From IMG/VR virus record IMGVR_UViG_3300024549_000205, positions 11,802 to 75,801 of that record: 64,000 bases of DNA, one strand, 5' to 3'. A program made the position numbers and the translations under genes. The stretch is from a virus (taxonomy: Duplodnaviria; Caudoviricetes). Every line of letters starts with the position of its first letter. Position 1 is the stretch's first letter. Shown in pieces: positions 1 to 64,000 of the stretch. The notes under the pieces were generated by a model. That model made no database searches. It had not been told where the DNA came from and saw nothing but the letters and a program-made list of their open reading frames with translations.

Positions 1-216
1 AATGATCTCTACAAGCTCATCGTTCTGCTCTTGTAGATTCTTAATCTCTTCATTTTTTAGTAATAGATGTTGTTTGCAAAAATCTCCGTTAACAAGATCT
101 TTAACTACTTCTCTAGCTACTTTTTCATTCAATACTATCTTTTTGATGGTATCTGTCTGTGAAATACTCTTGAAGCTCACTAATAGACATAGTATCAATA
201 ACCTTAATTGTGTCAT
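1..216 (-). CDS. Partial secreted coiled-coil protein, putative second spanin-like component (not in the ORF track; runs off the window edge)
   Basis: Manual translation from ATG at 216 gives MTQLRLLILCLLVSFKSISQTDTIKKIVLNEKVAREVVKDLVNGDFCKQHLLLKNEEIKNLQEQNDELVEII, open to base 1. It has a signal peptide and overlaps the upstream 116-aa gene by 92 nt, in an Rz/Rz1-like layout. Confidence 0.7.
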   Translation of the reverse strand, partial: MTQLRLLILCLLVSFKSISQTDTIKKIVLNEKVAREVVKDLVNGDFCKQHLLLKNEEIKNLQEQNDELVEII

Positions 217-475
217 GTTGTATTTGTATTAATGTTTTTTCTTTTTGAATAATAGTACTTTCACTAATTTTTAAACTATCAAGTTTATTCCAGTGTAGTT
301 CTTCTTTTTGCTCAAGTACTTCAATCTCTTTTTCAAGACGTTGCTTTTCTTTTTCTAATTCACTATTCTGTCCTATTCCATAAAACAAGAATAGAAAGAA
401 CAGTATAATTAAAATGGACCCAAGCCATTGTTGTTTTATGAAATTACTTATACGGTACATAACTTGTTTTACCAC
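125..475 (-). CDS. Putative inner-membrane spanin (N-terminal TM helix plus periplasmic coiled coil)
   Basis: Hydrophobic WLGSILIILFFLFLFYGIG followed by a heptad-rich EKEKQRLEKEIEVLEQKEE segment; follows the endolysins. Confidence 0.6.
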   Translation of the reverse strand: MVKQVMYRISNFIKQQWLGSILIILFFLFLFYGIGQNSELEKEKQRLEKEIEVLEQKEELHWNKLDSLKISESTIIQKEKTLIQIQHDTIKVIDTMSISELQEYFTDRYHQKDSIE

Positions 476-905
476 CTGATTTAACAGCTTTTAAAATTTG
501 TTTACGTTGTTTACCAGTTGATTCATATGATACATGAACCCAATCAGGATTTTTATCAGTACCAAATTCCCAAATCATTTGATCAAAGTTTAAGTTGTCT
601 TTAATGAACTTAAATATTTGTGCATTAGTTATTGATGTACCATCCATATCAATATCAATTGCTTCACCAGAACAATGCTGAGAGGACAAACTTCCTCCAA
701 TAGCAGTATTAAGAGCCTTGCTTCTGTACCCTGATGAAATATGAATAGGAACTTCAAAGTGTTCTCTAATTGGCTGGAATATATTCTCAGCTAACTTTTT
801 AAAATTTTCAATGTGTTCTGGAGTTGGCATATTGCTAATTCCTTTTCTCTTTGCAGTTTCACTTCTTGTTACTTCTGCTAACGATAGGTTTTCTGATAAT
901 TGCAT
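444..905 (-). CDS. Peptidase M15A-type (D-Ala-D-Ala carboxypeptidase fold) endolysin
   Basis: Motifs ISSGYRS..LN.AIGG...SQH..GEAIDI and WVHVSY (Zn ligands H, D, H). Confidence 0.9.
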   Translation of the reverse strand: MQLSENLSLAEVTRSETAKRKGISNMPTPEHIENFKKLAENIFQPIREHFEVPIHISSGYRSKALNTAIGGSLSSQHCSGEAIDIDMDGTSITNAQIFKFIKDNLNFDQMIWEFGTDKNPDWVHVSYESTGKQRKQILKAVKSGGKTSYVPYK

Positions 906-908
906 AAT

Positions 909-1367
909 TTATTTTTTAAAATATAATTTAGATTCTGCTTCTCTTCTTGCTACAAGACCTTTCAAAGTTTTTCCTCCTGCTTTTACCCATTTCATAAACT
1001 CTAGTTTAATACTTTCGTCTGCAGGATTAGCATTCACTTTCTTCAATAGAGTGGAAGATTTTAAATTTGCTGGACCTAAGTTATAAGCAAATGATACTAA
1101 TGCATCAAATTGATTTTGATTGATGTCATCTCTACAATAACTATCTACATACTTCTCAAAACTAACAAGCATATGTTTTAATAACTCAACTGATTCTGTT
1201 TCAGTAAGAGCTTTATCAGTCATTGTTACTTTCTTACCATTAGGATAGAATGTTGCTCCATACCCAATTGTTGGTATACCTGCTGGACATTTGTATGGAG
1301 CTGATTTAAACCCTTCAAAGGTTTTAATCAATTCAACACCTGCCACTCCTGTTTTAGTTATCTTCAT
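909..1367 (-). CDS. GH24 phage lysozyme (endolysin)
   Basis: LIKTFEGF..APYKCPAGIPTIGYG, QNQFDALVSFAYNLG, GLVARREAE; catalytic E-x8-(D/C)-x5-T with Cys in the D position. Confidence 0.92.
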   Translation of the reverse strand: MKITKTGVAGVELIKTFEGFKSAPYKCPAGIPTIGYGATFYPNGKKVTMTDKALTETESVELLKHMLVSFEKYVDSYCRDDINQNQFDALVSFAYNLGPANLKSSTLLKKVNANPADESIKLEFMKWVKAGGKTLKGLVARREAESKLYFKK

Positions 1368-1591
1368 TATTGTTTACTCTTAGTAAATTTATCAATTGAT
1401 GTAAGGCCTAATGCACCAAATGCAAACAAAGCTACAGACTCTACAAGAACATCTGAAGGCTTAATTAATTCATGACTGAATGTGTTAGCAATTAAAGATG
1501 CTACAAGTGCAACAACACATAAAAGTCCTGCTACACGTTTAGATGAAACTCTATTTGATTCATCACTTACTAATTCTTTCCAAAAGCTCAT
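1367..1591 (-). CDS. Putative holin (2 TM)
   Basis: 74 aa, SSKR motif then two hydrophobic helices and a basic tail; TAATG-coupled to the lysozyme. Confidence 0.65.
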   Translation of the reverse strand: MSFWKELVSDESNRVSSKRVAGLLCVVALVASLIANTFSHELIKPSDVLVESVALFAFGALGLTSIDKFTKSKQ

Positions 1592-1593
1592 AA

Positions 1594-2349
1594 CTATTTA
1601 ATTTTATTATTACTATTTTCTTGTGTGGCATATTTAATACCCATAATTGTACCAACTATTGAAAATGCGTTTGTCAATAAGACACTAAACATGTTACTCC
1701 AAGTAGACCCAATAATTTGAGTTTCTTTATTTGTTACAATAGCTGCCCAATATAATACAGTTGTTACAATTCCAACACCTATTATTACTGCCAAAGCACA
1801 TTTAACAATCACTTTTATTAACTCACTTTGACCTTTTTTTATAATTACATCTAAATCATTCAAAGCAGCATCTTTTTCTTTCTCTATTGAATCTTTAAGT
1901 TTTTCAGATTTTTCCAACTCAATCTGTAAGTCTTTAGATAAAGCATCAATCTTGTTTTTACTATCTACTGTTTCAGTAATGTCAGTAGCAATCTTCATTA
2001 TTTTTGTAATATTACCCTCTTCATTAAAAATAGGATTGTAAGTTGCTTGTAAATAAATAGGACTGCCATCTATTTTTTTTCTTTCAAACTCTCCTTCAAA
2101 GAATATACCCTCTCTTAATTTTTCCCAAAACTTAACGTACTCATCAGATTTAGAATACTCATAAGTAACAAAAATACTATGATGTTTTCCAATAAGTTTT
2201 TCGTGTTCATCTTCTTGAAAACCCATAGTCTTTAAAAAGATAGAATTTACTCCCAATATAAAACCTTCTAAATCAAAATAAATAATAGCATTACTTCTAT
2301 TAATAGCTTCAAGACGACTTAATAGCTCTTCTTTAGGTAGGTTTTTCAT
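1594..2349 (-). CDS. PAS-domain membrane protein (PAS/PAC + coiled coil + 2 TM) in the lysis cassette
   Basis: AIIYFDLEGFILGVNSIFL...LIGKHHSIF...FWEKLREG..FEGEFERKKIDGSPIYLQATYNPI...KIMKIATDIT is a BdlA/chemoreceptor-type PAS; C-terminal hydrophobic segments. Confidence 0.85.
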   Translation of the reverse strand: MKNLPKEELLSRLEAINRSNAIIYFDLEGFILGVNSIFLKTMGFQEDEHEKLIGKHHSIFVTYEYSKSDEYVKFWEKLREGIFFEGEFERKKIDGSPIYLQATYNPIFNEEGNITKIMKIATDITETVDSKNKIDALSKDLQIELEKSEKLKDSIEKEKDAALNDLDVIIKKGQSELIKVIVKCALAVIIGVGIVTTVLYWAAIVTNKETQIIGSTWSNMFSVLLTNAFSIVGTIMGIKYATQENSNNKIK

Positions 2350-2669
2350 TATGATGTAATATTTTTATATAATGTAGATATGTATTGTAATAAGACACCT
2401 ATCCCTACGATTATACCTACAGTCCAGGTAAATCGTTTCTTAAACTCTTCTTGTTTTTGAATCTTAGTTTCTAAATCTTTGATTCGTTCTTTAAGTTCAG
2501 TTATGTCTGTAACAAATCCACCAGTTTTTGTCAAAGCATTACCTAATATAGCATCCACCACTTGTGTTAGTTTGCTATCTATAGAGGTCATTTTTTCCTC
2601 TAGATCGTATAAACGTTGATCCATGCTCTTCAATTCTTTTTCTACTTGTTGTTCAAATGATTGGGCCAT
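2349..2669 (-). CDS. Coiled-coil protein with a C-terminal TM helix, holin/XhlA-like
   Basis: Heptad repeats followed by FTWTVGIIVGIGVLLQYI; first gene of the lysis cluster. Confidence 0.55.
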   Translation of the reverse strand: MAQSFEQQVEKELKSMDQRLYDLEEKMTSIDSKLTQVVDAILGNALTKTGGFVTDITELKERIKDLETKIQKQEEFKKRFTWTVGIIVGIGVLLQYISTLYKNITS

Positions 2670-2766
2670 ACTGGTAAAGATTTTTATATATATATTACTT
2701 ATTTAAACGCAAAATGCCCAAGCTCGAAGTTGAGTGGGTTTGTTGGTTACATATATAATTAAAGAA

Positions 2767-2829
2767 CAAATATAAATTGTTTATTCCATATAAAGAAATG
2801 CTAATATTATATTTCTGATATAATATAGC
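2767..2829 (-). promoter_or_regulatory. Bacteroidota-type -7 box (TATATTTG, 2767-2774) with upstream GCTATATTAT element (2820-2829); likely lysis promoter
   Basis: Exact TAnnTTTG match in the intergenic region; the same element and spacing recur at 3257-3319. Confidence 0.6.
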
Positions 2830-2861
2830 ATAAGGTAAATATATTTACGTAGAGCTTGTTC

Positions 2862-3251
2862 TTAGTGAACAATCTTTAAAAGATCTCCTGTACGATATAT
2901 TTGACCAACACTCAATCCTGCAAATATAGCAGAAGCATTATCAGAATATTGAGGAGTGATTTTAGGTGTTGTTAATACAATACTCCAATCATTTGATCCA
3001 GCACCTACTGACTTAGCAAAATATAATATAGAATTAGTTGTATTCAAATAAAGCTGTCCTATATATGTAGCAGAAGTAGTAGGAGCAGTGGTACCAGTTT
3101 TTGGTACCAAGTTATTATTTATTTTAGCTAATATAGACTCAAGACTTTCTAAAGGATTGGCTTGTATATTAGTTAAATAAGAGCCATTGTATATAATGCA
3201 TTTAGCATTTTCATATGTGGCACACGTTGGGCAAATTGCAGCTGTTCTCAT
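2862..3251 (-). CDS. Small fibre/decoration protein with a Cys-containing N-terminal anchor module
   Basis: CIIYNGSYL...ESLESILAKIN matches the N-termini of ORFs 45116-45895, 45915-47621 and 47634-48713; C-terminus has fibre-type GQLYLNT and GQIYRTG motifs. Confidence 0.6.
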   Translation of the reverse strand: MRTAAICPTCATYENAKCIIYNGSYLTNIQANPLESLESILAKINNNLVPKTGTTAPTTSATYIGQLYLNTTNSILYFAKSVGAGSNDWSIVLTTPKITPQYSDNASAIFAGLSVGQIYRTGDLLKIVH

Positions 3252-3256
3252 GTGAG

Positions 3257-3319
3257 CAAATTTATATATTAATTATGTATTATAAAAGGGTGTATGTTAG
3301 ATATTTGGTATAATATAGC
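3257..3319 (-). promoter_or_regulatory. -7 box (TAAATTTG, 3257-3264) with upstream GCTATATTAT element (3310-3319)
   Basis: TAnnTTTG lies only 5 nt before the ATG at 3251. Confidence 0.6.
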
Positions 3320-3321
3320 GT

Positions 3322-6300
3322 TTATCTACTTCTTGATTCTCCAGTAACTCGTATACCTTGTTCTTTAGCCAATTCTGGATACAAGTAAGGTAATAATTCA
3401 TTTTGAAATTGTGCAGCTACAGGAATCATATTAAAGAAGTATTTAGTAGGGTGTGATTTTTCAATCATCTCTTCATCGCCTGAAACTTGTCCATACATTT
3501 CTCTACCTGTATACCAAAACACTTGTGTAGCTCTACTTAAAAGCCCAAGAGATGGAATTACAGATCCTTTAGTCATACTTTCAAATGATAAAGGATTGTA
3601 GTAGAAAGTAATCTCATCAGACACTTTATTTACAAGTTTTAGATACCACTTGTATCTATTTTTTTCTTCTTCTGTAGCATCTTCTGGTGGTTCAGCTGCT
3701 TTAGCTGCAAGAACTAATGACATCATTCCAAACAATAAGTATAGTTCTTTCATTTGATTACCTATTTGTTCTCTGATAAGATCTTGGAATTCCTCTTCTG
3801 TAATCTCTAATTCTTGACCAGTCTTTCTAAAGTAATCTAATTTCTTAGCCTCAAGCATTTCATTAAGAATTTGTAATCCTTCATCAGTACCAGTTATAAT
3901 GGCTCTCATTTTTGATATGTTTCTAAACCCTACATGTTGCCAAGTTTTAACAAACGCTCTAGTTCTACCATATTCCCATTTATCAAGTTCTGCATTTTTA
4001 TCAATTCCTAACGTATGTTCAGCAACTAACTTAGGCATCCAGTTTTTGAACATCATGAATGAACTAAATATAGTATCTCTTCTGTACCCAGCTTTATTGT
4101 CTTCATTCATCTGACCATTAAGCTTTCTACCATATTCAATAATAGATGTACGAAACTTAGCTAACTCTGAATCACTCACTCCTGGAATAATCACTTCATC
4201 ATTTTCAATAGTAGCCACCTTATCTAATGAAGAAGATTCTTTTAATTCTTTAACTCTTTCATTAAATGATTTCTCTAAAGCTTTTCTTTCGCTTTCAGAC
4301 AATTCTTTTCTAGCATTTCTATCTTGTTGTTTTAAGTACTGAACTATGTTCACAATCTTACCATCTACAACCATTGAGTTATCGATAATACTCAATGCAT
4401 TACCCATTTGTAATCTTCTTTCAGCAAAAGAGTTAGTTGACATCATCACATCAGTGAATGTCCATGTAGACAGGTATTTACCAAGTCCTTGTTTCTTAGC
4501 TATCTTTCTTCTTTCTTCTGTAGTAACATCTTCATTCAGTGGTACAATAAGATCTAAAAGTCCTTTTTGTATTACAGTGAAACCTTTTCCTGTAACAACC
4601 TTTAAGTTGTTCTTTTGAAATTCTGCAAATGAATACATTGTTCCACCATTAACGAATGCTTGAAAGTTGTATCCAATAAAGTTGGCTATAGCAATAAGAG
4701 GTTTAAGACCAACCGCAAGAGATCTAGTTAATGTATCAGCATTACTTAAAAGCTTTTTAGCATTCACTGTCTTAGCTTCTTTTTCTTCTTCTGTCTTACC
4801 AAATTTTTCTCCAAACGTAGCAAAACCAACATTCCCTAATGAACCAAGATCTTGTCCTAGTTTGTATAGTCCATCTTCAATAATCACTTGTAATATATCT
4901 GCATTCTTATTTTCTGATTCATTTACACTCAACTCTCCATCTGTAAACTGAACAACACCATTCTCAACTATAAGACTTCCTTTAGATTTTTCAACAGCAT
5001 GTAATGTAAGAAGAGTGTTCTCTAAGTTCTTAGAACTTTCATATTCTAATAAAGACTTAACCCACATTGCACCCACCTTATTAAGGTCAGTAGACAATTG
5101 GTTCACAGCTTTATCTGTTTGAGTAAAGTATTTAGGAATTGACTTTCTCACTTTACCTGTCTCAGGATCAATTTTAGAAAGGTTTTGTCCCTCATTAATT
5201 CTAGTTTGATAGAAGTCTGTCCATAAAGATTCTTTTGCTTGAGCAGTTACATCATTTGTCTGTGCAAACTTCTGAAGAATGGTAGCTTCTATTAATGGAA
5301 AGAATGAACTTCCTTGTTTATCAAGGTAACCCATTTGTCTAGCTTTAGCATTCAAATCGCTGAAGAATTGCCACACATCATGAGCAGCTTTATTTTTACG
5401 AAGATCTTCATACTCTTTAGAATACTTACCATCTTCAATCATTGTTTCTCTGAATAACTGTTTGAATCTGTAATTATCGTATCCATCAAAGTATTCACTA
5501 TGTATATCTAAGGAATCTCTTAGTTTAGCTTTTCTCCAAGTACGTTGTAATGAATCTTCTTCTTGATCATTTGAGAATACAGTTTTATCAAGATCTGTCA
5601 ATCCTTTATCAATTGCAGCCTTAGAAAGTTTATCATACTCCTCAATATTCATGTTCTTTAAAAAGAAATCTTTATCACGTTTCTCTCTAGCATCTTTTAA
5701 TTTATTCCAGAACGCAACGTCAAACTTTCTAATAAGGTTTAACCCTGTTGGAGACATTGTACCAATTAAGTCAAATGCATTCACTCCTCTTGCTGCAGCT
5801 TCTTTTTCTAATGGAATAAGAAGTTTCTCATACTCTTTCATTTTTCTTGAAAACTCAATATTCACAAGACTATTTGCATTCATAAGCATGTTTGACGCAA
5901 GCTTAATAATCTTAGCAGAAAGTTTAGATCCTTCTAAAAATGTTTTAGCAAAACCATCAATTTCTTTCTCAGCTTTCAATATAGTGGTTTTAGTCTCTTC
6001 TGTTGTGACTCCTTCTTTAATACCTAAGTGTACAGCATATTGATTTTGTAATTCAGAAATCTCATTCAACATTCGACCTGCCATAGAAGCAATGTGCTCT
6101 AGTTCTTTCAATATCTTTTTATTGTCATCAGTCATTCCCTCTCTTGTATATTCAGAAAGAAACACTTGATCCATTGATGTAAACTTTACAGCACTCACAC
6201 CATATTCAATTAAGTCTCCAAGCTTTTTATCTAACTCTTCTTTACTTATTGTATTATAGTCTATTTTAGCAAAGTCATCCAATGAAGTTCTTGCATTATT

Positions 6301-8073
6301 CAAGAATGATTTACCTACAGTTACTAAAGGTTCGAAGTTTAATTTAACATGTAAGTTACGAATAGCAGTGCTTAACTTATTGATTTCTAAGATTTTAGTA
6401 TATCTATCTTCAGGAGATACTGGTTTCTTATATAGTTTTTCCCATTGCTCTCTCAATGATTTTACAAGAGAATCAATTTTTGGGTTACCTGTGCTCTCTG
6501 AGTTAATAGGAACTGGAAGTAAGTATAGATTTGTTTCTTCTAATGAATTTAGTTTACCTATTTCCATAGATGTAGGAGCAGAGAATCCACTTTCAGGTTT
6601 TCCTTCAACTGCATAGTTGTAGTTGATAACAAATGGAATCATCCTCGCTTTTCTTAATTGAGCAGGTTGTAATCCATAGTTATATAAAATCTTAGTGTAC
6701 TCACCCATCTGAGCTTTCCAGTCTTTCTGTTTACCCCAGTGAATATCTTCATCCACACTTTTGTTTACAGATGTAGTTTTCCAGTCAAGGATATCCACTT
6801 TAATATCATCTGTTCCATCTTCTTTTTGATAAGGTTCAAGAGCCATGAAATCAACTGCAGATGCAAGTTTACCTTTCACTCTCTGATTAACCACCTTAGC
6901 TTCTAATATGAAACGTGTACCTGGTTTGTAAGAGCTGATGAGCTCTGTAGCAAATGCTTCTATTCTTGTTTGAACTTTAGGATCAAGTTTAGTTGCTATA
7001 GCATTGGTTAATGCTACATCTCTTTTATATCCATCTTTATCTATAAGATTGTTAGTTACAAATTTATATATATAATCATGTATTTCAGTTCCCCAGTCTT
7101 TCTTCTGATCATCTAAGAACTTCTGAAGATCAGTTCTATCAGGAAGAGTTTTTTTAAGTGATGCTGTTACAGAAGGAATTTGTTCAGGTAGATCATCAAG
7201 AACATAATGTCTTGGTATTTTTTTACCTGACTCATCTGTTGTTTCATCCACCACTTTTAATCTATTACTAAAATCTATAACTGTATCGTAGAGTTTATCT
7301 ACAATAGAGTTTTTAACTTGATAGAATATACCACCATTAGTAATATTAGAAACTACTCCACCTACATTAGCAGATAACACTTTACGTGAAGTTTGTTGGA
7401 AGATATCTATATTAGATTTTCTATATTGTCCTCTGATGAAATCAAGAATAGTATCCCACCATTTTTGTACCATAGAACGTTCTGTTTCAGCCATTAGTTC
7501 AGGAAACTGTGTAGAGCCTTCAGATTGATTGATAATTAATTCAGCTATAAGTTTATCTACAGCTTCTTTTTTTATCTTTCTAATATCTGGTTTTCCATTA
7601 GCTAACTGATACGCTTTCTTTCCTTTATATGCTTTTAATGTTTCATCATAGATTTTAAATCTAGTAATTTTAGAAATCATTTCTGTAACAAGCTTTGGAT
7701 TAGTTTGTTCTAATATAGCTGTAGCAATGTGCACCACCTCTTCTGTTAAAGTGTATCCTTCCATTCCTTGAGCAATAGCTATTACTCCTTTAATAAGATC
7801 AGCAAGACCATTGACTCCTTTAGTATCTATATCAGGATTACCTTTAGAATAATCTTCTAAAGTTACAATATCTAAATCCATTTGCTTAGCAACATCTTTC
7901 ATCATAGCCACTGTTTCATTAGAAGCTTTTGATGCAGGATGTTCAGTTTGAAAATATTCTTTTTGAGGAACTTCCCCTTCGTAAAATTCCCAAAGATAGT
8001 GGGCCATGTTTTCACCTCTGGCAGTCACTAAGGACTGCCATTCTTGTGAACTAGTATTTATACAACTTATCAT
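3322..8073 (-). CDS. Large virion cargo/ejection protein with a degenerate zincin-like region and a PD-(D/E)xK nuclease domain
   Basis: EEVVH...KKEAVDKLIA; WGTEIH...E...AVDFM...ILDWKT...QMGEY (RecB/Cas4-like); lies directly after the RNAP gene, as in crAss-like phages. Confidence 0.7.
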   Translation of the reverse strand: MISCINTSSQEWQSLVTARGENMAHYLWEFYEGEVPQKEYFQTEHPASKASNETVAMMKDVAKQMDLDIVTLEDYSKGNPDIDTKGVNGLADLIKGVIAIAQGMEGYTLTEEVVHIATAILEQTNPKLVTEMISKITRFKIYDETLKAYKGKKAYQLANGKPDIRKIKKEAVDKLIAELIINQSEGSTQFPELMAETERSMVQKWWDTILDFIRGQYRKSNIDIFQQTSRKVLSANVGGVVSNITNGGIFYQVKNSIVDKLYDTVIDFSNRLKVVDETTDESGKKIPRHYVLDDLPEQIPSVTASLKKTLPDRTDLQKFLDDQKKDWGTEIHDYIYKFVTNNLIDKDGYKRDVALTNAIATKLDPKVQTRIEAFATELISSYKPGTRFILEAKVVNQRVKGKLASAVDFMALEPYQKEDGTDDIKVDILDWKTTSVNKSVDEDIHWGKQKDWKAQMGEYTKILYNYGLQPAQLRKARMIPFVINYNYAVEGKPESGFSAPTSMEIGKLNSLEETNLYLLPVPINSESTGNPKIDSLVKSLREQWEKLYKKPVSPEDRYTKILEINKLSTAIRNLHVKLNFEPLVTVGKSFLNNARTSLDDFAKIDYNTISKEELDKKLGDLIEYGVSAVKFTSMDQVFLSEYTREGMTDDNKKILKELEHIASMAGRMLNEISELQNQYAVHLGIKEGVTTEETKTTILKAEKEIDGFAKTFLEGSKLSAKIIKLASNMLMNANSLVNIEFSRKMKEYEKLLIPLEKEAAARGVNAFDLIGTMSPTGLNLIRKFDVAFWNKLKDAREKRDKDFFLKNMNIEEYDKLSKAAIDKGLTDLDKTVFSNDQEEDSLQRTWRKAKLRDSLDIHSEYFDGYDNYRFKQLFRETMIEDGKYSKEYEDLRKNKAAHDVWQFFSDLNAKARQMGYLDKQGSSFFPLIEATILQKFAQTNDVTAQAKESLWTDFYQTRINEGQNLSKIDPETGKVRKSIPKYFTQTDKAVNQLSTDLNKVGAMWVKSLLEYESSKNLENTLLTLHAVEKSKGSLIVENGVVQFTDGELSVNESENKNADILQVIIEDGLYKLGQDLGSLGNVGFATFGEKFGKTEEEKEAKTVNAKKLLSNADTLTRSLAVGLKPLIAIANFIGYNFQAFVNGGTMYSFAEFQKNNLKVVTGKGFTVIQKGLLDLIVPLNEDVTTEERRKIAKKQGLGKYLSTWTFTDVMMSTNSFAERRLQMGNALSIIDNSMVVDGKIVNIVQYLKQQDRNARKELSESERKALEKSFNERVKELKESSSLDKVATIENDEVIIPGVSDSELAKFRTSIIEYGRKLNGQMNEDNKAGYRRDTIFSSFMMFKNWMPKLVAEHTLGIDKNAELDKWEYGRTRAFVKTWQHVGFRNISKMRAIITGTDEGLQILNEMLEAKKLDYFRKTGQELEITEEEFQDLIREQIGNQMKELYLLFGMMSLVLAAKAAEPPEDATEEEKNRYKWYLKLVNKVSDEITFYYNPLSFESMTKGSVIPSLGLLSRATQVFWYTGREMYGQVSGDEEMIEKSHPTKYFFNMIPVAAQFQNELLPYLYPELAKEQGIRVTGESRSR

Positions 8074-8074
8074 A

Positions 8075-11000
8075 TTAACAAATTTCTTTTCTAACTTCTT
8101 TTAATATTTTCCCAATTTCTTCATTACTATATCCAAGTTTAATTAACATGTCTATACCAATGTCACTTAAGTTATAAGACTTACCATCTTTTAACACACG
8201 CTCTTTGGTTGATCTTGGTGCTTCTACCACTGGTTCAGCCACTGGAGCAGGAGCTTGAGGGTCGTTGTTTATACTTCCATTGTCATTATCAAAACCAAAC
8301 TCTTGTAAAAGTCTTTGTTTTAAATATGCATATGTCTGAGGAGCTTTTTCTTTTAGCTGTGCTAAACCTGTACCCAATCCATCTTTAGGCATCACTACAG
8401 TTTTGCCTGTTGCTTTGATTTTAGCTATGTCACCATCAATGATCTGTCTGTTCTTGATTAAGTCTTTGTCTGACATAAAAGCAGCTTCATCCATCGAAGG
8501 AGTAATTTTTGTAGCTATTCCCATAGCGTTAGGATTGTTTCTGATTTGAGCTTGGCCACCCATTCCAACTCTTTGAGTGTTATCTCCAAATACATAAATC
8601 TTATCTGGATTAGCTTGTACGTCAGCAACAGAATATCTGTCTACCACTTCTACATTTTTAGTTGGTTGGATTGTAGCTACCACTGGTGTTGTTCCTAAAA
8701 GAGCCAATTCAATTTCACTATCTTCTACTTCTCTCATCACCTTCATAAATCCATTGTCTAATACAGATGGTCTAGATACTGTTGAGTTAGGATCCAAAGG
8801 AAACTCTTTACCGTAAAACTCTTGAGCTCTATATGAATCACCCCAAGCATTAATCATTTTGTATACATAGTTTAGGTAGGTTCTTTCAACTCCATTTTTA
8901 CCTTTGAATGTAGATTCTTGTATTAAAGGAACTCTTTTACCTTCATCATTTATTTTGTATACCTTTTTGAATAATCCTTTATTGACGTGAGAAGTATCTC
9001 CAATTCTTCTAGCCTTAATTCTTTGAGCTTTTGTAATTTGTCCTTCGTAAGAATATGTCATGAAATCACTTCTTCCTTCTCTTGAACGAATTGGTATTAC
9101 AACCATTTCAGGAAGTTCTCCATTAAGCATCTTCTTCTCTAGTTTCTTACTTAAGAATTGTCTTTCTGGGTAGTACCAATTTCCAGGAGTTGCTTTACTT
9201 TCTTGCAATCTTCCTTTCTTAAATACAACAACGTTAGTGTTATTCCAGTTGCTTCTCTCCATTGTATCTAACGTTTTAAAGTCCGCTAAGTTAGGGATAT
9301 TTTCTAAATTAGACAACGTTTGGTTGTAAAATTCTTTAAAATCATCATAAGGAAGAAGGTTAGTAAATGCAATAGGAGAGTTTGTAAGTCCTGATTGTAT
9401 TACAGCAAGTCTAACAAGCTTACCATAAAGATCTTTGTTCTCATCACCAAGCTTTTCTTTTAACTCATTGAATCCATAGATGATCATGTTTTGGTCATAC
9501 ACCTTAGCGTCTTTACCTTTGATAGAGATGTTATCTGGACTAGCAATAAACATATTCATCATTTTTCTAGATTCCTTAGGTGCATATCCTAACTTCATCA
9601 ATAACTCAAGACTTATATTTTCTCTTTGATATACATTACCATCTTTTAGTTTATATTCATCCAATACAATCTTTTTACCACTTTCTAATTGTAATGATTT
9701 AAGAATCATGTTGTTATGTAAAGGATGTGTTTCATCTTTTAACACCTTATCTCTAAATTCAATAATTTGTTTAGCAGCACTCTTTTCTGTTGAGTTACCT
9801 AATAATATTTTCTTAACTGAGTTGTTAAGTTTTCTATCGTTCTGTACAGCCCAGTCAAAAAGATCATTCACTGCTTTCTGAGAAATCTTAATAAAATCTC
9901 TATCACTCATTTCTGTATAAGGAGCTAACACTTGTTCCATCACCTTTCTGACATTCTTTTTATCAGAGATTAAGATTTCAGCAAATGCATCACGTACACC
10001 ATATATAACATTAGCAAGCTCACCTACAAAAGAGTTCTTAAGAATACTATCTACAGCAGGTACCACTTCATTCTTTTCATTTATAGAAGAAAACATCGTT
10101 CTTTGTGCTTTAGCAAGTTGCATTTGTTTCTTGAATACTAAATATGGATCATTGATTGTTGCAGTGTCAAAATTAGATCCTTGTGTAACTTGGAACATAT
10201 GACTAGCCATCATAGCGTATTTTAAAAACTCATCTAATATATAATTCTGTTGAGCTAACTCTGAAGGACTCATTTTCTCAGGAGATTTACCCATCATGTC
10301 ATACAAATCTGTCTCATTAGGGATTCCATTTACAACAACATTGTCCTCTGTTAAATAATCATATTTAACATCATCAACAAATTTTTCAATGAACAACCAT
10401 GAGTATCCATTGTTTTGGATTGTTCTCAAGTAATCACGGATGATTGGTTGGTTCATGAAATAACCTACTGTGTTAATAGGCACACCAAGCTTAACTAAGA
10501 ATAACCATGTAGAAGCTACATTAGGAGTAGCTCCCATCTCCATAATCCAAGGACCTTTGGAGATATCCACATATCCATCGATAAACTGTCCAATAGTATC
10601 AGAGATGTATGTTTTGTCATCAGCACTCTTTATTTTAGATAGAGTGGCACGTTTAACTCCATTAACCATAACTGAGTTGTACTCATTGAAGTTAATTTGA
10701 CCATCACCTAACCATCCTGCATCTACTGGATCAACTGTTGTTTTTATTTTAACTGGATCTACATAAATAAGACTACGTTGATTTTGAGCATGGTTAGTTT
10801 GATTCACCGCAGCAATACCAATTGCATACTTACCTGTAACAAACGCATGTCTCAAGTTAGTCATAAATGCTCTACTCAACATGTTACCTACAGCACCATA
10901 GTCAATCTTAGTTCTACCAAGTTTATCATTAATCTTATCAGTTAATTCTTTAAGATCATCTGCAGAGTTAGGTTTAATTAAGTTATCAAAGTTAAGGTCG

Positions 11001-14000
11001 TTAGAAATTAACTTCTGTAATGATTGGATGTATTCATTCTCTAATGACTGTCTGTAAAGATCATTAATTACATCTTCTCTTTGTGTTGAGTATTGTTCAG
11101 GGAAAATAGCTTCCATTAATCTATCTTCAGCCTCTCCTTTGGAAAGAAGTTTTTTAGAGTTTAAGTACTCATTAAATTCTCCAGCATCATACATTTTACC
11201 AAACTTATCAATGGCTTCTTGACCTACACCTAAGTAAGGAACCACTTTAGGTTTTTTGTCATTGCTAGGATATATGTTTTTCAAATAGATTGACAACTTA
11301 TCAATATCAAAATCCGATCCAGCTTTCATAACAAGTTCTGAAGGAATAACAACTGAGTCTTTATATCCTTCAGGTAAGAACTTAGCTATCTCAAATACAT
11401 CAATAGAGTTTTGTTTCTGTGTTGGAATACGGAATGCCACACCCATAATAGCTTCAAACTCTTTCTTGCCTTCTGGATCATTATTGAAATAATTAATAAG
11501 CTCCTCATCAGACATATCTGATTTAAACCATTTACCCACCATTAACTGACAAACATTTATTGTCTTACCGTTCTCATTTCTAGTGTAGAACTTAAGTAGG
11601 TTAGAGCTATAAACATTCTTACCTTTAACTACTTGTTGCCCAGGTCTTTCTGATTCTAATAATGTAGAAGGAATCTGTACCTTCATACCTCCAGATATCT
11701 TAGGAGATACAACGTTCTTATCAGCAATAGAGTAAAGAATGTTTCTGATTTGTTGGTATGCAGGAGTAGCCTCCAATACAACATCTCCAGACTTAAATCC
11801 TTTTAGTGCATCACTGATGTTATCATTCACTTCTCGTTTCAAGATCTCATCTCTCAACGTGTCAGTTAGTTTATTAATATTACTTATTATGAATCCATCA
11901 GCAGTTTTTGTTATACCAAGTTTCTTAAGAAGAGATTTGTATCCATACTCTATCTTAGCATTTAACATGTCTTGGTTATGCTTAATGTCTTTGTATAGTT
12001 CAGACTCTTTTAGTTTTTGCTCAGGAGATAGTTTTATCCATTTAATGAATCTAGCATTGAAATCTCCGTTATTAACATCAAAGTCAATTGGCACACCAGC
12101 TTCCATAAAGTCTAATGTAGCAAGTTTAGTCACCTGAGATCCTTGTGTTACATAAGCTGCATCTTTAGAAGGAACTTCTGCTTGTACACCCATAATAGCA
12201 AACGGTATGTTTGATACTGCTTGTTTCTCATAGATGTTAATACCAGCATTAGCATCTTCGAATGGTGTCTCATCGAACTTACCTTTTTTATCATATAAAG
12301 GAGATATCTTCTCAGCACCCACTTTACTTCCTGATTCAAAAACAGCATAGTCAATGTTCTCTTTCTGCATCTTGTCATACAACTTGATAGCATTAGAGTC
12401 AGGATTCATTTTGTGAAGTAGTCTGAATGATAGAGGAAGTAATGCAAACTTATGTAGTACAACATCATTGTAATCTCTACCATTAGCTTTATTACCAGAC
12501 ACAATAGGTTTTCTAGGAGTGTATGTACTCGCTACCTCAGGACTGTTTCTATCAAATTTTTCTATCTCTCTCTTACTAGCTCCTGATCTAACAAGATCTT
12601 CGTACGCCATATCATGTCGATATTGAGCTTCATTAGCTTCAGTCCATTCTCCAGAACGTATTCCAAATACACGATTGGCTTTTAACATAATGTATCCACC
12701 ACCATCAGTTTCTTTATATGGGTCATAATCTTTAAGATCACTAACACTCAATATATCTCCAAGAGTGATTGTTCTAAAATAATCTAATGTCATATCAGTG
12801 TAACCAGCATCTCCAGGTTTGAATCCTTTGTTATAGATTTCATTAAGAGCAGCATTTACATCTTGTGATCCTACTAAAAGAGCTTGTCTAGGAGAGTTAA
12901 AGTTTTTAATACGTTTCAACTCATCAGAATACTGATAAGGGTCTGAATATAATAACTTGTGCATCTCGATGTTAGCTATCATATAATTGATAGACAACAC
13001 TTGAAGTTGGTCTCTTAAAGTTTTTTCATTTAATTCTAACTCATTATCAAGTTTGATATCGTCAATAGTTAATCCTTCGCTACCATAGTATACAATACCA
13101 TAGTTTTTAAGAAGAGCTTCTGTATCTGCAGCATCTTTTTTAATGAACTCATCTACAGCTTCATTAATTTCAGATCTGAATCCTTTGAATCCTTCTGAAG
13201 GTTTTCCATTGTACAACTCTTCAGCTGTATATTTTCTATAAGCTCCTTTTGTTATTTTATTATTAAGCTCTTCACCTAAAATAGATTTAAAGAAACGTAA
13301 GTCTGTTGGCTTTCTATTTTCATTCTCAACTATATTACGTCCATCTCTAGCAAGTTCCACTTCAGATATAAAATAGTTTTTAAAGATTTCATAGTGATCT
13401 TTGTCAGCATATTCTTCTTTAGTTACGAATGCTAAATCATTGTGCATTTTAACAGCCCATTCAATAGCAGCATCTCCAGGAACAAGATTTAAGTAGTATC
13501 CATTTAAGTTAAGATTGATTTCTTGAACAAGTCTCTCTTTAGCTGAAAGTTTAGAACTTTCTTTCTTTACACCACGAACTTGATTATCCATACCATCAAT
13601 GTATACAGACTTCATTAAGTCTTGTGTACCAGCAATACGTTTACCTGTTCCTTTTGTAGGATGTAAGTTGAACATCTTCTGCATCATCACACTTCCTTTA
13701 GCAAATACGTCATTACGTAAATATTCGTATTGTTTGTATGCAGGATTGCTTGATAACTCAGTGATGTTATCTAGTTTAGAAAGAATGTTGTGTAATCCAC
13801 TCAACGCGTTCACACCAATATAAGTTTGTGTACGTTCTCCATTCATGTTGAAGTATGTACTCTCGAATTCTTTATTTTCAATAACAGCCTGCACAAGTCC
13901 TAATTGGAATAAGTTTCCTTCTATGTTTAATGCTCTAGGAGTTAAACTAACTATACCTCTAGCAACTTCTCCATTAGCTTCGTCATTTTCAATCTCAGCA

Positions 14001-17000
14001 TCAGTTTTAGCTTTACCTTTATCGTTCAAATCAGAGAAGACTCTTTTTATTCCTTCTACAGCACCTCTAAAAGCTAATGCTTGATTATCAGTTAATCTAC
14101 TTAATGCTTTGATATTGAACTCAATACCTAATTCATTAAGTAACGCTGTATAAGTTGTCAAGTCTGAACCACTCAATGGCATAGACTTAATCTTATCTGT
14201 AGCATAATATCTTCCTGTCTTAGGTTCGTAAGAGAAGAATGTAGAATTAGATTTAATTTTGTCAACCATAGTGTTGGTCATATCACGCTTAGCTTGTTTA
14301 GCTGCACTAGTTAATGTTGAATCACTAACTACTACATCTCCACCAGGCATGATGAATACAGATATAGCATCAGCATTCTGACTCTTCATTGATTTCCAGA
14401 ACGCAGTGATAAGTTGCCATGATGACTCATCTAATGATCTAACATCAATTGGTGCAGTAATAGATGATTTTGTAAGTCTTGTGTACAAGTTCTCAAAGTT
14501 AGGATCTCCTTTAGCCATTTCTCTAAGTCTATCCAACATATCATCAATGTTTACAGAATCGAAAAGTTTGTTTTTCAATCTAATAAACACTGAATCAGCA
14601 GGAATAAGAATAGCACCACCAATAGAAGATTTTTCAACTTTCAATTCTCTTTCTCCTTTTTCATTCACACCTACGTATGAAAGAGGAAGAGTTCCTAGTA
14701 ATAACTTAACAGCACCGTTTGCTTTTCTGAATGAATCAATCTTTCTAGCATCTCCAAAAGGATCTTCTTTACTTTTCTCAAACTCACTAATGTCAAGCTC
14801 ATCATTCTCATCAAACTGTATATTGAATGTTTTAAGCTTCTCTTTGTGTCTCTCAATAATAGATTCCCATTGAGCATCTACAGTGTCATATAATGTTCCA
14901 ATATCATTGTATAATTTATCACCTTCTTCTTCAGTAAGACGACCATCTCTCTTATCTTGTTCTATAAGATCTGCTTGATGACCAATCACATCTAGTATTC
15001 TCACATTAAGCATTTCGTAAAGCTCTTTCTGTCTAGGTTTAACTATGTTGAATAAGCTTTCTTTTCTCTTAATAAGATCAGTAAGAGTAATGAATGTCAT
15101 CTCGTCAATTATCTCATGTAACTGAACAGCAGGGATTCCTGTTACTCTCAAATCAGAAAAATCATCAGCTGAAGCATTTTCAATATCAATCACACCCACA
15201 TTAGCATAAGCTAACTGAGATACATAAGGATTGAATGTATTGTAATATCCATCACCTATCTTGTTGAATAACTCTTTTGTATTACGTTGAGCATCTTTAC
15301 CATAGAAGAATGACTTGATGAAATCAATCAATTGAGAGAACAACTTACCAATCAAACTCTTAGAGGCAATTGATTTACCTAATTTATCATTAAGTACAGC
15401 ATCTCTGAATTCCTCAGCAAGTTCTTCTTTGATTTGATGAGCTGTCGCATATTTGTATTCAACTGTTCTACCAGTTTCTCTATCTACGAATGTTCCTTCT
15501 CTACTTGTAAACTCTTTAAGTATGGCTTCTTTTTCTTTTGCATCAGCAAACATTTTCCATACAGCTTCAAATACCTCGTGGTACACAGTACCTACCTCAG
15601 CATTTTCGTATATATAGATAGCTCCATTATGAAGCATACCCCAAGCTTGTTTACCATTAGTAGCTTGAATGATGTTCTTCACTCTGTATACAGGAATGTT
15701 TGGGAACTTCTCACCAATCCATTTCTCTAACTTCTTCCAATCTTCACCTTGGAACTTCTTAGCTTGTCTAGCTACAACAACACGCATTGCAGCATCATCA
15801 GGTTTTTGTCCTCTTTGTCTACTAGCAAACTTACTTGGCTTAGCAGTTTGTTCTGTAGCTGGTGGAGTTACTATTACTTCTTCAGTGCTTTTTAATGTAG
15901 CTAGTTCTGCATTTAATCTATCATTTATTAATTTACTTCCTGAAAAATAATCTCCTAAATAATAATTTAAACCTTTTATTGTTTCAGGTAAAAATTTTGG
16001 ATTAAACATATTATCTGCTTTATCTCCTTCAATTACTTCTTTCATTAAGCCAATACCTAATGGACCATATCTTAAAAATGTAACATCATCTTTTCCTTGT
16101 TCAATTTTACCATCTACTTGAAATCTAACTGAAATTTTATTTGTAAGCTTTAAGTTATCAGATATATTTTGATCACGTAATTCAGAAGATTTTTCAACAG
16201 CATCAACTATAGCTTGAACTTTATTTGCATTACCAATATAAATAGTTATATTTTTTCCAGGTTGTCCGCCATCTTTTCCAATTTTATACCCTTTAATTAA
16301 ACCTTTAGATTTTAAATCATCTAGAATTTTAATTGTTTCAGTAGCTCTACTTCTAATTTCATCTGCTGGTGTATCATCATTTTCACTTTCAAATTGTTCA
16401 ACACCTTTAATTGAAAGATGCATTTTCCAACCTTTGTTTACATCTTTTTCAAAATTATCTATATTACTTTTTAAATTTGGACTTATTACTTCTTCAGTAC
16501 TTTCTAAAGCTGCTAGTTCTGCATCATATTTAGCATTGATTTTATCTGCATTAAGTTCTGCAAGATTATTTGGTAGACCAGAAGGACCTTCTAAACTAGC
16601 AAGCAATGATGCACTATGTTGTGTAGCAATTGGTTCAATATGTTTTGATAATACATCTCTAATTTGATCCTTAGTTAAATTAGGAAAATTATATAACATA
16701 TATTGTTCAAACTTCTTAGGATCATAAGCTGCGTAACCTTCATAATCATCAGTTATGTAAGGATTGCTTCCTGGTATATCAAATATTCCATCTATAGCTA
16801 ATGTTAGTAATTCTTTATCTTGTTCAGATAAAGATGCGTCATCAGAAACTTCTTGTTTTAATTTATTTCTAGTTTCCTCTAACGTATCAAACTGTTCAGC
16901 TACTTTTGTTTTTAAATCTTGTACACCTAACTTTTTATTTTCTTCAAGTTCAGCTTGTCTTCTTTTTTCTATATCAGCTTTCTTATCAGTAACTTCAGGA

Positions 17001-20000
17001 ACCACTTCAACATTTGGTGTAAATGGTGTAGCAATAGCAGGAGCAACAGGAATCTTTAATGCTTCTAATTGTTGAAGCACCTTCATGTAGATATCGTTAC
17101 CAATTAACTGTTGAGCTTCTGCTGGAGAAACACCTTTAGCATCAGCAACTGAATTTAAAACTTCTCCATCAAAAGAACCAAATTGAATATTAAATCCTTG
17201 ACCACTCTCATTGAACTTTTTACCATCTAGTGTAAATGTTATTTTACCGTGACTTCCAATTTGAACGGTGTTCTCTGCTATTCCATCTAACACAAATGTT
17301 GTTTGTGGAGCATCTGAAGCAGGTATCTTAGACTTAGTTTGAAATGCATCTAATTGTGGTCTAATTTTAGCCAAGATGGCTCCATAGAAAATAGCTCTAG
17401 CTTTATCAAGATCTTTATTATTGCTAGGATCAAGACCTTTCTCAGTCATAAGTGCTGCCATTGTCTCTGCTTCAAATGTGATGCTGAAACCTTTTTCTCC
17501 TTTTGAATCTATATACTCTTGAGCATTTATCTTAAAAGGAATCTTACCAAACTTACAAGTGTATATGTTTTCTTCACCTTCTAAATTATATTCTTTTTGA
17601 GCACCAGGTTGAACAGTAGCAGCAGGAGCAGGTGTTTGTTGAGCAGTCTTATCTAATGCAACTAATTGCTCATCAATATATCTGTTCAAAAGATATTTAC
17701 TAACAGCACTCATCACCTTATCCTCATCACCTTTTAGAGGTTCAAGGATTGGAGTTAAGTCACTTTGTAATTGTGCTTGATCTAAAGTTTCTTGCCATGC
17801 TTCATACGCAGCTTCATTAATAGTTTTGAAAATATTATCCATTAATGGAGCAATATTTTCTTCAGCATTAATTGCTGTTTTGATTTTCTCCAATGCATCT
17901 TTACTTACAGTGACTGCAGTTTTAGTAGGAGCAGCTGGTGTAGGAGCTTGTGTAACTACAGGAGGAGGAACTGGAATTTCATAGCTATCAATAGTAGAAT
18001 CCAATGTAAAATAGATTCCTTTCTTGTTAGGAACAGAAGGATCAGTCAATGGTCTCACTTGTGTAACTAAAGGTATCTCTTCGTTAGTTCTCCCTTCAGC
18101 TGATAATAGATATGTTTGGTAGTTATCCCAATCTCTTTTGATAGGTTGACCAGCTTCATCTATACCAATAATCTCTGTATATTTTTTCTTGAATGACTCT
18201 GTGTTAACCTTAGTGGAGTTTACATTATTGTACATACCTCTAAGAATAGCTTTGATTTCATTTTCACTATTCTGTAATCCATTTACAGTGAAATCAAATC
18301 CTTCGCCACCAAGTCCTGATAAGAATAATTTAGGATAGGTTACATTACCTTCTGTAACATTCTCAAACCATACACTATTGTATCCAGGATTTTTTTTCTC
18401 TTTTGTTTGAGTGTTTCTTGGAATGCCCCAATAAACAACAGTCTTTAACCAGTTGAATAAGTACTGTGTTTCAGCTGTCTTAGTGGTACCATCTTTATCA
18501 ACATTCTTAGTCACTTGAAGTAGAACATCATATATAGTATTCACTTCATTTTCTGTAAGGTTTCTGTTTTTTAGTTTAAGTAATCCACCTGGAACTTTTA
18601 AGAACACTCTACCTAATGGAGTGTTAAATGTCACACTACCATAAGTAACAGCTTCATTTTTTGTAGCAACCATTAATACAGGATCTTCAAGTAAAGCTCC
18701 TTCTTCTAATAGTCCTGTTTCTTCTACAGCCACTCTAGCATCATAGTCTCTTACATCTTTTCCTTTATCATCTTTGTATGTTACATAATCTGGAATACCA
18801 AATGATGCAGATATAGATTGTGGAGTGGGAACTGTTTCTTCTGCTAAACGAGCAGCTCTCCATTTATTATATTGTTGTTTTAATGACTCTTGTGCTGGAG
18901 TTAGTTTACCATCAGTAGTCATTTTTCTGAACATAGAACCTCTTTCTCTCTTACCATCTTCACTTGTATAGGTAGCTTCTAATTCATCAGCAGGGAATAC
19001 TTGAAAGATAGCATGTTTAGTAGGATCAGCCAGTTGTTCTTTTGTTAAAGGAACACCGTTCTCATCAACTAGTGTGTATGTATTATCATCATTGTCTTGT
19101 ACCATTACAAGAGCAATAATCTTATTAGGATTGATAGGTTTACCTTGACTGTCTATAGCTCTTCCTTCATCAGTCAAATAGTTCATAAGGCCATCTATGC
19201 CAGCTTCTGCTTCTGTAGCAGCAGTGACAATCATTCCACGAATAGAACCTTTGTTTGCAAACTTATGCATGTTGAAACCAAAACGGTTTGCTCTTGCATG
19301 ATGTTCTCTTATTTGCTCACCTTCTCTACCTCTAGTAACAGCAATAGTAGATCCTACTACTTCAAGGTCATCTTTCTTAGATGATGCTTCGTAGAATTCA
19401 TTACTGAAGAAACTTTGTACGTCCTTACTGTTTGTACCTAGGTATTCTGCTTGAAGAGCTTGATCACTTTCTAATTTCTTCTTCTCTGCTTCTTGCTGTT
19501 TATATTTGTCAGCAACCTGCTTGAACTTATTAAGAATCATTTCTTTAGCCTCAATCTCTTTCTGTACATCATCAAGAGCACCTTGCATAATATCCATGTG
19601 CTCAATAAGATCTTTTAGTCTTTGTTCGTTAGGAGTTATTTCAAGATCTTCAGTCTCAGCAATAATATCATCAATTAGTTGTAAGTCTGAACGATAATTA
19701 GGCTTCACTTTAAGAAAGTTAGGATTGGCTTTCAAGAAATCAACCCAGTCTTGTCCCATAAGTCTAGGAACATTTGGATATCTAGACTCAAAGTTTGCTA
19801 TAAGGTTAGATAGATAGTCGATAGTAGCATCTAATGCTCTCTGAGTCTCTCTTGCTAACTTAGATAATGTAGAGATCTGTGCTTGAGTTGTCTCTTGTAA
19901 TATCTCAAGATCGATGATTTCATCTTGTAACTCATCCATGAAATCTTTGAAGTTAGTCGAGTACTCATCTATATTAGAAGCCATGTCTGTAATATAGTTA

Positions 20001-23000
20001 AGAGTAGCATCAATCTCTTCAGCATCCAGTTTCAAAGCTTCAATTTCTCTTTCTAATTGCTCTTGCATTCTAGATAGACGCATAGCATTATCGATAGCTC
20101 TTGCTGTAACAGCTTTAAACTTATCAACTTTCTTACTACGTTTATCTAATTCAGCTGCTTCAATTTCTTTAGTCAACTTCTCATATTCCTCTTTTGCTTT
20201 AACAACTTCTTTTTGTTTTGCATCAATTGTTCGTTCAATCTTAATTTGTTTATCAGCTAATGTATCAAACAAATCATTTAATATACCAAGACGTGCTTCA
20301 CGTTTAGCTTGTATACGTGGATCTTCTTCAGCAGTGTATTCATCTTTTGCTTTTTGTTGAACTGCAGTTAATGGTCCAACTTCTCTAATCATAGGTTCTG
20401 TGAACCCTTTCTTTTTATTTGCTTCAGTTAGTTTGAATTGATCTCCTGTAACTTCAATCTCTTTAATCTCTCCTTTTTTGTTTTTATACTTGAAGAGCAT
20501 TTGATCAGTCTCAGGATTATATTCTATCCTACCTTTTTGTTTACCATACTTCTTACCAAAGTTGAATTCATACACCATATTCCAATGTTCCATGTAGAAC
20601 TTGGCTTTCTTATTATTTAATGTAGAATCTACTTTACCAAGGTTATATCTTTCTAATGTAGATTCTTTTAAGTCATGGATAACACCATCTGAGTCTTGCA
20701 CCTTAATAGTGCCATCTTCATTTCTACCCAATACAACCATTCTAGGAGCACGATATACTTCATATCCTTTATCATCAAAATCAACAACTTTTCCTAAAAA
20801 GTATTCAGTGCCTATTTCAATATCTCTAACACCTCTTTTAGTCTTAATAGAGATTGTTTCTTTGCTTGTTTTTGTATCTTCAGGAGTTTGAAACTCTTGT
20901 CTTTCTTCGTTATATTTTTGTGGGTTAGTAATAAGATCATTATACTCTTTAAGATATTCTTTTCTTCTTAATGACATTTCAAGAACATCTATTACATTCT
21001 GTTTAATGTCAGCTTTGTTAATATTAGAAGATAATTCTATTCCAATTAAAGCTTCTGCAATCACCTCAGATTGTGGATCAGTTAACTCTGCATTTAAAAC
21101 AGATTGTACATCCACTCCTTTAGATACAGGAAGCATAGATACTTCAGGAATACGAACATCATAGTCTGCCACTTTACTAGCAGCATAAATCATTTTATCA
21201 ATTACTTGATCAGAATATTTTCTTTGTGGTTGTCCTTTAGAGTTTAATATAGGATTACCTTCGTCATCTTTTAATATTTCTCCAGAATATCTCAAGTTAG
21301 TAGACTTGAATAGTTCTTCTGTATACTTAGCTGTTTGCTCAAAGTATGCAAGTTTGTTACTAAATGACTCAGCTGTGTCATTCATATTTGCAAGACCTAA
21401 TTGTTTAAGAGATGCCATACCATCAGGACTCATGGATTGTTTTCTCATGTCCTGAATGTCATCCATAACCATGTCCATTCTACCATACTTGATACGTGGT
21501 GCCAAGTAATTATGCATCATATCAGCATTAAGATCTTTTGCTTCCAACTTATCACCTGCCTCAATAGCAGCTTGTTGTTGCTCTTGAAGTACAACACCTC
21601 TATTTGCAGCATCTAATTTATATTGGAAAGCTTCTTTATATGTAGGAGCACCATTAAGTAATTCTAAGAAATCTGCAGTGTTTGATTTAGTAGCTTTACT
21701 CATCATGTAATTACCTTTAGCTTGCATAGCTGCTCCAGTAAGACCTCCAATAATACCTCCCTCAATTCCTTCTTTAGATACTAAAGCACCTACTCCTTCA
21801 CCAGATCCATCTCTACCAAACATACCATATAATACACCATCAACTAATACATTAGCCTCTTTTCCTTGGTACGCTTTGTTATAATAATTTTGTGTTCCTA
21901 TCTGTATAGCATATTGACCAATCTCTTGACCCATCTCTTTAGGATCAAAAGCATATTTACCTACTCCTTTAACTGTATTATATAATTTACCAAATTTAGT
22001 TTTAGCAACTTCTTCAGCAACATATTTTCCATCTTTTAATACAACATTATCAGCTCTTCCTAATAAACTGTTTGCAGCTTGTTTTTCCGCAGCATACGAA
22101 CTTCCAAGTAACTTAGGAAGTTGTATATATTCTGTAACACTTAATAGTGCCATATTGGCAAGGAAAGATGTTTTTCCTACTTTCTCTGTTTGTTGATCTA
22201 TTATCTTCAGCTCTTCAGCACTTGGTGCTACGCCAAAGTTATTCATCTTATATTGATCAATTAATTGTTGTCTAAACTGATTAGAAGTTTGTAATCCTTC
22301 AAATGCAGCTTCTCCAGCTTGAGAATATGCAGCTATACCTATTCTTCTACCTACATCATTAATTTTTGCAAATTGATTTGTCTCTAAAGCAATCTCACCC
22401 ATTCTACTTGTCTTTGCTGCAACATCAGCAATAGACGAAATTTCTCCTTCTAATAATGCAGCAGCTTCAGCATTCTTACCTGAAGAAAAAGCTCTTGCAG
22501 TGTTTCTCATTAATGGAGCGTATGCTTTAAATGTTTGAGATGCTTCTAATGCAGCAGCTCTAGCTGCAGCAGCTTCTCCAATAACAGTACCAGTAGCACT
22601 AAGTGCTTTAGAAGCAATATTACCAGAAATAATAGCACCTACAGCAAATCCTGAATTCTTAATCACTTTATCAAATAAAAAGTTTGCTGTCCACCAGTTA
22701 TCAGGAGAATACCATTCAGCATTCTTTTCTTGGTCTGTATAATAGTTAGGTAAGTATTCTTGATCTACTTTTTCATTCCATTTATCAATTTCTTGCATAA
22801 CAGGATTGTCCCATATATCAGCAAGTCTTCCTGTAAATATAGAAGAGATGGCACCACCCACTGTAGCAAATCCACCAACTACAGTTGTAGCTGCAAGATT
22901 TGTACCTTTTAATACACCATTTACACCTTTATCTAACCAAGACTGTTGAGCTCCCCAAGCATCTTCATTATTAGCCCCATAGATAACAGTGTCATATCTA

Positions 23001-23233
23001 CCTGTTAAATCTGATGCAACATCAGATAAATAAGTTTTATCTGCTTTAATTTCATTAGGATCTACTTGACGATTCTGAAGATTGATCATGTCATCTTGTG
23101 ACAAAGCTTTTCCTGATCTTGATCCAGGAAATCCTGTTGACAAAGGAGCTGAATTAATTGAACCAATATTAATTGGATCTGGACCTTTTACATAAGGTTG
23201 TCCATATAAATTTGGATTTGTAGGATCTGGCAT
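8075..23233 (-). CDS. Giant virion-packaged DNA-dependent RNA polymerase polyprotein (crAss type) with a zincin-like domain and inserted accessory domains
   Basis: Catalytic GSDFDIDK (11300-11314) preceded by FRIPTQ; zincin-like YHEVFE...EELAEEF; 5052 aa; position matches crAss-like cargo genes. Confidence 0.9.
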   Translation of the reverse strand: MPDPTNPNLYGQPYVKGPDPINIGSINSAPLSTGFPGSRSGKALSQDDMINLQNRQVDPNEIKADKTYLSDVASDLTGRYDTVIYGANNEDAWGAQQSWLDKGVNGVLKGTNLAATTVVGGFATVGGAISSIFTGRLADIWDNPVMQEIDKWNEKVDQEYLPNYYTDQEKNAEWYSPDNWWTANFLFDKVIKNSGFAVGAIISGNIASKALSATGTVIGEAAAARAAALEASQTFKAYAPLMRNTARAFSSGKNAEAAALLEGEISSIADVAAKTSRMGEIALETNQFAKINDVGRRIGIAAYSQAGEAAFEGLQTSNQFRQQLIDQYKMNNFGVAPSAEELKIIDQQTEKVGKTSFLANMALLSVTEYIQLPKLLGSSYAAEKQAANSLLGRADNVVLKDGKYVAEEVAKTKFGKLYNTVKGVGKYAFDPKEMGQEIGQYAIQIGTQNYYNKAYQGKEANVLVDGVLYGMFGRDGSGEGVGALVSKEGIEGGIIGGLTGAAMQAKGNYMMSKATKSNTADFLELLNGAPTYKEAFQYKLDAANRGVVLQEQQQAAIEAGDKLEAKDLNADMMHNYLAPRIKYGRMDMVMDDIQDMRKQSMSPDGMASLKQLGLANMNDTAESFSNKLAYFEQTAKYTEELFKSTNLRYSGEILKDDEGNPILNSKGQPQRKYSDQVIDKMIYAASKVADYDVRIPEVSMLPVSKGVDVQSVLNAELTDPQSEVIAEALIGIELSSNINKADIKQNVIDVLEMSLRRKEYLKEYNDLITNPQKYNEERQEFQTPEDTKTSKETISIKTKRGVRDIEIGTEYFLGKVVDFDDKGYEVYRAPRMVVLGRNEDGTIKVQDSDGVIHDLKESTLERYNLGKVDSTLNNKKAKFYMEHWNMVYEFNFGKKYGKQKGRIEYNPETDQMLFKYKNKKGEIKEIEVTGDQFKLTEANKKKGFTEPMIREVGPLTAVQQKAKDEYTAEEDPRIQAKREARLGILNDLFDTLADKQIKIERTIDAKQKEVVKAKEEYEKLTKEIEAAELDKRSKKVDKFKAVTARAIDNAMRLSRMQEQLEREIEALKLDAEEIDATLNYITDMASNIDEYSTNFKDFMDELQDEIIDLEILQETTQAQISTLSKLARETQRALDATIDYLSNLIANFESRYPNVPRLMGQDWVDFLKANPNFLKVKPNYRSDLQLIDDIIAETEDLEITPNEQRLKDLIEHMDIMQGALDDVQKEIEAKEMILNKFKQVADKYKQQEAEKKKLESDQALQAEYLGTNSKDVQSFFSNEFYEASSKKDDLEVVGSTIAVTRGREGEQIREHHARANRFGFNMHKFANKGSIRGMIVTAATEAEAGIDGLMNYLTDEGRAIDSQGKPINPNKIIALVMVQDNDDNTYTLVDENGVPLTKEQLADPTKHAIFQVFPADELEATYTSEDGKRERGSMFRKMTTDGKLTPAQESLKQQYNKWRAARLAEETVPTPQSISASFGIPDYVTYKDDKGKDVRDYDARVAVEETGLLEEGALLEDPVLMVATKNEAVTYGSVTFNTPLGRVFLKVPGGLLKLKNRNLTENEVNTIYDVLLQVTKNVDKDGTTKTAETQYLFNWLKTVVYWGIPRNTQTKEKKNPGYNSVWFENVTEGNVTYPKLFLSGLGGEGFDFTVNGLQNSENEIKAILRGMYNNVNSTKVNTESFKKKYTEIIGIDEAGQPIKRDWDNYQTYLLSAEGRTNEEIPLVTQVRPLTDPSVPNKKGIYFTLDSTIDSYEIPVPPPVVTQAPTPAAPTKTAVTVSKDALEKIKTAINAEENIAPLMDNIFKTINEAAYEAWQETLDQAQLQSDLTPILEPLKGDEDKVMSAVSKYLLNRYIDEQLVALDKTAQQTPAPAATVQPGAQKEYNLEGEENIYTCKFGKIPFKINAQEYIDSKGEKGFSITFEAETMAALMTEKGLDPSNNKDLDKARAIFYGAILAKIRPQLDAFQTKSKIPASDAPQTTFVLDGIAENTVQIGSHGKITFTLDGKKFNESGQGFNIQFGSFDGEVLNSVADAKGVSPAEAQQLIGNDIYMKVLQQLEALKIPVAPAIATPFTPNVEVVPEVTDKKADIEKRRQAELEENKKLGVQDLKTKVAEQFDTLEETRNKLKQEVSDDASLSEQDKELLTLAIDGIFDIPGSNPYITDDYEGYAAYDPKKFEQYMLYNFPNLTKDQIRDVLSKHIEPIATQHSASLLASLEGPSGLPNNLAELNADKINAKYDAELAALESTEEVISPNLKSNIDNFEKDVNKGWKMHLSIKGVEQFESENDDTPADEIRSRATETIKILDDLKSKGLIKGYKIGKDGGQPGKNITIYIGNANKVQAIVDAVEKSSELRDQNISDNLKLTNKISVRFQVDGKIEQGKDDVTFLRYGPLGIGLMKEVIEGDKADNMFNPKFLPETIKGLNYYLGDYFSGSKLINDRLNAELATLKSTEEVIVTPPATEQTAKPSKFASRQRGQKPDDAAMRVVVARQAKKFQGEDWKKLEKWIGEKFPNIPVYRVKNIIQATNGKQAWGMLHNGAIYIYENAEVGTVYHEVFEAVWKMFADAKEKEAILKEFTSREGTFVDRETGRTVEYKYATAHQIKEELAEEFRDAVLNDKLGKSIASKSLIGKLFSQLIDFIKSFFYGKDAQRNTKELFNKIGDGYYNTFNPYVSQLAYANVGVIDIENASADDFSDLRVTGIPAVQLHEIIDEMTFITLTDLIKRKESLFNIVKPRQKELYEMLNVRILDVIGHQADLIEQDKRDGRLTEEEGDKLYNDIGTLYDTVDAQWESIIERHKEKLKTFNIQFDENDELDISEFEKSKEDPFGDARKIDSFRKANGAVKLLLGTLPLSYVGVNEKGERELKVEKSSIGGAILIPADSVFIRLKNKLFDSVNIDDMLDRLREMAKGDPNFENLYTRLTKSSITAPIDVRSLDESSWQLITAFWKSMKSQNADAISVFIMPGGDVVVSDSTLTSAAKQAKRDMTNTMVDKIKSNSTFFSYEPKTGRYYATDKIKSMPLSGSDLTTYTALLNELGIEFNIKALSRLTDNQALAFRGAVEGIKRVFSDLNDKGKAKTDAEIENDEANGEVARGIVSLTPRALNIEGNLFQLGLVQAVIENKEFESTYFNMNGERTQTYIGVNALSGLHNILSKLDNITELSSNPAYKQYEYLRNDVFAKGSVMMQKMFNLHPTKGTGKRIAGTQDLMKSVYIDGMDNQVRGVKKESSKLSAKERLVQEINLNLNGYYLNLVPGDAAIEWAVKMHNDLAFVTKEEYADKDHYEIFKNYFISEVELARDGRNIVENENRKPTDLRFFKSILGEELNNKITKGAYRKYTAEELYNGKPSEGFKGFRSEINEAVDEFIKKDAADTEALLKNYGIVYYGSEGLTIDDIKLDNELELNEKTLRDQLQVLSINYMIANIEMHKLLYSDPYQYSDELKRIKNFNSPRQALLVGSQDVNAALNEIYNKGFKPGDAGYTDMTLDYFRTITLGDILSVSDLKDYDPYKETDGGGYIMLKANRVFGIRSGEWTEANEAQYRHDMAYEDLVRSGASKREIEKFDRNSPEVASTYTPRKPIVSGNKANGRDYNDVVLHKFALLPLSFRLLHKMNPDSNAIKLYDKMQKENIDYAVFESGSKVGAEKISPLYDKKGKFDETPFEDANAGINIYEKQAVSNIPFAIMGVQAEVPSKDAAYVTQGSQVTKLATLDFMEAGVPIDFDVNNGDFNARFIKWIKLSPEQKLKESELYKDIKHNQDMLNAKIEYGYKSLLKKLGITKTADGFIISNINKLTDTLRDEILKREVNDNISDALKGFKSGDVVLEATPAYQQIRNILYSIADKNVVSPKISGGMKVQIPSTLLESERPGQQVVKGKNVYSSNLLKFYTRNENGKTINVCQLMVGKWFKSDMSDEELINYFNNDPEGKKEFEAIMGVAFRIPTQKQNSIDVFEIAKFLPEGYKDSVVIPSELVMKAGSDFDIDKLSIYLKNIYPSNDKKPKVVPYLGVGQEAIDKFGKMYDAGEFNEYLNSKKLLSKGEAEDRLMEAIFPEQYSTQREDVINDLYRQSLENEYIQSLQKLISNDLNFDNLIKPNSADDLKELTDKINDKLGRTKIDYGAVGNMLSRAFMTNLRHAFVTGKYAIGIAAVNQTNHAQNQRSLIYVDPVKIKTTVDPVDAGWLGDGQINFNEYNSVMVNGVKRATLSKIKSADDKTYISDTIGQFIDGYVDISKGPWIMEMGATPNVASTWLFLVKLGVPINTVGYFMNQPIIRDYLRTIQNNGYSWLFIEKFVDDVKYDYLTEDNVVVNGIPNETDLYDMMGKSPEKMSPSELAQQNYILDEFLKYAMMASHMFQVTQGSNFDTATINDPYLVFKKQMQLAKAQRTMFSSINEKNEVVPAVDSILKNSFVGELANVIYGVRDAFAEILISDKKNVRKVMEQVLAPYTEMSDRDFIKISQKAVNDLFDWAVQNDRKLNNSVKKILLGNSTEKSAAKQIIEFRDKVLKDETHPLHNNMILKSLQLESGKKIVLDEYKLKDGNVYQRENISLELLMKLGYAPKESRKMMNMFIASPDNISIKGKDAKVYDQNMIIYGFNELKEKLGDENKDLYGKLVRLAVIQSGLTNSPIAFTNLLPYDDFKEFYNQTLSNLENIPNLADFKTLDTMERSNWNNTNVVVFKKGRLQESKATPGNWYYPERQFLSKKLEKKMLNGELPEMVVIPIRSREGRSDFMTYSYEGQITKAQRIKARRIGDTSHVNKGLFKKVYKINDEGKRVPLIQESTFKGKNGVERTYLNYVYKMINAWGDSYRAQEFYGKEFPLDPNSTVSRPSVLDNGFMKVMREVEDSEIELALLGTTPVVATIQPTKNVEVVDRYSVADVQANPDKIYVFGDNTQRVGMGGQAQIRNNPNAMGIATKITPSMDEAAFMSDKDLIKNRQIIDGDIAKIKATGKTVVMPKDGLGTGLAQLKEKAPQTYAYLKQRLLQEFGFDNDNGSINNDPQAPAPVAEPVVEAPRSTKERVLKDGKSYNLSDIGIDMLIKLGYSNEEIGKILKEVRKEIC
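15872..16524. repeat. 41-nt imperfect direct repeats (15872-15912 and 16484-16524; 36/41 identical) bounding an in-frame 204-codon cassette
   Basis: tattacttcttcagtgctttttaatgtagctagttctgcat vs tattacttcttcagtactttctaaagctgctagttctgcat; they encode AELATLKSTEEVI and AELAALESTEEVI. Confidence 0.85.
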
Positions 23234-23237
23234 AATT

Positions 23238-25928
23238 TTATTGTTTATTTTGGTTATGTAAATAATTTATATACATAGCGTTTAATTGTGCTGGAGTTGT
23301 TGTCTTATATGTATTATCTATAATATTTTCATCAGCCGCTATTGCAGCACCGTATACAGTGATGAAATTTTGACTATTTGGAGGTTTAATATAATTAACA
23401 AGTCTATATCCTCCATTTGATTTTACAACATCTGCTCTATATATCCATCCTGCTTTTGTTACTTCTGGATTAACTTGATTACCTTTAAAGTAAGCTGTAC
23501 GCCAAGCATTAGGTGAATTAGGCATATATATTGGATTAGTAGATTTTGTTTTTTCATTTATATTAAGTGCATCCTGTATAGGTTGATCTTTGTAATCTGT
23601 AAATTTAGAGTCTGTAAAAGTTGTTAAATCTTTACGATTTACATTAGTTATAGTGTATGGAACTCCATCTTCACCAGAAACTATTATTTCACCAATCCAG
23701 TCTTCTTTAGAATTAGTAGGTTTCTTACCTTTCCAAGATATAGTTTTTGCATTATCTAAAGCTTTTAGCACTGCTGTTCTATCTGCTCCTTCACCATAGT
23801 TTCTTTCTCCACCATTTACATATGCTGCCACTTTACCTACAGTAGCAGATTTTGAATCAGAATCCATAGGTAAAAATCCTGTAACAGTATCTGATACACC
23901 AGCTATTTTAGATAACTTTTCATTAAATAACTTATCAGATTTATCTAATGCACTATAATACTCATTTGGTTTATCTCCATAATTGGCAATTTCTTCACGA
24001 ACTTTATCTCTTGCTTGAGGACTTAAATACCACCAGTTACTAAGAAATTTGTTTTGTTTATCAGTTAAATTTTTATAATTTATTTTAAGTTTTCCTTTTG
24101 CATTAATTCCCCAACTACCCTGACTTAACATTTTTAACTGTCCATCCTTCATCATAGCTATCATATCCCCAGGAGTGATTGTAAACTTTTCATTATCTCT
24201 AGTAGTATAAGTGAATGTAGAACGATCTTTTGTTAATTCATTTAATATTTTATCAACACCAGCTTCTTTATTTGCACTTACTAAAGCTTGATCGTATTGA
24301 TTTTTTTTATTATTTAAAACTGAAGCGGTGCCCATATAGTTATTAAAGTCATCTTCTAAATTAGGTGGTGGAGTTAATCCAGCTTCATCATATTTATTTT
24401 TAATATTTGTTGCCCATCTATCCAAAAATGCTTCAGGAGTTACCTTTAATTTTTTTGCATACTGTTTAACTTTAGCATAAATAGCTTCATCTGATGCGGT
24501 AGCATTATCATTACTTGCTCTAACTATATCAGCATATAATGAAAAAGCTAGTTTATTTTTAGCCTCACTTAGTGTATTTATATCTTCTTGAACAATATTA
24601 ACAGCACTCACTTTATCTCCAGGAGCAGCTCCTGAAAATAAAGGTTTGTTTGCATTATAAGTAGCGGATCCAGATTTACCTGGTTCAGGTTTTTTATTCC
24701 AGTTTCCTGTAACAGGATCTTGTTCATAGTCTCCATAGAACTTCATCCACTCTCTTTGGTTTGAAGATCGAGAAAGATCTAATTGAGCATTTTGATAAGC
24801 TATTTTATTGCTTTCAACTTTCTCATTGAATGCAAATGTCTGTCTCCAGTTTTGTTGTTGAAGTGCTTCGTTAACTCCAGTTGTTTGTGATTTCTCTTCT
24901 TTAACAAATTGGTTAATTAATCTTTGTTTGAACTCTTGAGTATAATAACTTTGTTTAAATTGCTCAGGGCTATCTTCTGCTTGTTGAGATAATGATAAAA
25001 ACATATTATCATTCTTTAATAGATTAGCTTCTATATCAGAAACAGTTTTAATGTATAATTGTTTTTGCTCATCAGATAAATTTGTACTATTTAACATAGC
25101 ACTAGCTTCTAAAGATTGCTGTTCTAGTTTTGATCTTTCATCATCATATTGAATTTTCAAAGGTTCCAACAATGTAGTGGCCTCTGTATTTCTATATGTA
25201 GCCCATCCATCAATTCCTAATTGTTGTTTTACATCTCCTTCATTCATTACATTTTCTATAGCAGCTAATACAGCTGGTCTATTTGTAACAAGTTTATCAA
25301 TAGTTTTTGCATCAGCATATCTGTAATGACCATCTATAATCATTGGTTTTCCTGTATTAGGATCAGTAACAAATAACTGTTCTGCAACTGTAGAACTTTC
25401 TCCTGCATTTACAAGAGCTTGTTGTAGTTTTTTAACAATGTTTGTATAAGGAACATAATCAGCTCTAAAACTAGCTTTTAAATCTTTACTATTAACATAT
25501 TCTTGAGCAAATTGATCGTAGTAATCATCATTGTTTTTATCTGTCAATCCTTTCTTTGATAACTCTTCTCTTTTCTTATATCCTGCTCTCAGCTTAGCTG
25601 TAGAATTAACAGCATTCTGAATGTCTTCATCTTTAACTATTTGTTTAGTCATCCCATTAACAGAGTTAACTAAAGAGAAGTCTGAGAAATCACCAGCAGC
25701 AACTAGTGTTAAGTTATTACCTAAAGAATTAAGTTTAGATTGTAAATATTGTTGTTGAACAGGATTAGCAATATCTAATCCTGCAACATTATCAATACTA
25801 GTTTGGATTTTTTTTATTCCATCTTCGTATTTCTGTTGTTTGTATACACCAACTTTAAGCATTGCATCCACAGGTTGCTGCTCTACATAAGGGTTGAAAG
25901 TTGGAATTTTATCTGTAAATGAAGCCAT
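23238..25928 (-). CDS. Putative virion cargo/ejection protein
   Basis: 896 aa with a helical N-terminus (NPYVEQQPVDAMLKVG..KQQKYE) typical of the gene preceding crAss-like RNAP genes; synteny. Confidence 0.6.
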   Translation of the reverse strand: MASFTDKIPTFNPYVEQQPVDAMLKVGVYKQQKYEDGIKKIQTSIDNVAGLDIANPVQQQYLQSKLNSLGNNLTLVAAGDFSDFSLVNSVNGMTKQIVKDEDIQNAVNSTAKLRAGYKKREELSKKGLTDKNNDDYYDQFAQEYVNSKDLKASFRADYVPYTNIVKKLQQALVNAGESSTVAEQLFVTDPNTGKPMIIDGHYRYADAKTIDKLVTNRPAVLAAIENVMNEGDVKQQLGIDGWATYRNTEATTLLEPLKIQYDDERSKLEQQSLEASAMLNSTNLSDEQKQLYIKTVSDIEANLLKNDNMFLSLSQQAEDSPEQFKQSYYTQEFKQRLINQFVKEEKSQTTGVNEALQQQNWRQTFAFNEKVESNKIAYQNAQLDLSRSSNQREWMKFYGDYEQDPVTGNWNKKPEPGKSGSATYNANKPLFSGAAPGDKVSAVNIVQEDINTLSEAKNKLAFSLYADIVRASNDNATASDEAIYAKVKQYAKKLKVTPEAFLDRWATNIKNKYDEAGLTPPPNLEDDFNNYMGTASVLNNKKNQYDQALVSANKEAGVDKILNELTKDRSTFTYTTRDNEKFTITPGDMIAMMKDGQLKMLSQGSWGINAKGKLKINYKNLTDKQNKFLSNWWYLSPQARDKVREEIANYGDKPNEYYSALDKSDKLFNEKLSKIAGVSDTVTGFLPMDSDSKSATVGKVAAYVNGGERNYGEGADRTAVLKALDNAKTISWKGKKPTNSKEDWIGEIIVSGEDGVPYTITNVNRKDLTTFTDSKFTDYKDQPIQDALNINEKTKSTNPIYMPNSPNAWRTAYFKGNQVNPEVTKAGWIYRADVVKSNGGYRLVNYIKPPNSQNFITVYGAAIAADENIIDNTYKTTTPAQLNAMYINYLHNQNKQ

Positions 25929-25943
25929 AGCGTATTAGTTAAG

Positions 25944-26019
25944 CAAATATAATATGAATTATTAGATTATACAATAGAGTATAATAATCTGTGTTAATTC
26001 TTTATAATTAAATTAGTTA
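25944..26019 (-). promoter_or_regulatory. Promoter TTG-N20-TATATTTG with an upstream 26-bp operator-like element (25994-26019)
   Basis: Minus strand TTGtataatctaataattcatatTATATTTG; the element has a 25/26 copy at 44673-44698. Confidence 0.7.
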
Positions 26020-29000
26020 TAAATTTTTGAAAGCTTTTAGTATTGAACTGTTCTTACCATCTTTTTTAATAGATTTTCCATTCTTACCAATGCTTTCTAT
26101 TTCTTCAACATCCTCTTCTCTTGAGTCTTTGCTACCAGCTCTCACTCCTACAATGTTTCCATATCTATCATATGTAAATTCTTTTCCTTCAGCTAATCCT
26201 CCTCTACTAGATGATTTACTTCCTCCTCCTATAGTAGTGTCAAAGAAATGTAACCCATAATTTTGAGCTCTACCATCTTGACCAAATCTAAAGTTAGGAT
26301 ACATATTCTCATAGATACTAAGTTTTCTATTCTCAAGTGCATTTTTAGCATACTTATCAGATACAGAATTGAGAGCTGCTTGTGACGTAGCTTTAGTATT
26401 ACTCTTAGCTTGTTCTTGTCTTTGATATTGTTGATCATAGATTGCCAAGTTCTTTAACTCTGCATCATTCAATGTATTAATGTTTCCAGAATACACTTGA
26501 TCTTTCATGGCTTGATTCATTCTAAACTGATCAGCTAACACTTTTGATTTAGCACCATATGTTTGTGCAGCAAGATTAGACTGAGCAGCAGGATTATATC
26601 CCATCATTCTTTGAGCACTTCTTTGATCAGCAGTTATTTCATTCAATTGATCTTGTAATGATATATCATAAGGAACTCTTAATTGTGGAGTGTATGGTGT
26701 TGCTTGTACAGGTTCTAATTGATTACTTGACATAGCATACATCTCTCCCATCAATTGATTAGGAGAAAGTCCTTGTTGATCTGTAGGTGTAAGAAATCTC
26801 AAACCTTGATTAATAAGTCCCCAAGGAAACTGAACTTTCTCTTCTTCCATAGGAGTGTACTCTGGTTCTTCAACATTTGCTGTTAATTGTTCTTCAGTGA
26901 CTATAGGTTCTGTTTTTTTAGATTCATCTATTCTTGCAGTTACAGTTTGTTCTCCAAATGCTCCATCCTCATCTATCTTTGCTGTTGATCCCATTGATTT
27001 AGCTCTAGCATTAAATGCTCTTTGGAAATTCAATACATCTATTTTATTCTTAGGATCAAATGTACTCCAACCTGGATACCAAGCATTAGCTTTCTTAGCT
27101 TCTTCAAATTGTTGTGGTGTCACTTTACCCCATGTTCCTAATGCACTTTGTTTTTGACCTGCAGGAACATATCCAAGAGCATCTGCAGATTTAGTTTCTT
27201 CATCTTTAGTAGAATATTTTTTAATGGTTCTGTAATATTTACCATCATCACCTTTACGATATCCTGCAGCAGCAGCTTCTCTTTCAGATTTAAAAGTTTT
27301 TCCTTTATCTCCATTTTGAGCTTTCTTAAAAATATCACCACCCCACTTAGCATTCATTGTAACAGGATCTTTGTCAAGTTTAATGTATCCTTTAGCAAGA
27401 TCTTCAGCACTAATGTTTTGTCCAAAGTTTTCAGACATTTCTTCTTTAGCATCATTAATTGAGTTTTGAAAGTTGGCTAATGTTATTTTTGTATTAGCTA
27501 TATTTTTAAGATTAAACTTAGCTCCTTCAATGTTAGCTTGCAATCCTGCAAGTTTTGCTTTATCAATAGATGTTTCTACTTTGAATGAATTTAAAATGTC
27601 CGTATTCTTAGAAATAATTTTATTCTGTTTAACTTCTTGTTTAGAAAGATCTATTCCAACGTTTTTAAATTTCTTTCCATGATACATATTTGCTATCTTC
27701 ATAAGTTCTGGATCATTAAGTTCTCCTGCTACTTTTTTATTTATTTGCATATTACCAAATACTACACCAGTGTTTTCTGGTTCTCCTGTTTCTGGATTTA
27801 TATTTCCTCCAGATTGCATTTCAAACATAGGTTCTCCTCTTTCCACTTCTACAGGATTCTCACCATATGTAATACCAATACCAGTGTTACCTTTTCCATC
27901 AGAGTCAGTATGAGATTGTCCTCTAAATACTACTGTTTCACCAGATCCTGGCATATAAGGATTATGAGACATAGGTTCAGCATATCCACCCCAATGCGTT
28001 TGAAGTTCACCACCCATATTATAAGTTTGCATAGCTCTTTCACTAGGTTCTCTATAAGCTTTTAAATGTCCACCAGCTCTGAATTCATCTTTATGTGCAA
28101 AATCAGCAAAGTCTTGATCATTAACATCTCCAAACATTGTGATCACTTGTGGATTGTATTCAGGATTCATGTATCCACCATTTCTCATATAAGATCCATA
28201 TTGTGAATGAACAGAATCTTTGAATTGAGAAGCCATGATTCTATCCATATTATTTTTAGTTCTTGCTTCAGCTTTTCTTTGATCTCTATCGTTTGTATCA
28301 AGTAATCCACCAGCAAGTGTACCTACAGTTTGACCAATTGCTTGTCCTGCTGGACCACCAATAGCCATACCAGCAGCACCACCAATAGCACCACCAATTT
28401 GTCCACCACCATCATTTCCTGTCATATTACCAGCAAGACTAGAACCCATTCCTCCAATTGCTCCCCATGGAGTTCCTCCTCCACCCATTGAAGACATCAT
28501 ACTAGATGGATCAAACATTTCTGCTCCACCTGCTGCTTTAGGAAGGTATCCTCCCATTCTATATGATTTAACTTGGTTTACATTATATAATGGTTCATAT
28601 TCAAGATCTGAATAAATATCATTTCCTCCTTCATATGTATTTTGTATCTCTGTTGGGTTACCACCAACCATTCCTCCTTCTTGTAACCTAACACCATTTC
28701 TAGCAAGAACATTTGTTCCTACACCATATATAGGAAAGAATTCTTCACCTGTCATTTCAGGCATCATTGCATTTGCTTTCTTTCTTGCATTCTCAGTGTA
28801 TTGTCTTAAGTCATCAACATCTGTAGATTCAGCTGCTCTTGCTTGAACATCTGTAACATTTGCCCATTTCTGTGCTTCTTTTTTAGCTCTTCTACCTGCT
28901 CTTAAATTTTGATAACCAGAAATAAGTTCTCCAGCTGGTCCAGCATACTTAGCAACTTGATTTCCAATGTTATTCATTTTTTCAACATTAGTGTTAGGCC

Positions 29001-29319
29001 CTCCAGGAGAAGCATATCCAGATTTATCATCTGCTAACGTAGAAGCATTAATTGTAGACAAATCACTAAACATTCCAGCATTTACACCAGGAGATTGCAT
29101 TTGTCCTTGTATAACATTTTGCATATTAGGAATATTCTGAGCTCCTTGCATTCCTTGCAAATAAGAACTCATGCCTGACATCACTGCTCCTTGTTGTGCT
29201 TTCTTTACCATTTTCTTAGCTTCTGGATGAGCTTTGAAGAATGCTGCTTCAGTTGGATATTTTTTGTAAAATGCTTTATCAGATTTTACACCTGCTAGTT
29301 TTAAGAATTCTGCTTTCAT
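26017..29319 (-). CDS. Putative virion cargo protein (Gly/Met-rich segment, repeated xxGG motifs, PG-binding-like motif)
   Basis: GGAIGGAAGMAIGGPAG stretch, GQSH...VEVERGE motif, FQRAFN...EDGAFGEQT; synteny after the muzzle gene. Confidence 0.6.
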   Translation of the reverse strand: MKAEFLKLAGVKSDKAFYKKYPTEAAFFKAHPEAKKMVKKAQQGAVMSGMSSYLQGMQGAQNIPNMQNVIQGQMQSPGVNAGMFSDLSTINASTLADDKSGYASPGGPNTNVEKMNNIGNQVAKYAGPAGELISGYQNLRAGRRAKKEAQKWANVTDVQARAAESTDVDDLRQYTENARKKANAMMPEMTGEEFFPIYGVGTNVLARNGVRLQEGGMVGGNPTEIQNTYEGGNDIYSDLEYEPLYNVNQVKSYRMGGYLPKAAGGAEMFDPSSMMSSMGGGGTPWGAIGGMGSSLAGNMTGNDGGGQIGGAIGGAAGMAIGGPAGQAIGQTVGTLAGGLLDTNDRDQRKAEARTKNNMDRIMASQFKDSVHSQYGSYMRNGGYMNPEYNPQVITMFGDVNDQDFADFAHKDEFRAGGHLKAYREPSERAMQTYNMGGELQTHWGGYAEPMSHNPYMPGSGETVVFRGQSHTDSDGKGNTGIGITYGENPVEVERGEPMFEMQSGGNINPETGEPENTGVVFGNMQINKKVAGELNDPELMKIANMYHGKKFKNVGIDLSKQEVKQNKIISKNTDILNSFKVETSIDKAKLAGLQANIEGAKFNLKNIANTKITLANFQNSINDAKEEMSENFGQNISAEDLAKGYIKLDKDPVTMNAKWGGDIFKKAQNGDKGKTFKSEREAAAAGYRKGDDGKYYRTIKKYSTKDEETKSADALGYVPAGQKQSALGTWGKVTPQQFEEAKKANAWYPGWSTFDPKNKIDVLNFQRAFNARAKSMGSTAKIDEDGAFGEQTVTARIDESKKTEPIVTEEQLTANVEEPEYTPMEEEKVQFPWGLINQGLRFLTPTDQQGLSPNQLMGEMYAMSSNQLEPVQATPYTPQLRVPYDISLQDQLNEITADQRSAQRMMGYNPAAQSNLAAQTYGAKSKVLADQFRMNQAMKDQVYSGNINTLNDAELKNLAIYDQQYQRQEQAKSNTKATSQAALNSVSDKYAKNALENRKLSIYENMYPNFRFGQDGRAQNYGLHFFDTTIGGGSKSSSRGGLAEGKEFTYDRYGNIVGVRAGSKDSREEDVEEIESIGKNGKSIKKDGKNSSILKAFKNL

Positions 29320-29323
29320 AATA

Positions 29324-32300
29324 TTATTGGTATTTGTCCATCCAGCCTCCTGGTTGTTTTGTATTATAGTTTGTAAAATTAGTTAATTGGTTTAACTTAA
29401 CCAACTGATTTCCATCTTTTGCTTTGGTGATGGTTCCTCCATTTTCTTTTTTACCCATAAACCAATCATAAGATTTATCTAAGAAAGGTCTATCTTCACG
29501 TTGTTGTTGTATACTATCTTCTTTCCTTTCATACTCTTTTCTTTCTTCCTTTGTCATTTTTTTTATCATTTCATCCTGAAACTTTTTATATTGTATTTCA
29601 CTACGAGACTGAAGCTCACTATGTCCTAAACCTATCCCAACTAATGTAGAAGCACCAGTACCAATAAGTCCAGCAGTCTTCATATTTTCTGCAAGTTTAT
29701 TTAAATGAACTTTTCTATCAAACAAATCTCTTCTCATCTGAGCAATCTGATCTGATTCCTTATTTATCTTTTCTCTGAATTGATTAAGTTTTTCTATCTC
29801 TTCCTTGTATTTTTTATTATAAGCTTTATCTGATAAAGCTTCTATATCCTCAGATATTTTTCTTCTTTGTTTACTTAATTCATCAAGACGCAATTTAGCT
29901 CGGTCTATACCACCTTCCACATATCCTTTAATAGCGTTAAACTGTTTTGGTAAAAGCTCTAAGTCACGAGAGATAGTTGGTTGGGCACTTGTTGCATATG
30001 CAGCTGCATCAGCTCTTTGTCTAAAAGATTTTAATGCATTTTTTGAATCTGATAATTGATATTGCATAGCATCTATAGCTTCATCAAAATCTCTAAGTGT
30101 AGATGCATATGTAGAATTACCATATCGACTATCTTTCTTTACTATAGTTCTATTAGTTCTTTTTCCAAATTCATATAAAGCTTTTTTACCTTCATCACTG
30201 TATGGTAGGTTTTCAATTAATTGTGATGTATTTTCACTTCCTCCAGCTAAGTGTCTCTGTTGATCATTGAACTTCATTTCATTGATGATATCAGACAATA
30301 TAGTTCTTTCTTCTTGACTAAAAAGTTTTTCTCCAGATGTTTGATGTTCAATAGAATTAATATATGACATTGGATCTGATGTATTCAAATCCATACCAAG
30401 CTGTTTCATAGAAATAATATTACCATCTCCATGGAAAGGATGTCCAAGCATTACATGATTTTGTCCTATACCATTAACAGCTCCACCACCAGCACCAGGA
30501 TAATATTCTTTAATAGCTGCTTCTATTTTATTAATCTTTCCTGGATCTACTTGTCTAGCTAATATAGAGTTGTTCATATAGTAGTCATTTATAGCAAGTT
30601 GCATTCTTTCTGCATCAGCTGCTACTAATGATTTATTACCAATGAAATCAATCTTATTTAATATCTCAGCATTTTTTTCAGCATTAGATAACTGTTCTAA
30701 TGGAAACTGATGTCCAATAGATCCTTTACTGCCTACTAAAGATTTAACAAACTGTTGCTGTCCCTCTGCTACAACATTTGGTTTACCATAATTAATTAAA
30801 GCGTCTATCTTATTTATATGTTTATCCTTAGAAGATTCATAAGCATCAACAACTGATTTAGTAGTAGGATTAGTCATATCTACTAGTTCTTGTGATGAGT
30901 AAGGAATTTTTATTTCAGACTTAGATTTTATTGCTTTCTTAGCTGCTGCATAATATTCATCTGGAGATACTTGTTTAAATAATTCTATAGCTCTTGTACC
31001 TATAGCTTTACCACCTTTTTCTTGAATAACATTTATATCAATTGGTTCAACTCCTTTGGCTGCTCCAGGAATATTATGAAGTTCAGCAAATCCATTATTC
31101 CCTACTGAAGGATTAGCTTTAGCAAATTTATCATATTGTGTCTGACTCATAAGAACATCATAATCACCAACTATATGAGGAACTTCTGCTTCAGCAACAT
31201 TCTTAGCACTACCAAACACTTTAGCTCCAGGAATTTGAGTTTCTACAAAATCAATATTCTTTTTAACAGTGGCACTATATTCTGGACTAGCTTGAGGAAG
31301 AGTTGCGTTATCTATAGTTTTTATAACTTTATCTCCTTCTAACGTATGAATAATTCTTTCACCAGGAACAGATGTAGATATAGGAAACTTTTCTCCTGTT
31401 GATAAATCCATGATATCTGTACTACCTGTTCTTAATCCTAAAGATGTATTTTTTCCACTTTGAACAAGACCATCATCATTCACTTTAAACTGTTCTGCAA
31501 CATTTATTCTTTTGTTAAGTTTATCTATCTTATCGTTCATTTGGTTAATTTCAGAAAGAGATGCTCTATTTTTTATATTACTAAGCTTGTTTTCTATTGC
31601 GTATCTCTTTTGACGAAGTGCAAGGCTTTCATTTGAAAAATCTGAGTATTCTTTACTTTGATAAAGAGCAGATTCAGCATCATTAATAGCATCAATTTTA
31701 GGTTGTATAGTTTTTTGCTCACCTGATATTACAGCACTCATATCCTTAGCTAGAGTTCTAGCTTTATCAAGACGAGGTGCAGCAAACTGACTAGTTTTAA
31801 CTAAAGCTTGTTGCATTCCTTTTTGTAAAGGATTTTTTAAAATTGACATTCCCATTAATGTTTCTGGATCTGTTAAAGCATCAACAGCAAAAGCTGCATA
31901 TGGATTTTCTACTCCCCATGTCTCAGAAGGAATTCTTTGAGTAGAAGGGTCCAATGCGTTCAACATATTAAAATCATTTCCTCTAAGAGCTTCCACTCCT
32001 TCTACTAACGCAGATTGAGGAGCTTGTAATCCTGCAAGAGGAAGATCTCTCATCCATCCATATGCAAAATCAGCAGCTTTATCAGCATTGAATCCTACAT
32101 TATCTTGAGCTTTACTTCTTATTTGTCTACCTATTGGAGAATCACTATTAAAGTGTTCTTTCTCTTCATCTGATAGTTCTTGATAAAAAGGATATTGGTT
32201 ATCATAAGGAGTGACAACCACTTCATTAAATGGATTGAAAGAAATACTTTCATCATCATTTTGTACACCTATTCTTCCTTCATCATATAGTTTAGCATAT

Positions 32301-34360
32301 TCAGAAGAATCTGTTAATATCTTTCTTTTTTTTCCTTCTCCTTCATCTACTGTAATTTCTACACCTTCTTGTGCTATGGGATATTCTGTCACCTTAGTGC
32401 CACTAAGTTTATATTTACCACCTGGCATCATAAGTTTGACATCTCCTGTATCTGATACAGCAAGTATGTTTTGAGTTATAGGTTTTCCTGTTTTTGGATC
32501 TGGTCCCATGTCTATATATGAACCTTTTTTACTTTGATCTATTTCTGTTATCTCTCCTGGATGAGCCCATTGTCCTCTATCATCTTTAATAACTTTTCCA
32601 CTCTTAGCACTAGCCATTGTTTTCTTTGCATAAGGACCATTGCTTGGAGCAGGATTGTTTGTACGTGCATATGAGAAACCTACAGCTCCTGGAATAGAAC
32701 CACCCATTTGATATTCAGGAATAAGTTCAGTATCATAAACCGTTTCAGCACCAAGTGTTCCTAATAGAGCTCTGTTTGCTAATAAGTTTTGATTACTCAT
32801 ACCTTTAACTTTAATAAAAGGTTCTATATAATCTACTCTAGGAACATTCATTTGCATAGACAAAGATGCATTACTAGGTAAATTAGCTTGTGGACTAAGT
32901 GGATATAAAGGTTGTCCTGGTTGTAAATATTTTGAATTTCTTCTAAATGTTTGAGAACCTAATCCAAAAGGTAATGCTAAACTAGCAGCATTTATTGCAG
33001 CAGAAACATAATCTTCTTCAGACAAAGCATCATATGTTTGATAAGCATCTATTAAACCTCCAGCAACGTTTCCTATTTTTCCTATTGCTTGAGCATATGG
33101 ATTAGGAGCAAAGTTACCTAATTGCATTACATCTGTTGTAACATCAAGAGGTTTTAATATTTTCTTTTTTGCTTCAGCTTGTTTTTGTTTATTTTCAATA
33201 ACTACCTGAGTTCCACTTCTAGGTTTACCTCCTTGAACAATTTCAGGTTGTTGTTTAGATTGATGAGGTTTGTAAACTCCTTTATCATCTTTGATTACAA
33301 CTTCACCTTTTGAATTTACATGAACGTTGGTTCCAGGAAGTTTTTTAATTATATTTTTTGTAGAAGGAGCTAGTCTATCTTTTTTTACAGCAGTAGACTC
33401 TGTTACTGTTTTTCCTCCTTGTGCTTCAGGAACATAATTAACTGGATATACAGATCCACCCATTTGATATTGAGGTGTAAACTTTGGATTATTTGGATTA
33501 AATGGTAGAAAATCATTAGTATTCCAAATACGTCCATACCAAGTATCATTATAATCACTACTAGGAACTCCAGGAGTAGGATTGTTTATATTTTTATAAT
33601 ACCAATCTCTTCCTTTATTCATTAAAAGTCTTCTCTTATTTTCAGAAAGTTTTCCTATTGTACTGGCATACTCTTGATCAAATGAATATGCTGGATTTTT
33701 TCTACCTGCCCATTTACCTTCTTTATCCAATTTAGATGGATCATATTGTCTGTAGTATTCTTGTAACGCAAATGCTCTAGGATCTTTAGTTATTTTATTA
33801 TTAACTTTATCCCACCCAGCATTGAAAATAAAATCCATTGCCTCACTCATTTCCATTGCACTTGCTTTAGGCAATATCTTTTTTACTTCAGGATGTATGT
33901 TATTCATTAACATATCCTTATATTGAGGATCACTATAGTATGGCAATGGTGTGCCACCAGGACCACCTCTTAACTGTTCATATCGTAATATTTTATCAGC
34001 TTGATGTGCAACACTATCTCTAGAAGTCAGAGCTTTTGGTTTTTTTTTACCATTTTGAGCAATAGGAATAAGTCCACCATCTTCAAACTGCCCTCCCCAT
34101 GCAGGAGAATAATCTCTACCTTTGGTATTATATCCTTCACCTACATATCCTTCTGGTAAAGAAACAGAATTATCATTATAGTTCTCTTGGTGTTCTTGCA
34201 TAGATCCACCATCAGCATATGATTCTAACCAACCACCATTTTTCATGTTGTTAGAATTATCTCTACCACACTCATGACATACATACATGTCTTTCTTACT
34301 AGAATCAGATTTGTTCCAGCTCCATCCGCATGTACATTTTACTTTACTACTACTACTCAT
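29324..34360 (-). CDS. Modular cargo/effector protein: Zn ribbon + muramidase-like + membrane-like + Pol-beta nucleotidyltransferase-like modules
   Basis: CTCG..CHECG N-terminus; ILRYE...MDFIFNAG; VFGSAKN...GDYDVL...IDINV; modules separated by xxGG motifs. Confidence 0.55.
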   Translation of the reverse strand: MSSSSKVKCTCGWSWNKSDSSKKDMYVCHECGRDNSNNMKNGGWLESYADGGSMQEHQENYNDNSVSLPEGYVGEGYNTKGRDYSPAWGGQFEDGGLIPIAQNGKKKPKALTSRDSVAHQADKILRYEQLRGGPGGTPLPYYSDPQYKDMLMNNIHPEVKKILPKASAMEMSEAMDFIFNAGWDKVNNKITKDPRAFALQEYYRQYDPSKLDKEGKWAGRKNPAYSFDQEYASTIGKLSENKRRLLMNKGRDWYYKNINNPTPGVPSSDYNDTWYGRIWNTNDFLPFNPNNPKFTPQYQMGGSVYPVNYVPEAQGGKTVTESTAVKKDRLAPSTKNIIKKLPGTNVHVNSKGEVVIKDDKGVYKPHQSKQQPEIVQGGKPRSGTQVVIENKQKQAEAKKKILKPLDVTTDVMQLGNFAPNPYAQAIGKIGNVAGGLIDAYQTYDALSEEDYVSAAINAASLALPFGLGSQTFRRNSKYLQPGQPLYPLSPQANLPSNASLSMQMNVPRVDYIEPFIKVKGMSNQNLLANRALLGTLGAETVYDTELIPEYQMGGSIPGAVGFSYARTNNPAPSNGPYAKKTMASAKSGKVIKDDRGQWAHPGEITEIDQSKKGSYIDMGPDPKTGKPITQNILAVSDTGDVKLMMPGGKYKLSGTKVTEYPIAQEGVEITVDEGEGKKRKILTDSSEYAKLYDEGRIGVQNDDESISFNPFNEVVVTPYDNQYPFYQELSDEEKEHFNSDSPIGRQIRSKAQDNVGFNADKAADFAYGWMRDLPLAGLQAPQSALVEGVEALRGNDFNMLNALDPSTQRIPSETWGVENPYAAFAVDALTDPETLMGMSILKNPLQKGMQQALVKTSQFAAPRLDKARTLAKDMSAVISGEQKTIQPKIDAINDAESALYQSKEYSDFSNESLALRQKRYAIENKLSNIKNRASLSEINQMNDKIDKLNKRINVAEQFKVNDDGLVQSGKNTSLGLRTGSTDIMDLSTGEKFPISTSVPGERIIHTLEGDKVIKTIDNATLPQASPEYSATVKKNIDFVETQIPGAKVFGSAKNVAEAEVPHIVGDYDVLMSQTQYDKFAKANPSVGNNGFAELHNIPGAAKGVEPIDINVIQEKGGKAIGTRAIELFKQVSPDEYYAAAKKAIKSKSEIKIPYSSQELVDMTNPTTKSVVDAYESSKDKHINKIDALINYGKPNVVAEGQQQFVKSLVGSKGSIGHQFPLEQLSNAEKNAEILNKIDFIGNKSLVAADAERMQLAINDYYMNNSILARQVDPGKINKIEAAIKEYYPGAGGGAVNGIGQNHVMLGHPFHGDGNIISMKQLGMDLNTSDPMSYINSIEHQTSGEKLFSQEERTILSDIINEMKFNDQQRHLAGGSENTSQLIENLPYSDEGKKALYEFGKRTNRTIVKKDSRYGNSTYASTLRDFDEAIDAMQYQLSDSKNALKSFRQRADAAAYATSAQPTISRDLELLPKQFNAIKGYVEGGIDRAKLRLDELSKQRRKISEDIEALSDKAYNKKYKEEIEKLNQFREKINKESDQIAQMRRDLFDRKVHLNKLAENMKTAGLIGTGASTLVGIGLGHSELQSRSEIQYKKFQDEMIKKMTKEERKEYERKEDSIQQQREDRPFLDKSYDWFMGKKENGGTITKAKDGNQLVKLNQLTNFTNYNTKQPGGWMDKYQ
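32700..33471. repeat. 16-nt exact direct repeat ccacccatttgatatt (32700-32715 and 33456-33471) encoding YQMGG, 252 codons apart
   Basis: Read directly from the sequence. Confidence 0.8.
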
Positions 34361-35226
34361 TATTTATAAGATATTTGTGCAGGTGTTAATATAAATTGAG
34401 ACACCAAATGTACTGTTGATGAGTTATCAAGAATGTGTCTCACTTTCAATTCTTTTGCTCTTAATGTTGCTTTCTTAAAGCTTCTCAATCCATAATCCAT
34501 GTTCTCTTGATTCACTTCTTTATCTATTGACATAGACTCACATGATGATCTAAACAATGGAACCTGAGAACTCTTCTCTAAAGCCCAGAATGTATTATAC
34601 TGATAGAAGTTATCACTCTTTGTATAAGTGATTGTTTTACTGTCTGTATTGTATATTGGATATTGTCCATATGCTTGTAAGTTATGAAGTGGTTTTGCAA
34701 CAAGATTTAATATTCCAGAACTCTGTTGTCCATTATATAGAATAGCTTTATTAAACCATTTGTCGTTTGTTTCAATTTTTAAATTACTATCATATGCTTC
34801 ATATGGATTTCTTATGTATTCATACGCTTTTGTATAGTCTTTAACGTTCTGTAATATCTCATCTTGGAATTGATAAGCAAATGGATATTCTATTACGTAT
34901 GGTTTTATACTTCCATAAAAATAATTATAGACTTGCGTGTTGGTTAAATGTTTCCACAAACAAGCAGTTTTAGTTTGCTTATATCCACTCTTAGAATATT
35001 CTAAATAAGGAATTTCTCTTAATGGAAAGGTTTTTTCAAACCCACATTCTCCATTTGATACCAGTCTTATATTTGTCACTTCATTATCTACTAGATATGT
35101 CCTACCTCTAATTAACTGTTTTCTACTTACATTTTCATCTAGTAGATTATTATAATTATCGTAAACACTGAAAGGTCCTGTATTAGGACCTGTCTGTGTT
35201 ATCTTTATTGTAATTTCTCTTTTCAT
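34360..35226 (-). CDS. C-terminal part of the split muzzle/tail stabilization protein with an added N-terminal 'GPF' domain (start probably 35226, MKREITIK)
   Basis: LWKH...YNYFYG..KPYVIE and the terminal LRAKELKVRHILDN resemble the C-terminal part of crAss-like muzzle proteins; TAATG overlap with the upstream stop. Confidence 0.65.
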   Translation of the reverse strand: MKREITIKITQTGPNTGPFSVYDNYNNLLDENVSRKQLIRGRTYLVDNEVTNIRLVSNGECGFEKTFPLREIPYLEYSKSGYKQTKTACLWKHLTNTQVYNYFYGSIKPYVIEYPFAYQFQDEILQNVKDYTKAYEYIRNPYEAYDSNLKIETNDKWFNKAILYNGQQSSGILNLVAKPLHNLQAYGQYPIYNTDSKTITYTKSDNFYQYNTFWALEKSSQVPLFRSSCESMSIDKEVNQENMDYGLRSFKKATLRAKELKVRHILDNSSTVHLVSQFILTPAQISYK

Positions 35227-38200
35227 TATATAGTAGTGGTTGTTGTTGTGGTTGGACAATCTATAACTTCTGTACAAGGATCTCCACAAGCTTGAATAAA
35301 TATATATCCATCTCCTACAGTTTCAAATGATATAGATTCGTATTGTGCACATAACGTTACAAATGTATCTGAATATTCATCATAATGAGTGACATTTGAT
35401 CCATCTGTCCAGATTAAAGTTACGCTACCATAAATAGTTACGTTATAACAATATGTATCAGGAACAAATGTTGTAGTGGTAGTTGTTGTACCACAATTAT
35501 AAATTCCTACAATCACTCCTGATTCTACTTGATAAACAGTTGTATAAAAAGCACTTTCATCTGTATAATAGAATCCATCAGGAACTAATGTACAATCTGT
35601 AGAAAATGCATCAAGATAAACAATTTGTCCTATTTGTAATTCATTATATGCTACAGATATTGTTTCTATTTCTATGTAAGACCAATCTTCATTTGTATTT
35701 AAATACTCTATTCCTGAACAAGCATCTTCTAAACTTCCTGTTGTATCTATTATATTTGTATCACAACTTTCAGAATATCCTGTTATAAATAAATCATCAC
35801 TAGAAAGATTACCTCTTTGACATATTGTAGTGGTAGTTGCAGGAGGAACAGTTATTATAGCATCTCCTTCAATGTTACAAGATGTTTCTATAATTGTTCC
35901 TTCTAATTCACAATCTAATGCTAATGTACTAGTTGTTGTTGTAGTTGGTAAAGGTATAGGTGCAGAACTTGTAGTGGAAGTTGTTGTTGGTATAGTTCTA
36001 TCTATCTCTCCTACTAAAGCTGTAAATGTAGCTTCTCCATTTACAGAATCACAACATCCATTAAGTCCTGTATAAAAGAAATTATTTTCTGCTATATAAA
36101 AATTAGGAACATAGCTATGGAAGGAAACCCAAGATTTCGTATTAAAATTAAATGATATCGTAAATGATCTGTTACAAAAAAATTCAGCATCATCTAAATA
36201 AACTACATCTCTAAAAACAACATTATTAATTATGTTTTCAACATAAAATTCTTTATTAACTTCGTCATATTTAATATCTTCATCTAAAGGAACATAATCT
36301 AATTTTGTAATTATCACTCTATCAAACTTAGCATCAAACACTCCATGTAAACCTATTCCATTAAAATGGTTATCAGTGTCTACTTTTGGAAAATATTTTA
36401 ATATTTTAAATGGTAAATTATCTGTCATAAATCTATTTACACCAGAACCAAATGCTGTCATATCTATAGCTTGTGTTCCTTGTATAAGAAATATTTGTCC
36501 ACGTTTAGCATCAATGGTTATTTGTCCTTGAGGAATCTTTAATAAAAACTTATTCTGACTTCCTACATATCCAAGATCTGTTTCAGCAAAATCAATAGGA
36601 GGATTCTCAAACATTCTAGGATTACCTACATATGCTGCTTGTGGATTACTTGTATCAATTGTTAATAAACTATTATATAATAATGATTTATTTTCAAACC
36701 TAGCAAGGATTGCTCTGTTTTGAATACCATCTAATGATATAAGATTTCCATAGTTTTGTGGAAAATCATAAAAAGAAAGAGCTCTGTATATTAACCAGTT
36801 GTTCACTTTATTATCTGCATCTGTAAATTGTTTTTCAGAATAAATAGTTCTAAAAGGATAATACGTAGAACAGATTGCATTCCAATCAATAGGAAGATTT
36901 GTAAATGAATTTTCTTTATTTTGTTTTGAGAAAGTTACATTATAATAATATGTATTGTCTTGCTCAATAGGAACAAATGATTGTTGCACCCATGAATCAG
37001 GAATACTTGTAGATACATGTGGCCAGAAATCACCTTCTCTGTTATTGAATGCTTGTCTAAGATCTAAATTATAAGAACTCTCACAATAGAAGTTAGGAAC
37101 ACCATATGCAAACATATAAAAATATCCATCATAATAAGTTAACTCACTAGGTGAATTAACACTAGTGTATTGTGTTGTATCATTAGGACAATCAAAATTA
37201 TTAGCTTTATATGAAATAAAGTTTACTAATTGTTTGTTTGCAGCTGTTGCATTACGTAATACACTTCTTGCAGAGTGCCAGTATTTTGGATAGGCAATGT
37301 TTCCAATTGCATCATAGAATACATCTGAATCATCAGGAGCATTCACTCTATTTTGTAAAAAGAAAGGAAGTTTTGTTTTAAATGCAAATTTACCAATGAA
37401 TGTATCTCCTCCAAACACAGTGGATTCTGTAGGAGTAAATTGTGAAAATATCACTTGAAACCCTGTATCTACTTTCTCATATGAATATATTTGACCCCAT
37501 TGTCCAGGAACAATATTTTTAATTGATCCATAGTATGAAACAACATTAATGTCTTGTTCTCTTTGTGGAGTGGCACAAGCATTAGTTCCTCCAATTGTAA
37601 ATCTAGAATTATCTTCAATTAAAGAATTTCCTAAATATAATAATGAATCTGTTTTACTAGGAAAAGGAAGACTTTCATCTGTTTTTAAATAGACAGAAGT
37701 TTCTCTATTATAATTATTAATATTATTATCATCACCAACGTTTTGTAATCCAGGAATTAAATATCTTTTTATATCAAGATTTCTTTGTTTGATTCCTAAA
37801 TTATTATATACAGGAGAATGATAACTGTAACTAGCTATAGAATTAAATGAGTATGCATAGTTTTTTCTAGTTATACCATTAATATAAATTGTTAAATAAG
37901 CTTGATAAGCTGCAAACAATGCAACAATATCTCCTCCAGCAATATTTGAAGAACTTTCTAATGCAACTCGTTGTGCTTCTTCACTTAATAATCTATACTT
38001 AGCATTGTCTCTCACTTCAACAAAGTGAGCTCTACCACCACCATACATTACATTCTCAAGCTTTAATACATCACCTAAGAACGGTTGTCCAAAAGATGTT
38101 TCTGGAGAATTAAATATTTGTCTGTTTGTAAGAGATTCTGATAATGGAGCTAGAGGTTCTTCTTCTTTACAACCTGGATCTCTTATTTCTTCATTTTTTC

Positions 38201-40556
38201 TTTTTCTGTAAGCTCCATCATTTCCAGCACATTGTACAGGTTCAGTATCTACTCTTACATATATTCTAAATCCTCTTCCTGATCCTTGCCATGGTCCTGA
38301 AACAGGGCCTACAGCAGCATCATTCCAGCAAGACCTTGTTCCTGCTCTTCCATTTTTTGTTTCAACAGTCCAAATGTCATAATTTGCATATCTAGAATAA
38401 GCTACGCATTTTTCATCATCTGGAACATATCCTGGAACTCCTGGTGTAATTTGATAAGAAGCATATCCATAAGCAATAGGACCTCTTCTTCCTCTTTGTT
38501 GTTCAATTTTATTAAATACACCTTCTCCTAAGAATGTAGGTTTTGTAATCGAACATATTTTATATGGATTGTCTTCAAGATGAAGTTCGTATATTTTTTG
38601 TGTTGTTTCTTTGTTTATATTACAATCAGTATATCTAACTTCTGTATATGGACCTAATTCATCTTCTTTATTAAAACTACGAACAATAATATCAAAAGGT
38701 TCACATACATCAAAATATGCATTATTATCAGTATTTAAAAAAGGATCTTCACTAAGATCATTATATGGATAGTTTGGATAGTAATATGTTTCTTGTTCTT
38801 TAACATAGCTTCCTACATTACGAAGAATACCTTTAGCAACAATAGATCTATTTGTACTTCTATCACCACGAACAATTTTATATCCTACAATATCATCTTT
38901 CTCTTCATTTGTTAAATTAGACTCTCTGATTAATTGTATAACCTGTTGATTATTGATTTTTATACCAATAGGATAAATCGCACTAGATTGTTGCATTTGC
39001 ACTTGATATCTATCTGAAACAATTACAGGAACAGAAGATTCAAATGAAGGACTAATTAATATATCAGGAAACTTATGATGTCTAATTTGTTGATTAGCTA
39101 AGTCTCCCCAAACTTCTACATTACAAGGATAAGTTTCTGTAGATTCCCAATAAGCAAATTGACCAAATTGATATGGTCCTTTGTAACTAGACTCATTAGA
39201 GAATTCTGGAGATGTTCCTATTACAGAAGCTGTATTATATATTTTCCAATAAGGAGCAGAAGTTCCTTCTCCTATAAAATCAGGATTGGTGTTTGGAACA
39301 TCTGGTTGACTTACTATCTCATTGTTTGTTTGTTTTCTACCTGGAATATGAAAGCCATCTGTTTGTTTTCCATTTCTTAATAAGAATACAATCTCAAGTG
39401 CATACACTTCATCACGCAAGTACCCACGTAAGTTTGTTGCATTCACTTCATCTGCATAACTTTCTGTAGAAGGTATTCTCCAACTTTCCCACTGAAGAGT
39501 TATTTGATTAGCTATTTTTTGATAATTCACTCTATCTATTGTAGATAGTTTATCCCAAACTAAAACATCTTGCACTGCAGTTAAATCTCCTGCTACATCA
39601 TAGTATGGAAACTTTTCAAATATATCATTTATAGAAAGTCTTATATCAGTTTTACTTTGTCCTGTATAAGTTATTTGTTGTGTAAAATTATCTATGAAGT
39701 ATGTTCCAACAAGTTCAACTGATGAAATACCATTAATTGTTTTTATTACAGCTAAGTTATAATATTGATACTTTCCTGTTGTATCTAAATTAGTTATATC
39801 AATAACTATTGACCTTCCTACAGGATAATTAAAATTTACTGTAGTGAAGTCTGGATCTGCAATAGGTGTAGGATTTGTTATAGAATAGAAAGAAGTGTAT
39901 GGACTACCTTGTGCATCTGTATATTGTATACCAAATTGATAAACACCTGCAATCAAATCTCCTCCTGAAATTACATCTATAATTTCTAATTGAGGAATAT
40001 TAAAATTAGGTTGTATTTTTAATTTATTACAATCTAATTCATCTAATGTAAGTACACTACAAGAATTAGGAATAATCTCTGTCACATAAGGCACATTATC
40101 AATGTCCATATATCTTCTAGGATTAAATCCATCTGTCCAATAAATCTCTGTAGAACAGTTTGTTATTCTATGAACAACTTTGTGTATAGGATGGTCAATG
40201 TTAAAGTTTAAACAATTAGCATTTACAATTGTTCTGTAAATACAATCATTATTAATCATCTGTCCTATTTCACTTTCTCCTGTAGAAGAGTTAGCTAAAA
40301 AGAAAATAAACTTGTTTCTTTCCTGTATAAAATGACTTCCAATTAAGGAATATCCATTAGGGAAACTAATACATAATTCATTCCCTGGCTCATTCTGGTA
40401 GTTTACAGAATTAGCATCAAAGTTTTCAACAGCAGCATTCAATGCATATGTAAGTGTACCTGGTTTAATCTGATTAACAGATTGATCCATGTTCAGTCCT
40501 ACAGTGGCATTATTAGACTCTTGCTTAATGTTTCCTTGTTGTTGTTCTTCAGCCAT
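35226..40556 (-). CDS. Tail stabilization/muzzle protein (P22 gp10-like), N-terminal part, with Cys/Thr-rich insertions
   Basis: GLNMD..., YWTDGFNP, GYLRDEVYA, RHHKFPD, FGGDTFI, SWVSFHSY motifs; follows the tail tubular protein gene. Confidence 0.8.
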   Translation of the reverse strand: MAEEQQQGNIKQESNNATVGLNMDQSVNQIKPGTLTYALNAAVENFDANSVNYQNEPGNELCISFPNGYSLIGSHFIQERNKFIFFLANSSTGESEIGQMINNDCIYRTIVNANCLNFNIDHPIHKVVHRITNCSTEIYWTDGFNPRRYMDIDNVPYVTEIIPNSCSVLTLDELDCNKLKIQPNFNIPQLEIIDVISGGDLIAGVYQFGIQYTDAQGSPYTSFYSITNPTPIADPDFTTVNFNYPVGRSIVIDITNLDTTGKYQYYNLAVIKTINGISSVELVGTYFIDNFTQQITYTGQSKTDIRLSINDIFEKFPYYDVAGDLTAVQDVLVWDKLSTIDRVNYQKIANQITLQWESWRIPSTESYADEVNATNLRGYLRDEVYALEIVFLLRNGKQTDGFHIPGRKQTNNEIVSQPDVPNTNPDFIGEGTSAPYWKIYNTASVIGTSPEFSNESSYKGPYQFGQFAYWESTETYPCNVEVWGDLANQQIRHHKFPDILISPSFESSVPVIVSDRYQVQMQQSSAIYPIGIKINNQQVIQLIRESNLTNEEKDDIVGYKIVRGDRSTNRSIVAKGILRNVGSYVKEQETYYYPNYPYNDLSEDPFLNTDNNAYFDVCEPFDIIVRSFNKEDELGPYTEVRYTDCNINKETTQKIYELHLEDNPYKICSITKPTFLGEGVFNKIEQQRGRRGPIAYGYASYQITPGVPGYVPDDEKCVAYSRYANYDIWTVETKNGRAGTRSCWNDAAVGPVSGPWQGSGRGFRIYVRVDTEPVQCAGNDGAYRKRKNEEIRDPGCKEEEPLAPLSESLTNRQIFNSPETSFGQPFLGDVLKLENVMYGGGRAHFVEVRDNAKYRLLSEEAQRVALESSSNIAGGDIVALFAAYQAYLTIYINGITRKNYAYSFNSIASYSYHSPVYNNLGIKQRNLDIKRYLIPGLQNVGDDNNINNYNRETSVYLKTDESLPFPSKTDSLLYLGNSLIEDNSRFTIGGTNACATPQREQDINVVSYYGSIKNIVPGQWGQIYSYEKVDTGFQVIFSQFTPTESTVFGGDTFIGKFAFKTKLPFFLQNRVNAPDDSDVFYDAIGNIAYPKYWHSARSVLRNATAANKQLVNFISYKANNFDCPNDTTQYTSVNSPSELTYYDGYFYMFAYGVPNFYCESSYNLDLRQAFNNREGDFWPHVSTSIPDSWVQQSFVPIEQDNTYYYNVTFSKQNKENSFTNLPIDWNAICSTYYPFRTIYSEKQFTDADNKVNNWLIYRALSFYDFPQNYGNLISLDGIQNRAILARFENKSLLYNSLLTIDTSNPQAAYVGNPRMFENPPIDFAETDLGYVGSQNKFLLKIPQGQITIDAKRGQIFLIQGTQAIDMTAFGSGVNRFMTDNLPFKILKYFPKVDTDNHFNGIGLHGVFDAKFDRVIITKLDYVPLDEDIKYDEVNKEFYVENIINNVVFRDVVYLDDAEFFCNRSFTISFNFNTKSWVSFHSYVPNFYIAENNFFYTGLNGCCDSVNGEATFTALVGEIDRTIPTTTSTTSSAPIPLPTTTTTSTLALDCELEGTIIETSCNIEGDAIITVPPATTTTICQRGNLSSDDLFITGYSESCDTNIIDTTGSLEDACSGIEYLNTNEDWSYIEIETISVAYNELQIGQIVYLDAFSTDCTLVPDGFYYTDESAFYTTVYQVESGVIVGIYNCGTTTTTTTFVPDTYCYNVTIYGSVTLIWTDGSNVTHYDEYSDTFVTLCAQYESISFETVGDGYIFIQACGDPCTEVIDCPTTTTTTTI

Positions 40557-40561
40557 GGTTA

Positions 40562-41536
40562 TTAATTGTTACGTCTTCTACCATATCTATTAGTACGGTT
40601 AGGAAGCTCATACATATTAAATCTTTTAAGATCGTTTTTAATTCTTCTTTGTTTCTCCCAAGGAGTTTGTTTCTTCATTTCAATCTCAGCCATGATGTAA
40701 GATTCTTCATAAGCTTGTTTATGATACATCATTTTTTGTTGCAACTGATTGAAAGTTTCATCATTAGTTTGATTCGTAAGAGTTTCAAACATTTTAAATT
40801 TAATGAATGCTTCTACATATTCTCTAATACGATAATTGTCTGGAATCATTTGATTACCTATTTCATCATATTCTGTAGCATAGAATAATAAATGTACAAC
40901 ACCATTTCTGAAATTAGTTACAAACTTATTGTCTCTAATATCAAAACTATCGTAACTAGCAGCACCAGGAGTGAATTCATGAATAGGAGGAGCTTCAGCA
41001 TAAAAGTCCCAATTGCTTGTATATTCCACTCCACAATTTTGTCTTGCAGATATATTACCAGGCTTAAGTAAATACTGATGAGTAAATCCTCTAGCAACAG
41101 TGTTGTTTGTTTTGTATACAGCTTGTACTAATTCTGGCATACATGTACCATTACATGCAGGATCTTGACAACCTGGTCTGTTACAAGGAGTTCCTCCAAT
41201 AGTTAATGGAGCCACTTGAATAGTGGTTGCACTAGCAGCTTGTGAATAAAATGAATTAGCTGATTGATATGGATATCCAGAAACTTCTGTACACATCCAA
41301 GCTTCTCTTACAGCATAAAAGTTATCAGGAAGTCTAGCTTGAAAATCTTCTACAAACAAGACTTCTTCACTTATTACAAATGTAGTTCTTCCTAACTTCT
41401 TTAGAGCTTTGTCTAAGTAAGTAGGAAATAAAAGATCATCTATTGCACCAGTATCGAAATAACTTTTAAGTTCTTCTTTAACAGTGGCATAAACAGGTTC
41501 TGGTGATACGAAATTATATTTATAGTAGTATGACAT
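40562..41536 (-). CDS. Tail tubular/ring protein (P22 gp4-like)
   Basis: ARLPDNFYAV...Y..G..MIPDN motifs; lies between the IHF-like and muzzle genes, as in crAss-like phages. Confidence 0.7.
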   Translation of the reverse strand: MSYYYKYNFVSPEPVYATVKEELKSYFDTGAIDDLLFPTYLDKALKKLGRTTFVISEEVLFVEDFQARLPDNFYAVREAWMCTEVSGYPYQSANSFYSQAASATTIQVAPLTIGGTPCNRPGCQDPACNGTCMPELVQAVYKTNNTVARGFTHQYLLKPGNISARQNCGVEYTSNWDFYAEAPPIHEFTPGAASYDSFDIRDNKFVTNFRNGVVHLLFYATEYDEIGNQMIPDNYRIREYVEAFIKFKMFETLTNQTNDETFNQLQQKMMYHKQAYEESYIMAEIEMKKQTPWEKQRRIKNDLKRFNMYELPNRTNRYGRRRNN

Positions 41537-41542
41537 AGTTCA

Positions 41543-42022
41543 TTATTTTTTCCATTCTTTATAGATGTGTTGATACTTGTCGTTGGTTTTTAAGTAATGT
41601 GACAATAGTCTTGATGTAAGTCTAGAAGGTTTGAAATACCATAGATCAGAATGTTTAAATCGTGCTGTTGACTTAAACCACATCCAACCAAAAAAATATC
41701 CTTCTGTGTGATAATTGAAGTTGTATATAACCTTACCTTTCTCTTTAGTTTTTTGCCAATCAATAGGTAGGTTTACAAACTCTTTACCATCTATATTATT
41801 TTTTAGTTTTCTTCTTTTCTTTTTATTGATTGAGAACTCTCCGAACCCATAAGGTAGTTTTGCTTTATCACCTGTTTCTAAAATGTATTCTTTAAATAAC
41901 TCATTGAATGTATAAAGAATATTTCTCCACTCATCATATGTAAGTTTTATAGAAGGGTGTTTTTTGCAAAACTGATTATAGTTTTCTTTACTAGAGCTTC
42001 TCCAATCAATCTTTGTTCTCAT
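41543..42022 (-). CDS. IHF/HU-like DNA-binding protein
   Basis: ILETGDKAKLPYGFGEFSINKKKR; basic protein; conserved crAss-like position. Confidence 0.75.
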   Translation of the reverse strand: MRTKIDWRSSSKENYNQFCKKHPSIKLTYDEWRNILYTFNELFKEYILETGDKAKLPYGFGEFSINKKKRRKLKNNIDGKEFVNLPIDWQKTKEKGKVIYNFNYHTEGYFFGWMWFKSTARFKHSDLWYFKPSRLTSRLLSHYLKTNDKYQHIYKEWKK

Positions 42023-42750
42023 TAATTAGTTGGTTTTGAGTTTGGTGCTTGTCCATCTATTCCTTCTGCACTCATGTCTGTTTTAAGATTGAAATACGTA
42101 GATAAAAGTTTTTGAGATGTAAGTTGTAATGTTTGCTGCTCTAAGTATCCAGGAAGAGGAAACTCTTTATCTAATGGATTCTTACATATCTCATCTAATG
42201 TATACTCTGGAGATCCACATCCACATTCTGGATACATGATTTCATTTTCTACATCTTCTTCAAATAATGCTACAAATCTAATTGATTTAATCATTGGATT
42301 GTTTACATATAGATATCCATTAGTAATCCAATAATACTCTTCTTTCTTGATTATAGGAAGTCTTAAAAGATTGATGTATCTATTAATAGTAATTTCTTTT
42401 AACTTCTTTCCTTGACCACCTAATGCATTAATAGAATAAACTCCTTGTATTACATATTGGTAATTACCTTCTGATATACGTGGGAGTTTAAATTTTGTTC
42501 TAGCAATAGTGCATTCATCTACATAATTACAACATTCAGAGATAGGCACTTCTATCATCTCTAAACAAGGAATAGTAGTGAACAATGTATCAGTTGCCCA
42601 AAGTTTTCTAAGATTGGTTTCTCTTTTTATAAGTAACAAAGCATTGTTTCTTATTTCAGAAGCAATTGCTCTATCTGTAATAAGACTATCTGTAGAAAGT
42701 ATCTTGTGGACACTTCTAACATCTGATACTAATTTTCTTAATGTTGCCAT
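42022..42750 (-). CDS. Putative tail ring/adaptor protein
   Basis: 242 aa, TIPCLEMIEV...YYWITNGYLY...ALFEED..EFPLP pattern; synteny. Confidence 0.6.
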   Translation of the reverse strand: MATLRKLVSDVRSVHKILSTDSLITDRAIASEIRNNALLLIKRETNLRKLWATDTLFTTIPCLEMIEVPISECCNYVDECTIARTKFKLPRISEGNYQYVIQGVYSINALGGQGKKLKEITINRYINLLRLPIIKKEEYYWITNGYLYVNNPMIKSIRFVALFEEDVENEIMYPECGCGSPEYTLDEICKNPLDKEFPLPGYLEQQTLQLTSQKLLSTYFNLKTDMSAEGIDGQAPNSKPTN

Positions 42751-42752
42751 AA

Positions 42753-43379
42753 TTATATTCTTTCTCTAAACCACTTAAATTTATAAGCAGTAGGTTTTTT
42801 GTTATTAACACATGAAGATACATGTGATATATTAAAATTTAACTCTCTCTTAATGTCTGACATACTATCCCAAACTTTTATAAGTTCATTATTTAAATTA
42901 TATTGATAAATTTTAAATGATCTATGATGATCTTTTCCAAATTTTCCTTTAGTAGAATGATTCCTATTAAGTTGTTCTAATAATTCTTTTTTTCTAGTAT
43001 CTGTTATATTTCTTTTAGCCGAAATAGATTGTTTCAATTTTGTTTCTTTAGAATGTAAAACACCTTCTTTACCTTCACCACCATCTGTAAAATTACATAA
43101 TGTTCCTAAATTTAAATCTTTTCTACCATATACTTTTATAAATTCTTTTTCTTTTCCTATTATAAAACTTCTATCATTACTTTCAAATAAAATTTCTATA
43201 TTATATTTTGTAACATTTGTTATGTTCAACCAATGATTATTTCTATTTTTGGTAGTATAAGCTCTTCTATATTTTTCAGAATCCTTACTATAATATTTAG
43301 TAGTTTTACTAACTTTTCCTATACCAATATAAAAAACTTCATTTTTATCTAATCTAATATGTCTATATAAATAATACAT
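42753..43379 (-). CDS. Free-standing GIY-YIG-like homing endonuclease with NUMOD3/NUMOD1-type DNA-binding repeats (start likely 43379)
   Basis: YYLYRH...FYIGIG, NFTDGGEG, HSKETKLKQS, IYQYNLNNELIKVWDS...AYKFKW; very AT-rich; TAATG overlap. Confidence 0.8.
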   Translation of the reverse strand: MYYLYRHIRLDKNEVFYIGIGKVSKTTKYYSKDSEKYRRAYTTKNRNNHWLNITNVTKYNIEILFESNDRSFIIGKEKEFIKVYGRKDLNLGTLCNFTDGGEGKEGVLHSKETKLKQSISAKRNITDTRKKELLEQLNRNHSTKGKFGKDHHRSFKIYQYNLNNELIKVWDSMSDIKRELNFNISHVSSCVNNKKPTAYKFKWFRERI

Positions 43380-44593
43380 TATATACGACATTCGAATTCT
43401 GCTATCTTACCTAGATTAAGATCATAGACTAAAGCAAGAGCTGCACGCACTGAATGTACGTAGTTATTATCTAAGTGCCATCTATCAGTTCCTGAAAGAC
43501 TAGGCATTTGTTGTATTCTTACTCCCTTAACCTCTTTAGCCATATAGTGATGTTTATCACCTGTATGAACTTCTCTGTAAACAGCATCACCAAACTGGTG
43601 ACTATATTTTGGATGTGTTGCAAACAATAATGGAAGATCTTCTATCTTACAGTTACCATGGTGCCATCCAATAAATGTATTACCTAATGTTATTCCTTTA
43701 ACTACACTATGTTCTCTCATAAACTCTACATCTGATTCATTTTTGAAAAATATATCTAATGCATGTGCTAAGTAGAAAGATTTAGTTCTATCATGGTTTC
43801 CTTGTACAAGAACAACAGTTACATTGTTACAATGTTGTCTCAACATATTAATTGTATCTACAAGAATAGCAAAGCCTAATTCATACTCTTCTGCATAATC
43901 CATTATAGTGTCTTGTGGAGTACCGTTTGTAGTTTGATGTTGATAGTTATCAGTGTGAAAATAATCGTTGGATATAGGAAGAATGATGTTGTTTACATTG
44001 TAATTACTACTCACTTTCTCAATCAAAGACTGAGCCACACTAACATATCTTAAAACTCTTGCAGTTATATCATTGTCACCATCCACTGTTCTTTTAGCTA
44101 AATGATAATCAGATATAGAGATTTCTACATCTACAAAGTCTTTATTTACAAAACGATCTACTTTGGTGATTGATACATTATTTGGTTTGTAGTTTTCTAA
44201 GAATCTTGCAAAGTCTTCAGGAGAGTAATCTTTTGCTTCTTTTCTTTTTGAAAAGATTGAGGAAGTGAATTTACCACTTGGTAACATCTTAGACCAGTAG
44301 TTTGTTATAACGTACTTATCTAAGTTTATCTTATGTAGCTTAGCTAGTTCAATGTCATCTTTAGGTTCAAAGTCTGTAACTATTGTACTTTCTATTGTAC
44401 CTTTTTCAACATTCACTTTGCGTTCTCCTGCAATAGTTTTTATTACATCTTCATTATCTTTTTCTCTAAGTTCTTTCATGAGCTCATTGACCTCAAATTC
44501 ACTTATTCCTAGTTTCTCAGCATAGAACTTTTTACTTTTCTTCTGACTTAATAACTCTTCTAATCGGTTCAATAAACTTTGATTTTCAGACAT
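43379..44593 (-). CDS. Calcineurin-like metallophosphoesterase with an N-terminal HTH
   Basis: SDYH, NDYFH.D, GNHD, HHG and HTGDKHH motifs; AEKLGISE HTH. Confidence 0.85.
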   Translation of the reverse strand: MSENQSLLNRLEELLSQKKSKKFYAEKLGISEFEVNELMKELREKDNEDVIKTIAGERKVNVEKGTIESTIVTDFEPKDDIELAKLHKINLDKYVITNYWSKMLPSGKFTSSIFSKRKEAKDYSPEDFARFLENYKPNNVSITKVDRFVNKDFVDVEISISDYHLAKRTVDGDNDITARVLRYVSVAQSLIEKVSSNYNVNNIILPISNDYFHTDNYQHQTTNGTPQDTIMDYAEEYELGFAILVDTINMLRQHCNNVTVVLVQGNHDRTKSFYLAHALDIFFKNESDVEFMREHSVVKGITLGNTFIGWHHGNCKIEDLPLLFATHPKYSHQFGDAVYREVHTGDKHHYMAKEVKGVRIQQMPSLSGTDRWHLDNNYVHSVRAALALVYDLNLGKIAEFECRI

Positions 44594-44622
44594 ATTTGCT
44601 CATGTTAGTTAAAAAAATATTG

Positions 44623-44698
44623 TAAAGATAATTAATAGTTTTTATATATTCCAAATAATTTTAGTTAGAGACTTAATTCTTTATAATTAAAATAGTTA
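44623..44698 (-). promoter_or_regulatory. Promoter-like TTTG-N21-TATCTTTA with the 26-bp operator-like element (44673-44698)
   Basis: Same element and same 43-nt offset as at 25944-26019. Confidence 0.6.
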
Positions 44699-44699
44699 G

Positions 44700-44732
44700 A
44701 AACAAAAACTCCCCAAGGAAAACCTTGAGGAG
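44700..44732 (-). terminator. Intrinsic terminator after the fibre cluster
   Basis: Minus strand CTCCTCAAGG-TTTT-CCTTGGGGAG followed by TTTTTGTTT. Confidence 0.8.
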
Positions 44733-44768
44733 AAATCTTGTAAAACCAACAAAACAAGATTTTTTATT

Positions 44769-45086
44769 TTAAATAGGTATACCAGTAGTAGTACTAGTGG
44801 TAGTAGGACTAACTGTTGTAGATGTAGTGGTAGTAGGAGCAACTGTAGTTGTACTAGTTGTTGTAGTAGATTCTAATAAGATATCTACATAGTTTGTACA
44901 CACTCCATTAGATTTAACTCTAATAGTAGTAGTGTAATCAGGAACTAATGCAGAAGAATATCCTGCAAGCAATGCTGATTTAGAAACTCCTGATTCAAAA
45001 GCTGACACATATCCATCTAGATTTGAATACAAATCAAATGGACCTGAATCACTTCCTGCGGTTGTTAATGTTATTAATACTGTCAT
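44769..45086 (-). CDS. Small 'GPF-domain' protein with a poly-Thr tail
   Basis: ITLTTAGSDSGPFDLY...VSKSALLAG...TIRVKSNGVC; paralogous to the N-terminus of 34360-35226. Confidence 0.65.
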   Translation of the reverse strand: MTVLITLTTAGSDSGPFDLYSNLDGYVSAFESGVSKSALLAGYSSALVPDYTTTIRVKSNGVCTNYVDILLESTTTTSTTTVAPTTTTSTTVSPTTTSTTTGIPI

Positions 45087-45115
45087 AAGTTATTTATTAT
45101 AAATTATTATTTAAA

Positions 45116-45895
45116 CTAAGAACATATTCCTATTGCAGAATCAACATTTCCTGTTCCATTAACTTGGCAATTTGTTGAAGCTGAACTAAAATCAATTTCT
45201 ATATGATAAAAATCACCATCACCTACAAATGGAATTGTTCCTCCAGGATTTGTATAAACAACACTACTAACTGATACAGTTTCACTACCAGGTATACCTG
45301 CTGTATTAGAAATCCAACACCCAGTATCTAAAATTTCACTACAAGCATCTGTTGGATGAGATGTACTTGATATTGAACCTTGTCTCAGACCACTTGGAGT
45401 TGTAGTGGTAGTAGTGGTTGGTGCTATAGTAGTGGTACTAGTAGATGTGCTTGTAGAACTACTAGTTGTTGTAGTGGTAGGAGTAGCAGTTGTACTAGTA
45501 GAAGTTGTACTACTACTTGTTGATGTTGTTGATGTTGTTGTACTACTTGTTGAACTACTAGTAGTGGTTGTTGTTGGAACTATTGTGGTTGTGGTAGTTG
45601 TTGTTGGTACAACAGTAGTAGTAGTTGTAGTAGTTGGACAACATACATTTAATTGACTATATATGTTAGTTATATCTTCTGTAATAACCATTACATCTTC
45701 TGTAAGAGTAATTATTTCTTCTGTAAGAATGTCAACGTTAGCTTTTACATCACATATAACAGCATCAAATTTACTAAGAATGTCATTTAATCCATCACAC
45801 GTATTTACATTTGTACAAGGAAGTGGAGTGCTATCATATTTGACAGCACTCGTTCCTATTATACTTGTGTTATTTATTTGAGAGCACTCAACCAT
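45116..45895 (-). CDS. Fibre/decoration protein: anchor + coiled coil + poly-Thr/Ser linker + terminal Cys-bounded domain
   Basis: Anchor motif, a Thr/Ser run of about 80 residues, VYTNPGGTIPFVG. Confidence 0.65.
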   Translation of the reverse strand: MVECSQINNTSIIGTSAVKYDSTPLPCTNVNTCDGLNDILSKFDAVICDVKANVDILTEEIITLTEDVMVITEDITNIYSQLNVCCPTTTTTTTVVPTTTTTTTIVPTTTTTSSSTSSTTTSTTSTSSSTTSTSTTATPTTTTTSSSTSTSTSTTTIAPTTTTTTTPSGLRQGSISSTSHPTDACSEILDTGCWISNTAGIPGSETVSVSSVVYTNPGGTIPFVGDGDFYHIEIDFSSASTNCQVNGTGNVDSAIGICS

Positions 45896-45914
45896 TATTA
45901 TTTATTTTAAATTA

Positions 45915-47621
45915 TTAACAATAACTTATTGGATATTCAACACGTCCATCTGATCTAATTTCTACATATCCTGAAGCATCTCCAAGTATTTGTATATGCC
46001 ACCATCTGTTAAGTCCATTAAAAGGACCAGAACCATCAGGATTTGTATATGCATATTTATTAAGACCAACAGTTTTGATATATAACGTGGTAGTTAATGC
46101 ATAATCACAAATAACTGGTGAAGCAGTTTCTTTATTTTCAGTAGATATGAACATAGGTGCAAGACAACATTCATTAAGTTTTATAGGATCTGACACCTTA
46201 GTATTTTCTCCACCTATTTCTATATATTGTTCAATAAATGTATTAGTTCTACTTACACAAATAGTTTCAGTTCCAGCTTTATTAAATAAGAATGTGTAAT
46301 ATTCATTAGAAAAACAAGCTTCATCTACATACACGTAAACTATACCATTGTCACTATCCAATAACTGTTCTTCAGTTACAGTAACTTCATAAACATAACA
46401 ATCGCAAAATATACTAGTAGTAGTAGTGGTTGTTGGTGCAATAGTAGTTGTGGTGGTAGTTGAACTACTGCTAGTTGTTGTAGTTGAACTAGAACTACTT
46501 GTAGTGGTAGTTGCAGGAACTGTAGTGGTTGTTGTAGTTGTTAATGCACAAGCTTCACCATATTGAAAACCTCCAGTTCCACATAAATATACAGGAGGTG
46601 GATAATTTAACATACAGAATGTAAGTAATTCACCTGAACTAGTTTCAACTGTTTGAACATTTCCTTCACAATCTGTATATTGAATTAATGCATAATCTTG
46701 ATCTGGACAATTTGTACTAACATCAATTGATATTTCTATACAAGATAATTCTGCAGTGGTGGTAGTGGTAGTAGTTGGACATTGGTCATCAATACAATTT
46801 GCACCAATATTAATAGTTACAAACTCACTATCAGCAAGTCCACAACATCCACAAACTTTTATAGTTTCGTAAGCATCTATAAGAAGTCCACTAATTAATG
46901 TACCAGTGCAATCTTCATAACTTATAGAATGTGAAACAGAATCACTGTTAGAGAATGTAAGACATTCACAAGGAATTGCTGTTGTTGTAGTGGTGGTTGT
47001 AGAACTAGTTGAACTAGTGGTAGAAGATGATGTAGTGGTAGTTGTTAAAGGAGCACAAGGACCGTTTGGTGTAACAATCACTGTACCTGGAACAGTTAGA
47101 GGACTATCTGTTATAACACAAATATTTGTATCTCCTGGCATCAATACTATAGCTTCTTGTTCTTGTGTAGTACAATCAGTAACAATTATAGCTACAGGAT
47201 CATCTCCTGTGTTACTTAATGAGAAGTTTTCACAAGGACGTACTGTAGTGGATGTACTAGTAGTAGTTGCAGAACAACATTCACCTAATGTATTGTATAT
47301 ATTAATTATATCACCATTAATGTCTATCACTTGATTAGTGATGTTTGTAACTTGATTAGTTAGATAATTTATCTGTGTTATCAAATTACAAATAATCTCA
47401 TCTATCTTTTGTAACACTACATTAAGTGTATCACATGGTTCAGCCACTATACATGGTAATTCAGGACCATCATAGACAATAGTACTAGATATAGTTAAAT
47501 GAGTGCTACATGGATTGTTGTTGTTACAACTACTATTGGTAATTGTAGAACTACACCCACAAGGACTATTTAAAACCACCTCTGTACAACAAGGATTGAC
47601 TGGTAAAAAAGGATATGCCAT
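45915..47621 (-). CDS. Cys-rich multi-module fibre protein with poly-Thr linkers
   Basis: Anchor motif, repeated (Y/V)xDC modules, terminal YTNP domain. Confidence 0.65.
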   Translation of the reverse strand: MAYPFLPVNPCCTEVVLNSPCGCSSTITNSSCNNNNPCSTHLTISSTIVYDGPELPCIVAEPCDTLNVVLQKIDEIICNLITQINYLTNQVTNITNQVIDINGDIINIYNTLGECCSATTTSTSTTVRPCENFSLSNTGDDPVAIIVTDCTTQEQEAIVLMPGDTNICVITDSPLTVPGTVIVTPNGPCAPLTTTTTSSSTTSSTSSTTTTTTTAIPCECLTFSNSDSVSHSISYEDCTGTLISGLLIDAYETIKVCGCCGLADSEFVTINIGANCIDDQCPTTTTTTTAELSCIEISIDVSTNCPDQDYALIQYTDCEGNVQTVETSSGELLTFCMLNYPPPVYLCGTGGFQYGEACALTTTTTTTVPATTTTSSSSSTTTTSSSSTTTTTTIAPTTTTTTSIFCDCYVYEVTVTEEQLLDSDNGIVYVYVDEACFSNEYYTFLFNKAGTETICVSRTNTFIEQYIEIGGENTKVSDPIKLNECCLAPMFISTENKETASPVICDYALTTTLYIKTVGLNKYAYTNPDGSGPFNGLNRWWHIQILGDASGYVEIRSDGRVEYPISYC

Positions 47622-47633
47622 TTTGATAAGTTG

Positions 47634-48713
47634 TTAAGGAATATAAATAATATAACGACAACCAATTGATGGTTGAATATTTGAGTGACCTAAACCTCCT
47701 CCTGTCATAGCATTTGATACATTTACATTTACAGTTAAAGAAACTTCACTTGTATCTCCTGTACCTAATGTTCCTGTACCTGGAGAAAAAGCTGTTCCAT
47801 CTACATCCGATGAAGCTCTAACTATAGTATGTTTATGAGGATTTGGAGTAATGCTAGAGGTAACTGTAGGTTCGTGTGTATGTGAAGGAATTTGATTACT
47901 ATTTAATACAATTTGATTTGCTCCTGTAACAGTTCCTATAGAATAATTAGGATTACCTGCAATAGTAGGATCAACTGCTGCTGCCATTGTTCCTCCTAAC
48001 ATTGTACCATCTGTAACACCAACTAATGTTCTACCTCTCATATCAGGAGTACCATTGTTACCATTACATAAATAAATATTAATCCAATCTCCTGTACCAG
48101 CTCCAGATCCATTAAAATATGTTATTGGACCATAATAAGGAACAGCAGCATAAGGAACCATTCTGTTTTTTATTAATGTATTTTGACCAGATGAATCTAT
48201 GTAGTCTTGAATTAAAGCATCTAGGTCATCTATTTGCACATATGTGTTAGGTAAGTTAAGTAGAAGTCCATTAAAATCTGTTTTTAATGTACACAATGTA
48301 TTAATTGTAACTTGTAATATAGAATGTGTACCAGAAGATGATGTAACTCCTGCTAAACAATTTGTTGTGTAAGGAGCTTCTATAACATTAATAGCTTCAT
48401 CTAATAAATCTAATTCTTCCTGTAATTTACATGTAGCTTTAATTAAAGCAATAGAAAGATCTAATACATTAATGTCTCTACACGTTGGAAGATATTGTTT
48501 CACTACATCACAAATAATTGATGAGTTAATATCTAATATAATTCCTGTACCATCTAATGTAGATGTAAGAAACGTAATTAGTGCTTGTTCTACAAAAGAT
48601 AGAGAATCACCAGTTTGAATTCCTAAGACAGGAACATCAATTCCTGTATATCTAACACATCTGTCAGAGACAATCTCTGTACATCCGTTATAACAATTTG
48701 AGCAATTGGACAT
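47634..48713 (-). CDS. Tail fibre protein with a tail-collar-like domain
   Basis: YLCNGNNGTPDMRGRTLVG...G...L...QIPSHTH...HSNIQPS..YII. Confidence 0.75.
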   Translation of the reverse strand: MSNCSNCYNGCTEIVSDRCVRYTGIDVPVLGIQTGDSLSFVEQALITFLTSTLDGTGIILDINSSIICDVVKQYLPTCRDINVLDLSIALIKATCKLQEELDLLDEAINVIEAPYTTNCLAGVTSSSGTHSILQVTINTLCTLKTDFNGLLLNLPNTYVQIDDLDALIQDYIDSSGQNTLIKNRMVPYAAVPYYGPITYFNGSGAGTGDWINIYLCNGNNGTPDMRGRTLVGVTDGTMLGGTMAAAVDPTIAGNPNYSIGTVTGANQIVLNSNQIPSHTHEPTVTSSITPNPHKHTIVRASSDVDGTAFSPGTGTLGTGDTSEVSLTVNVNVSNAMTGGGLGHSNIQPSIGCRYIIYIP

Positions 48714-48735
48714 ATTATTTTATTTTTAAAAAGAT

Positions 48736-49578
48736 TTAACAAGAGAAAGTTTGGTTAACTTGTCCAGTACCACTAGTTCTAATTCCATTGTTTGCTGATA
48801 TATTTTTATACCATAAAGCTCCTCCAATAAATGGAATGGTTAATCCTGGATTAGTGTATACAAAACTTCCAAAAGATAATGTAGGACCACTTGTGTACAC
48901 TGTTATTGCTGCAACAGTTTCAGCACAAGCTAATGTATTGTCTGCTTTTCCTTCAGAAAGACCATGTGAAAAACTTACACTAGCTGTTGTGGTTGTTGTA
49001 GTAGTTGGTGGTATTGTAGTTGTACTAGTTGTACTAGAAGTGCTTGTACTTGTGCTAGTAGAGGTACTGGTACTCGTAGATGTGCTGGTACTACTTGAAC
49101 TAGTGGTAGTGGTGGTAGGTACTGCAGTAGTACTGGTACTTGTTGTTGTTGAGCTAGTACTGGTTGACGTGCTTGTACTACTAGAACTAGTAGTGGTAGT
49201 GGTTGGTACTAAAGTGGTACTAGTACTGGTTGTAGTACTGGTAGGATTTGGTACAATTGTAATGTCACAAGGTTCTTCTAAACAACGTTCTGGTTCATTA
49301 CATTTACTAACACATCCTGATGTAAGACGAATCACTCTACTAGCAATCATTTGTACAGAGTAGGTATGTACATAATTAGGATTGTAATATTTGTACATAA
49401 GAATTCTTCTATATCCAATTAATTGAAGTATGTCATTAGAAGGCACAGATTTATTCAACATATATGAAATATTGTTGTATAAGTTGTTGCCAAGTTCTGC
49501 CAACTTGCAATCTATTTTCTTAATTAAAGAAGGAATGTTTGCACATTCTGGACAATTAGTTAGTCTTGGTGATAACAT
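48736..49578 (-). CDS. Putative tail hub/fibre-attachment protein with a poly-Thr/Ser linker and YTNP domain
   Basis: Cys-containing helical N-terminus, a Thr/Ser run of about 85 residues, VYTNPGLTIPFIGG. Confidence 0.55.
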   Translation of the reverse strand: MLSPRLTNCPECANIPSLIKKIDCKLAELGNNLYNNISYMLNKSVPSNDILQLIGYRRILMYKYYNPNYVHTYSVQMIASRVIRLTSGCVSKCNEPERCLEEPCDITIVPNPTSTTTSTSTTLVPTTTTTSSSSTSTSTSTSSTTTSTSTTAVPTTTTTSSSSTSTSTSTSTSTSTSTSTSSTTSTTTIPPTTTTTTTASVSFSHGLSEGKADNTLACAETVAAITVYTSGPTLSFGSFVYTNPGLTIPFIGGALWYKNISANNGIRTSGTGQVNQTFSC

Positions 49579-49589
49579 AATCAGGTTTT

Positions 49590-49685
49590 TTATTTTTCAA
49601 CTTTAGATGCACAGTGTCCACATAACCCATTGGTTAATTGACATCCACATCCCACTCTAGCTCCGCATGAAGTACATTGTGCCAT
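49590..49685 (-). CDS. 31-aa Cys-rich microprotein (not in the ORF track)
   Basis: MAQCTSCGARVGCGCQLTNGLCGHCASKVEK*; fills the gap with 2-nt and 11-nt spacing to its neighbours. Confidence 0.75.
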   Translation of the reverse strand: MAQCTSCGARVGCGCQLTNGLCGHCASKVEK

Positions 49686-49687
49686 AA

Positions 49688-50251
49688 TTAATAAAAGTTT
49701 ATTAGGTAGTTGTTACCAGAACAACCACAGTTGGATTTTAAAAAGTTGTTTAACATATTATCTGCTTGAGCATATAATGTGTTTGATTCATATTCTGCAC
49801 AGTTATTAGCTGCTGCAATAGCTCCTTGAATAAAGAAGTTGATTGTATTTAATTGTACACTAGATTGTGTTTTAAGTGCTCTATCACATTCCATCATATT
49901 TAATTGAAGAAATGCGTTATCAAACTTTTCTTGAAGTTTATCAACACGTAAAATTGTCTTCTCTACATAATTTGCATATGCAGGAGCAACGGAATATTTA
50001 ATTCTATATATTCCATCAGGAAGAGCTTGATTGCAACCAGGATCTGTTATTCCTAAATTAGATGATGTAAATACATTGATTTCATTAGGAACAAAAGGTA
50101 ATATTTTGGTTCCAAATCCAGGAATGTCAATCTCAATAGATGGTGCAGAAACCACTGGAGGATTGGTAGGATATACAGAAGCATCTGCAACACCAAGTGT
50201 AAGTACACTATAAGTAGGAACTACTAATATATCTAATTGTAAGTTTGCCAT
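49688..50251 (-). CDS. Putative tail hub/structural protein
   Basis: 187 aa, LPDGIYRIKYSV motif; synteny after the auxiliary capsid gene. Confidence 0.55.
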   Translation of the reverse strand: MANLQLDILVVPTYSVLTLGVADASVYPTNPPVVSAPSIEIDIPGFGTKILPFVPNEINVFTSSNLGITDPGCNQALPDGIYRIKYSVAPAYANYVEKTILRVDKLQEKFDNAFLQLNMMECDRALKTQSSVQLNTINFFIQGAIAAANNCAEYESNTLYAQADNMLNNFLKSNCGCSGNNYLINFY

Positions 50252-50267
50252 GTTGTTTTTAAATAAA

Positions 50268-50307
50268 TATGCCAGAGGATGTGAGTTATCCTCTATCCCC
50301 TGGCATA
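50268..50307 (-). terminator. Strong stem-loop (terminator/attenuator) after the head genes
   Basis: Minus strand TATGCCAGGGGAT...ATCCTCTGGCATA then TTTATTT. Confidence 0.6.
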
Positions 50308-50339
50308 GGTTATTATTAATTTACTCTCTTCTTTTATTC

Positions 50340-51545
50340 TTAAGGAATAAGAGTAGAAGTAGTAGTTGTTGTAGATGCAGGAGCACTAGAAGTAGTTGTT
50401 GTAGTTGTGATACAAGCATTGTTATCAACAACAGCACCTAAAGCACCTTCTAAGATAGCTTGGAACTCATCTGTAAGATCATTACCACCTTGAGGTACAG
50501 CAAGAATCACTGTAGAATCTTCCATGATATAATCACCCCATTGGTACTCAGATCTGTTATACTCGTTAAATCTAATATAGAAAGTGTTATAAATAGCACC
50601 ATCAGATACCCAAGACTCAAAGTTCTCGTTGTAACCATTCATTCTATATAAATGTTTCAAGTAACCAGCTTGGTAACTGTAGAAGTTTTTCTCTAATTGA
50701 GCAATTTCTGCAGATGTACCAGTAGCATAAGAAGCACGTTGTCTAATAATAGGATCAGCAACTAAATTACAAGCATCTGCTACAATAAAGTCAGCAGTTG
50801 TAGCTGGACCAGAATAAACAAAAGTTCTGAAAGACATTCTATCATATTCAAAAGGGAACGCTGCGATATCACAAGGTTGACCATATTTAGTTAATGGTTT
50901 TCCTGTAATACGTAATGTAGTTCCACCTATATTTTCAAATGTATAGAATGTAGAGAAAGAAATGTTGTCAGGGTTGTTTCCTGGAGCTTTCAAGTTTAAT
51001 TGATAGATCAAGTCATTGATGATAGTGTTATCACTTACATCATCACATGGATTGTCATCACAATTACAACATGGAGCTTGGATAGTTACTGAACGAGTAA
51101 AACCATTGAAATACAATGTATCAATATAAGAAGAGTGAGCACGTAAAGTTAACGTGATAACTTCTCCACATTGTACAGTGAAATTAGTTACATCAGTAAT
51201 TTGGTTTGCCGCAGTTGGACATCCTGTTACCTTGTACCATTCTGTTACATTAGAATTTTTTGCTACAATTGTTTGTGCTACTTGAGGAGTTCCTGGAACA
51301 GGTACTACAGTTGTTGCAACACCAATCTTATCAGATCTTTTAGATCCTTGTAAATAAGTGTTTGTTCTACCTTGTGCAATGTAAAAGTACGGAAAGTTTT
51401 TAATAGTCGTACCAGTTACAGTAGCATACAAATTGTTAAAGATTCCCACAGTACCTTTATCAAGGTCTTGTGTTGAGCCAGAGCTAGGGACATCAGTTTG
51501 CCCTACTGGAACCACGAATAACGTGGTTAATGAAAAATCAGCCAT
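50340..51545 (-). CDS. Putative auxiliary capsid/structural protein (crAss gene 73-like) with a Thr-rich tail
   Basis: 401 aa, beta-rich; third conserved gene after the MCP. Confidence 0.55.
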   Translation of the reverse strand: MADFSLTTLFVVPVGQTDVPSSGSTQDLDKGTVGIFNNLYATVTGTTIKNFPYFYIAQGRTNTYLQGSKRSDKIGVATTVVPVPGTPQVAQTIVAKNSNVTEWYKVTGCPTAANQITDVTNFTVQCGEVITLTLRAHSSYIDTLYFNGFTRSVTIQAPCCNCDDNPCDDVSDNTIINDLIYQLNLKAPGNNPDNISFSTFYTFENIGGTTLRITGKPLTKYGQPCDIAAFPFEYDRMSFRTFVYSGPATTADFIVADACNLVADPIIRQRASYATGTSAEIAQLEKNFYSYQAGYLKHLYRMNGYNENFESWVSDGAIYNTFYIRFNEYNRSEYQWGDYIMEDSTVILAVPQGGNDLTDEFQAILEGALGAVVDNNACITTTTTTSSAPASTTTTTSTLIP

Positions 51546-51573
51546 TTTTATTTATTTTAAATGTTAATAAAGT

Positions 51574-52305
51574 TTATTCGTTTGTTTGTATTCTGAATTG
51601 AGCACTCTGAGCTGCAGAAGCATTTTCAGTATACATTGCTAGATTTTGTACTGTTAAGTCTAACAATTCATCTTCTAAATATAATTCAAGTTCACAATCT
51701 TGATCAAATGATGGACTACCATCTAACATTATGTATCCTGTCTTATTTATATATTGAGGATATCTCATGTACATTATGTAAACTTTTGTTGGTGTGAATG
51801 TACCATCTGTAAAATAACTTATCTCATCTGATGATAAAGAGTTGAATGTTTCTTGGTATTCAAAACTTGGTTTGTAATGATCGTTATTCATAATGAACTG
51901 AAGATCACCATGTTTTGCAAGATCTCGATTAATCCAAATCTTTCTATTCTTACATCTTCCTTTGTCTGCTAAAACATATGAATCTATATAGAACATATAT
52001 TGTGGCTCAAGATTGTGTACATACGTACACCATTGATTTATTTCAGGATTCTTTAATATAAGATCTAGAGGTTGGTGATTATAATTCATTATAAGACTTT
52101 GTAAGTCTTCATAACGTTTCTTAAACGAATCCATCCCTAATCCACTAGTAACACTAAGACCATCAACTTTTTGTTTTATCAACTTGATCTGAGCCTCATT
52201 CAAAGCTAAGATTTTGTCTTCTAATTGAATCTGTTGGTGCTCATTAGTTGATAGCTTATTTAGTTTCTGATCGATCTTATATAATAAACTATCTACTGGT
52301 ATCAT
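51574..52305 (-). CDS. Putative ring/head-tail adaptor protein (crAss gene 74-like)
   Basis: LNK......EDKILALNEAQ...KR.EDLQ.L...Y.RYP...CEL pattern; synteny. Confidence 0.65.
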   Translation of the reverse strand: MIPVDSLLYKIDQKLNKLSTNEHQQIQLEDKILALNEAQIKLIKQKVDGLSVTSGLGMDSFKKRYEDLQSLIMNYNHQPLDLILKNPEINQWCTYVHNLEPQYMFYIDSYVLADKGRCKNRKIWINRDLAKHGDLQFIMNNDHYKPSFEYQETFNSLSSDEISYFTDGTFTPTKVYIMYMRYPQYINKTGYIMLDGSPSFDQDCELELYLEDELLDLTVQNLAMYTENASAAQSAQFRIQTNE

Positions 52306-52333
52306 ATTCTTTTATATTTATAAAACTAGCCTC

Positions 52334-53302
52334 TTAAATAGAAGCTAGTTTTTTAGTTTTTAATTTGCCTTCTAATACTAATAACTCATCTTGGTTATCA
52401 TCATCAGCAAGGAATTTAATTAAATCTTCTTCATCTTTAGCTATTTCAAACTCTCCTTCATAAACCTTACCATTAGGTTTGATTCTGTAGATAGAATGTG
52501 CAACAGCTTGTTTTACTAAATCTTTAATATGGAGTAAACTCTCTTTCATGTCAGCAAATCTATTGAACACTTCAACTGGATTTAATCCTGAATATTTACC
52601 ATTCTTGAATTCAGTTTGTTTCAATACATTATCTACTAAGTTATACACCACTTCTTCTTTTGAATCTTCTGATACTGGAAGACCTAATAGTCTTGCAACT
52701 TTACGTTTCTTCTCAGGAGTCATAGAATCAAACTTAACAATTGCTTTGTTGATCAATTGTTTTTTCTTGAAGATCACTGCATTCTCAATCTCATCATCAA
52801 CAACATAAAACTGTGTTTCTGCTGGATATTCTCCTCTTTCCCATGCTTGGTGAGAAGATGCAATAGTTGGATGTACTCTCAACCATGAAAAGGCTATTTC
52901 TTGGAAAGCATTTGATAAATCAAAATAATTATCACCATCCATTAATTTAACTGCTTGTACGTGAGTTTGATCATCTGGAGATAATGACAATCCATAGTTC
53001 CAAAATTTAGAACGTGGCCCTAAGTCAATATCACCTATTTCACTCTCAAGTCTTGCTTTAAGAGCAGTTACTCTTTCAACTTCAAGTTCTCTTTCAGTAT
53101 CATCTTTAATACGTCTAATGTAAGCAGCATCTGGATCAAGTCCTGTTCTATACTTACCATCTAATTCCTTATAAGGATATTTGAATACACCTGTTCCAGG
53201 GATTCTTGTCATTCCTTTTTGTGCTAACCCACTATCCATTGTTTGTAACTGAGAACTATTATATTCTCTCTTAATAGTAGAAATTTTGCCTGTTTTACCC
53301 AT
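52334..53302 (-). CDS. Conserved crAss-like protein (gene 75-like)
   Basis: 322 aa; position after the MCP; FW...L.D...FDLS...HP.IA pattern. Confidence 0.6.
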   Translation of the reverse strand: MGKTGKISTIKREYNSSQLQTMDSGLAQKGMTRIPGTGVFKYPYKELDGKYRTGLDPDAAYIRRIKDDTERELEVERVTALKARLESEIGDIDLGPRSKFWNYGLSLSPDDQTHVQAVKLMDGDNYFDLSNAFQEIAFSWLRVHPTIASSHQAWERGEYPAETQFYVVDDEIENAVIFKKKQLINKAIVKFDSMTPEKKRKVARLLGLPVSEDSKEEVVYNLVDNVLKQTEFKNGKYSGLNPVEVFNRFADMKESLLHIKDLVKQAVAHSIYRIKPNGKVYEGEFEIAKDEEDLIKFLADDDNQDELLVLEGKLKTKKLASI

Positions 53303-53333
53303 CGTAATTTAATATTTAGTTATTATTGGTTTA

Positions 53334-53768
53334 TTATTTATGTTTTCTTCTAGTGTCAGTCATTATTTTATGACAATTAGCACATCGAACTTCACATTTA
53401 TTTATTTCTTGTTTTAATTTTTCAATAGACCAAGAATCTTTTACACCTACAGAAACACAATCTATTTTAGTTCCTCTAACATGATCAAATTCTAAAACTC
53501 TTATATCTGAATTTCCACAATCTACGCAAGGATGTGTTTTTAGATAATCTAACACCACTTCTCTATTTCTAGCTTTGCTTTTATTAACAGAACCAATTCT
53601 TATTTTTTTATACTCTATGTCTTTTCTTTTAGTACTAAAATGTTCTAAATTTTTATCATGTTTTAAATAATAATAGACTGAGCTTAAATTACAATTTAGA
53701 AGTTCAGCAATTTCTCTATATTTTTTGCCTTCACTTCTAAGTCTGAGTATAGTTTCTTTTTTACCCAT
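53334..53768 (-). CDS. HNH endonuclease with an N-terminal HTH (free-standing mobile endonuclease)
   Basis: YREIAELLNCNLSSVYY (HTH); CVDCG...LEFDH...KCEVRCANCH. Confidence 0.85.
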   Translation of the reverse strand: MGKKETILRLRSEGKKYREIAELLNCNLSSVYYYLKHDKNLEHFSTKRKDIEYKKIRIGSVNKSKARNREVVLDYLKTHPCVDCGNSDIRVLEFDHVRGTKIDCVSVGVKDSWSIEKLKQEINKCEVRCANCHKIMTDTRRKHK

Positions 53769-53802
53769 ATGTAGTTATTTAATAATATTTGGTTTATTTT
53801 AG

Positions 53803-53876
53803 TTGCGTGGGAAGGACTCGAACCTTCGACCTCTGGATTATGAGTCCAGCAAGCTAACCAACTGCTCTACCACACG
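53803..53876 (-). tRNA. tRNA-Met(CAT), initiator type; CCA not encoded
   Basis: CGTGTGG TA GAGC AGTTGGTTA GCTT G CTGGA CTCATAA TCCAG AGGTC GAAGG TTCGAGT CCTTC CCACGCA A; C1xA72 mismatch and A11:U24. Confidence 0.92.
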
Positions 53877-53882
53877 ATTTGT

Positions 53883-54087
53883 AGAGTGTTCCAATTGAAT
53901 GGAAATGCAACCAGGGACACCCCAATCCATCACTCTTGTTTATTTTTTTAAAGTGCTCAATTATAGCAGAATGTATAATAGGGCACTAGGTTTGAGAATT
54001 ATCCCCTCGTAGGAGGGAGAGGAGTTGAGGGGATTCTTCTCAGAAATAAGAGATGTACGCTGTTCTATAATGGGAAGCAATACATCT
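53883..54087 (-). ncRNA. Candidate structured RNA: four tandem stem-loops between the MCP gene and the tRNA
   Basis: Stems agagtg/cactct (three-way junction), agtgc/gcact, atcccctc/gaggggat and agatgta/tacatct. Confidence 0.4.
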
Positions 54088-54099
54088 TCAATTTTATTA

Positions 54100-55662
54100 T
54101 TAGAATTGTGGCATTTCCTCAATCAACACAGTTCTAGATAAGTCTTCAATAAATACATCACATCTGTCTTTCATCCAGATTTCGTATCCTGGGAATTTAT
54201 TAGCAGAACTCATACCTTGAGATTTAGCAAAACCTAAGTGGTGACGAGTACCATCAATATAACCCCATGTCATAGAAGGAGCACCTTTCATTCTCACTTC
54301 TCTAATGTTGTTTACCATTGAACCATCAGACATTGGAGAAACATCAAACACCATAAATACTGGAGTAGATTTTTTGTTTTGTCCAAACTCTAAGTTAGTT
54401 TGAGGTAAATCTAATTCTTTTAAGTGGATCAATTCAACTCTACCAGTCTCACGAGTTACCATTGCATCAAATGCAAAGTTGTAAGTGATATGTTGTCCTT
54501 CACCTTGCATATATCTGTTTCCAGAATCTGCCATGAAAGTTAATCCAGAGTTTAATGCATCATTTTTCAAAGCTTGTTGGAACACGTCAAAACCAGCCTC
54601 GTTAGTATACATTTTAACACTTCTATCTTTTACATCCACACGTCTGTAGAATAAATCTCCAAATACTGAACGAATTAAGTTAGCAGAGAACTCACCTCTG
54701 TTGTATTGTACTAAGTTACCATTGTTTCTCATTCTGTGGTAAACACCAGCAGATGTACGTTTCAATTCTTGTTTAGAACCGTTAGTTTTAACTGTACCAG
54801 GCTTAGCCCAAATCATACGTTTAACTTTCAATTCTAACATTGATTTACGCATCCAGAATTCGATGAACGGTTCCCATTTAACATCATTACGAGTTAAAGG
54901 TAATTGGTTACGTCTTTGTGGAGCATATACTAAAATGTCTAATGGTTTACCAGAAGCATCTCTCATCATTTTGTCATCAGCCCACTCAGTGATTTTGTGC
55001 TCATATCCATATGCAGAACCTAAAGATTCGAACATAGTGATTTGCTCACCTAATCTTGGTAATCCTAATAAGTCTTGATCAAACTCACCAATAGCAGCGT
55101 CAACTAATTCTAGCTCAACACCATATTGTAAAAAGATAGGATTTACATAATCAACAACTGGGTTGTCAGTTACTAATGTGAATGTGTATAAGTAACCCAT
55201 GTTCCAAGGCACAGGATCTTTGATTACGTAGAATCTAGGACCATATTGACGTGTACCTACAGAAATGATAGCATTTTTAGAGAATTCATTAGTATCTAAT
55301 ACTAAAGTGAATTCTTGACCATCAATACCTGTTTTACCAGCATCAATTAATTCTTGCGTAGTTGCAGGAATGTCAATAATTTTTGGGAATTTGTAAGGAA
55401 CTGCTACTTGCCATTTCCAAGCATCACTATTATTATCAATGTAATAAGGTGTGCTTTTGTTGATCATGTCTAAGAAGTCATTACTGTACAACGAGCTCTG
55501 AGTATATAAAGAGATAATCTTTTTATCATAATCTGCAGGCTCAGTCGAGTGAAAACTCTCTAAGTGATTTGAGTCTGTAAGTTTCCCTACTGCACGTTTG
55601 TCCATAGACGCAACACGAGCATAAGTAAAACCTGTTAACCCAGGGATAGTTTGAATTGCCAT
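54100..55662 (-). CDS. Major capsid protein (crAss type, HK97 fold)
   Basis: 520 aa; TerL-portal-scaffold-MCP order; crAss-like MCP features (WKWQV, MYTNEAG, C-terminal D...VFIED). Confidence 0.85.
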   Translation of the reverse strand: MAIQTIPGLTGFTYARVASMDKRAVGKLTDSNHLESFHSTEPADYDKKIISLYTQSSLYSNDFLDMINKSTPYYIDNNSDAWKWQVAVPYKFPKIIDIPATTQELIDAGKTGIDGQEFTLVLDTNEFSKNAIISVGTRQYGPRFYVIKDPVPWNMGYLYTFTLVTDNPVVDYVNPIFLQYGVELELVDAAIGEFDQDLLGLPRLGEQITMFESLGSAYGYEHKITEWADDKMMRDASGKPLDILVYAPQRRNQLPLTRNDVKWEPFIEFWMRKSMLELKVKRMIWAKPGTVKTNGSKQELKRTSAGVYHRMRNNGNLVQYNRGEFSANLIRSVFGDLFYRRVDVKDRSVKMYTNEAGFDVFQQALKNDALNSGLTFMADSGNRYMQGEGQHITYNFAFDAMVTRETGRVELIHLKELDLPQTNLEFGQNKKSTPVFMVFDVSPMSDGSMVNNIREVRMKGAPSMTWGYIDGTRHHLGFAKSQGMSSANKFPGYEIWMKDRCDVFIEDLSRTVLIEEMPQF

Positions 55663-55700
55663 TGTTTATTCGTTTTTTTGTTAATTATTAATTTGTTTTG

Positions 55701-56963
55701 TTATAAGAACCATGAATTAGGATTAGATTTCGAACCAGTAGCTCCAGTTGATTTAACTTTAGTTACTTGTCTTGCAACTTCTCCAAATAACTCGTTAGAC
55801 TTTTTAGTCACACCTGTTTTTTGTATAGTTGATAATGTAGGATCTTTTTCTAACATTTTCATGATGAGCCCTAACTTAACTTTCATTGCATGATTCTCTG
55901 GTCTTTTCATATCCAGAATAGCACGATCAAAGTCTGTAAGAGTTTCTCCTGTAGGAGTTTTCCACTTATCAACTAATAAGAAGTCTTGTAGTTCGCCTGC
56001 TAATTTTAGACTGATAGGAATACCATCAAACTCTTTTGATTTTATTTTATCATTAAGAATGTCTTGAACGTTCTTAATATATTGATTTCTAATTTGTGCT
56101 TTTTGTTGTAATTCTTGTTCAGCCTTAACTTCCATTTGTTGCAACTTAACTGCTTCTTTTTTAACTAACACCTTGTGATGTTTAGTAGCTACGCTTTCAA
56201 GATCACCATAATTTTTAAATCTTTCAATCTCTGTATCAATATCTTCATTATCAAATCCTTGATCTAATAATGCTTGTCTCACTACTCTTGCTTGATTATC
56301 TTCATCACTAAGATCCATTTCAGCAAAACTAACTACTTGATTGTAAGTTCCAAAATACTCTTTAGGATTAACTCCTTTTACAAATATGGCTTCAAATGCT
56401 TGTTGATAATCTTCTCCAAATTGTCCTATGAAATTATTAACTGTTTCAATTGCACCTTTCTTCTTTTCTTCATTGAATCGTTCTAAGAACTCTTCTGCAG
56501 TGGAGATTGGTTCTTGATCTTCATCTTCATCAGAAGTGAACACTCCTAATTTATAAAGATCGTTTGCAAGAGCAGTGAACTGTGTACCTTGTGGTTCATC
56601 CTCATCTCCATCAGCAGCAGCTTCTGTAGCTTTTGCAGGTTTTGCTGGAGCAGGTGTATCATCTTCATCATCATCTTCAGAATCACTCAAGAAATCAGAA
56701 ATCATTGATTGTCCTTCTTGTTTTTCTTCATCTGTTTTACCATCAACGCTTTTAGGAGGAACAATGTCCTTACCTTTTGGTACTGCTGGTGCATCTGGTG
56801 CAGCAGGAGCATCTGCGTTTTTAATAATAGGTTGAACATCATCTGGATTAGAAGATGCTGTCTCAGGTTCGAATAATCCTTGAAGCAATTCTTGGTTACC
56901 CATACCCATTTCCATAGTATCTTGAATACTAAAGTTACCCATAGTTTCTAAATTATCAGCCAT
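55701..56963 (-). CDS. Scaffold-like protein (crAss gene 77-like)
   Basis: Acidic, disordered N-terminus plus coiled coil; lies between portal and MCP. Confidence 0.7.
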   Translation of the reverse strand: MADNLETMGNFSIQDTMEMGMGNQELLQGLFEPETASSNPDDVQPIIKNADAPAAPDAPAVPKGKDIVPPKSVDGKTDEEKQEGQSMISDFLSDSEDDDEDDTPAPAKPAKATEAAADGDEDEPQGTQFTALANDLYKLGVFTSDEDEDQEPISTAEEFLERFNEEKKKGAIETVNNFIGQFGEDYQQAFEAIFVKGVNPKEYFGTYNQVVSFAEMDLSDEDNQARVVRQALLDQGFDNEDIDTEIERFKNYGDLESVATKHHKVLVKKEAVKLQQMEVKAEQELQQKAQIRNQYIKNVQDILNDKIKSKEFDGIPISLKLAGELQDFLLVDKWKTPTGETLTDFDRAILDMKRPENHAMKVKLGLIMKMLEKDPTLSTIQKTGVTKKSNELFGEVARQVTKVKSTGATGSKSNPNSWFL

Positions 56964-56994
56964 ATGTAGTTGTATTTATGTTTGGTTTATTATG

Positions 56995-57067
56995 TAAAAG
57001 TATAATAAGAGTTTTTAATATCAAAGGAATATACATCAATGTGATCCAATTTTCCAGATAATATAGC
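56995..57067 (-). promoter_or_regulatory. Promoter-like TTTG-N19-TACTTTTA with a GCTATATTAT element (57058-57067), upstream of scaffold/MCP
   Basis: Read directly; the -7 box is a TAnnTTTA variant. Confidence 0.5.
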
Positions 57068-57080
57068 ATTAATATTATTT

Positions 57081-57098
57081 ACCCCTCCGAAGAGGGGC
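57081..57098 (-). other. Extra-stable C(UUCG)G hairpin just after the portal stop codon
   Basis: GCCCCTC-TTCG-GAGGGGT on the minus strand. Confidence 0.75.
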
Positions 57099-57105
57099 AA
57101 CTTTT

Positions 57106-59691
57106 TTAACCTTTTTTGTTATTTCTACCCTTTGCGTTCTCTTTAGCAACAGCAAGATCGTTTGCCATATTCTCTCTAGCTACAGCAATTTTCTCCATTT
57201 CTATTTGCTTCTTGTCGCTAGATTCTTTTGATTTAACTTGTATCTCTTGCATTTTCAATTGATATGCTTGAGCAGCTTTAGATTGATCATTTGATAATTT
57301 ACTAACTTCTAAAGCATCAGCTATTCCTGAATTATCAACATCTGCTGCTGCATTTTCATTTCTACCTAATGCGTTAATAAGAGCAACTTCTTTTTTATTG
57401 ATTCTATCAAGTTCGTTTTGGTAATCCTCATGAGCTTGATCAGCTTGTTTTATTTGAATAGCTTGTTGTATTTGAGCTTGTGCTTGCTGAGCTTGTTGTT
57501 CAACTTTTTGTTGTTCAAGTTGTTGAGCTTGTTGTTGTTGAGCAAGTTGTTGATCTCTAAGGTCTTTGAATGTTTTCTTCATTTCTCTCATAGACTTAGT
57601 GCTGTAAAGCTCAATAACATCGTATAATGAACCACCATTCTGCATCAAAGGTTGTGCCAATTGACGAAGCTCACTAAACATTTGTGTATCTTCAGGTCTA
57701 TTAGTTAAGAACACTTTCAAGTCACGGAATTTAAGATCTGATCCATTCACTTGTACAAAAGCAGCTTCTCCTTCATTTGTAATATATGAAAGTGTAGATT
57801 GTGGTTTAGATGATTCTACATAAAGAGCAGCATCTATAATAGCTTGGTACAATTGTCCCATTACATATTCATGTGCCACAAATAGAGGCTCTGTCTGAGA
57901 ATAACTTTGTTGCATAGCAGTGTTAGTACCTGTAGCACTTTCTGATGCTGATATAGATCCCATACGTTGTCTAGACATACCTACAAGTTCCCAACACTCA
58001 GCTTTAAGTTGTTGTGCTAGTGTATATCTAGATTGTATCTCCTGTGTACGTGTAAGATCAAGAGCTGTAAACTGATTAAATGAACTAGGACTCTTCATGT
58101 TTTCTGGAGAGTCATCAATAAATACCACTCCTCTATTACGTGCTTCCATTTCCCATATGTCAAGAGCATCTTGTGCATCTCCATCTTTAGGAATAGGAAT
58201 ATGTCTTAATGACATAAGTTGAACCTTACCCACTTCTTTCTCAAGAAGTTTGTACAATTGGTTCATACATACGTTATATAACACTTGGAAAGGTTTCATA
58301 AGATCAACTAAGCTTTTAGCTTCTGTGTTCTTCACCTCATATGTTGTTCCTATAATAGGACAATAGTTTAAAAGCTTGAATGGTTTAATGTGATAGATGT
58401 CTGGTCCAATCTTAGTTCCTTGATACCATTCATTAATCCATCCCCATTCTAATGATTGTTGTGTAGGCATTGTGCCTGATTTATAAGTTTCATCAACAAG
58501 CATAGATTGTTCATTACCCATCTCATCTATATAGATAAGCTTACCTATCTTTCTTTTAGAAATCCAATAAGAACGCACAACAACATATTTATAACCAAAT
58601 GAACTTACGTTATTAGTTAAACCTAAGAAGTCTTTTAATCCATCATTGTTCTCTTTCATTTCTGATTCTATAATCATACGTGTCTGAAGAACAAGAGGGT
58701 CAAATGTATCATACATTACAGAATCTTGTCCAGGAATAGCATCTGGGTTACCAAGGTTAGATTCTCTAACATTGATTAATCCATAGTCTTGTAATGATGA
58801 ACGTAAGTGATCGATTTCCTCTTTTGTAAGATCTGGTATGCTTTCAATGATCTCTGAAAGCTCCATAACTTGTACTGTACCAGCAGCATAGGCTCCCTGA
58901 GCTCTACCTGTGGGATCAGATATCCATTTTCTATCAGGAGTAGTAAGAAACCAGGTGTTCTTTGGGTTAGCCACTTCGATGTTGAAACCAAGTTTCGAAT
59001 TGTCTTCATATATGTGATAAAATTGTCTAGCAGAAATAAGCATGTCTCTGAATGCATCTTCTGATTTTTCTTTTAAATTGAATTCAGCTTTTTGACAAGT
59101 AAGAATGTGGTTTGCCCATTTTTCAGCAACAGAAGTGTAGCTATCTAACTGATCTTGAACTTGTTGCATTGTCATTTGTTCAAGTTCTTCTTCAGGAATT
59201 TCATTTCCTTCCATAGCAGCTTTTGCCATGATTTGTTGTCTAGCTTGACTCATTACATATTGTTGTAATGTATCTGTTTTAAACTGTAACTCTTCTGATT
59301 GACTATCCTCATCAAAAGCTTTCACTCTAAATGTATCAGGTCTTTTGCTGATTTCTCCTACTAATTCATTTACAGGAGTGGTGATAATAGAATACATCTT
59401 TACATAAGCAGGAAGTTCTAAATCAGATGTTAACACATCTGTAAAGCTTCTCACCTCTGGTTCTTGATAGAAATCTTCCATACGAAGAATGCCTTTCATA
59501 AGATCGTAATTCTTAACAAATGTATCTCTATTCTTTACATATTCAGCATATGCTTTATTAGAGAAATAATCCATTGTGTTCTTGATCCAACTCTCGTCTT
59601 GCTTTTCTTTCTCTGTCTTAAACTGATCAGGAAAGATGTTTAAGTATGCATACCTGATTGTTGCATCTTTTGTATATCTAATTATTGCCAT
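57106..59691 (-). CDS. Portal protein
   Basis: 861 aa directly after TerL; SLVDLMKPFQVLYN, ELVGMSRQRMG motifs and a Gln-rich C-terminal barrel. Confidence 0.88.
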   Translation of the reverse strand: MAIIRYTKDATIRYAYLNIFPDQFKTEKEKQDESWIKNTMDYFSNKAYAEYVKNRDTFVKNYDLMKGILRMEDFYQEPEVRSFTDVLTSDLELPAYVKMYSIITTPVNELVGEISKRPDTFRVKAFDEDSQSEELQFKTDTLQQYVMSQARQQIMAKAAMEGNEIPEEELEQMTMQQVQDQLDSYTSVAEKWANHILTCQKAEFNLKEKSEDAFRDMLISARQFYHIYEDNSKLGFNIEVANPKNTWFLTTPDRKWISDPTGRAQGAYAAGTVQVMELSEIIESIPDLTKEEIDHLRSSLQDYGLINVRESNLGNPDAIPGQDSVMYDTFDPLVLQTRMIIESEMKENNDGLKDFLGLTNNVSSFGYKYVVVRSYWISKRKIGKLIYIDEMGNEQSMLVDETYKSGTMPTQQSLEWGWINEWYQGTKIGPDIYHIKPFKLLNYCPIIGTTYEVKNTEAKSLVDLMKPFQVLYNVCMNQLYKLLEKEVGKVQLMSLRHIPIPKDGDAQDALDIWEMEARNRGVVFIDDSPENMKSPSSFNQFTALDLTRTQEIQSRYTLAQQLKAECWELVGMSRQRMGSISASESATGTNTAMQQSYSQTEPLFVAHEYVMGQLYQAIIDAALYVESSKPQSTLSYITNEGEAAFVQVNGSDLKFRDLKVFLTNRPEDTQMFSELRQLAQPLMQNGGSLYDVIELYSTKSMREMKKTFKDLRDQQLAQQQQAQQLEQQKVEQQAQQAQAQIQQAIQIKQADQAHEDYQNELDRINKKEVALINALGRNENAAADVDNSGIADALEVSKLSNDQSKAAQAYQLKMQEIQVKSKESSDKKQIEMEKIAVARENMANDLAVAKENAKGRNNKKG

Positions 59692-59692
59692 G

Positions 59693-61717
59693 TTATCTAA
59701 ACATTTTATTTTTTGGTGAGTTAAACATTGATCTGCTCTCTGTGAACAGCATATTCTTTTTGTTCTTAGTGAACATTGATTTAATTCTTACATCTTCCTC
59801 TCCACCTATTTTTCCCATAATTGGATCTAGTTTCATCGCTAAAGCTATTGCAAGTTCTGCAGCAATTATACGGTCAAAGTTACCTTGTTCATTATATTGG
59901 ATCATCTCTTCTAACAAGACAGGATCAAATATCTTTGACATACCTTTTATCTCTGATATAATGTTTCCATCTTCATCTTTCTCTACATGTATAGCTTCTT
60001 CTGTATACTTCTTCAATGCTCCATGTAAGAAGTCTCGTATTTTCTCAGAAGATCTATGTATTCCAAAATCTCTTCTTACAGTGGTGTTTGGAACTATTTC
60101 TTTTAACCAATCTGGTTGTCTTTCTAAATAATGAGAGTCTCCTTTAGCTATCATATAGTCTATAAAAGATATTTCATCATTTTCACATAAAGCTCTAGCA
60201 TTATAATACTTAATTAGATATCTAGCTTGTTCTTCCCATGTTTCTTTCTTGTCTGGTCTAGCACAATAGCTGGCCACAAACATATCTTGATACTTCTCTC
60301 CAGAAATAGCATGCATACGTTTGTATATATAGACAGATCCTAATGAACTTGAATATGCAGACTTACCTTGTCTATAAGGGTCAATTCCTGCTACATATAA
60401 TCCATATGGAGGACTATCAACAGGAAATTCATATATCACTACAGGAGCATCTTTCATGTCACTATTCTTAAGAGGGAAATTTGATATAGGAAGTTTATCT
60501 GTAAACTCATGTTTCACTCCTTGACCATCATCATATAGAACAACAGGTGTTCCTGTTCTCTCTTGAGCTAACAGTCTGGATTTCTGACGTTTAGCTGCTT
60601 CAATATCAAATATGTTTGTATCCTCATTTAAGAATATATCATCCACTTCTTGTGGGTAGTACATCTTTTCTTTTAAATAAGCTAGTCTATCACCAGCTTT
60701 CTTTAATCTCTCAAGATTGTCGTTTGTAATTTTGTCTGCTGTTTCTTCATTAGAAACTAACATACTTACATTATGTAAATCTGAATCTAATGGTTGTTCT
60801 AAAAAAGCACCTAAAGAAGAAGGCTCTTTAGCTTCCATTCTATATTTATGTGAAATAAATAATCCATGGATTCTTTGTTCATCCTTAGCACTGTTGTATT
60901 CTAAGAAGTTAAAATTGGCCACATCAAACATTAAGCTTTTTGCGTCCATGAAGTTCTGCATATCTCCACCTGTACCTGTAAGAATAGGGCTACATCCCCA
61001 ACCAAATGGTGTTGTAAAACCAGGAACAGCTGCTTGAAAACCTCTTAAGAAGTTACCTTTACCTATCTCATCAATAATAAGCCTTCTTGGTTTTGTACCT
61101 GCAATAGCTTCCTCATTGTTACCACCATCTAAGTTACGAATAAGAATCTGAGAGAACGGTATTCTCTCTCCAGCTTTTGTCTTGATTCCTAATGTAACTT
61201 GGTTTTTCCAATTGTCTTCCACTCTCTGCCATCTCCAGGCTTCTGGTAAGAAGTTAAGTCCTTTGTCAATCTTATCTGTGATAAGCTTTATATCGGGAGC
61301 ATTCAATCCTGCAATAATGTTCTGGGAGTTTTCATCAAATGTAGCTCCAAGACCTATGTAAGAACTCTCAATTACTGACTTAGCTAAACGTCTGATTCCT
61401 AGAATTACTAGGCCTTTCTTTTCGTTATGTGCTCTATCTATTTCATTTGTTATAATCCATTCATTATCACGTAGATAAGGATTGGCATATTTTTGTGATA
61501 TTCTACCACGCTCATCTATAACATCCACCTCTGTATTCCAGAAGTTCAAATGCCAATATAAAAAAGGATTGATATACACGCCTCCCATCATACAACCATC
61601 CATACATAATTGTTTATGGAAAGCATAAAATGCTTTATATTCATCTGAGTCTTTTTGTGGAACTCTTTTCTGATTTATAAACCAGTCTTTGTAATCAATA
61701 CTTTGTAATCCATTCAT
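59693..61717 (-). CDS. terL: Terminase large subunit
   Basis: Walker A-like RRLAKS, Walker B IIDEIGK, GTGG coupling motif, RNase H-like AGIDPY and NFDR. Confidence 0.92.
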   Translation of the reverse strand: MNGLQSIDYKDWFINQKRVPQKDSDEYKAFYAFHKQLCMDGCMMGGVYINPFLYWHLNFWNTEVDVIDERGRISQKYANPYLRDNEWIITNEIDRAHNEKKGLVILGIRRLAKSVIESSYIGLGATFDENSQNIIAGLNAPDIKLITDKIDKGLNFLPEAWRWQRVEDNWKNQVTLGIKTKAGERIPFSQILIRNLDGGNNEEAIAGTKPRRLIIDEIGKGNFLRGFQAAVPGFTTPFGWGCSPILTGTGGDMQNFMDAKSLMFDVANFNFLEYNSAKDEQRIHGLFISHKYRMEAKEPSSLGAFLEQPLDSDLHNVSMLVSNEETADKITNDNLERLKKAGDRLAYLKEKMYYPQEVDDIFLNEDTNIFDIEAAKRQKSRLLAQERTGTPVVLYDDGQGVKHEFTDKLPISNFPLKNSDMKDAPVVIYEFPVDSPPYGLYVAGIDPYRQGKSAYSSSLGSVYIYKRMHAISGEKYQDMFVASYCARPDKKETWEEQARYLIKYYNARALCENDEISFIDYMIAKGDSHYLERQPDWLKEIVPNTTVRRDFGIHRSSEKIRDFLHGALKKYTEEAIHVEKDEDGNIISEIKGMSKIFDPVLLEEMIQYNEQGNFDRIIAAELAIALAMKLDPIMGKIGGEEDVRIKSMFTKNKKNMLFTESRSMFNSPKNKMFR

Positions 61718-62049
61718 TATTTTCTACCTTTTAAGAAATCCTCTGCCATACTTCCTAGTTCAACACCACCTCTTACAGGCACCACCTTTGCTTCTTCTTT
61801 CTCACGTAGTTTCTCAACTTGTTCAAGAAGAGCTAAATAGTTTTTCATTGTCTCTTGTACAAACTTACCCTGTGCCTCAATAGATGCAATCACCATAGGC
61901 ATTGCTCCACCAGCTTTGGTTTCTTTCCACTTGATTCTATCCTCTAATGTATGTAAAGGATTTGCATCAACGTATTGTTTCCAGCTTGATAACTGTTCCT
62001 CAGCCCATTCAAGTTCTGCTGTTATGTATGTAGTTTTTTTTATTGCCAT
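61717..62049 (-). CDS. Hypothetical protein, possible terminase small subunit
   Basis: Helical 110-aa protein TAATG-coupled to terL. Confidence 0.45.
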   Translation of the reverse strand: MAIKKTTYITAELEWAEEQLSSWKQYVDANPLHTLEDRIKWKETKAGGAMPMVIASIEAQGKFVQETMKNYLALLEQVEKLREKEEAKVVPVRGGVELGSMAEDFLKGRK

Positions 62050-62408
62050 TATTTTATGTATTCATTAAACGACTCATCTATCTTCTGTCTATACACTTTT
62101 ATATCATCTATCTCTGCTCTGATTTTCTTTTTATAAGATTCTATTCTATTTTGACATTGATATATCTCATCATAACATTCACTTTGTATGCTACGAAATA
62201 TAGAGAATTTATCTTCTCTACCTTCTTCTAAAAAGTCTTGTATTATTTCACAAGTGTTTTCTGGATTACAAGCTGGTATATCTCCAGGGTTATAAAATTT
62301 ATCTTCTGTACTTTGATATTCTTTTTCTGTATTTAAAACAAAAGCAATATCTCCTTCTTTACAAAACAAAGGATCATGTACAGTTTTCAACTCGTGTGTG
62401 TTTTCCAT
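62049..62408 (-). CDS. Hypothetical protein
   Basis: 119-aa ORF with the recurrent AAACCAACTACATA leader. Confidence 0.6.
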   Translation of the reverse strand: MENTHELKTVHDPLFCKEGDIAFVLNTEKEYQSTEDKFYNPGDIPACNPENTCEIIQDFLEEGREDKFSIFRSIQSECYDEIYQCQNRIESYKKKIRAEIDDIKVYRQKIDESFNEYIK

Positions 62409-62431
62409 TATGTAGTTGGTTTTTATTAATA

Positions 62432-62707
62432 TTAGTCCTCGTCTTCCTCAAGGAACATTCTTTCTAAATTCATGCCACCTTTTATTATCTTCTTTAAATC
62501 ATCTTCATCTTCGTGTGGATAATCTATGTTAAGCTCTATTTCATATTTCTCTAAAGCAAGAAGAAGCTCTTTATCACTTACACCCCAAAGGTCATTATAT
62601 TCATACAATGCTGTTGAGAGATGTCTTCCCATATTGTATGTTGGATAACTCTTTTGTAAACGATTGAGCGTTTTTGTAATTTGGCTATAGTAGTTTGGTT
62701 TTGCCAT
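62432..62707 (-). CDS. Hypothetical protein
   Basis: 91 aa, TAATG coupling to the upstream gene. Confidence 0.65.
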   Translation of the reverse strand: MAKPNYYSQITKTLNRLQKSYPTYNMGRHLSTALYEYNDLWGVSDKELLLALEKYEIELNIDYPHEDEDDLKKIIKGGMNLERMFLEEDED

Positions 62708-62973
62708 TATATTAAATCATTTATATCCTCGTCAGAAAGACCTGATGGTCTATCATCTTCTTCTGTCCACTCCATAGTTAGTTCCTGTTCTAAAGTTAGA
62801 CTATCATCTATATCAGATATGTATTCAGGCTTCACTGTAATCTTAATTGTATCTCTTGGAATACCATCAACATCTGTGTCTCCTGATATATCAACATAAT
62901 CAGCTCCACCATCGTAGAGCTCTTGAAGAATTTGAATAAGCATTTCCAAAGGAATTTTACGTAGTGGATCCAT
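62707..62973 (-). CDS. Small acidic hypothetical protein
   Basis: 88 aa, Asp/Glu-rich, overlaps its neighbours. Confidence 0.6.
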   Translation of the reverse strand: MDPLRKIPLEMLIQILQELYDGGADYVDISGDTDVDGIPRDTIKITVKPEYISDIDDSLTLEQELTMEWTEEDDRPSGLSDEDINDLI

Positions 62974-63238
62974 TGTCTTCTGGCATTGGTTGTGGAAGCC
63001 ATTTCTTTAATGGACATTCACAGGTTAAACATTTAGTCTTTGCAGCTAACGTACATCCACAATTTGTGCAATGTGCATCTAGCCTTAAGCTCTTATACTC
63101 TTTCTTATTAGAAGAATGTTCTTCACATTCGTTACATGTAGCTAATCTTGTAGAACTAACGTGTTCTATGAAAGCTCTTTTTCTTTCTTCAGGAAGAAGA
63201 TGATTCTTCCATCCCTCAATCACTTGATTCAGACTCAT
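62957..63238 (-). CDS. Zn-finger protein
   Basis: RLATCNEC...CTNCGC.L.AKT.C..C.CPLKKW. Confidence 0.75.
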   Translation of the reverse strand: MSLNQVIEGWKNHLLPEERKRAFIEHVSSTRLATCNECEEHSSNKKEYKSLRLDAHCTNCGCTLAAKTKCLTCECPLKKWLPQPMPEDNGSTT

Positions 63239-63578
63239 TGATTTTTGGTTTTAGTGTCTTTATACTAGATTCTAATATTTGTAATTTAAATTCTACAGCA
63301 TTCTTTTTTGTAGCTGTAATGTTCTCATCTGAAAGCATTCTTTCATATGCCTTCTTGATAGCTAATAACTTATTATATTGTGCAAGAGCTTTCTTATCAT
63401 TGAAATAGAATTTTCCAAATCCAGAAATCTCTACACTCTTATGTATATTCAAAGCATCATTAGCTGAATCAAATTGATGTACAACAATAGCGTCAATCAC
63501 CTTCTCTGATATCACCATATTAATGGACATCTTCTTGATGATCCATTCCTTCATTGACATTGATTGTGGTTTCTCCAT
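63216..63578 (-). CDS. HU/IHF-like DNA-binding protein
   Basis: ALNIHKSVEISGFGKFYF. Confidence 0.7.
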   Translation of the reverse strand: MEKPQSMSMKEWIIKKMSINMVISEKVIDAIVVHQFDSANDALNIHKSVEISGFGKFYFNDKKALAQYNKLLAIKKAYERMLSDENITATKKNAVEFKLQILESSIKTLKPKINESESSD

Positions 63579-63924
63579 GTACTAGTTTTATATCTAACAT
63601 TAAATCTTTCTTGAAATCAATAACAATGACAGGATTCACCTTCACCTTTCCATTCTCCTTCACAAATATACCTATCTTCTTCAACTTAGAAATAATGTTA
63701 TTAATCGTAGGAGATGTTGTATTGTATGTCTTACAGAATTCTTCTCTTACATTAGCATATGTAATGTTTCCTTTAATAGCTGTAAAAGAAATAAGTTGAA
63801 TTTCTCTTTCAGTTAGATGAAGAGTGTTTATAGCAGATAGAATAGAATAATACTTTATAGCTAATTCCATATCACTATATGTCTCTTTCTTTAGTCTTTG
63901 TACTATAATCTTTGTTGGACTCAT
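63520..63924 (-). CDS. Winged-helix DNA-binding protein (putative regulator)
   Basis: LTEREIQLI...TSPTINNIISKLKKIGIFVKENGKVKVNP. Confidence 0.65.
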   Translation of the reverse strand: MSPTKIIVQRLKKETYSDMELAIKYYSILSAINTLHLTEREIQLISFTAIKGNITYANVREEFCKTYNTTSPTINNIISKLKKIGIFVKENGKVKVNPVIVIDFKKDLMLDIKLVHGETTINVNEGMDHQEDVH

Positions 63925-63948
63925 AATTTAGTTTTGACATTATAAAGA

Positions 63949-63978
63949 CAAAGATATATAATAAAAACTTATAATCAA
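63949..63978 (-). promoter_or_regulatory. Consensus Bacteroidota/Flavobacterium promoter TTG-N19-TATCTTTG
   Basis: Minus strand TTGattataagtttttattataTATCTTTG, 24 nt upstream of the ATG at 63924. Confidence 0.75.
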
Positions 63979-64000
63979 TACATTACAAAAGAAATATTTA

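What the first reader, a model, noticed from the sequence alone, without database searches (positions are those of the whole stretch)
1367..2669. PAS-sensor membrane protein embedded in the holin cluster: candidate environment-sensing lysis timer
Seen: a complete BdlA/chemoreceptor-type PAS/PAC domain fused to a coiled coil and two C-terminal hydrophobic helices, with no kinase, MCP or cyclase output domain. It is TAATG-coupled to an upstream holin-like gene and ends 2 nt before a second holin-like gene. Established: PAS domains sense redox, O2, light or ligands, and holin timing is tuned by antiholins (e.g. T4 RI/RIII). Inference: a cytoplasmic PAS input acting directly on a holin/antiholin-like membrane module, letting the phage time lysis on host energy or oxygen state. 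I know of no described PAS-holin system.
Basis: partly seen in the sequence, partly recalled or inferred. Interest (0 to 1): 0.85.

Follow-up and report, generated by a model that had tools for sequence, protein, structure and literature searches.

The report
Phage PAS sensor fused to lysis-cassette membrane module
A freshwater phage carries, inside its cell-bursting gene set, a protein that joins a cytoplasmic sensor domain to a tiny, extremely conserved membrane hairpin, and related phages wire the same hairpin to their own kinase and receiver proteins, which suggests that these viruses use signalling to decide when to burst the cell.

Summary
Window 1594-2349 (minus strand) encodes 251 aa: a PAS domain, one long helix and two C-terminal membrane helices. 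It is translationally coupled into a lysis cassette: XhlA-like gene, this gene, a 74-aa two-helix protein, GH24 lysozyme, M15 peptidase, spanin-like pair.

It is not a chemoreceptor remnant. dN/dS is about 0.06. A 31-residue loop plus second membrane helix is identical in 80 of 80 related viral loci, although 57 different DNA sequences encode it.

New here: the helix plus hairpin is the shared C-terminal module of a family found almost only on viral contigs. In 92 of 115 other loci it follows a phage histidine kinase (PAS and/or GAF sensors) and a single-domain receiver. In two lineages the kinase's kind of sensor is fused directly to the module (PAS here, GAF elsewhere), and no kinase or receiver lies nearby. 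An endolysin-type gene lies within three genes in 75 of 80 PAS-fused loci and 51 of 92 kinase-receiver loci.

Best reading (about 0.55): a one-component form of a phage signalling path that controls lysis through a holin-like membrane effector. The signal, the membrane action and the effect on lysis are untested. No paper describing it was found.

The parts
1594..2349 (-). 251-aa PAS + signalling helix/coiled coil + two-helix membrane hairpin protein (the finding proper)
   Evidence: ORF; Pfam PAS families; TIGR00229; AF2 model; 245 relatives in viral contigs; dN/dS about 0.06
1954..2307 (-). PAS domain, residues about 15-132, with no signal peptide, so cytoplasmic by inference
   Evidence: It is 48% identical over 128 residues to the kinase-proximal PAS of a phage histidine kinase (L146). 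It is a mosaic of the first and second PAS of two-PAS relatives.
1822..1953 (-). Linker and coiled-coil helix, residues about 133-176, continuous with the first membrane helix
   Evidence: AF2 gives a single helix 125-206; the same long helix appears in the non-PAS relative (helix 38-151, pLDDT 83.9); dN/dS 0.04-0.06
1735..1821 (-). First membrane helix, residues about 177-205
   Evidence: Hydropathy; AF2; 58-73% identity among relatives
1627..1719 (-). Loop plus second membrane helix, residues 211-241, the invariant core of the family
   Evidence: The peptide is identical in 80 of 80 PAS-fused loci and is encoded by 57 different DNA sequences, with 28 of 31 third codon positions varying. Polar and small residues lie on one helix face: resultant 0.52 against 0.19 in shuffles, reached by 0.16% of 5000 shuffles.
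2349..2669 (-). 106-aa coiled coil with one C-terminal membrane helix, weakly XhlA-like; its stop overlaps the PAS gene's start (TAATG)
   Evidence: Present within three genes of the PAS gene in only 4 of 80 related loci.
1367..1591 (-). 74-aa protein with two membrane helices and a charged C-terminus: the likely canonical holin (family 'c1')
   Evidence: No Pfam, PHROG or NCBIfam match. Relatives lie within three genes in 42 of 80 PAS-fused loci. Not homologous to the PAS protein's hairpin (hhalign probability 1.2%).
909..1367 (-). GH24 phage lysozyme (endolysin)
   Evidence: Pfam Phage_lysozyme 4.5e-42; phrog_7 endolysin 4.5e-53
444..905 (-). Peptidase M15 (second endolysin)
   Evidence: Pfam Peptidase_M15_3 3.7e-20; phrog_894 endolysin 2.4e-39
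125..475 (-). 116-aa protein with an N-terminal membrane helix and a coiled coil, i-spanin-like
   Evidence: Sequence; weak phrog_1026 'Rz-like spanin' match, 0.0043
1..216 (-). Start of a 155-aa secreted protein, o-spanin-like by position, overlapping the previous gene by 92 bases; it runs off the window's start
   Evidence: L001 11550-12017. Found in 15 related loci. No family match.

Best explanation
The gene encodes a one-component form of a phage signalling path whose output is a membrane hairpin that acts in lysis.

A cytoplasmic PAS domain is joined by one continuous helix to two membrane helices. Both ends of the protein are in the cytoplasm and the outer loop is about five residues long. 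The helix plus hairpin is the shared C-terminal module of a family found almost only on viral contigs.

In most other carriers the module has a small N-terminal helix domain, and its gene directly follows a phage histidine kinase (PAS and/or GAF sensors) and a single-domain receiver. In this lineage the kinase's kind of PAS is fused straight onto the module. In another lineage a GAF domain is fused the same way. In both, no kinase or receiver lies nearby.

Mechanism I commit to: the sensor, or the phosphorylated receiver in the three-gene form, changes the packing of the coiled coil and so of the hairpins. Their conserved polar faces then form, or are kept from forming, a small membrane lesion. 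Loss of membrane potential fires whatever canonical holin the phage carries (here the 74-aa neighbour), and the two endolysins and the spanin-like pair finish lysis.

Shown: architecture, family, gene linkage, selection, domain swaps.
Inferred: the membrane action, the direction of control, and the cue (a cytoplasmic ligand, redox state or energy state).
For: 1. Architecture and coupling into the cassette.

2. Linkage to lysis genes.
- PAS-fused loci: an endolysin-family gene is adjacent in 48 of 80 and within three genes in 75 of 80. The types are mosaic (M15, GH19, GH24, PG-binding + phrog_3000) while the PAS gene stays.
- Kinase-receiver-module triads: adjacent in 23 of 92 and within three genes in 51 of 92. 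Example L179: GH19 | kinase | receiver | module | M15.
- GAF-fused loci: within three genes in 2 of 3.

3. The module behaves as an output.
- It is always C-terminal in the 101 representative clusters found.
- It is preceded by different sensors: this PAS, another PAS type (P0258), and GAF (P0252, L170-L172).
- Otherwise it follows a kinase plus a receiver. The receiver has the canonical residues D12, D13, D66, S97-99 and K119.

4. The fused sensors resemble the kinases' sensors. The PAS is 48% identical to one. The GAF is 44-60% identical to the GAF region of the kinases.

5. Fusion and kinase/receiver exclude each other.
- No kinase or receiver in 80 of 80 PAS-fused loci.
- None in the window's own 75.8-kb record.
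- No receiver in 5 of 5 larger PAS-fused records, one of them 93% complete.

6. The PAS-fused forms make one clade (SH-aLRT 100) in a quick tree that also holds the non-PAS forms; its root is a midpoint, for drawing only.

7. Selection.
- dN/dS is 0.06 for the PAS, 0.04-0.06 for the helix and 0.08 for the membrane part.
- The 31-residue loop plus second helix is invariant over saturated synonymous change.
- That helix has a one-sided polar/small face.

8. The module is nearly absent from cellular genomes. There were 8 hits among 185,579 species genomes, all on metagenome-bin contigs assigned to eight different taxa.
Against: - No similarity to any holin or antiholin family, and no structural match.
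- Such invariance of a membrane helix is unusual for holins and fits a fixed host target at least as well.
- 62 of 67 PAS-fused loci have another small protein with two or more membrane helices within four genes, so the module is rarely the only holin candidate.
- 41 of 92 triads have no recognised endolysin-type gene within three genes.
- In a complete 252.6-kb phage the triad (about 46-54 kb) is far from the only Amidase_2 match (170 kb). That phage has no M15_3 or GH24 match.
- No cultured phage carries the module or the receiver, so there is no experimental anchor.
- The cofactor and the cue are unknown.
Confidence: 0.55

Rival explanations
1. The module is a signal-controlled membrane effector with a purpose other than lysis timing. 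Examples: blocking a conserved host membrane protein (respiration, transport, cell-wall precursor handling), excluding superinfecting phages, or depolarising the cell for host takeover. On this reading its place beside lysis genes only reflects late-gene order.
For: - The absolute invariance of the 31-residue loop plus helix across phages that otherwise differ fits a fixed host target.
- Other holin candidates are nearly always present: 62 of 67 loci.
- 41 of 92 triads have no endolysin-type gene within three genes.
- In a complete jumbo phage the triad is about 120 kb from the only amidase match.
- In the L082-L101 group the module is followed by unknown genes, not lysis genes.
Against: - Endolysin-type genes within three genes in 75 of 80 and 51 of 92 loci, with four to six different endolysin types, is far more than gene order alone should give. 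This is my own rough estimate, assuming one or two endolysin genes per 100-300 genes.
- In several triads the kinase, receiver and module lie between two endolysin genes (L179, L216).
- In L031 and L078 the module is the only small multi-helix protein beside a GH19 endolysin and spanin-like genes.
Confidence: 0.22
2. It is a classical antiholin: its hairpin binds the neighbouring holin in the membrane and holds it inactive until the PAS domain releases it.
For: It lies directly beside small two-helix or Phage_holin_4_1 proteins in many loci: c1 within three genes in 42 of 80 and holin_4_1 in 19 of 80. Known antiholins are also membrane proteins of lysis cassettes (established knowledge: T4 RI, lambda S107, P1 LydB).
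Against: - The partner would have to differ (c1 family, Phage_holin_4_1, both or neither) while the hairpin's second helix stays identical. Identity of that segment is 0.93-0.99 between loci grouped by neighbour type.
- There is no homology between the hairpin and the c1 family.
- A specific helix-helix partner would be expected to co-vary.
Confidence: 0.12
3. It is a decaying fragment of a host chemoreceptor or sensor picked up by the phage and has no function.
For: JGI names most of the close homologs that carry a JGI name 'methyl-accepting chemotaxis protein'. The window's single PAS looks like a recombinant of two PAS repeats.
Against: - dN/dS is about 0.06 over all parts.
- There are 245 relatives in viral contigs.
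- Pfam finds no chemoreceptor signalling domain.
- The membrane module is essentially absent from cellular genomes.
- The gene is tightly translationally coupled to its neighbours.
Confidence: 0.01

Closest known systems
T4 holin T with antiholins RI/RIII (lysis inhibition)
   Same: A phage lysis cassette in which a sensory input changes the time of holin firing after translation, through a small membrane protein (established knowledge, recalled).
   Different: RI senses in the periplasm with a soluble domain and binds T. Here the sensor is a cytoplasmic PAS (or GAF, or a kinase-receiver pair), the outer loop is only about five residues, and there is no sequence similarity.
Class II holins and pinholins with two membrane helices (phage 21 S21 68/71; lambda S105/S107 as the holin/antiholin model)
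   Same: Two membrane helices with both ends in the cytoplasm (inferred), a short polar C-terminal tail with lysines, a polar face on a membrane helix, and a place next to endolysin genes.
   Different: The protein is 251-388 aa with a 130-250-aa sensor and a coiled coil. It matches no holin family. Its second helix is invariant, unlike the poorly conserved holins. Hole formation is untested.
LytSR two-component system controlling lrgAB/cidAB holin-like genes in Staphylococcus (recalled)
   Same: A two-component system coupled to holin/antiholin-like membrane proteins.
   Different: That system is cellular and acts on transcription through a DNA-binding regulator. Here the kinase and a receiver without an output domain are phage-encoded, lie inside the cassette, and in the window's lineage are replaced by a direct fusion.
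VqmA-Phi of vibriophage VP882 and other phage-encoded sensors (arbitrium AimR)
   Same: A phage-encoded receptor decides when the host is lysed. That VqmA-Phi has a PAS domain is recalled. Of PMC7790227 I saw only the search listing and the start of the abstract.
   Different: Those are soluble DNA-binding regulators of the lysogeny-lysis switch. This one has no DNA-binding domain, is membrane-inserted, and sits among the lysis genes of an apparently lytic phage.
PAS domains of Aer/BdlA-type chemoreceptors and of NifL/MmoS-type redox sensors
   Same: PAS fold by HMM. The nearest solved sequences are 3ewk 'sensor protein' (6.2e-6) and the Aer PAS 8dik (0.0034). Two tandem PAS domains occur in most relatives, as in BdlA (PMC4047105, Introduction passages seen).
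   Different: There is no chemoreceptor signalling domain. The NifL and DosP equivalog scores are far below their cut-offs. The cofactor is not determinable here.
XhlA-XhlB-XlyA lysis module of Bacillus prophage PBSX (for the upstream 106-aa gene)
   Same: A coiled coil with a C-terminal membrane helix encoded at the head of a lysis cassette; phrog_937 match 2.2e-6.
   Different: The Pfam XhlA score is below its cut-off. The gene is present in only 4 of 80 related loci, so it is not a fixed partner of the PAS protein.

Membership tests
PAS domain superfamily | Match to the PAS profile HMMs above the curated cut-offs | tested here: met
   PAS_9 42.1 bits (cut-off 27), PAS_3 36.4 (25.6), PAS 33.2 (22.6), PAS_4 29.9 (23.1); TIGR00229 51 bits (22.9)
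Methyl-accepting chemotaxis protein (the name JGI gives to homologs) | Cytoplasmic MCP signalling domain | tested here: not met
   At E<=0.1 Pfam finds only PAS families in the 251-aa protein. The two-PAS homologs also carry only PAS families in their precomputed Pfam lists.
Sensor histidine kinase | H-box/dimerisation domain and HATPase_c | tested here: not met
   None in the window protein and none in the whole 75.8-kb record. Both are present in the separate kinase of the sister loci (HATPase_c 6e-15).
Holin (any described family) | Sequence membership in a Pfam or PHROG holin family | tested here: not met
   No holin family for the window protein. Phage_holin_9 gave only weak hits in 6 of 64 non-PAS members (best E 0.0096) and none in the window's record at E<=10.
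Holin (functional class II) | Small membrane protein with two membrane helices and both ends in the cytoplasm, encoded beside the endolysin | tested here: inconclusive
   Two helices and cassette position are met. At 251 aa with a sensor domain the size is atypical. Topology is inferred from the lack of a signal peptide and the lysines after the second helix.
Holin (functional) | Forms lethal membrane lesions that release endolysin at a set time | not testable with these tools
   Needs expression and membrane-potential or lysis assays.
Antiholin | Binds and inhibits the cognate holin | not testable with these tools
   Indirect only: neighbour holin types vary while the hairpin is invariant, and there is no homology to the c1 neighbour.
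Two-component system (sister loci: kinase + receiver + module) | Kinase with HATPase_c and a conserved His box; receiver with the acidic pocket, phospho-acceptor Asp, Ser/Thr and Lys | tested here: met
   HATPase_c 6e-15 and PAS_3 6e-10 in the L085 kinase, Response_reg 8.9e-8 above its cut-off. D12, D13, D66, S97-99 and K119 are invariant in 38 receivers. 92 of 115 distinct loci hold the full triad.
XhlA (upstream 106-aa gene) | Match to PF10779 above its cut-off | tested here: inconclusive
   19.3 bits against a cut-off of 34.7, but phrog_937 'hemolysin' 2.2e-6 over 93 residues.
FAD-binding redox PAS (Aer/NifL/MmoS type) | Family-level similarity and the flavin-contacting residues | tested here: inconclusive
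   Weak matches only: 3ewk 6.2e-6 and 8dik 0.0034; NifL equivalog 22.9 bits against a cut-off of 242. In the printed Aer alignment the stretch that I recall as flavin-contacting in Aer is not kept in the window protein (residue roles recalled, not tested).

The most novel reading that the evidence does not exclude
These uncultivated freshwater and jumbo phages carry a previously undescribed class of signal-transduction system whose output is a two-helix membrane effector, not DNA binding or an enzyme. It comes in a three-gene form (sensor kinase, single-domain receiver, effector) and in one-gene forms (PAS-effector, GAF-effector). It gates the moment of host lysis after translation, in response to the infected cell's internal state. 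That would be the first lysis clock with a dedicated cytoplasmic sensor, and the first two-component system known to act directly on a pore-forming protein.
Probability: 0.35. Interest if true: 0.92.

Novelty: new variant of a known kind. Interest (0 to 1): 0.82.

Why it matters
Lysis timing sets burst size and is a central fitness trait of phages. The known clocks are built into the holin itself or respond to superinfection from the periplasm.

A cytoplasmic PAS or GAF sensor, or a whole phage kinase-receiver pair, wired to a membrane effector inside the lysis cassette would mean that phages measure the state of the infected cell and adjust the time of burst. The long-standing question of whether lysis time is environmentally plastic would become directly testable with three or four genes.

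The system is widespread. The first 80 PAS-fused proteins listed share 69-79% identity with the window protein. Viral contigs hold 245, 318 and 253 relatives of the three queries (the sets overlap). The window's own stretch is held, at half of its words or more, by 15 freshwater runs.

The module is also a candidate compact, ligand-gated lysis switch for synthetic biology. Its invariant 31-residue membrane segment is a puzzle in its own right.

Tried and rejected
- Complex prediction of the receiver (alignment A3) with the first 90 residues of the non-PAS module (A4): no verdict (score 0.03, mark 0.32). The queue was full; the job was accepted. This is neither for nor against binding.
- AlphaFold2 of the window protein: the PAS part was poorly modelled (pLDDT below 50 for residues 1-68; mean 59), so no pocket or cofactor reading was possible.
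- Foldseek of the non-PAS relative's model against the PDB: no match better than E 4.
- ESM Atlas: not answered; no usable hit.
- Pfam scan of 64 non-PAS members at E<=1: only scattered coiled-coil and membrane noise, and weak Phage_holin_9 hits in 6 of 64. Nothing in the own record.
- hhalign of the 74-aa neighbour family against the module: probability 1.2%.
- GenBank phage records: the window protein matched only by its PAS part in 3 records. The L179 module and the L085 receiver gave no match. The low-complexity filter may hide membrane and coiled-coil matches.
- RNA libraries: one river metatranscriptome holds the whole stretch on a 30.9-kb contig, and three others hold 150-380-base contigs. 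Contigs in RNA libraries can be carried-over DNA, so transcription is not shown.
- Short database proteins of 81-135 aa carrying only the hairpin. I first took them for stand-alone forms. Most are internal-start calls or fragments, because the upstream frame is open and conserved.
- Representative proteins with TsaD, glycosyltransferase, SOUL or zinc-finger N-termini: single records without context, possibly chimeric.
- Literature: six full-text searches found no paper on a PAS-holin fusion or a phage two-component system in a lysis cassette. The jumbo-phage survey PMC7824862 (passages seen) mentions only a divergent receiver domain tied to NAD systems and has no occurrence of 'holin'.
Full report
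WHAT IS THERE

The window is bases 11802-75801 of a single 75.8-kb viral record, estimated 65% complete. All large genes lie on the minus strand. They include a terminase, a portal, a major head protein and a run of giant ORFs of 1583, 5052, 896, 1100, 1678 and 1776 aa. The terminase is 40% identical to that of a Leptolyngbya phage. It is 25-31% identical to those of Cellulophaga phages and crAss-like phages.

The reported coordinates cover three ORFs:
- 106 aa at 2349-2669;
- 251 aa at 1594-2349;
- 74 aa at 1367-1591.

Downstream follow a GH24 lysozyme, an M15 peptidase, a 116-aa protein with a membrane anchor and coiled coil, and an overlapping 155-aa secreted protein. The junctions are TAATG, TAG-tt-ATG and TAATG.

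The 251-aa protein has a PAS domain above all curated cut-offs. Then come one long helix, a short turn and a second helix, with two hydrophobic segments.

IT IS A LIVE, WIDESPREAD PHAGE GENE

A protein search gave 4793 hits at E<=0.001. Many of these may be PAS-only matches. The 120 listed are all 359-388 aa, 69-79% identical over 92-96% of the query. The six I read have two tandem PAS domains before the same helix and hairpin.

IMG/VR holds 245 relatives. The 80 loci kept contain both one-PAS forms (about 248 aa) and two-PAS forms (about 370 aa). The window's single PAS is a mosaic. Residues 1-40 match the first PAS of the two-PAS forms (95% and 80% per 20-residue block). Residues 41-100 match the second PAS better. 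In a quick tree the one-PAS and two-PAS forms are interspersed, needing 7-9 changes. PAS copies are therefore gained and lost repeatedly.

I measured selection on the window gene plus 24 of the 33 distinct one-PAS ORFs. L002, L006, L013, L037, L039, L060, L061, L069 and L077 were left out, most for different or cut starts; L002 encodes the same protein as the window and L006 was simply not taken. Only pairs with dS between 0.1 and 2.5 were counted, 87-212 of 300. dN/dS is 0.06 for the PAS, 0.04-0.06 for the helix and 0.08 for the membrane part. A decaying chemoreceptor fragment is excluded.

THE NEIGHBOURHOOD

I called ORFs in all 80 loci, clustered them and named the clusters with Pfam and PHROGs. 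The PAS gene is the constant. Its neighbours are mosaic:
- M15 peptidase;
- GH19;
- GH24;
- a PG-binding + phrog_3000 protein;
- Phage_holin_4_1 proteins;
- a family of 72-112-aa two-helix proteins that includes the window's 74-aa gene;
- spanin-like genes.

Counts over the 80 PAS-fused loci:

| Feature | Loci |
|---|---|
| Endolysin-family gene adjacent | 48 |
| Endolysin-family gene within three genes | 75 |
| Small two-helix family within three genes | 42 |
| Phage_holin_4_1 within three genes | 19 |
| XhlA-like gene within three genes | 4 |

In 62 of the 67 loci with at least two genes on each side, another small protein with two or more membrane helices lies within four genes. In L031 and L078 the PAS protein is the only such protein beside a GH19 endolysin and spanin-like genes.

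THE KEY RESULT: THE HAIRPIN IS A MODULE WITH OTHER INPUTS

I searched 1.84 billion representative proteins with residues 130-251. This found 101 clusters (E<=0.001). The module is always at the C-terminus. Most proteins are 140-230 aa and lack PAS.

Fetching their loci from IMG/VR showed the non-PAS form. It is about 181-227 aa. It has a conserved N-terminal part of about 70 residues that folds as a short helix, a small hairpin and the start of one 114-residue helix, followed by the same hairpin (model pLDDT 83.9).

In these loci the gene directly follows two others:
- a histidine kinase, with two membrane helices + PAS + HATPase_c, or GAF + PAS + PAS + HATPase_c, or PAS + PAS + HATPase_c;
- a 143-154-aa single-domain receiver with the canonical D12, D13, D66, S97-99 and K119.

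After removing 37 duplicate loci and 2 without the ORF, 115 distinct loci remain:

| Type | Loci |
|---|---|
| Full kinase-receiver-module triad | 92 |
| Receiver only | 6 |
| Module only (many at a contig end) | 14 |
| GAF fused directly to the module (L170-L172; 341-362 aa; Pfam GAF about 1e-17) | 3 |

The fused sensors resemble the kinases' sensors:
- The fused GAF is 44-60% identical to the GAF region of the kinases in triads.
- The window's PAS is 48% identical to the kinase-proximal PAS of a triad kinase.

Kinase and receiver are missing where the sensor is fused:
- No kinase or receiver lies in any of the 80 PAS-fused loci or in the window's record.
- None of five larger PAS-fused records has a receiver. 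They are 31-93% complete.
- One of the five has a HATPase_c match in a 776-aa ORF, which I did not examine.

The PAS-fused proteins form one clade (SH-aLRT 100) in the tree that also holds the non-PAS family. This is a quick tree with a midpoint root, so the direction of change is not proven.

So the same event happened twice: the sensor of a kinase ends up directly on the module, and kinase and receiver drop out. This is the classic sign that the two ends of a pathway have been joined. The module is the output.

IS THE OUTPUT ABOUT LYSIS?

For:
- Among the 92 triads an endolysin-family gene is adjacent to the triad in 23, within three genes in 51, and in the fetched locus in 56.
- The small two-helix family or Phage_holin_4_1 lies within three genes in 30 of the 92.
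- Examples are L179 (GH19 with PG-binding | kinase | receiver | module | M15) and L216 (GH24 | kinase | receiver | module | PG-binding protein).
- Two of the three GAF-fused loci have GH19 within three genes.
- The labels come from BLAST against a handful of representatives, so other lysin types go uncounted.

Against:
- 41 of the 92 triads have no recognised endolysin-type gene within three genes.
- In the L082-L101 group the module is followed by genes of unknown function.
- In the one complete genome examined (252.6 kb) the triad lies at about 46-54 kb and the only Amidase_2 match at 170 kb. That genome has no M15_3 or GH24 match.

THE HAIRPIN ITSELF

The 31 residues from the loop through the second helix are identical in all 80 PAS-fused loci. 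They are encoded by 57 different DNA sequences. The median difference is 14 of 93 bases, and 28 of 31 third codon positions vary. They are also identical in the first 80 non-PAS loci (46 DNA sequences). The two versions differ at three positions.

One or two of the six search patterns lay in this segment, so there is some ascertainment bias. The 50%-identity representatives, which were found without patterns, still keep W217, F229, S230, I231, T234 and G237 in at least 90% of the aligned sequences (F229 and G237 in all).

The helix has a one-sided face of Ser, Thr, Asn and Gly. The identity of the segment does not depend on which holin type lies nearby. It is not related to the 74-aa neighbour family.

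This argues against a specific antiholin-holin pairing. It favours either self-assembly into a defined lesion or channel, or a fixed host target.

DISTRIBUTION

Only 8 of 43 candidate stretches in 185,579 species genomes encode a relative. All are on metagenome-bin contigs labelled with eight different taxa, most simply explained as phage contigs binned by mistake. No deposited phage genome has the module or the receiver. The window's stretch is held, at half of its sampled words or more, by 15 runs labelled river or lake water; one of them may be the source of this DNA. The host is unknown. Two of the eight bins are labelled Flavobacteriales and Saprospira, and the nearer terminases include Cellulophaga phages, with Flavobacterium phages the most frequent organism among the 77 matched records. 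This hints at Bacteroidota.

MECHANISM AND ODDS

I put 0.55 on a signal-controlled lysis effector. The sensor (or the phosphorylated receiver) acts through the continuous helix on the packing of the hairpins. These then make, or are kept from making, a small lesion that collapses membrane potential and fires the resident holin.

The rivals:
- 0.22: a membrane effector with another purpose, with the invariance pointing to a conserved host target.
- 0.12: a classical antiholin.
- 0.01: a dead fragment.

The cue is open. The PAS is distantly like flavin-type redox sensors. The printed Aer alignment does not keep the stretch I recall as flavin-contacting.

COMPARISON WITH WHAT IS KNOWN, AND NOVELTY

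It works most like an antiholin/holin timing device (T4 RI-T, lambda S107/S105). In signalling logic it resembles LytSR-lrgAB and phage sensors such as VqmA-Phi. It is a member of none of these families.

Six full-text searches found no description. A comparative survey of 224 jumbo phages, of which I saw passages, mentions only an unrelated receiver variant.

I file it as a new variant of a known kind (a lysis regulator with a new, cytoplasmic, modular sensory input). I give a 0.35 chance that it is a categorically new class: a one- or two-component system with a pore-forming output.

Noticed in passing
window 8075-23233 (minus); also 3322-8073, 23238-25928, 26017-29319, 29324-34360, 35226-40556: A 5052-aa ORF and five further ORFs of 896-1776 aa lie in a row. 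Only the 1776-aa and 309-aa ORFs match PHROGs 'virion structural protein' families. Together they take up about half of the window.
   Followed up: no
window 125-475 and 1-216 (L001 11550-12017): The spanin-like pair overlaps by 92 bases in different frames. The 155-aa partner has a signal-peptide-like start without a clear lipobox and ends in an aromatic residue, so it may be an outer-membrane protein rather than a lipoprotein o-spanin.
   Followed up: partly
window 53802-53876 and 53334-53768: A tRNA-Met (CAT) lies next to an HNH endonuclease gene, just downstream of the major head protein gene.
   Followed up: no
L001 2983-5164 (own genome, outside the window): A run of five small, very basic, lysine-rich proteins of 58-197 aa with repeated K/R-rich motifs. 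Possibly internal virion or DNA-binding proteins.
   Followed up: no
L085 1873-2061, L124 1309-1509, L129 2178-2426 and 23 more loci: A conserved 62-82-aa protein with two membrane helices and a C-terminal CPSK motif lies directly upstream of the phage kinase in 26 loci. It may be a fourth member of the system.
   Followed up: no
L129 2428-3324; L197 808-2931 and 3488-4771; L211, L214, L201, L230: Kinase variants: a 298-aa form with membrane helices but no PAS, and loci with two kinase genes before one receiver.
   Followed up: partly
P0257, P0245, P0253, P0275 (representative proteins, no context): The module is also seen behind SOUL heme-binding, C2H2 zinc-finger-like, TsaD-like and glycosyltransferase N-termini. 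The SOUL case would be a fourth sensor type if real. The others may be chimeric assemblies.
   Followed up: no
L146 4435-4809: A late-sigma-factor-like gene (phrog_234, 6.9e-8) lies just downstream of the module in one group of triad loci.
   Followed up: no
window 2862-3251: A 129-aa ORF upstream of the cassette matches only the C-terminal ends of tail-fibre proteins (phrog_25268, 2.5e-6). It is 61-81% identical in the five related loci (of 80) that hold it, while the lysis genes beside it are 83-100% identical in three of them.
   Followed up: no

Follow-up and report, generated by a model that had tools for sequence, protein, structure and literature searches.

A phospho-lyase-like module in a hypervariable slot of a probable virion RNA polymerase fusion protein of a crAss-like phage

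Known phosphothreonine lyases act in lanthipeptide synthesis or serve animal and plant pathogens as type III effectors. Our literature searches retrieved, among the matches listed, no description of a phage- or virion-encoded phosphothreonine lyase, and a search combining crAss-like phages with such an enzyme found no literature. Searches on phospholyases and bacteriophages returned, among the matches listed, assay methods only, those on crAss-like phages and polyvalent proteins returned unrelated work only, and neither phages nor viruses are mentioned in a genome-wide survey of eliminylating domains from 2014. According to a review, mutagenesis of VenL defines W50, K51, H53, K80, K103, Y108, D137 and R149 of that enzyme, and the D137N variant retains partial activity (PMC8341899). 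A second paper equates K65, H67, K94, K117, D152, R163 and R191 of ThurKC with K104, H106, K136, R148, D201, R213 and R220 of SpvC, respectively (PMC10604976).

We analysed a window of 64,000 nucleotides from the virus record IMGVR_UViG_3300024549_000205, which is 75.8 kb long and 65% complete. All features described below lie on the minus strand. A sequence-only reading of the window had placed a lyase-like cassette inside a virion RNA polymerase polyprotein, and the cassette-bearing ORF (P0001, 8075..23233, 5052 aa) indeed contains a region homologous to g066 of Cellulophaga phage phi14:2, the 'catalytic RNA polymerase subunit' (10433..12997, aa ~3413-4267). By tblastn, aa 3401-4400 of the ORF matched g066 with an E value of 9e-18, 21.8% identity and 86% query coverage, so that homology to the crAss-type virion RNA polymerase (phi14:2 gp66-like) and the cassette occur in one polypeptide. 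Because phmmer of this region against PDB sequences gave 0 matches, the polymerase assignment rests on the tblastn match to phi14:2. RNA polymerase-associated proteins were detected in crAss001 virions and their ejection is expected, according to the published report (PMC10172136); by analogy, the 5052-aa protein is probably carried in the particle of a crAss-like phage. With moderate confidence, we read aa 2251-2435 of this virion RNA polymerase fusion protein as a compact phospho-lyase-like alpha/beta domain, a mobile module that would act on host phosphoproteins at entry.

The domain occupies part of a hypervariable slot (15836..17008, aa ~2076-2466) between the conserved anchors '...KIPVAPxxATPFTPN' and 'SKFASRQRGQxPDD', which in the ten closest relatives measures only 21-97 aa. 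Along the protein, the slot holds a first bracket helix, DKKADIEKRRQAELEENKKL (16928..16987, aa 2083-2102), which also occurs in two relatives whose slot is otherwise empty (L002 and L008), followed by inserted module 1 (16541..16927, aa 2103-2231), likewise missing from the closest relatives and without a usable Atlas neighbour (aa 2100-2231). Repeat copy A (16484..16541) encodes INAKYDAELAALESTEEVI (aa 2232-2250) with the canonical YDAELAAL linker motif, the phospho-lyase-like domain follows as inserted module 2 (15929..16483, aa 2251-2435, 185 residues), and the conserved backbone restarts after repeat copy B (15872..15929), which encodes INDRLNAELATLKSTEEVI (aa 2436-2454). The direct repeats were identical at 36 of 41 positions (15872-15912 versus 16484-16524), exactly as had been claimed, and at 47 of 58 when extended (15872-15929 versus 16484-16541), while the best 41-mer match in each of 100 codon shuffles of 15500-16900 was 25-30, never 36. 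Their spacing of 612 nt corresponds to the 204-codon segment described in the sequence-only reading, which is in frame inside the ORF.

The earlier observation of an AT-rich cassette bounded by direct repeats was confirmed, with two corrections. GC content is 0.27-0.29 over 15850-16750 against 0.33-0.39 on the flanks, but the boundaries had been drawn too narrowly, since the AT-rich stretch, like the part that relatives lack, continues further upstream, to ~16900-17008. The whole insert therefore comprises ~390 aa and two modules, of which the lyase-like cassette is one. The repeats are real but not private to the insertion, as the YDAELAAL linker motif stands near the same place in 9 of 80 relatives. 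We considered whether a mobile DNA element had left the repeats behind on insertion, and dropped this view because relatives without the cassette share the motif, which is a protein linker.

The domain is an accessory, mobile module. Six-frame searches of 80 related loci (1.54 Mb, positive controls run) gave 0 matches to the cassette in all 80, and five whole related records, of which two are 100% complete, likewise gave none; a presence/absence comparison among relatives had been proposed in the sequence-only reading. The domain reappears in unrelated giant proteins at 45-74% identity: the cassette together with its brackets is found, 69% identical, in a 2034-aa protein that is otherwise unrelated, and a homologue of the neighbouring 1583-aa gene carries an N-terminal cassette of ~45% identity. 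The segment behaves as the swappable cassette that had been suggested, since none of the relatives examined has it and other protein contexts do. A tblastn search of the cassette against 50,697 phage records gave no match, and in a pattern scan of IMG/VR 26 stretches fitted the pattern and 0 were confirmed. These observations illustrate how crassvirus cargo proteins evolve, with different passenger domains accepted into a hypervariable slot that has a recurring helical linker on its flanks.

Among 1.84 billion representatives, 23 relatives of the cassette were found at E <= 1e-3, and the family grew to 57 sequences after further loci were added; word-indexed protein searches returned 9 proteins, 1 protein (the query itself) and 4 longer proteins. 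Sequence comparison thus delineates a family of more than 50 members, without prior annotation, in candidate-phyla bacteria, DPANN archaea and Planctomycetes. Every motif listed in the sequence-only reading was found in the ORF translation, namely GWKMHLS (aa 2268-2274), GYKIG (aa 2315-2319), GKNITIY (aa 2326-2332), SVRF (aa 2368-2371) and LRYG (aa 2387-2390). Across the 57 sequences, the candidate W-K-x-H motif W2269-K2270-M-H2272 (16418..16429) keeps its W in 54 sequences and its K and H in 56 each; K2317 in GYKIG (16283..16285), the candidate catalytic base, is Lys in 49; and in K2327-N-I-T-I-Y2332 (16238..16255) K and T are invariant (57 each) and Y is kept in 55. R2370, which lies 11 residues after D2359 (16124..16159), is Arg in 54. 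The conserved acidic column of the family (D or E in 49/57) corresponds to N2360 in this protein, as in its five closest cassette relatives, and D2359 stands one residue before it. Of the lyase signature that had been recognized from the sequence, W-K-x-H, the downstream Lys and K-x4-Y are near-invariant in the family, as is R2370. The 'late Arg', R2388 in LRYG (16070..16072), lies in a column where Gln prevails (40 of 57 sequences) and Arg occurs in only five. By position only, R2388 may correspond to SpvC R220 or ThurKC R191.

We then compared these residues with the published descriptions of VenL, ThurKC and SpvC. The mapping onto LanKC and LanL residues used published numbering, order and spacing. 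W2269-K2270-x-H2272 corresponds to VenL W50/K51/H53, ThurKC K65/H67 and SpvC K104/H106, with identical K-x-H spacing, and K2317 corresponds to SpvC K136, VenL K80 and ThurKC K94. The five-residue spacing of K2327/Y2332 equals that of VenL K103/Y108, the other counterparts being SpvC R148/Y158 and ThurKC K117, and the T-I-Y tripeptide of the cassette was aligned with SpvC T156-L-Y158. From Tyr to Asp the spacing is 27 residues versus 29 in the reference; from Asp to Arg it is 11, as in ThurKC D152/R163, and 12 in SpvC D201/R213 and VenL D137/R149, the D2359/R2370 assignment being one of order and spacing only in a region outside the tool alignments. The surroundings of the base Lys differ more: His and the base Lys are 45 residues apart here, 21-31 in other family members and 27-30 in the references, and the next Lys follows the base Lys after 10 residues versus 23 in LanKC and LanL. 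When hhalign compared the 42-sequence family alignment with SpvC, OspF and a Microbulbifer homologue, a single weak alignment resulted (E 0.034, probability 1.5%), which pairs GWKMH with GDKFH (K104/H106), YKIG with WKVT (K136) and ITIY with FTLY (Y158); family alignment A1 against SpvC alone gave nothing (probability 0.3%). As judged from these alignments and published positions, the invariant residues follow the catalytic residues of SpvC, VenL and ThurKC in order and mostly in spacing.

Profile searches linked relatives of the cassette weakly to the known lyases and left the cassette outside their curated families. The cassette itself had no match to Pfam RamC_N (PF25816) or VRP3 (PF03536), even at E <= 10, and did not reach the gathering score; nothing relevant appeared in Pfam or PHROGs, NCBIfam gave a chance FliL row only, and phmmer against PDB sequences gave chance rows only. 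Searches of PDB sequences with family profile A1 likewise returned chance rows and no lyase, and those with the family member P0028 did the same. Collinear sub-threshold matches to RamC_N were obtained for 7 of the 22 family proteins scanned, the best being P0028 (E 3.3e-5, 23.9 bits versus a cut-off of 27), and three of ten family proteins matched NCBIfam LanKC/LanL models, in each case within the N-terminal lyase part of the model (best E 8.3e-5). Every one of these matches falls under the curated cut-off. Because the cassette had no match and its best relative scored 23.9 bits against 27, we did not file the domain under RamC_N or VRP3, and it is likely a separate family of the same fold group. 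RamC_N itself was not found in the 75.8-kb phage record, reached only E 0.014-0.064 in two of five genomes with family members, and was absent from all 401 genomes of a sample drawn from the phylum to which one family-bearing genome belongs. A language-model search gave as neighbours clusters labelled VRP3/OspF and RamC_N (score 0.86, 189-190 shared features), which we treat as a lead only.

The AF2 model of the domain, built from 42 sequences, had a pLDDT of 93.8 and a pTM of 0.89, with K2317 on strand 65-68. In Foldseek against the PDB, the best 14 rows were all SalKC, ThurKC, PneKC, CuvL or SpvC, with E values from 2.4e-3 to 8.9e-2 and probabilities up to 0.97; none reached E <= 1e-3, and TM-scores were 0.35-0.40. 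The fold comparison proposed with the original assignment to an OspF/SpvC-type lyase-like domain was therefore led only by phospho-lyases, though none at E <= 1e-3. A search of BFVD gave a best E of 5.3e-2 with probability 0.21, and we read nothing into it. A rival reading takes the domain for a spacer or ligand binder of generic ferredoxin-like fold (beta-alpha-beta-beta-alpha-beta) that resembles lyase motifs by chance or convergence, in a slot that takes any small folded passenger. We consider this unlikely, as generic folds align with no more than 72-94 core residues, whereas the lyase alignments alone span 112-131 residues over positions 12-185 and fill the 14 best rows. Moreover, three independent model libraries and the language-model search agree on the same superfamily, and the invariant residues are of charged or catalytic types in the order reported for the known enzymes.

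A true relative of the phospho-lyase fold might still do another job, as a non-catalytic binder of phospho-peptides or phosphate, as a lyase or hydrolase on a non-protein phosphoester, or by acting on co-packaged phage proteins. The Asn in place of the family acidic residue in this clade, the Q-to-R change in the QYG motif and loop lengths around the base Lys unlike those reported for all reference enzymes are in keeping with such a role, and the partners of the domain in other giant proteins (methyltransferase, papain-like protease, FliG_M and ART) are too heterogeneous to speak for any substrate. On the other hand, K-x-H, the base Lys, Lys/Tyr and Arg are kept in 49-57 of 57 sequences, a pattern demanded by catalysis and not by binding, and VenL D137N is reported to keep partial activity. 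The version in which the phage's own proteins are the target would need a kinase, and the search of the 65% complete record yielded none. We judge a different job for this fold to be improbable, and lyase chemistry, as suggested by the conserved residues, to be likely.

The nearest structural relatives are lanthipeptide lyase domains, including that of the split LxmK/LxmY system, which raises the idea of a split RiPP (lanthipeptide-like) dehydratase: the domain would supply the lyase and another locus the kinase, and together they would dehydrate Ser/Thr in phage or host peptides. This seems very improbable to us: by Pfam, the 5052-aa ORF has neither a kinase nor a cyclase domain, Pkinase and APH had no match, and no FHA or kinase partner was seen, across the 75.8-kb record (65% complete). 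Free-standing family members in candidate-phyla bacteria have housekeeping neighbours, with no kinase and no mobile-element signal among 10 neighbours at 3 loci. The cross-linking of virion proteins suggested in the sequence-only reading amounts to this same idea and found no support, given the lack of any Pkinase/APH match in this 65% complete record.

Returning to the reading of a phospho-lyase-like module acting on host phosphoproteins, homology to the known enzymes suggests how it would work. K2270 and K2327/R2370 would hold the phosphate and the backbone carbonyl, K2317 would take the alpha-proton and H2272 would protonate the leaving phosphate, and the product would be dehydroalanine or dehydrobutyrine, neither of which could be re-phosphorylated. 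The domain shares the hypervariable slot with module 1, and the recurring helical linker YDAELAAL that brackets it probably serves as a recombination site. Crassvirus RNA polymerase-associated proteins travel in the capsid and are expected to leave it before the DNA does, so the domain would be in the host cytoplasm from the outset of infection and would there act on host phosphoproteins. The phage may in this way erase host kinase signals on entry. The interpretation offered in the sequence-only reading is supported in part: the layout of the insert, its accessory nature, the conserved family columns and the ordered residue match are observed, and we infer catalysis, delivery by this phage and an anti-kinase role with its target. 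An active domain would give the phage a ready-made, irreversible means against host Ser/Thr-kinase signalling, in place before any phage gene expression, and phage counter-defence against kinase-based immunity would become directly testable with a small soluble domain. A wider and rather doubtful extension sees in the family widespread, irreversible 'phosphate erasers' used as injected weapons: crass-like phages would load the module into the capsid on RNA polymerase cargo and destroy the phospho-Ser/Thr marks of host kinase immunity or stress signalling within seconds of entry, while free-standing or giant-protein versions would serve candidate-phyla bacteria, DPANN archaea and Planctomycetes against their own partner or rival cells. 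If true, eliminylation would be a general currency of microbe-microbe conflict, beyond animal and plant pathogens.

Among known systems, the lanthipeptide lyase domains of LanKC and LanL come closest, as the best fold matches over the whole domain, as the models (with RamC_N) to which the cassette's family relatives give sub-threshold collinear matches and, from the published VenL and ThurKC positions, in W-K-x-H and in the K-x4-Y and D-to-R spacings. However, LanKC and LanL fuse the lyase to a kinase and a LanC-like cyclase, neither of which Pfam finds in the phage ORF, so it is not a class III/IV synthetase. By the reported numbering, the phage domain lacks the LanKC-specific loop that follows the base Lys, and its helix leading from K-x-H to this Lys is longer. 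Lanthipeptide lyases belong to biosynthetic clusters, whereas this domain lies inside a virion protein and the cassette scores under every model cut-off. To the type III effectors OspF, SpvC, VirA and HopAI1 (VRP3, PF03536) sequence similarity is not significant; the phage domain lacks the MAPK docking motif region, and vehicle (capsid) and would-be target (bacterium) differ. The class V lyase HopA1/LanY (LxmY; PF17914) shares only 8-13% identity with the phage domain and gives no HMM signal, and LanY, unlike the phage domain, acts in complex with the LanK kinase. A further parallel is offered by the polyvalent proteins of phages and conjugative elements. The main text of the 2017 survey of these proteins by Iyer et al. 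mentions neither lyase, phosphothreonine, OspF, HopA1, RamC nor crAss, and because these words are missing there, a lyase module is not among the module types described in that text (PMC5512222). As far as that text describes them, polyvalent proteins resemble the present case as giant multi-domain proteins that take shuffled effector modules into the host, and in the cassette relative P0003 the domain adjoins an ART-PolyVal domain.

A single minus-strand ORF of 5052 aa (8075..23233) contains the whole cassette, and all of the lyase-type motifs quoted in the sequence-only reading were found in frame within it. The lyase-like segment (aa 2251–2435, 185 aa) is bracketed by two repeat copies, the first at aa 2232–2250, encoding INAKYDAELAALESTEEVI, and the second at aa 2436–2454, encoding INDRLNAELATLKSTEEVI, with a spacing of 612 nt, or 204 codons. 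The direct repeats originally noticed were confirmed at 36/41 identical positions, rising to 47/58 once extended, and in 100 codon-shuffled versions of the 1.4 kb around them the best 41-mer match reached 25–30. The segment is also AT-richer, as claimed, with a GC of 0.27–0.29 across 15850–16750 versus 0.33–0.39 outside.

Residues 3401–4400 of the giant ORF match g066 of Cellulophaga phage phi14:2 ('catalytic RNA polymerase subunit'; 86% query coverage, E 9e-18) and many crAss-like records, the stretch directly after the cassette resembles crAss-like proteins, one of them annotated as a putative RNA-polymerase subunit, and the C-terminus carries DUF7831 (PF25176, E 5.3e-37) and phrog_2072 (window 8315–8641, minus strand, aa about 4865–4973). 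According to the accessible part of a report on crAss001 (PMC10172136), RNAP-associated proteins were detected in virions, assigned to the capsid cargo zone and expected to be ejected. Because of the g066 match and these virion proteins, 'virion RNA polymerase polyprotein' is a fair label, and we infer that the giant ORF product would be packaged in the particle of the window's phage.

To compare relatives, 80 related IMG/VR loci (40–88% identity) were collected with the conserved block directly downstream (aa 2460–2800) as query. The lyase-like domain was encoded in the giant ORF of none of the 80, with a working positive control, and in none of them across all six frames (1.54 Mb). Five whole records of relatives, of which two are 100% complete and have terminal repeats, likewise lacked it, in a search that detected the window's own record at E 6e-43. 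The cassette is thus accessory, and it is mobile. In the ten closest loci, homology to the window runs up to aa 2075–2100 and resumes at aa 2423–2467, with 21–97 aa in between, versus about 320–390 aa in the window. The contents of this slot vary by lineage: the linker alone in L001, two helices and nothing more in L002 and L008 (DKKADIEERRKAEL... and ...INAKYDAEIAAL), a small domain, FtsK-gamma winged-helix-like by eye, in L003 (about residues 2070–2166 of its giant ORF), and other inserts in L005, L009/L053 and L020. Since these contents differ by lineage, the region is a hypervariable passenger slot. P0017, a cassette-family protein from elsewhere, combines a weak FtsK_gamma match with a lyase-like domain.

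The window's slot holds two passengers. The first (16541–16927, minus strand, aa 2103–2231) lies between two bracket helices directly upstream of the lyase-like domain; it is missing from the closest relatives and gave no Pfam match and no usable Atlas neighbour. The second is the lyase-like module, accompanied by a second, more diverged bracket copy. We considered whether the repeat is a scar private to the cassette insertion, but 9/80 relatives have a YDAELAAL-type motif like that of the brackets no more than 200 aa upstream of the anchor, and five of those nine have it within 25 aa, which rules this out; the motif is a backbone linker.

The cassette also occurs in other proteins. P0002 (2034 aa) carries it with both brackets (69% identity over 214 aa) and shows no further similarity to the window's giant ORF outside it, and P0003 has it upstream of an ART-PolyVal domain. 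In the phage protein P0032 (1978 aa) the cassette is N-terminal (45% identity) and fused to a homologue of the neighbouring window gene (3322..8073, minus strand, 1583 aa); therefore, the module moves between different giant virion proteins. Exchange by recombination within the shared linker codons would be the most economical account of this movement.

With the cassette alone as query, no match was obtained in Pfam, PHROGs, NCBIfam, PDB sequences or phage records. Searching 1.84 billion representatives in full with HMMER yielded 23 relatives, which together with 25 species-genome loci (L082–L106) and further matches make a family of 57. Its members are either free-standing (about 190–290 aa) or modules of giant proteins (1000–3555 aa) with heterogeneous partner domains (methyltransferase, papain-like peptidase with FliG_M, CrtO-like, ART-PolyVal). 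Among the giant ones, a 1833-aa protein of Woesearchaeota (L098:4086-9584, plus strand) joins a papain-family peptidase and a FliG middle domain to the lyase-like domain, and a 3149-aa protein of Planctomycetia (L096:33-9479, plus strand) joins a class I methyltransferase domain to it. The named genomes are mostly Saccharibacteria, Peribacteria/Peregrinibacteria, Levyibacteriota, Gracilibacteria, Woesearchaeota and Planctomycetes, a set of symbionts with small genomes and of organisms that have giant proteins. The neighbours of free-standing members in candidate-phyla genomes are housekeeping genes, so context gives no functional clue. Near-invariant columns are W (54/57), K (56), H (56), K (49), K (57), T (57), Y (55), R (54) and F (54). 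Members of a distinct subfamily (L098, L099 and L101–L106, from Woesearchaeota, Gracilibacteria, Planctomycetales and Caenarcaniphilales) share the pattern GWKLHLNV...HK[FY]LSGGE..DGK[IV]FT[IV]YIGS...GRF.

Several independent comparisons pointed to the same superfamily. Language-model neighbours were the VRP3/OspF and RamC_N clusters (score 0.86), a lead only. Pfam RamC_N gave collinear sub-threshold matches in 7/22 family proteins scanned (best E 3.3e-5, 23.9 bits versus a cut-off of 27), and the NCBIfam LanKC and LanL models matched 3/10, always in their N-terminal lyase part (best E 8.3e-5). A single, statistically weak hhalign alignment (E 0.034, probability 1.5%) of 42 family sequences with SpvC, OspF and a Microbulbifer homologue paired K-x-H with SpvC K104/H106, the base Lys with K136, and T-x-Y with T156/Y158. 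ThurKC, SalKC and PneKC were already the top matches of a first predicted structure (15 sequences, pLDDT 79.9). For a second (42 sequences, pLDDT 93.8, pTM 0.89), Foldseek ranks 1–14 were all SalKC, ThurKC, PneKC, CuvL or SpvC, followed lower down by VirA, OspF, HopA1 and LxmKY; only lyases gave alignments spanning the whole domain (112–131 residues).

Homology of the domain to the phospho-lyase fold group is likely. It falls below the Pfam thresholds of RamC_N and VRP3 and belongs to neither by their own cut-offs; a lanthipeptide synthetase was rejected because neither a kinase nor a cyclase domain was found by Pfam in the giant ORF. The domain is most aptly regarded as a new family within the phospho-lyase fold group that serves giant proteins of the polyvalent type as a plug-in module. 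The joint statement, catalytic competence as a pSer/pThr eliminylase together with carriage as virion cargo, is, on balance, probable. That it may act on kinase-based defence or signalling of the host is an attractive hypothesis. Neither a kinase nor an FHA partner was found in the 75.8 kb IMG/VR record (CheckV completeness 65%), of which the window covers bases 11802–75801. No description of a phage-borne phospho-lyase was found in the main texts of the non-subscription papers searched.

The candidate catalytic residues were compared with those of known lyases, as given in the accessible parts of the respective papers. VenL requires W50, K51, H53, K80 (base), K103 and R149, with a partial role for D137 (PMC8341899), and ThurKC K65/H67/K94/K117/D152/R163/R191 correspond to SpvC K104/H106/K136/R148/D201/R213/R220 (PMC10604976). 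W2269-K2270-x-H2272, K2317, K2327-x4-Y2332, D2359 and R2370 of the window follow the same order. An acidic column (D or E in 49/57) is Asn in the window (N2360, preceded by D2359) and its five closest cassette relatives. Spacings equal or approach those of the references for K-x-H, K-to-Y (5 versus 5), Y-to-D (27 versus 29) and D-to-R (11 versus 11–12), whereas His-to-base-Lys is 45 in the window, 21–31 in other family members and 27–30 in the references. From the base Lys to the next Lys the window has 10, resembling SpvC (12) and unlike LanKC (23), whose extra loop is missing in SpvC and OspF according to the ThurKC paper (PMC10604976).
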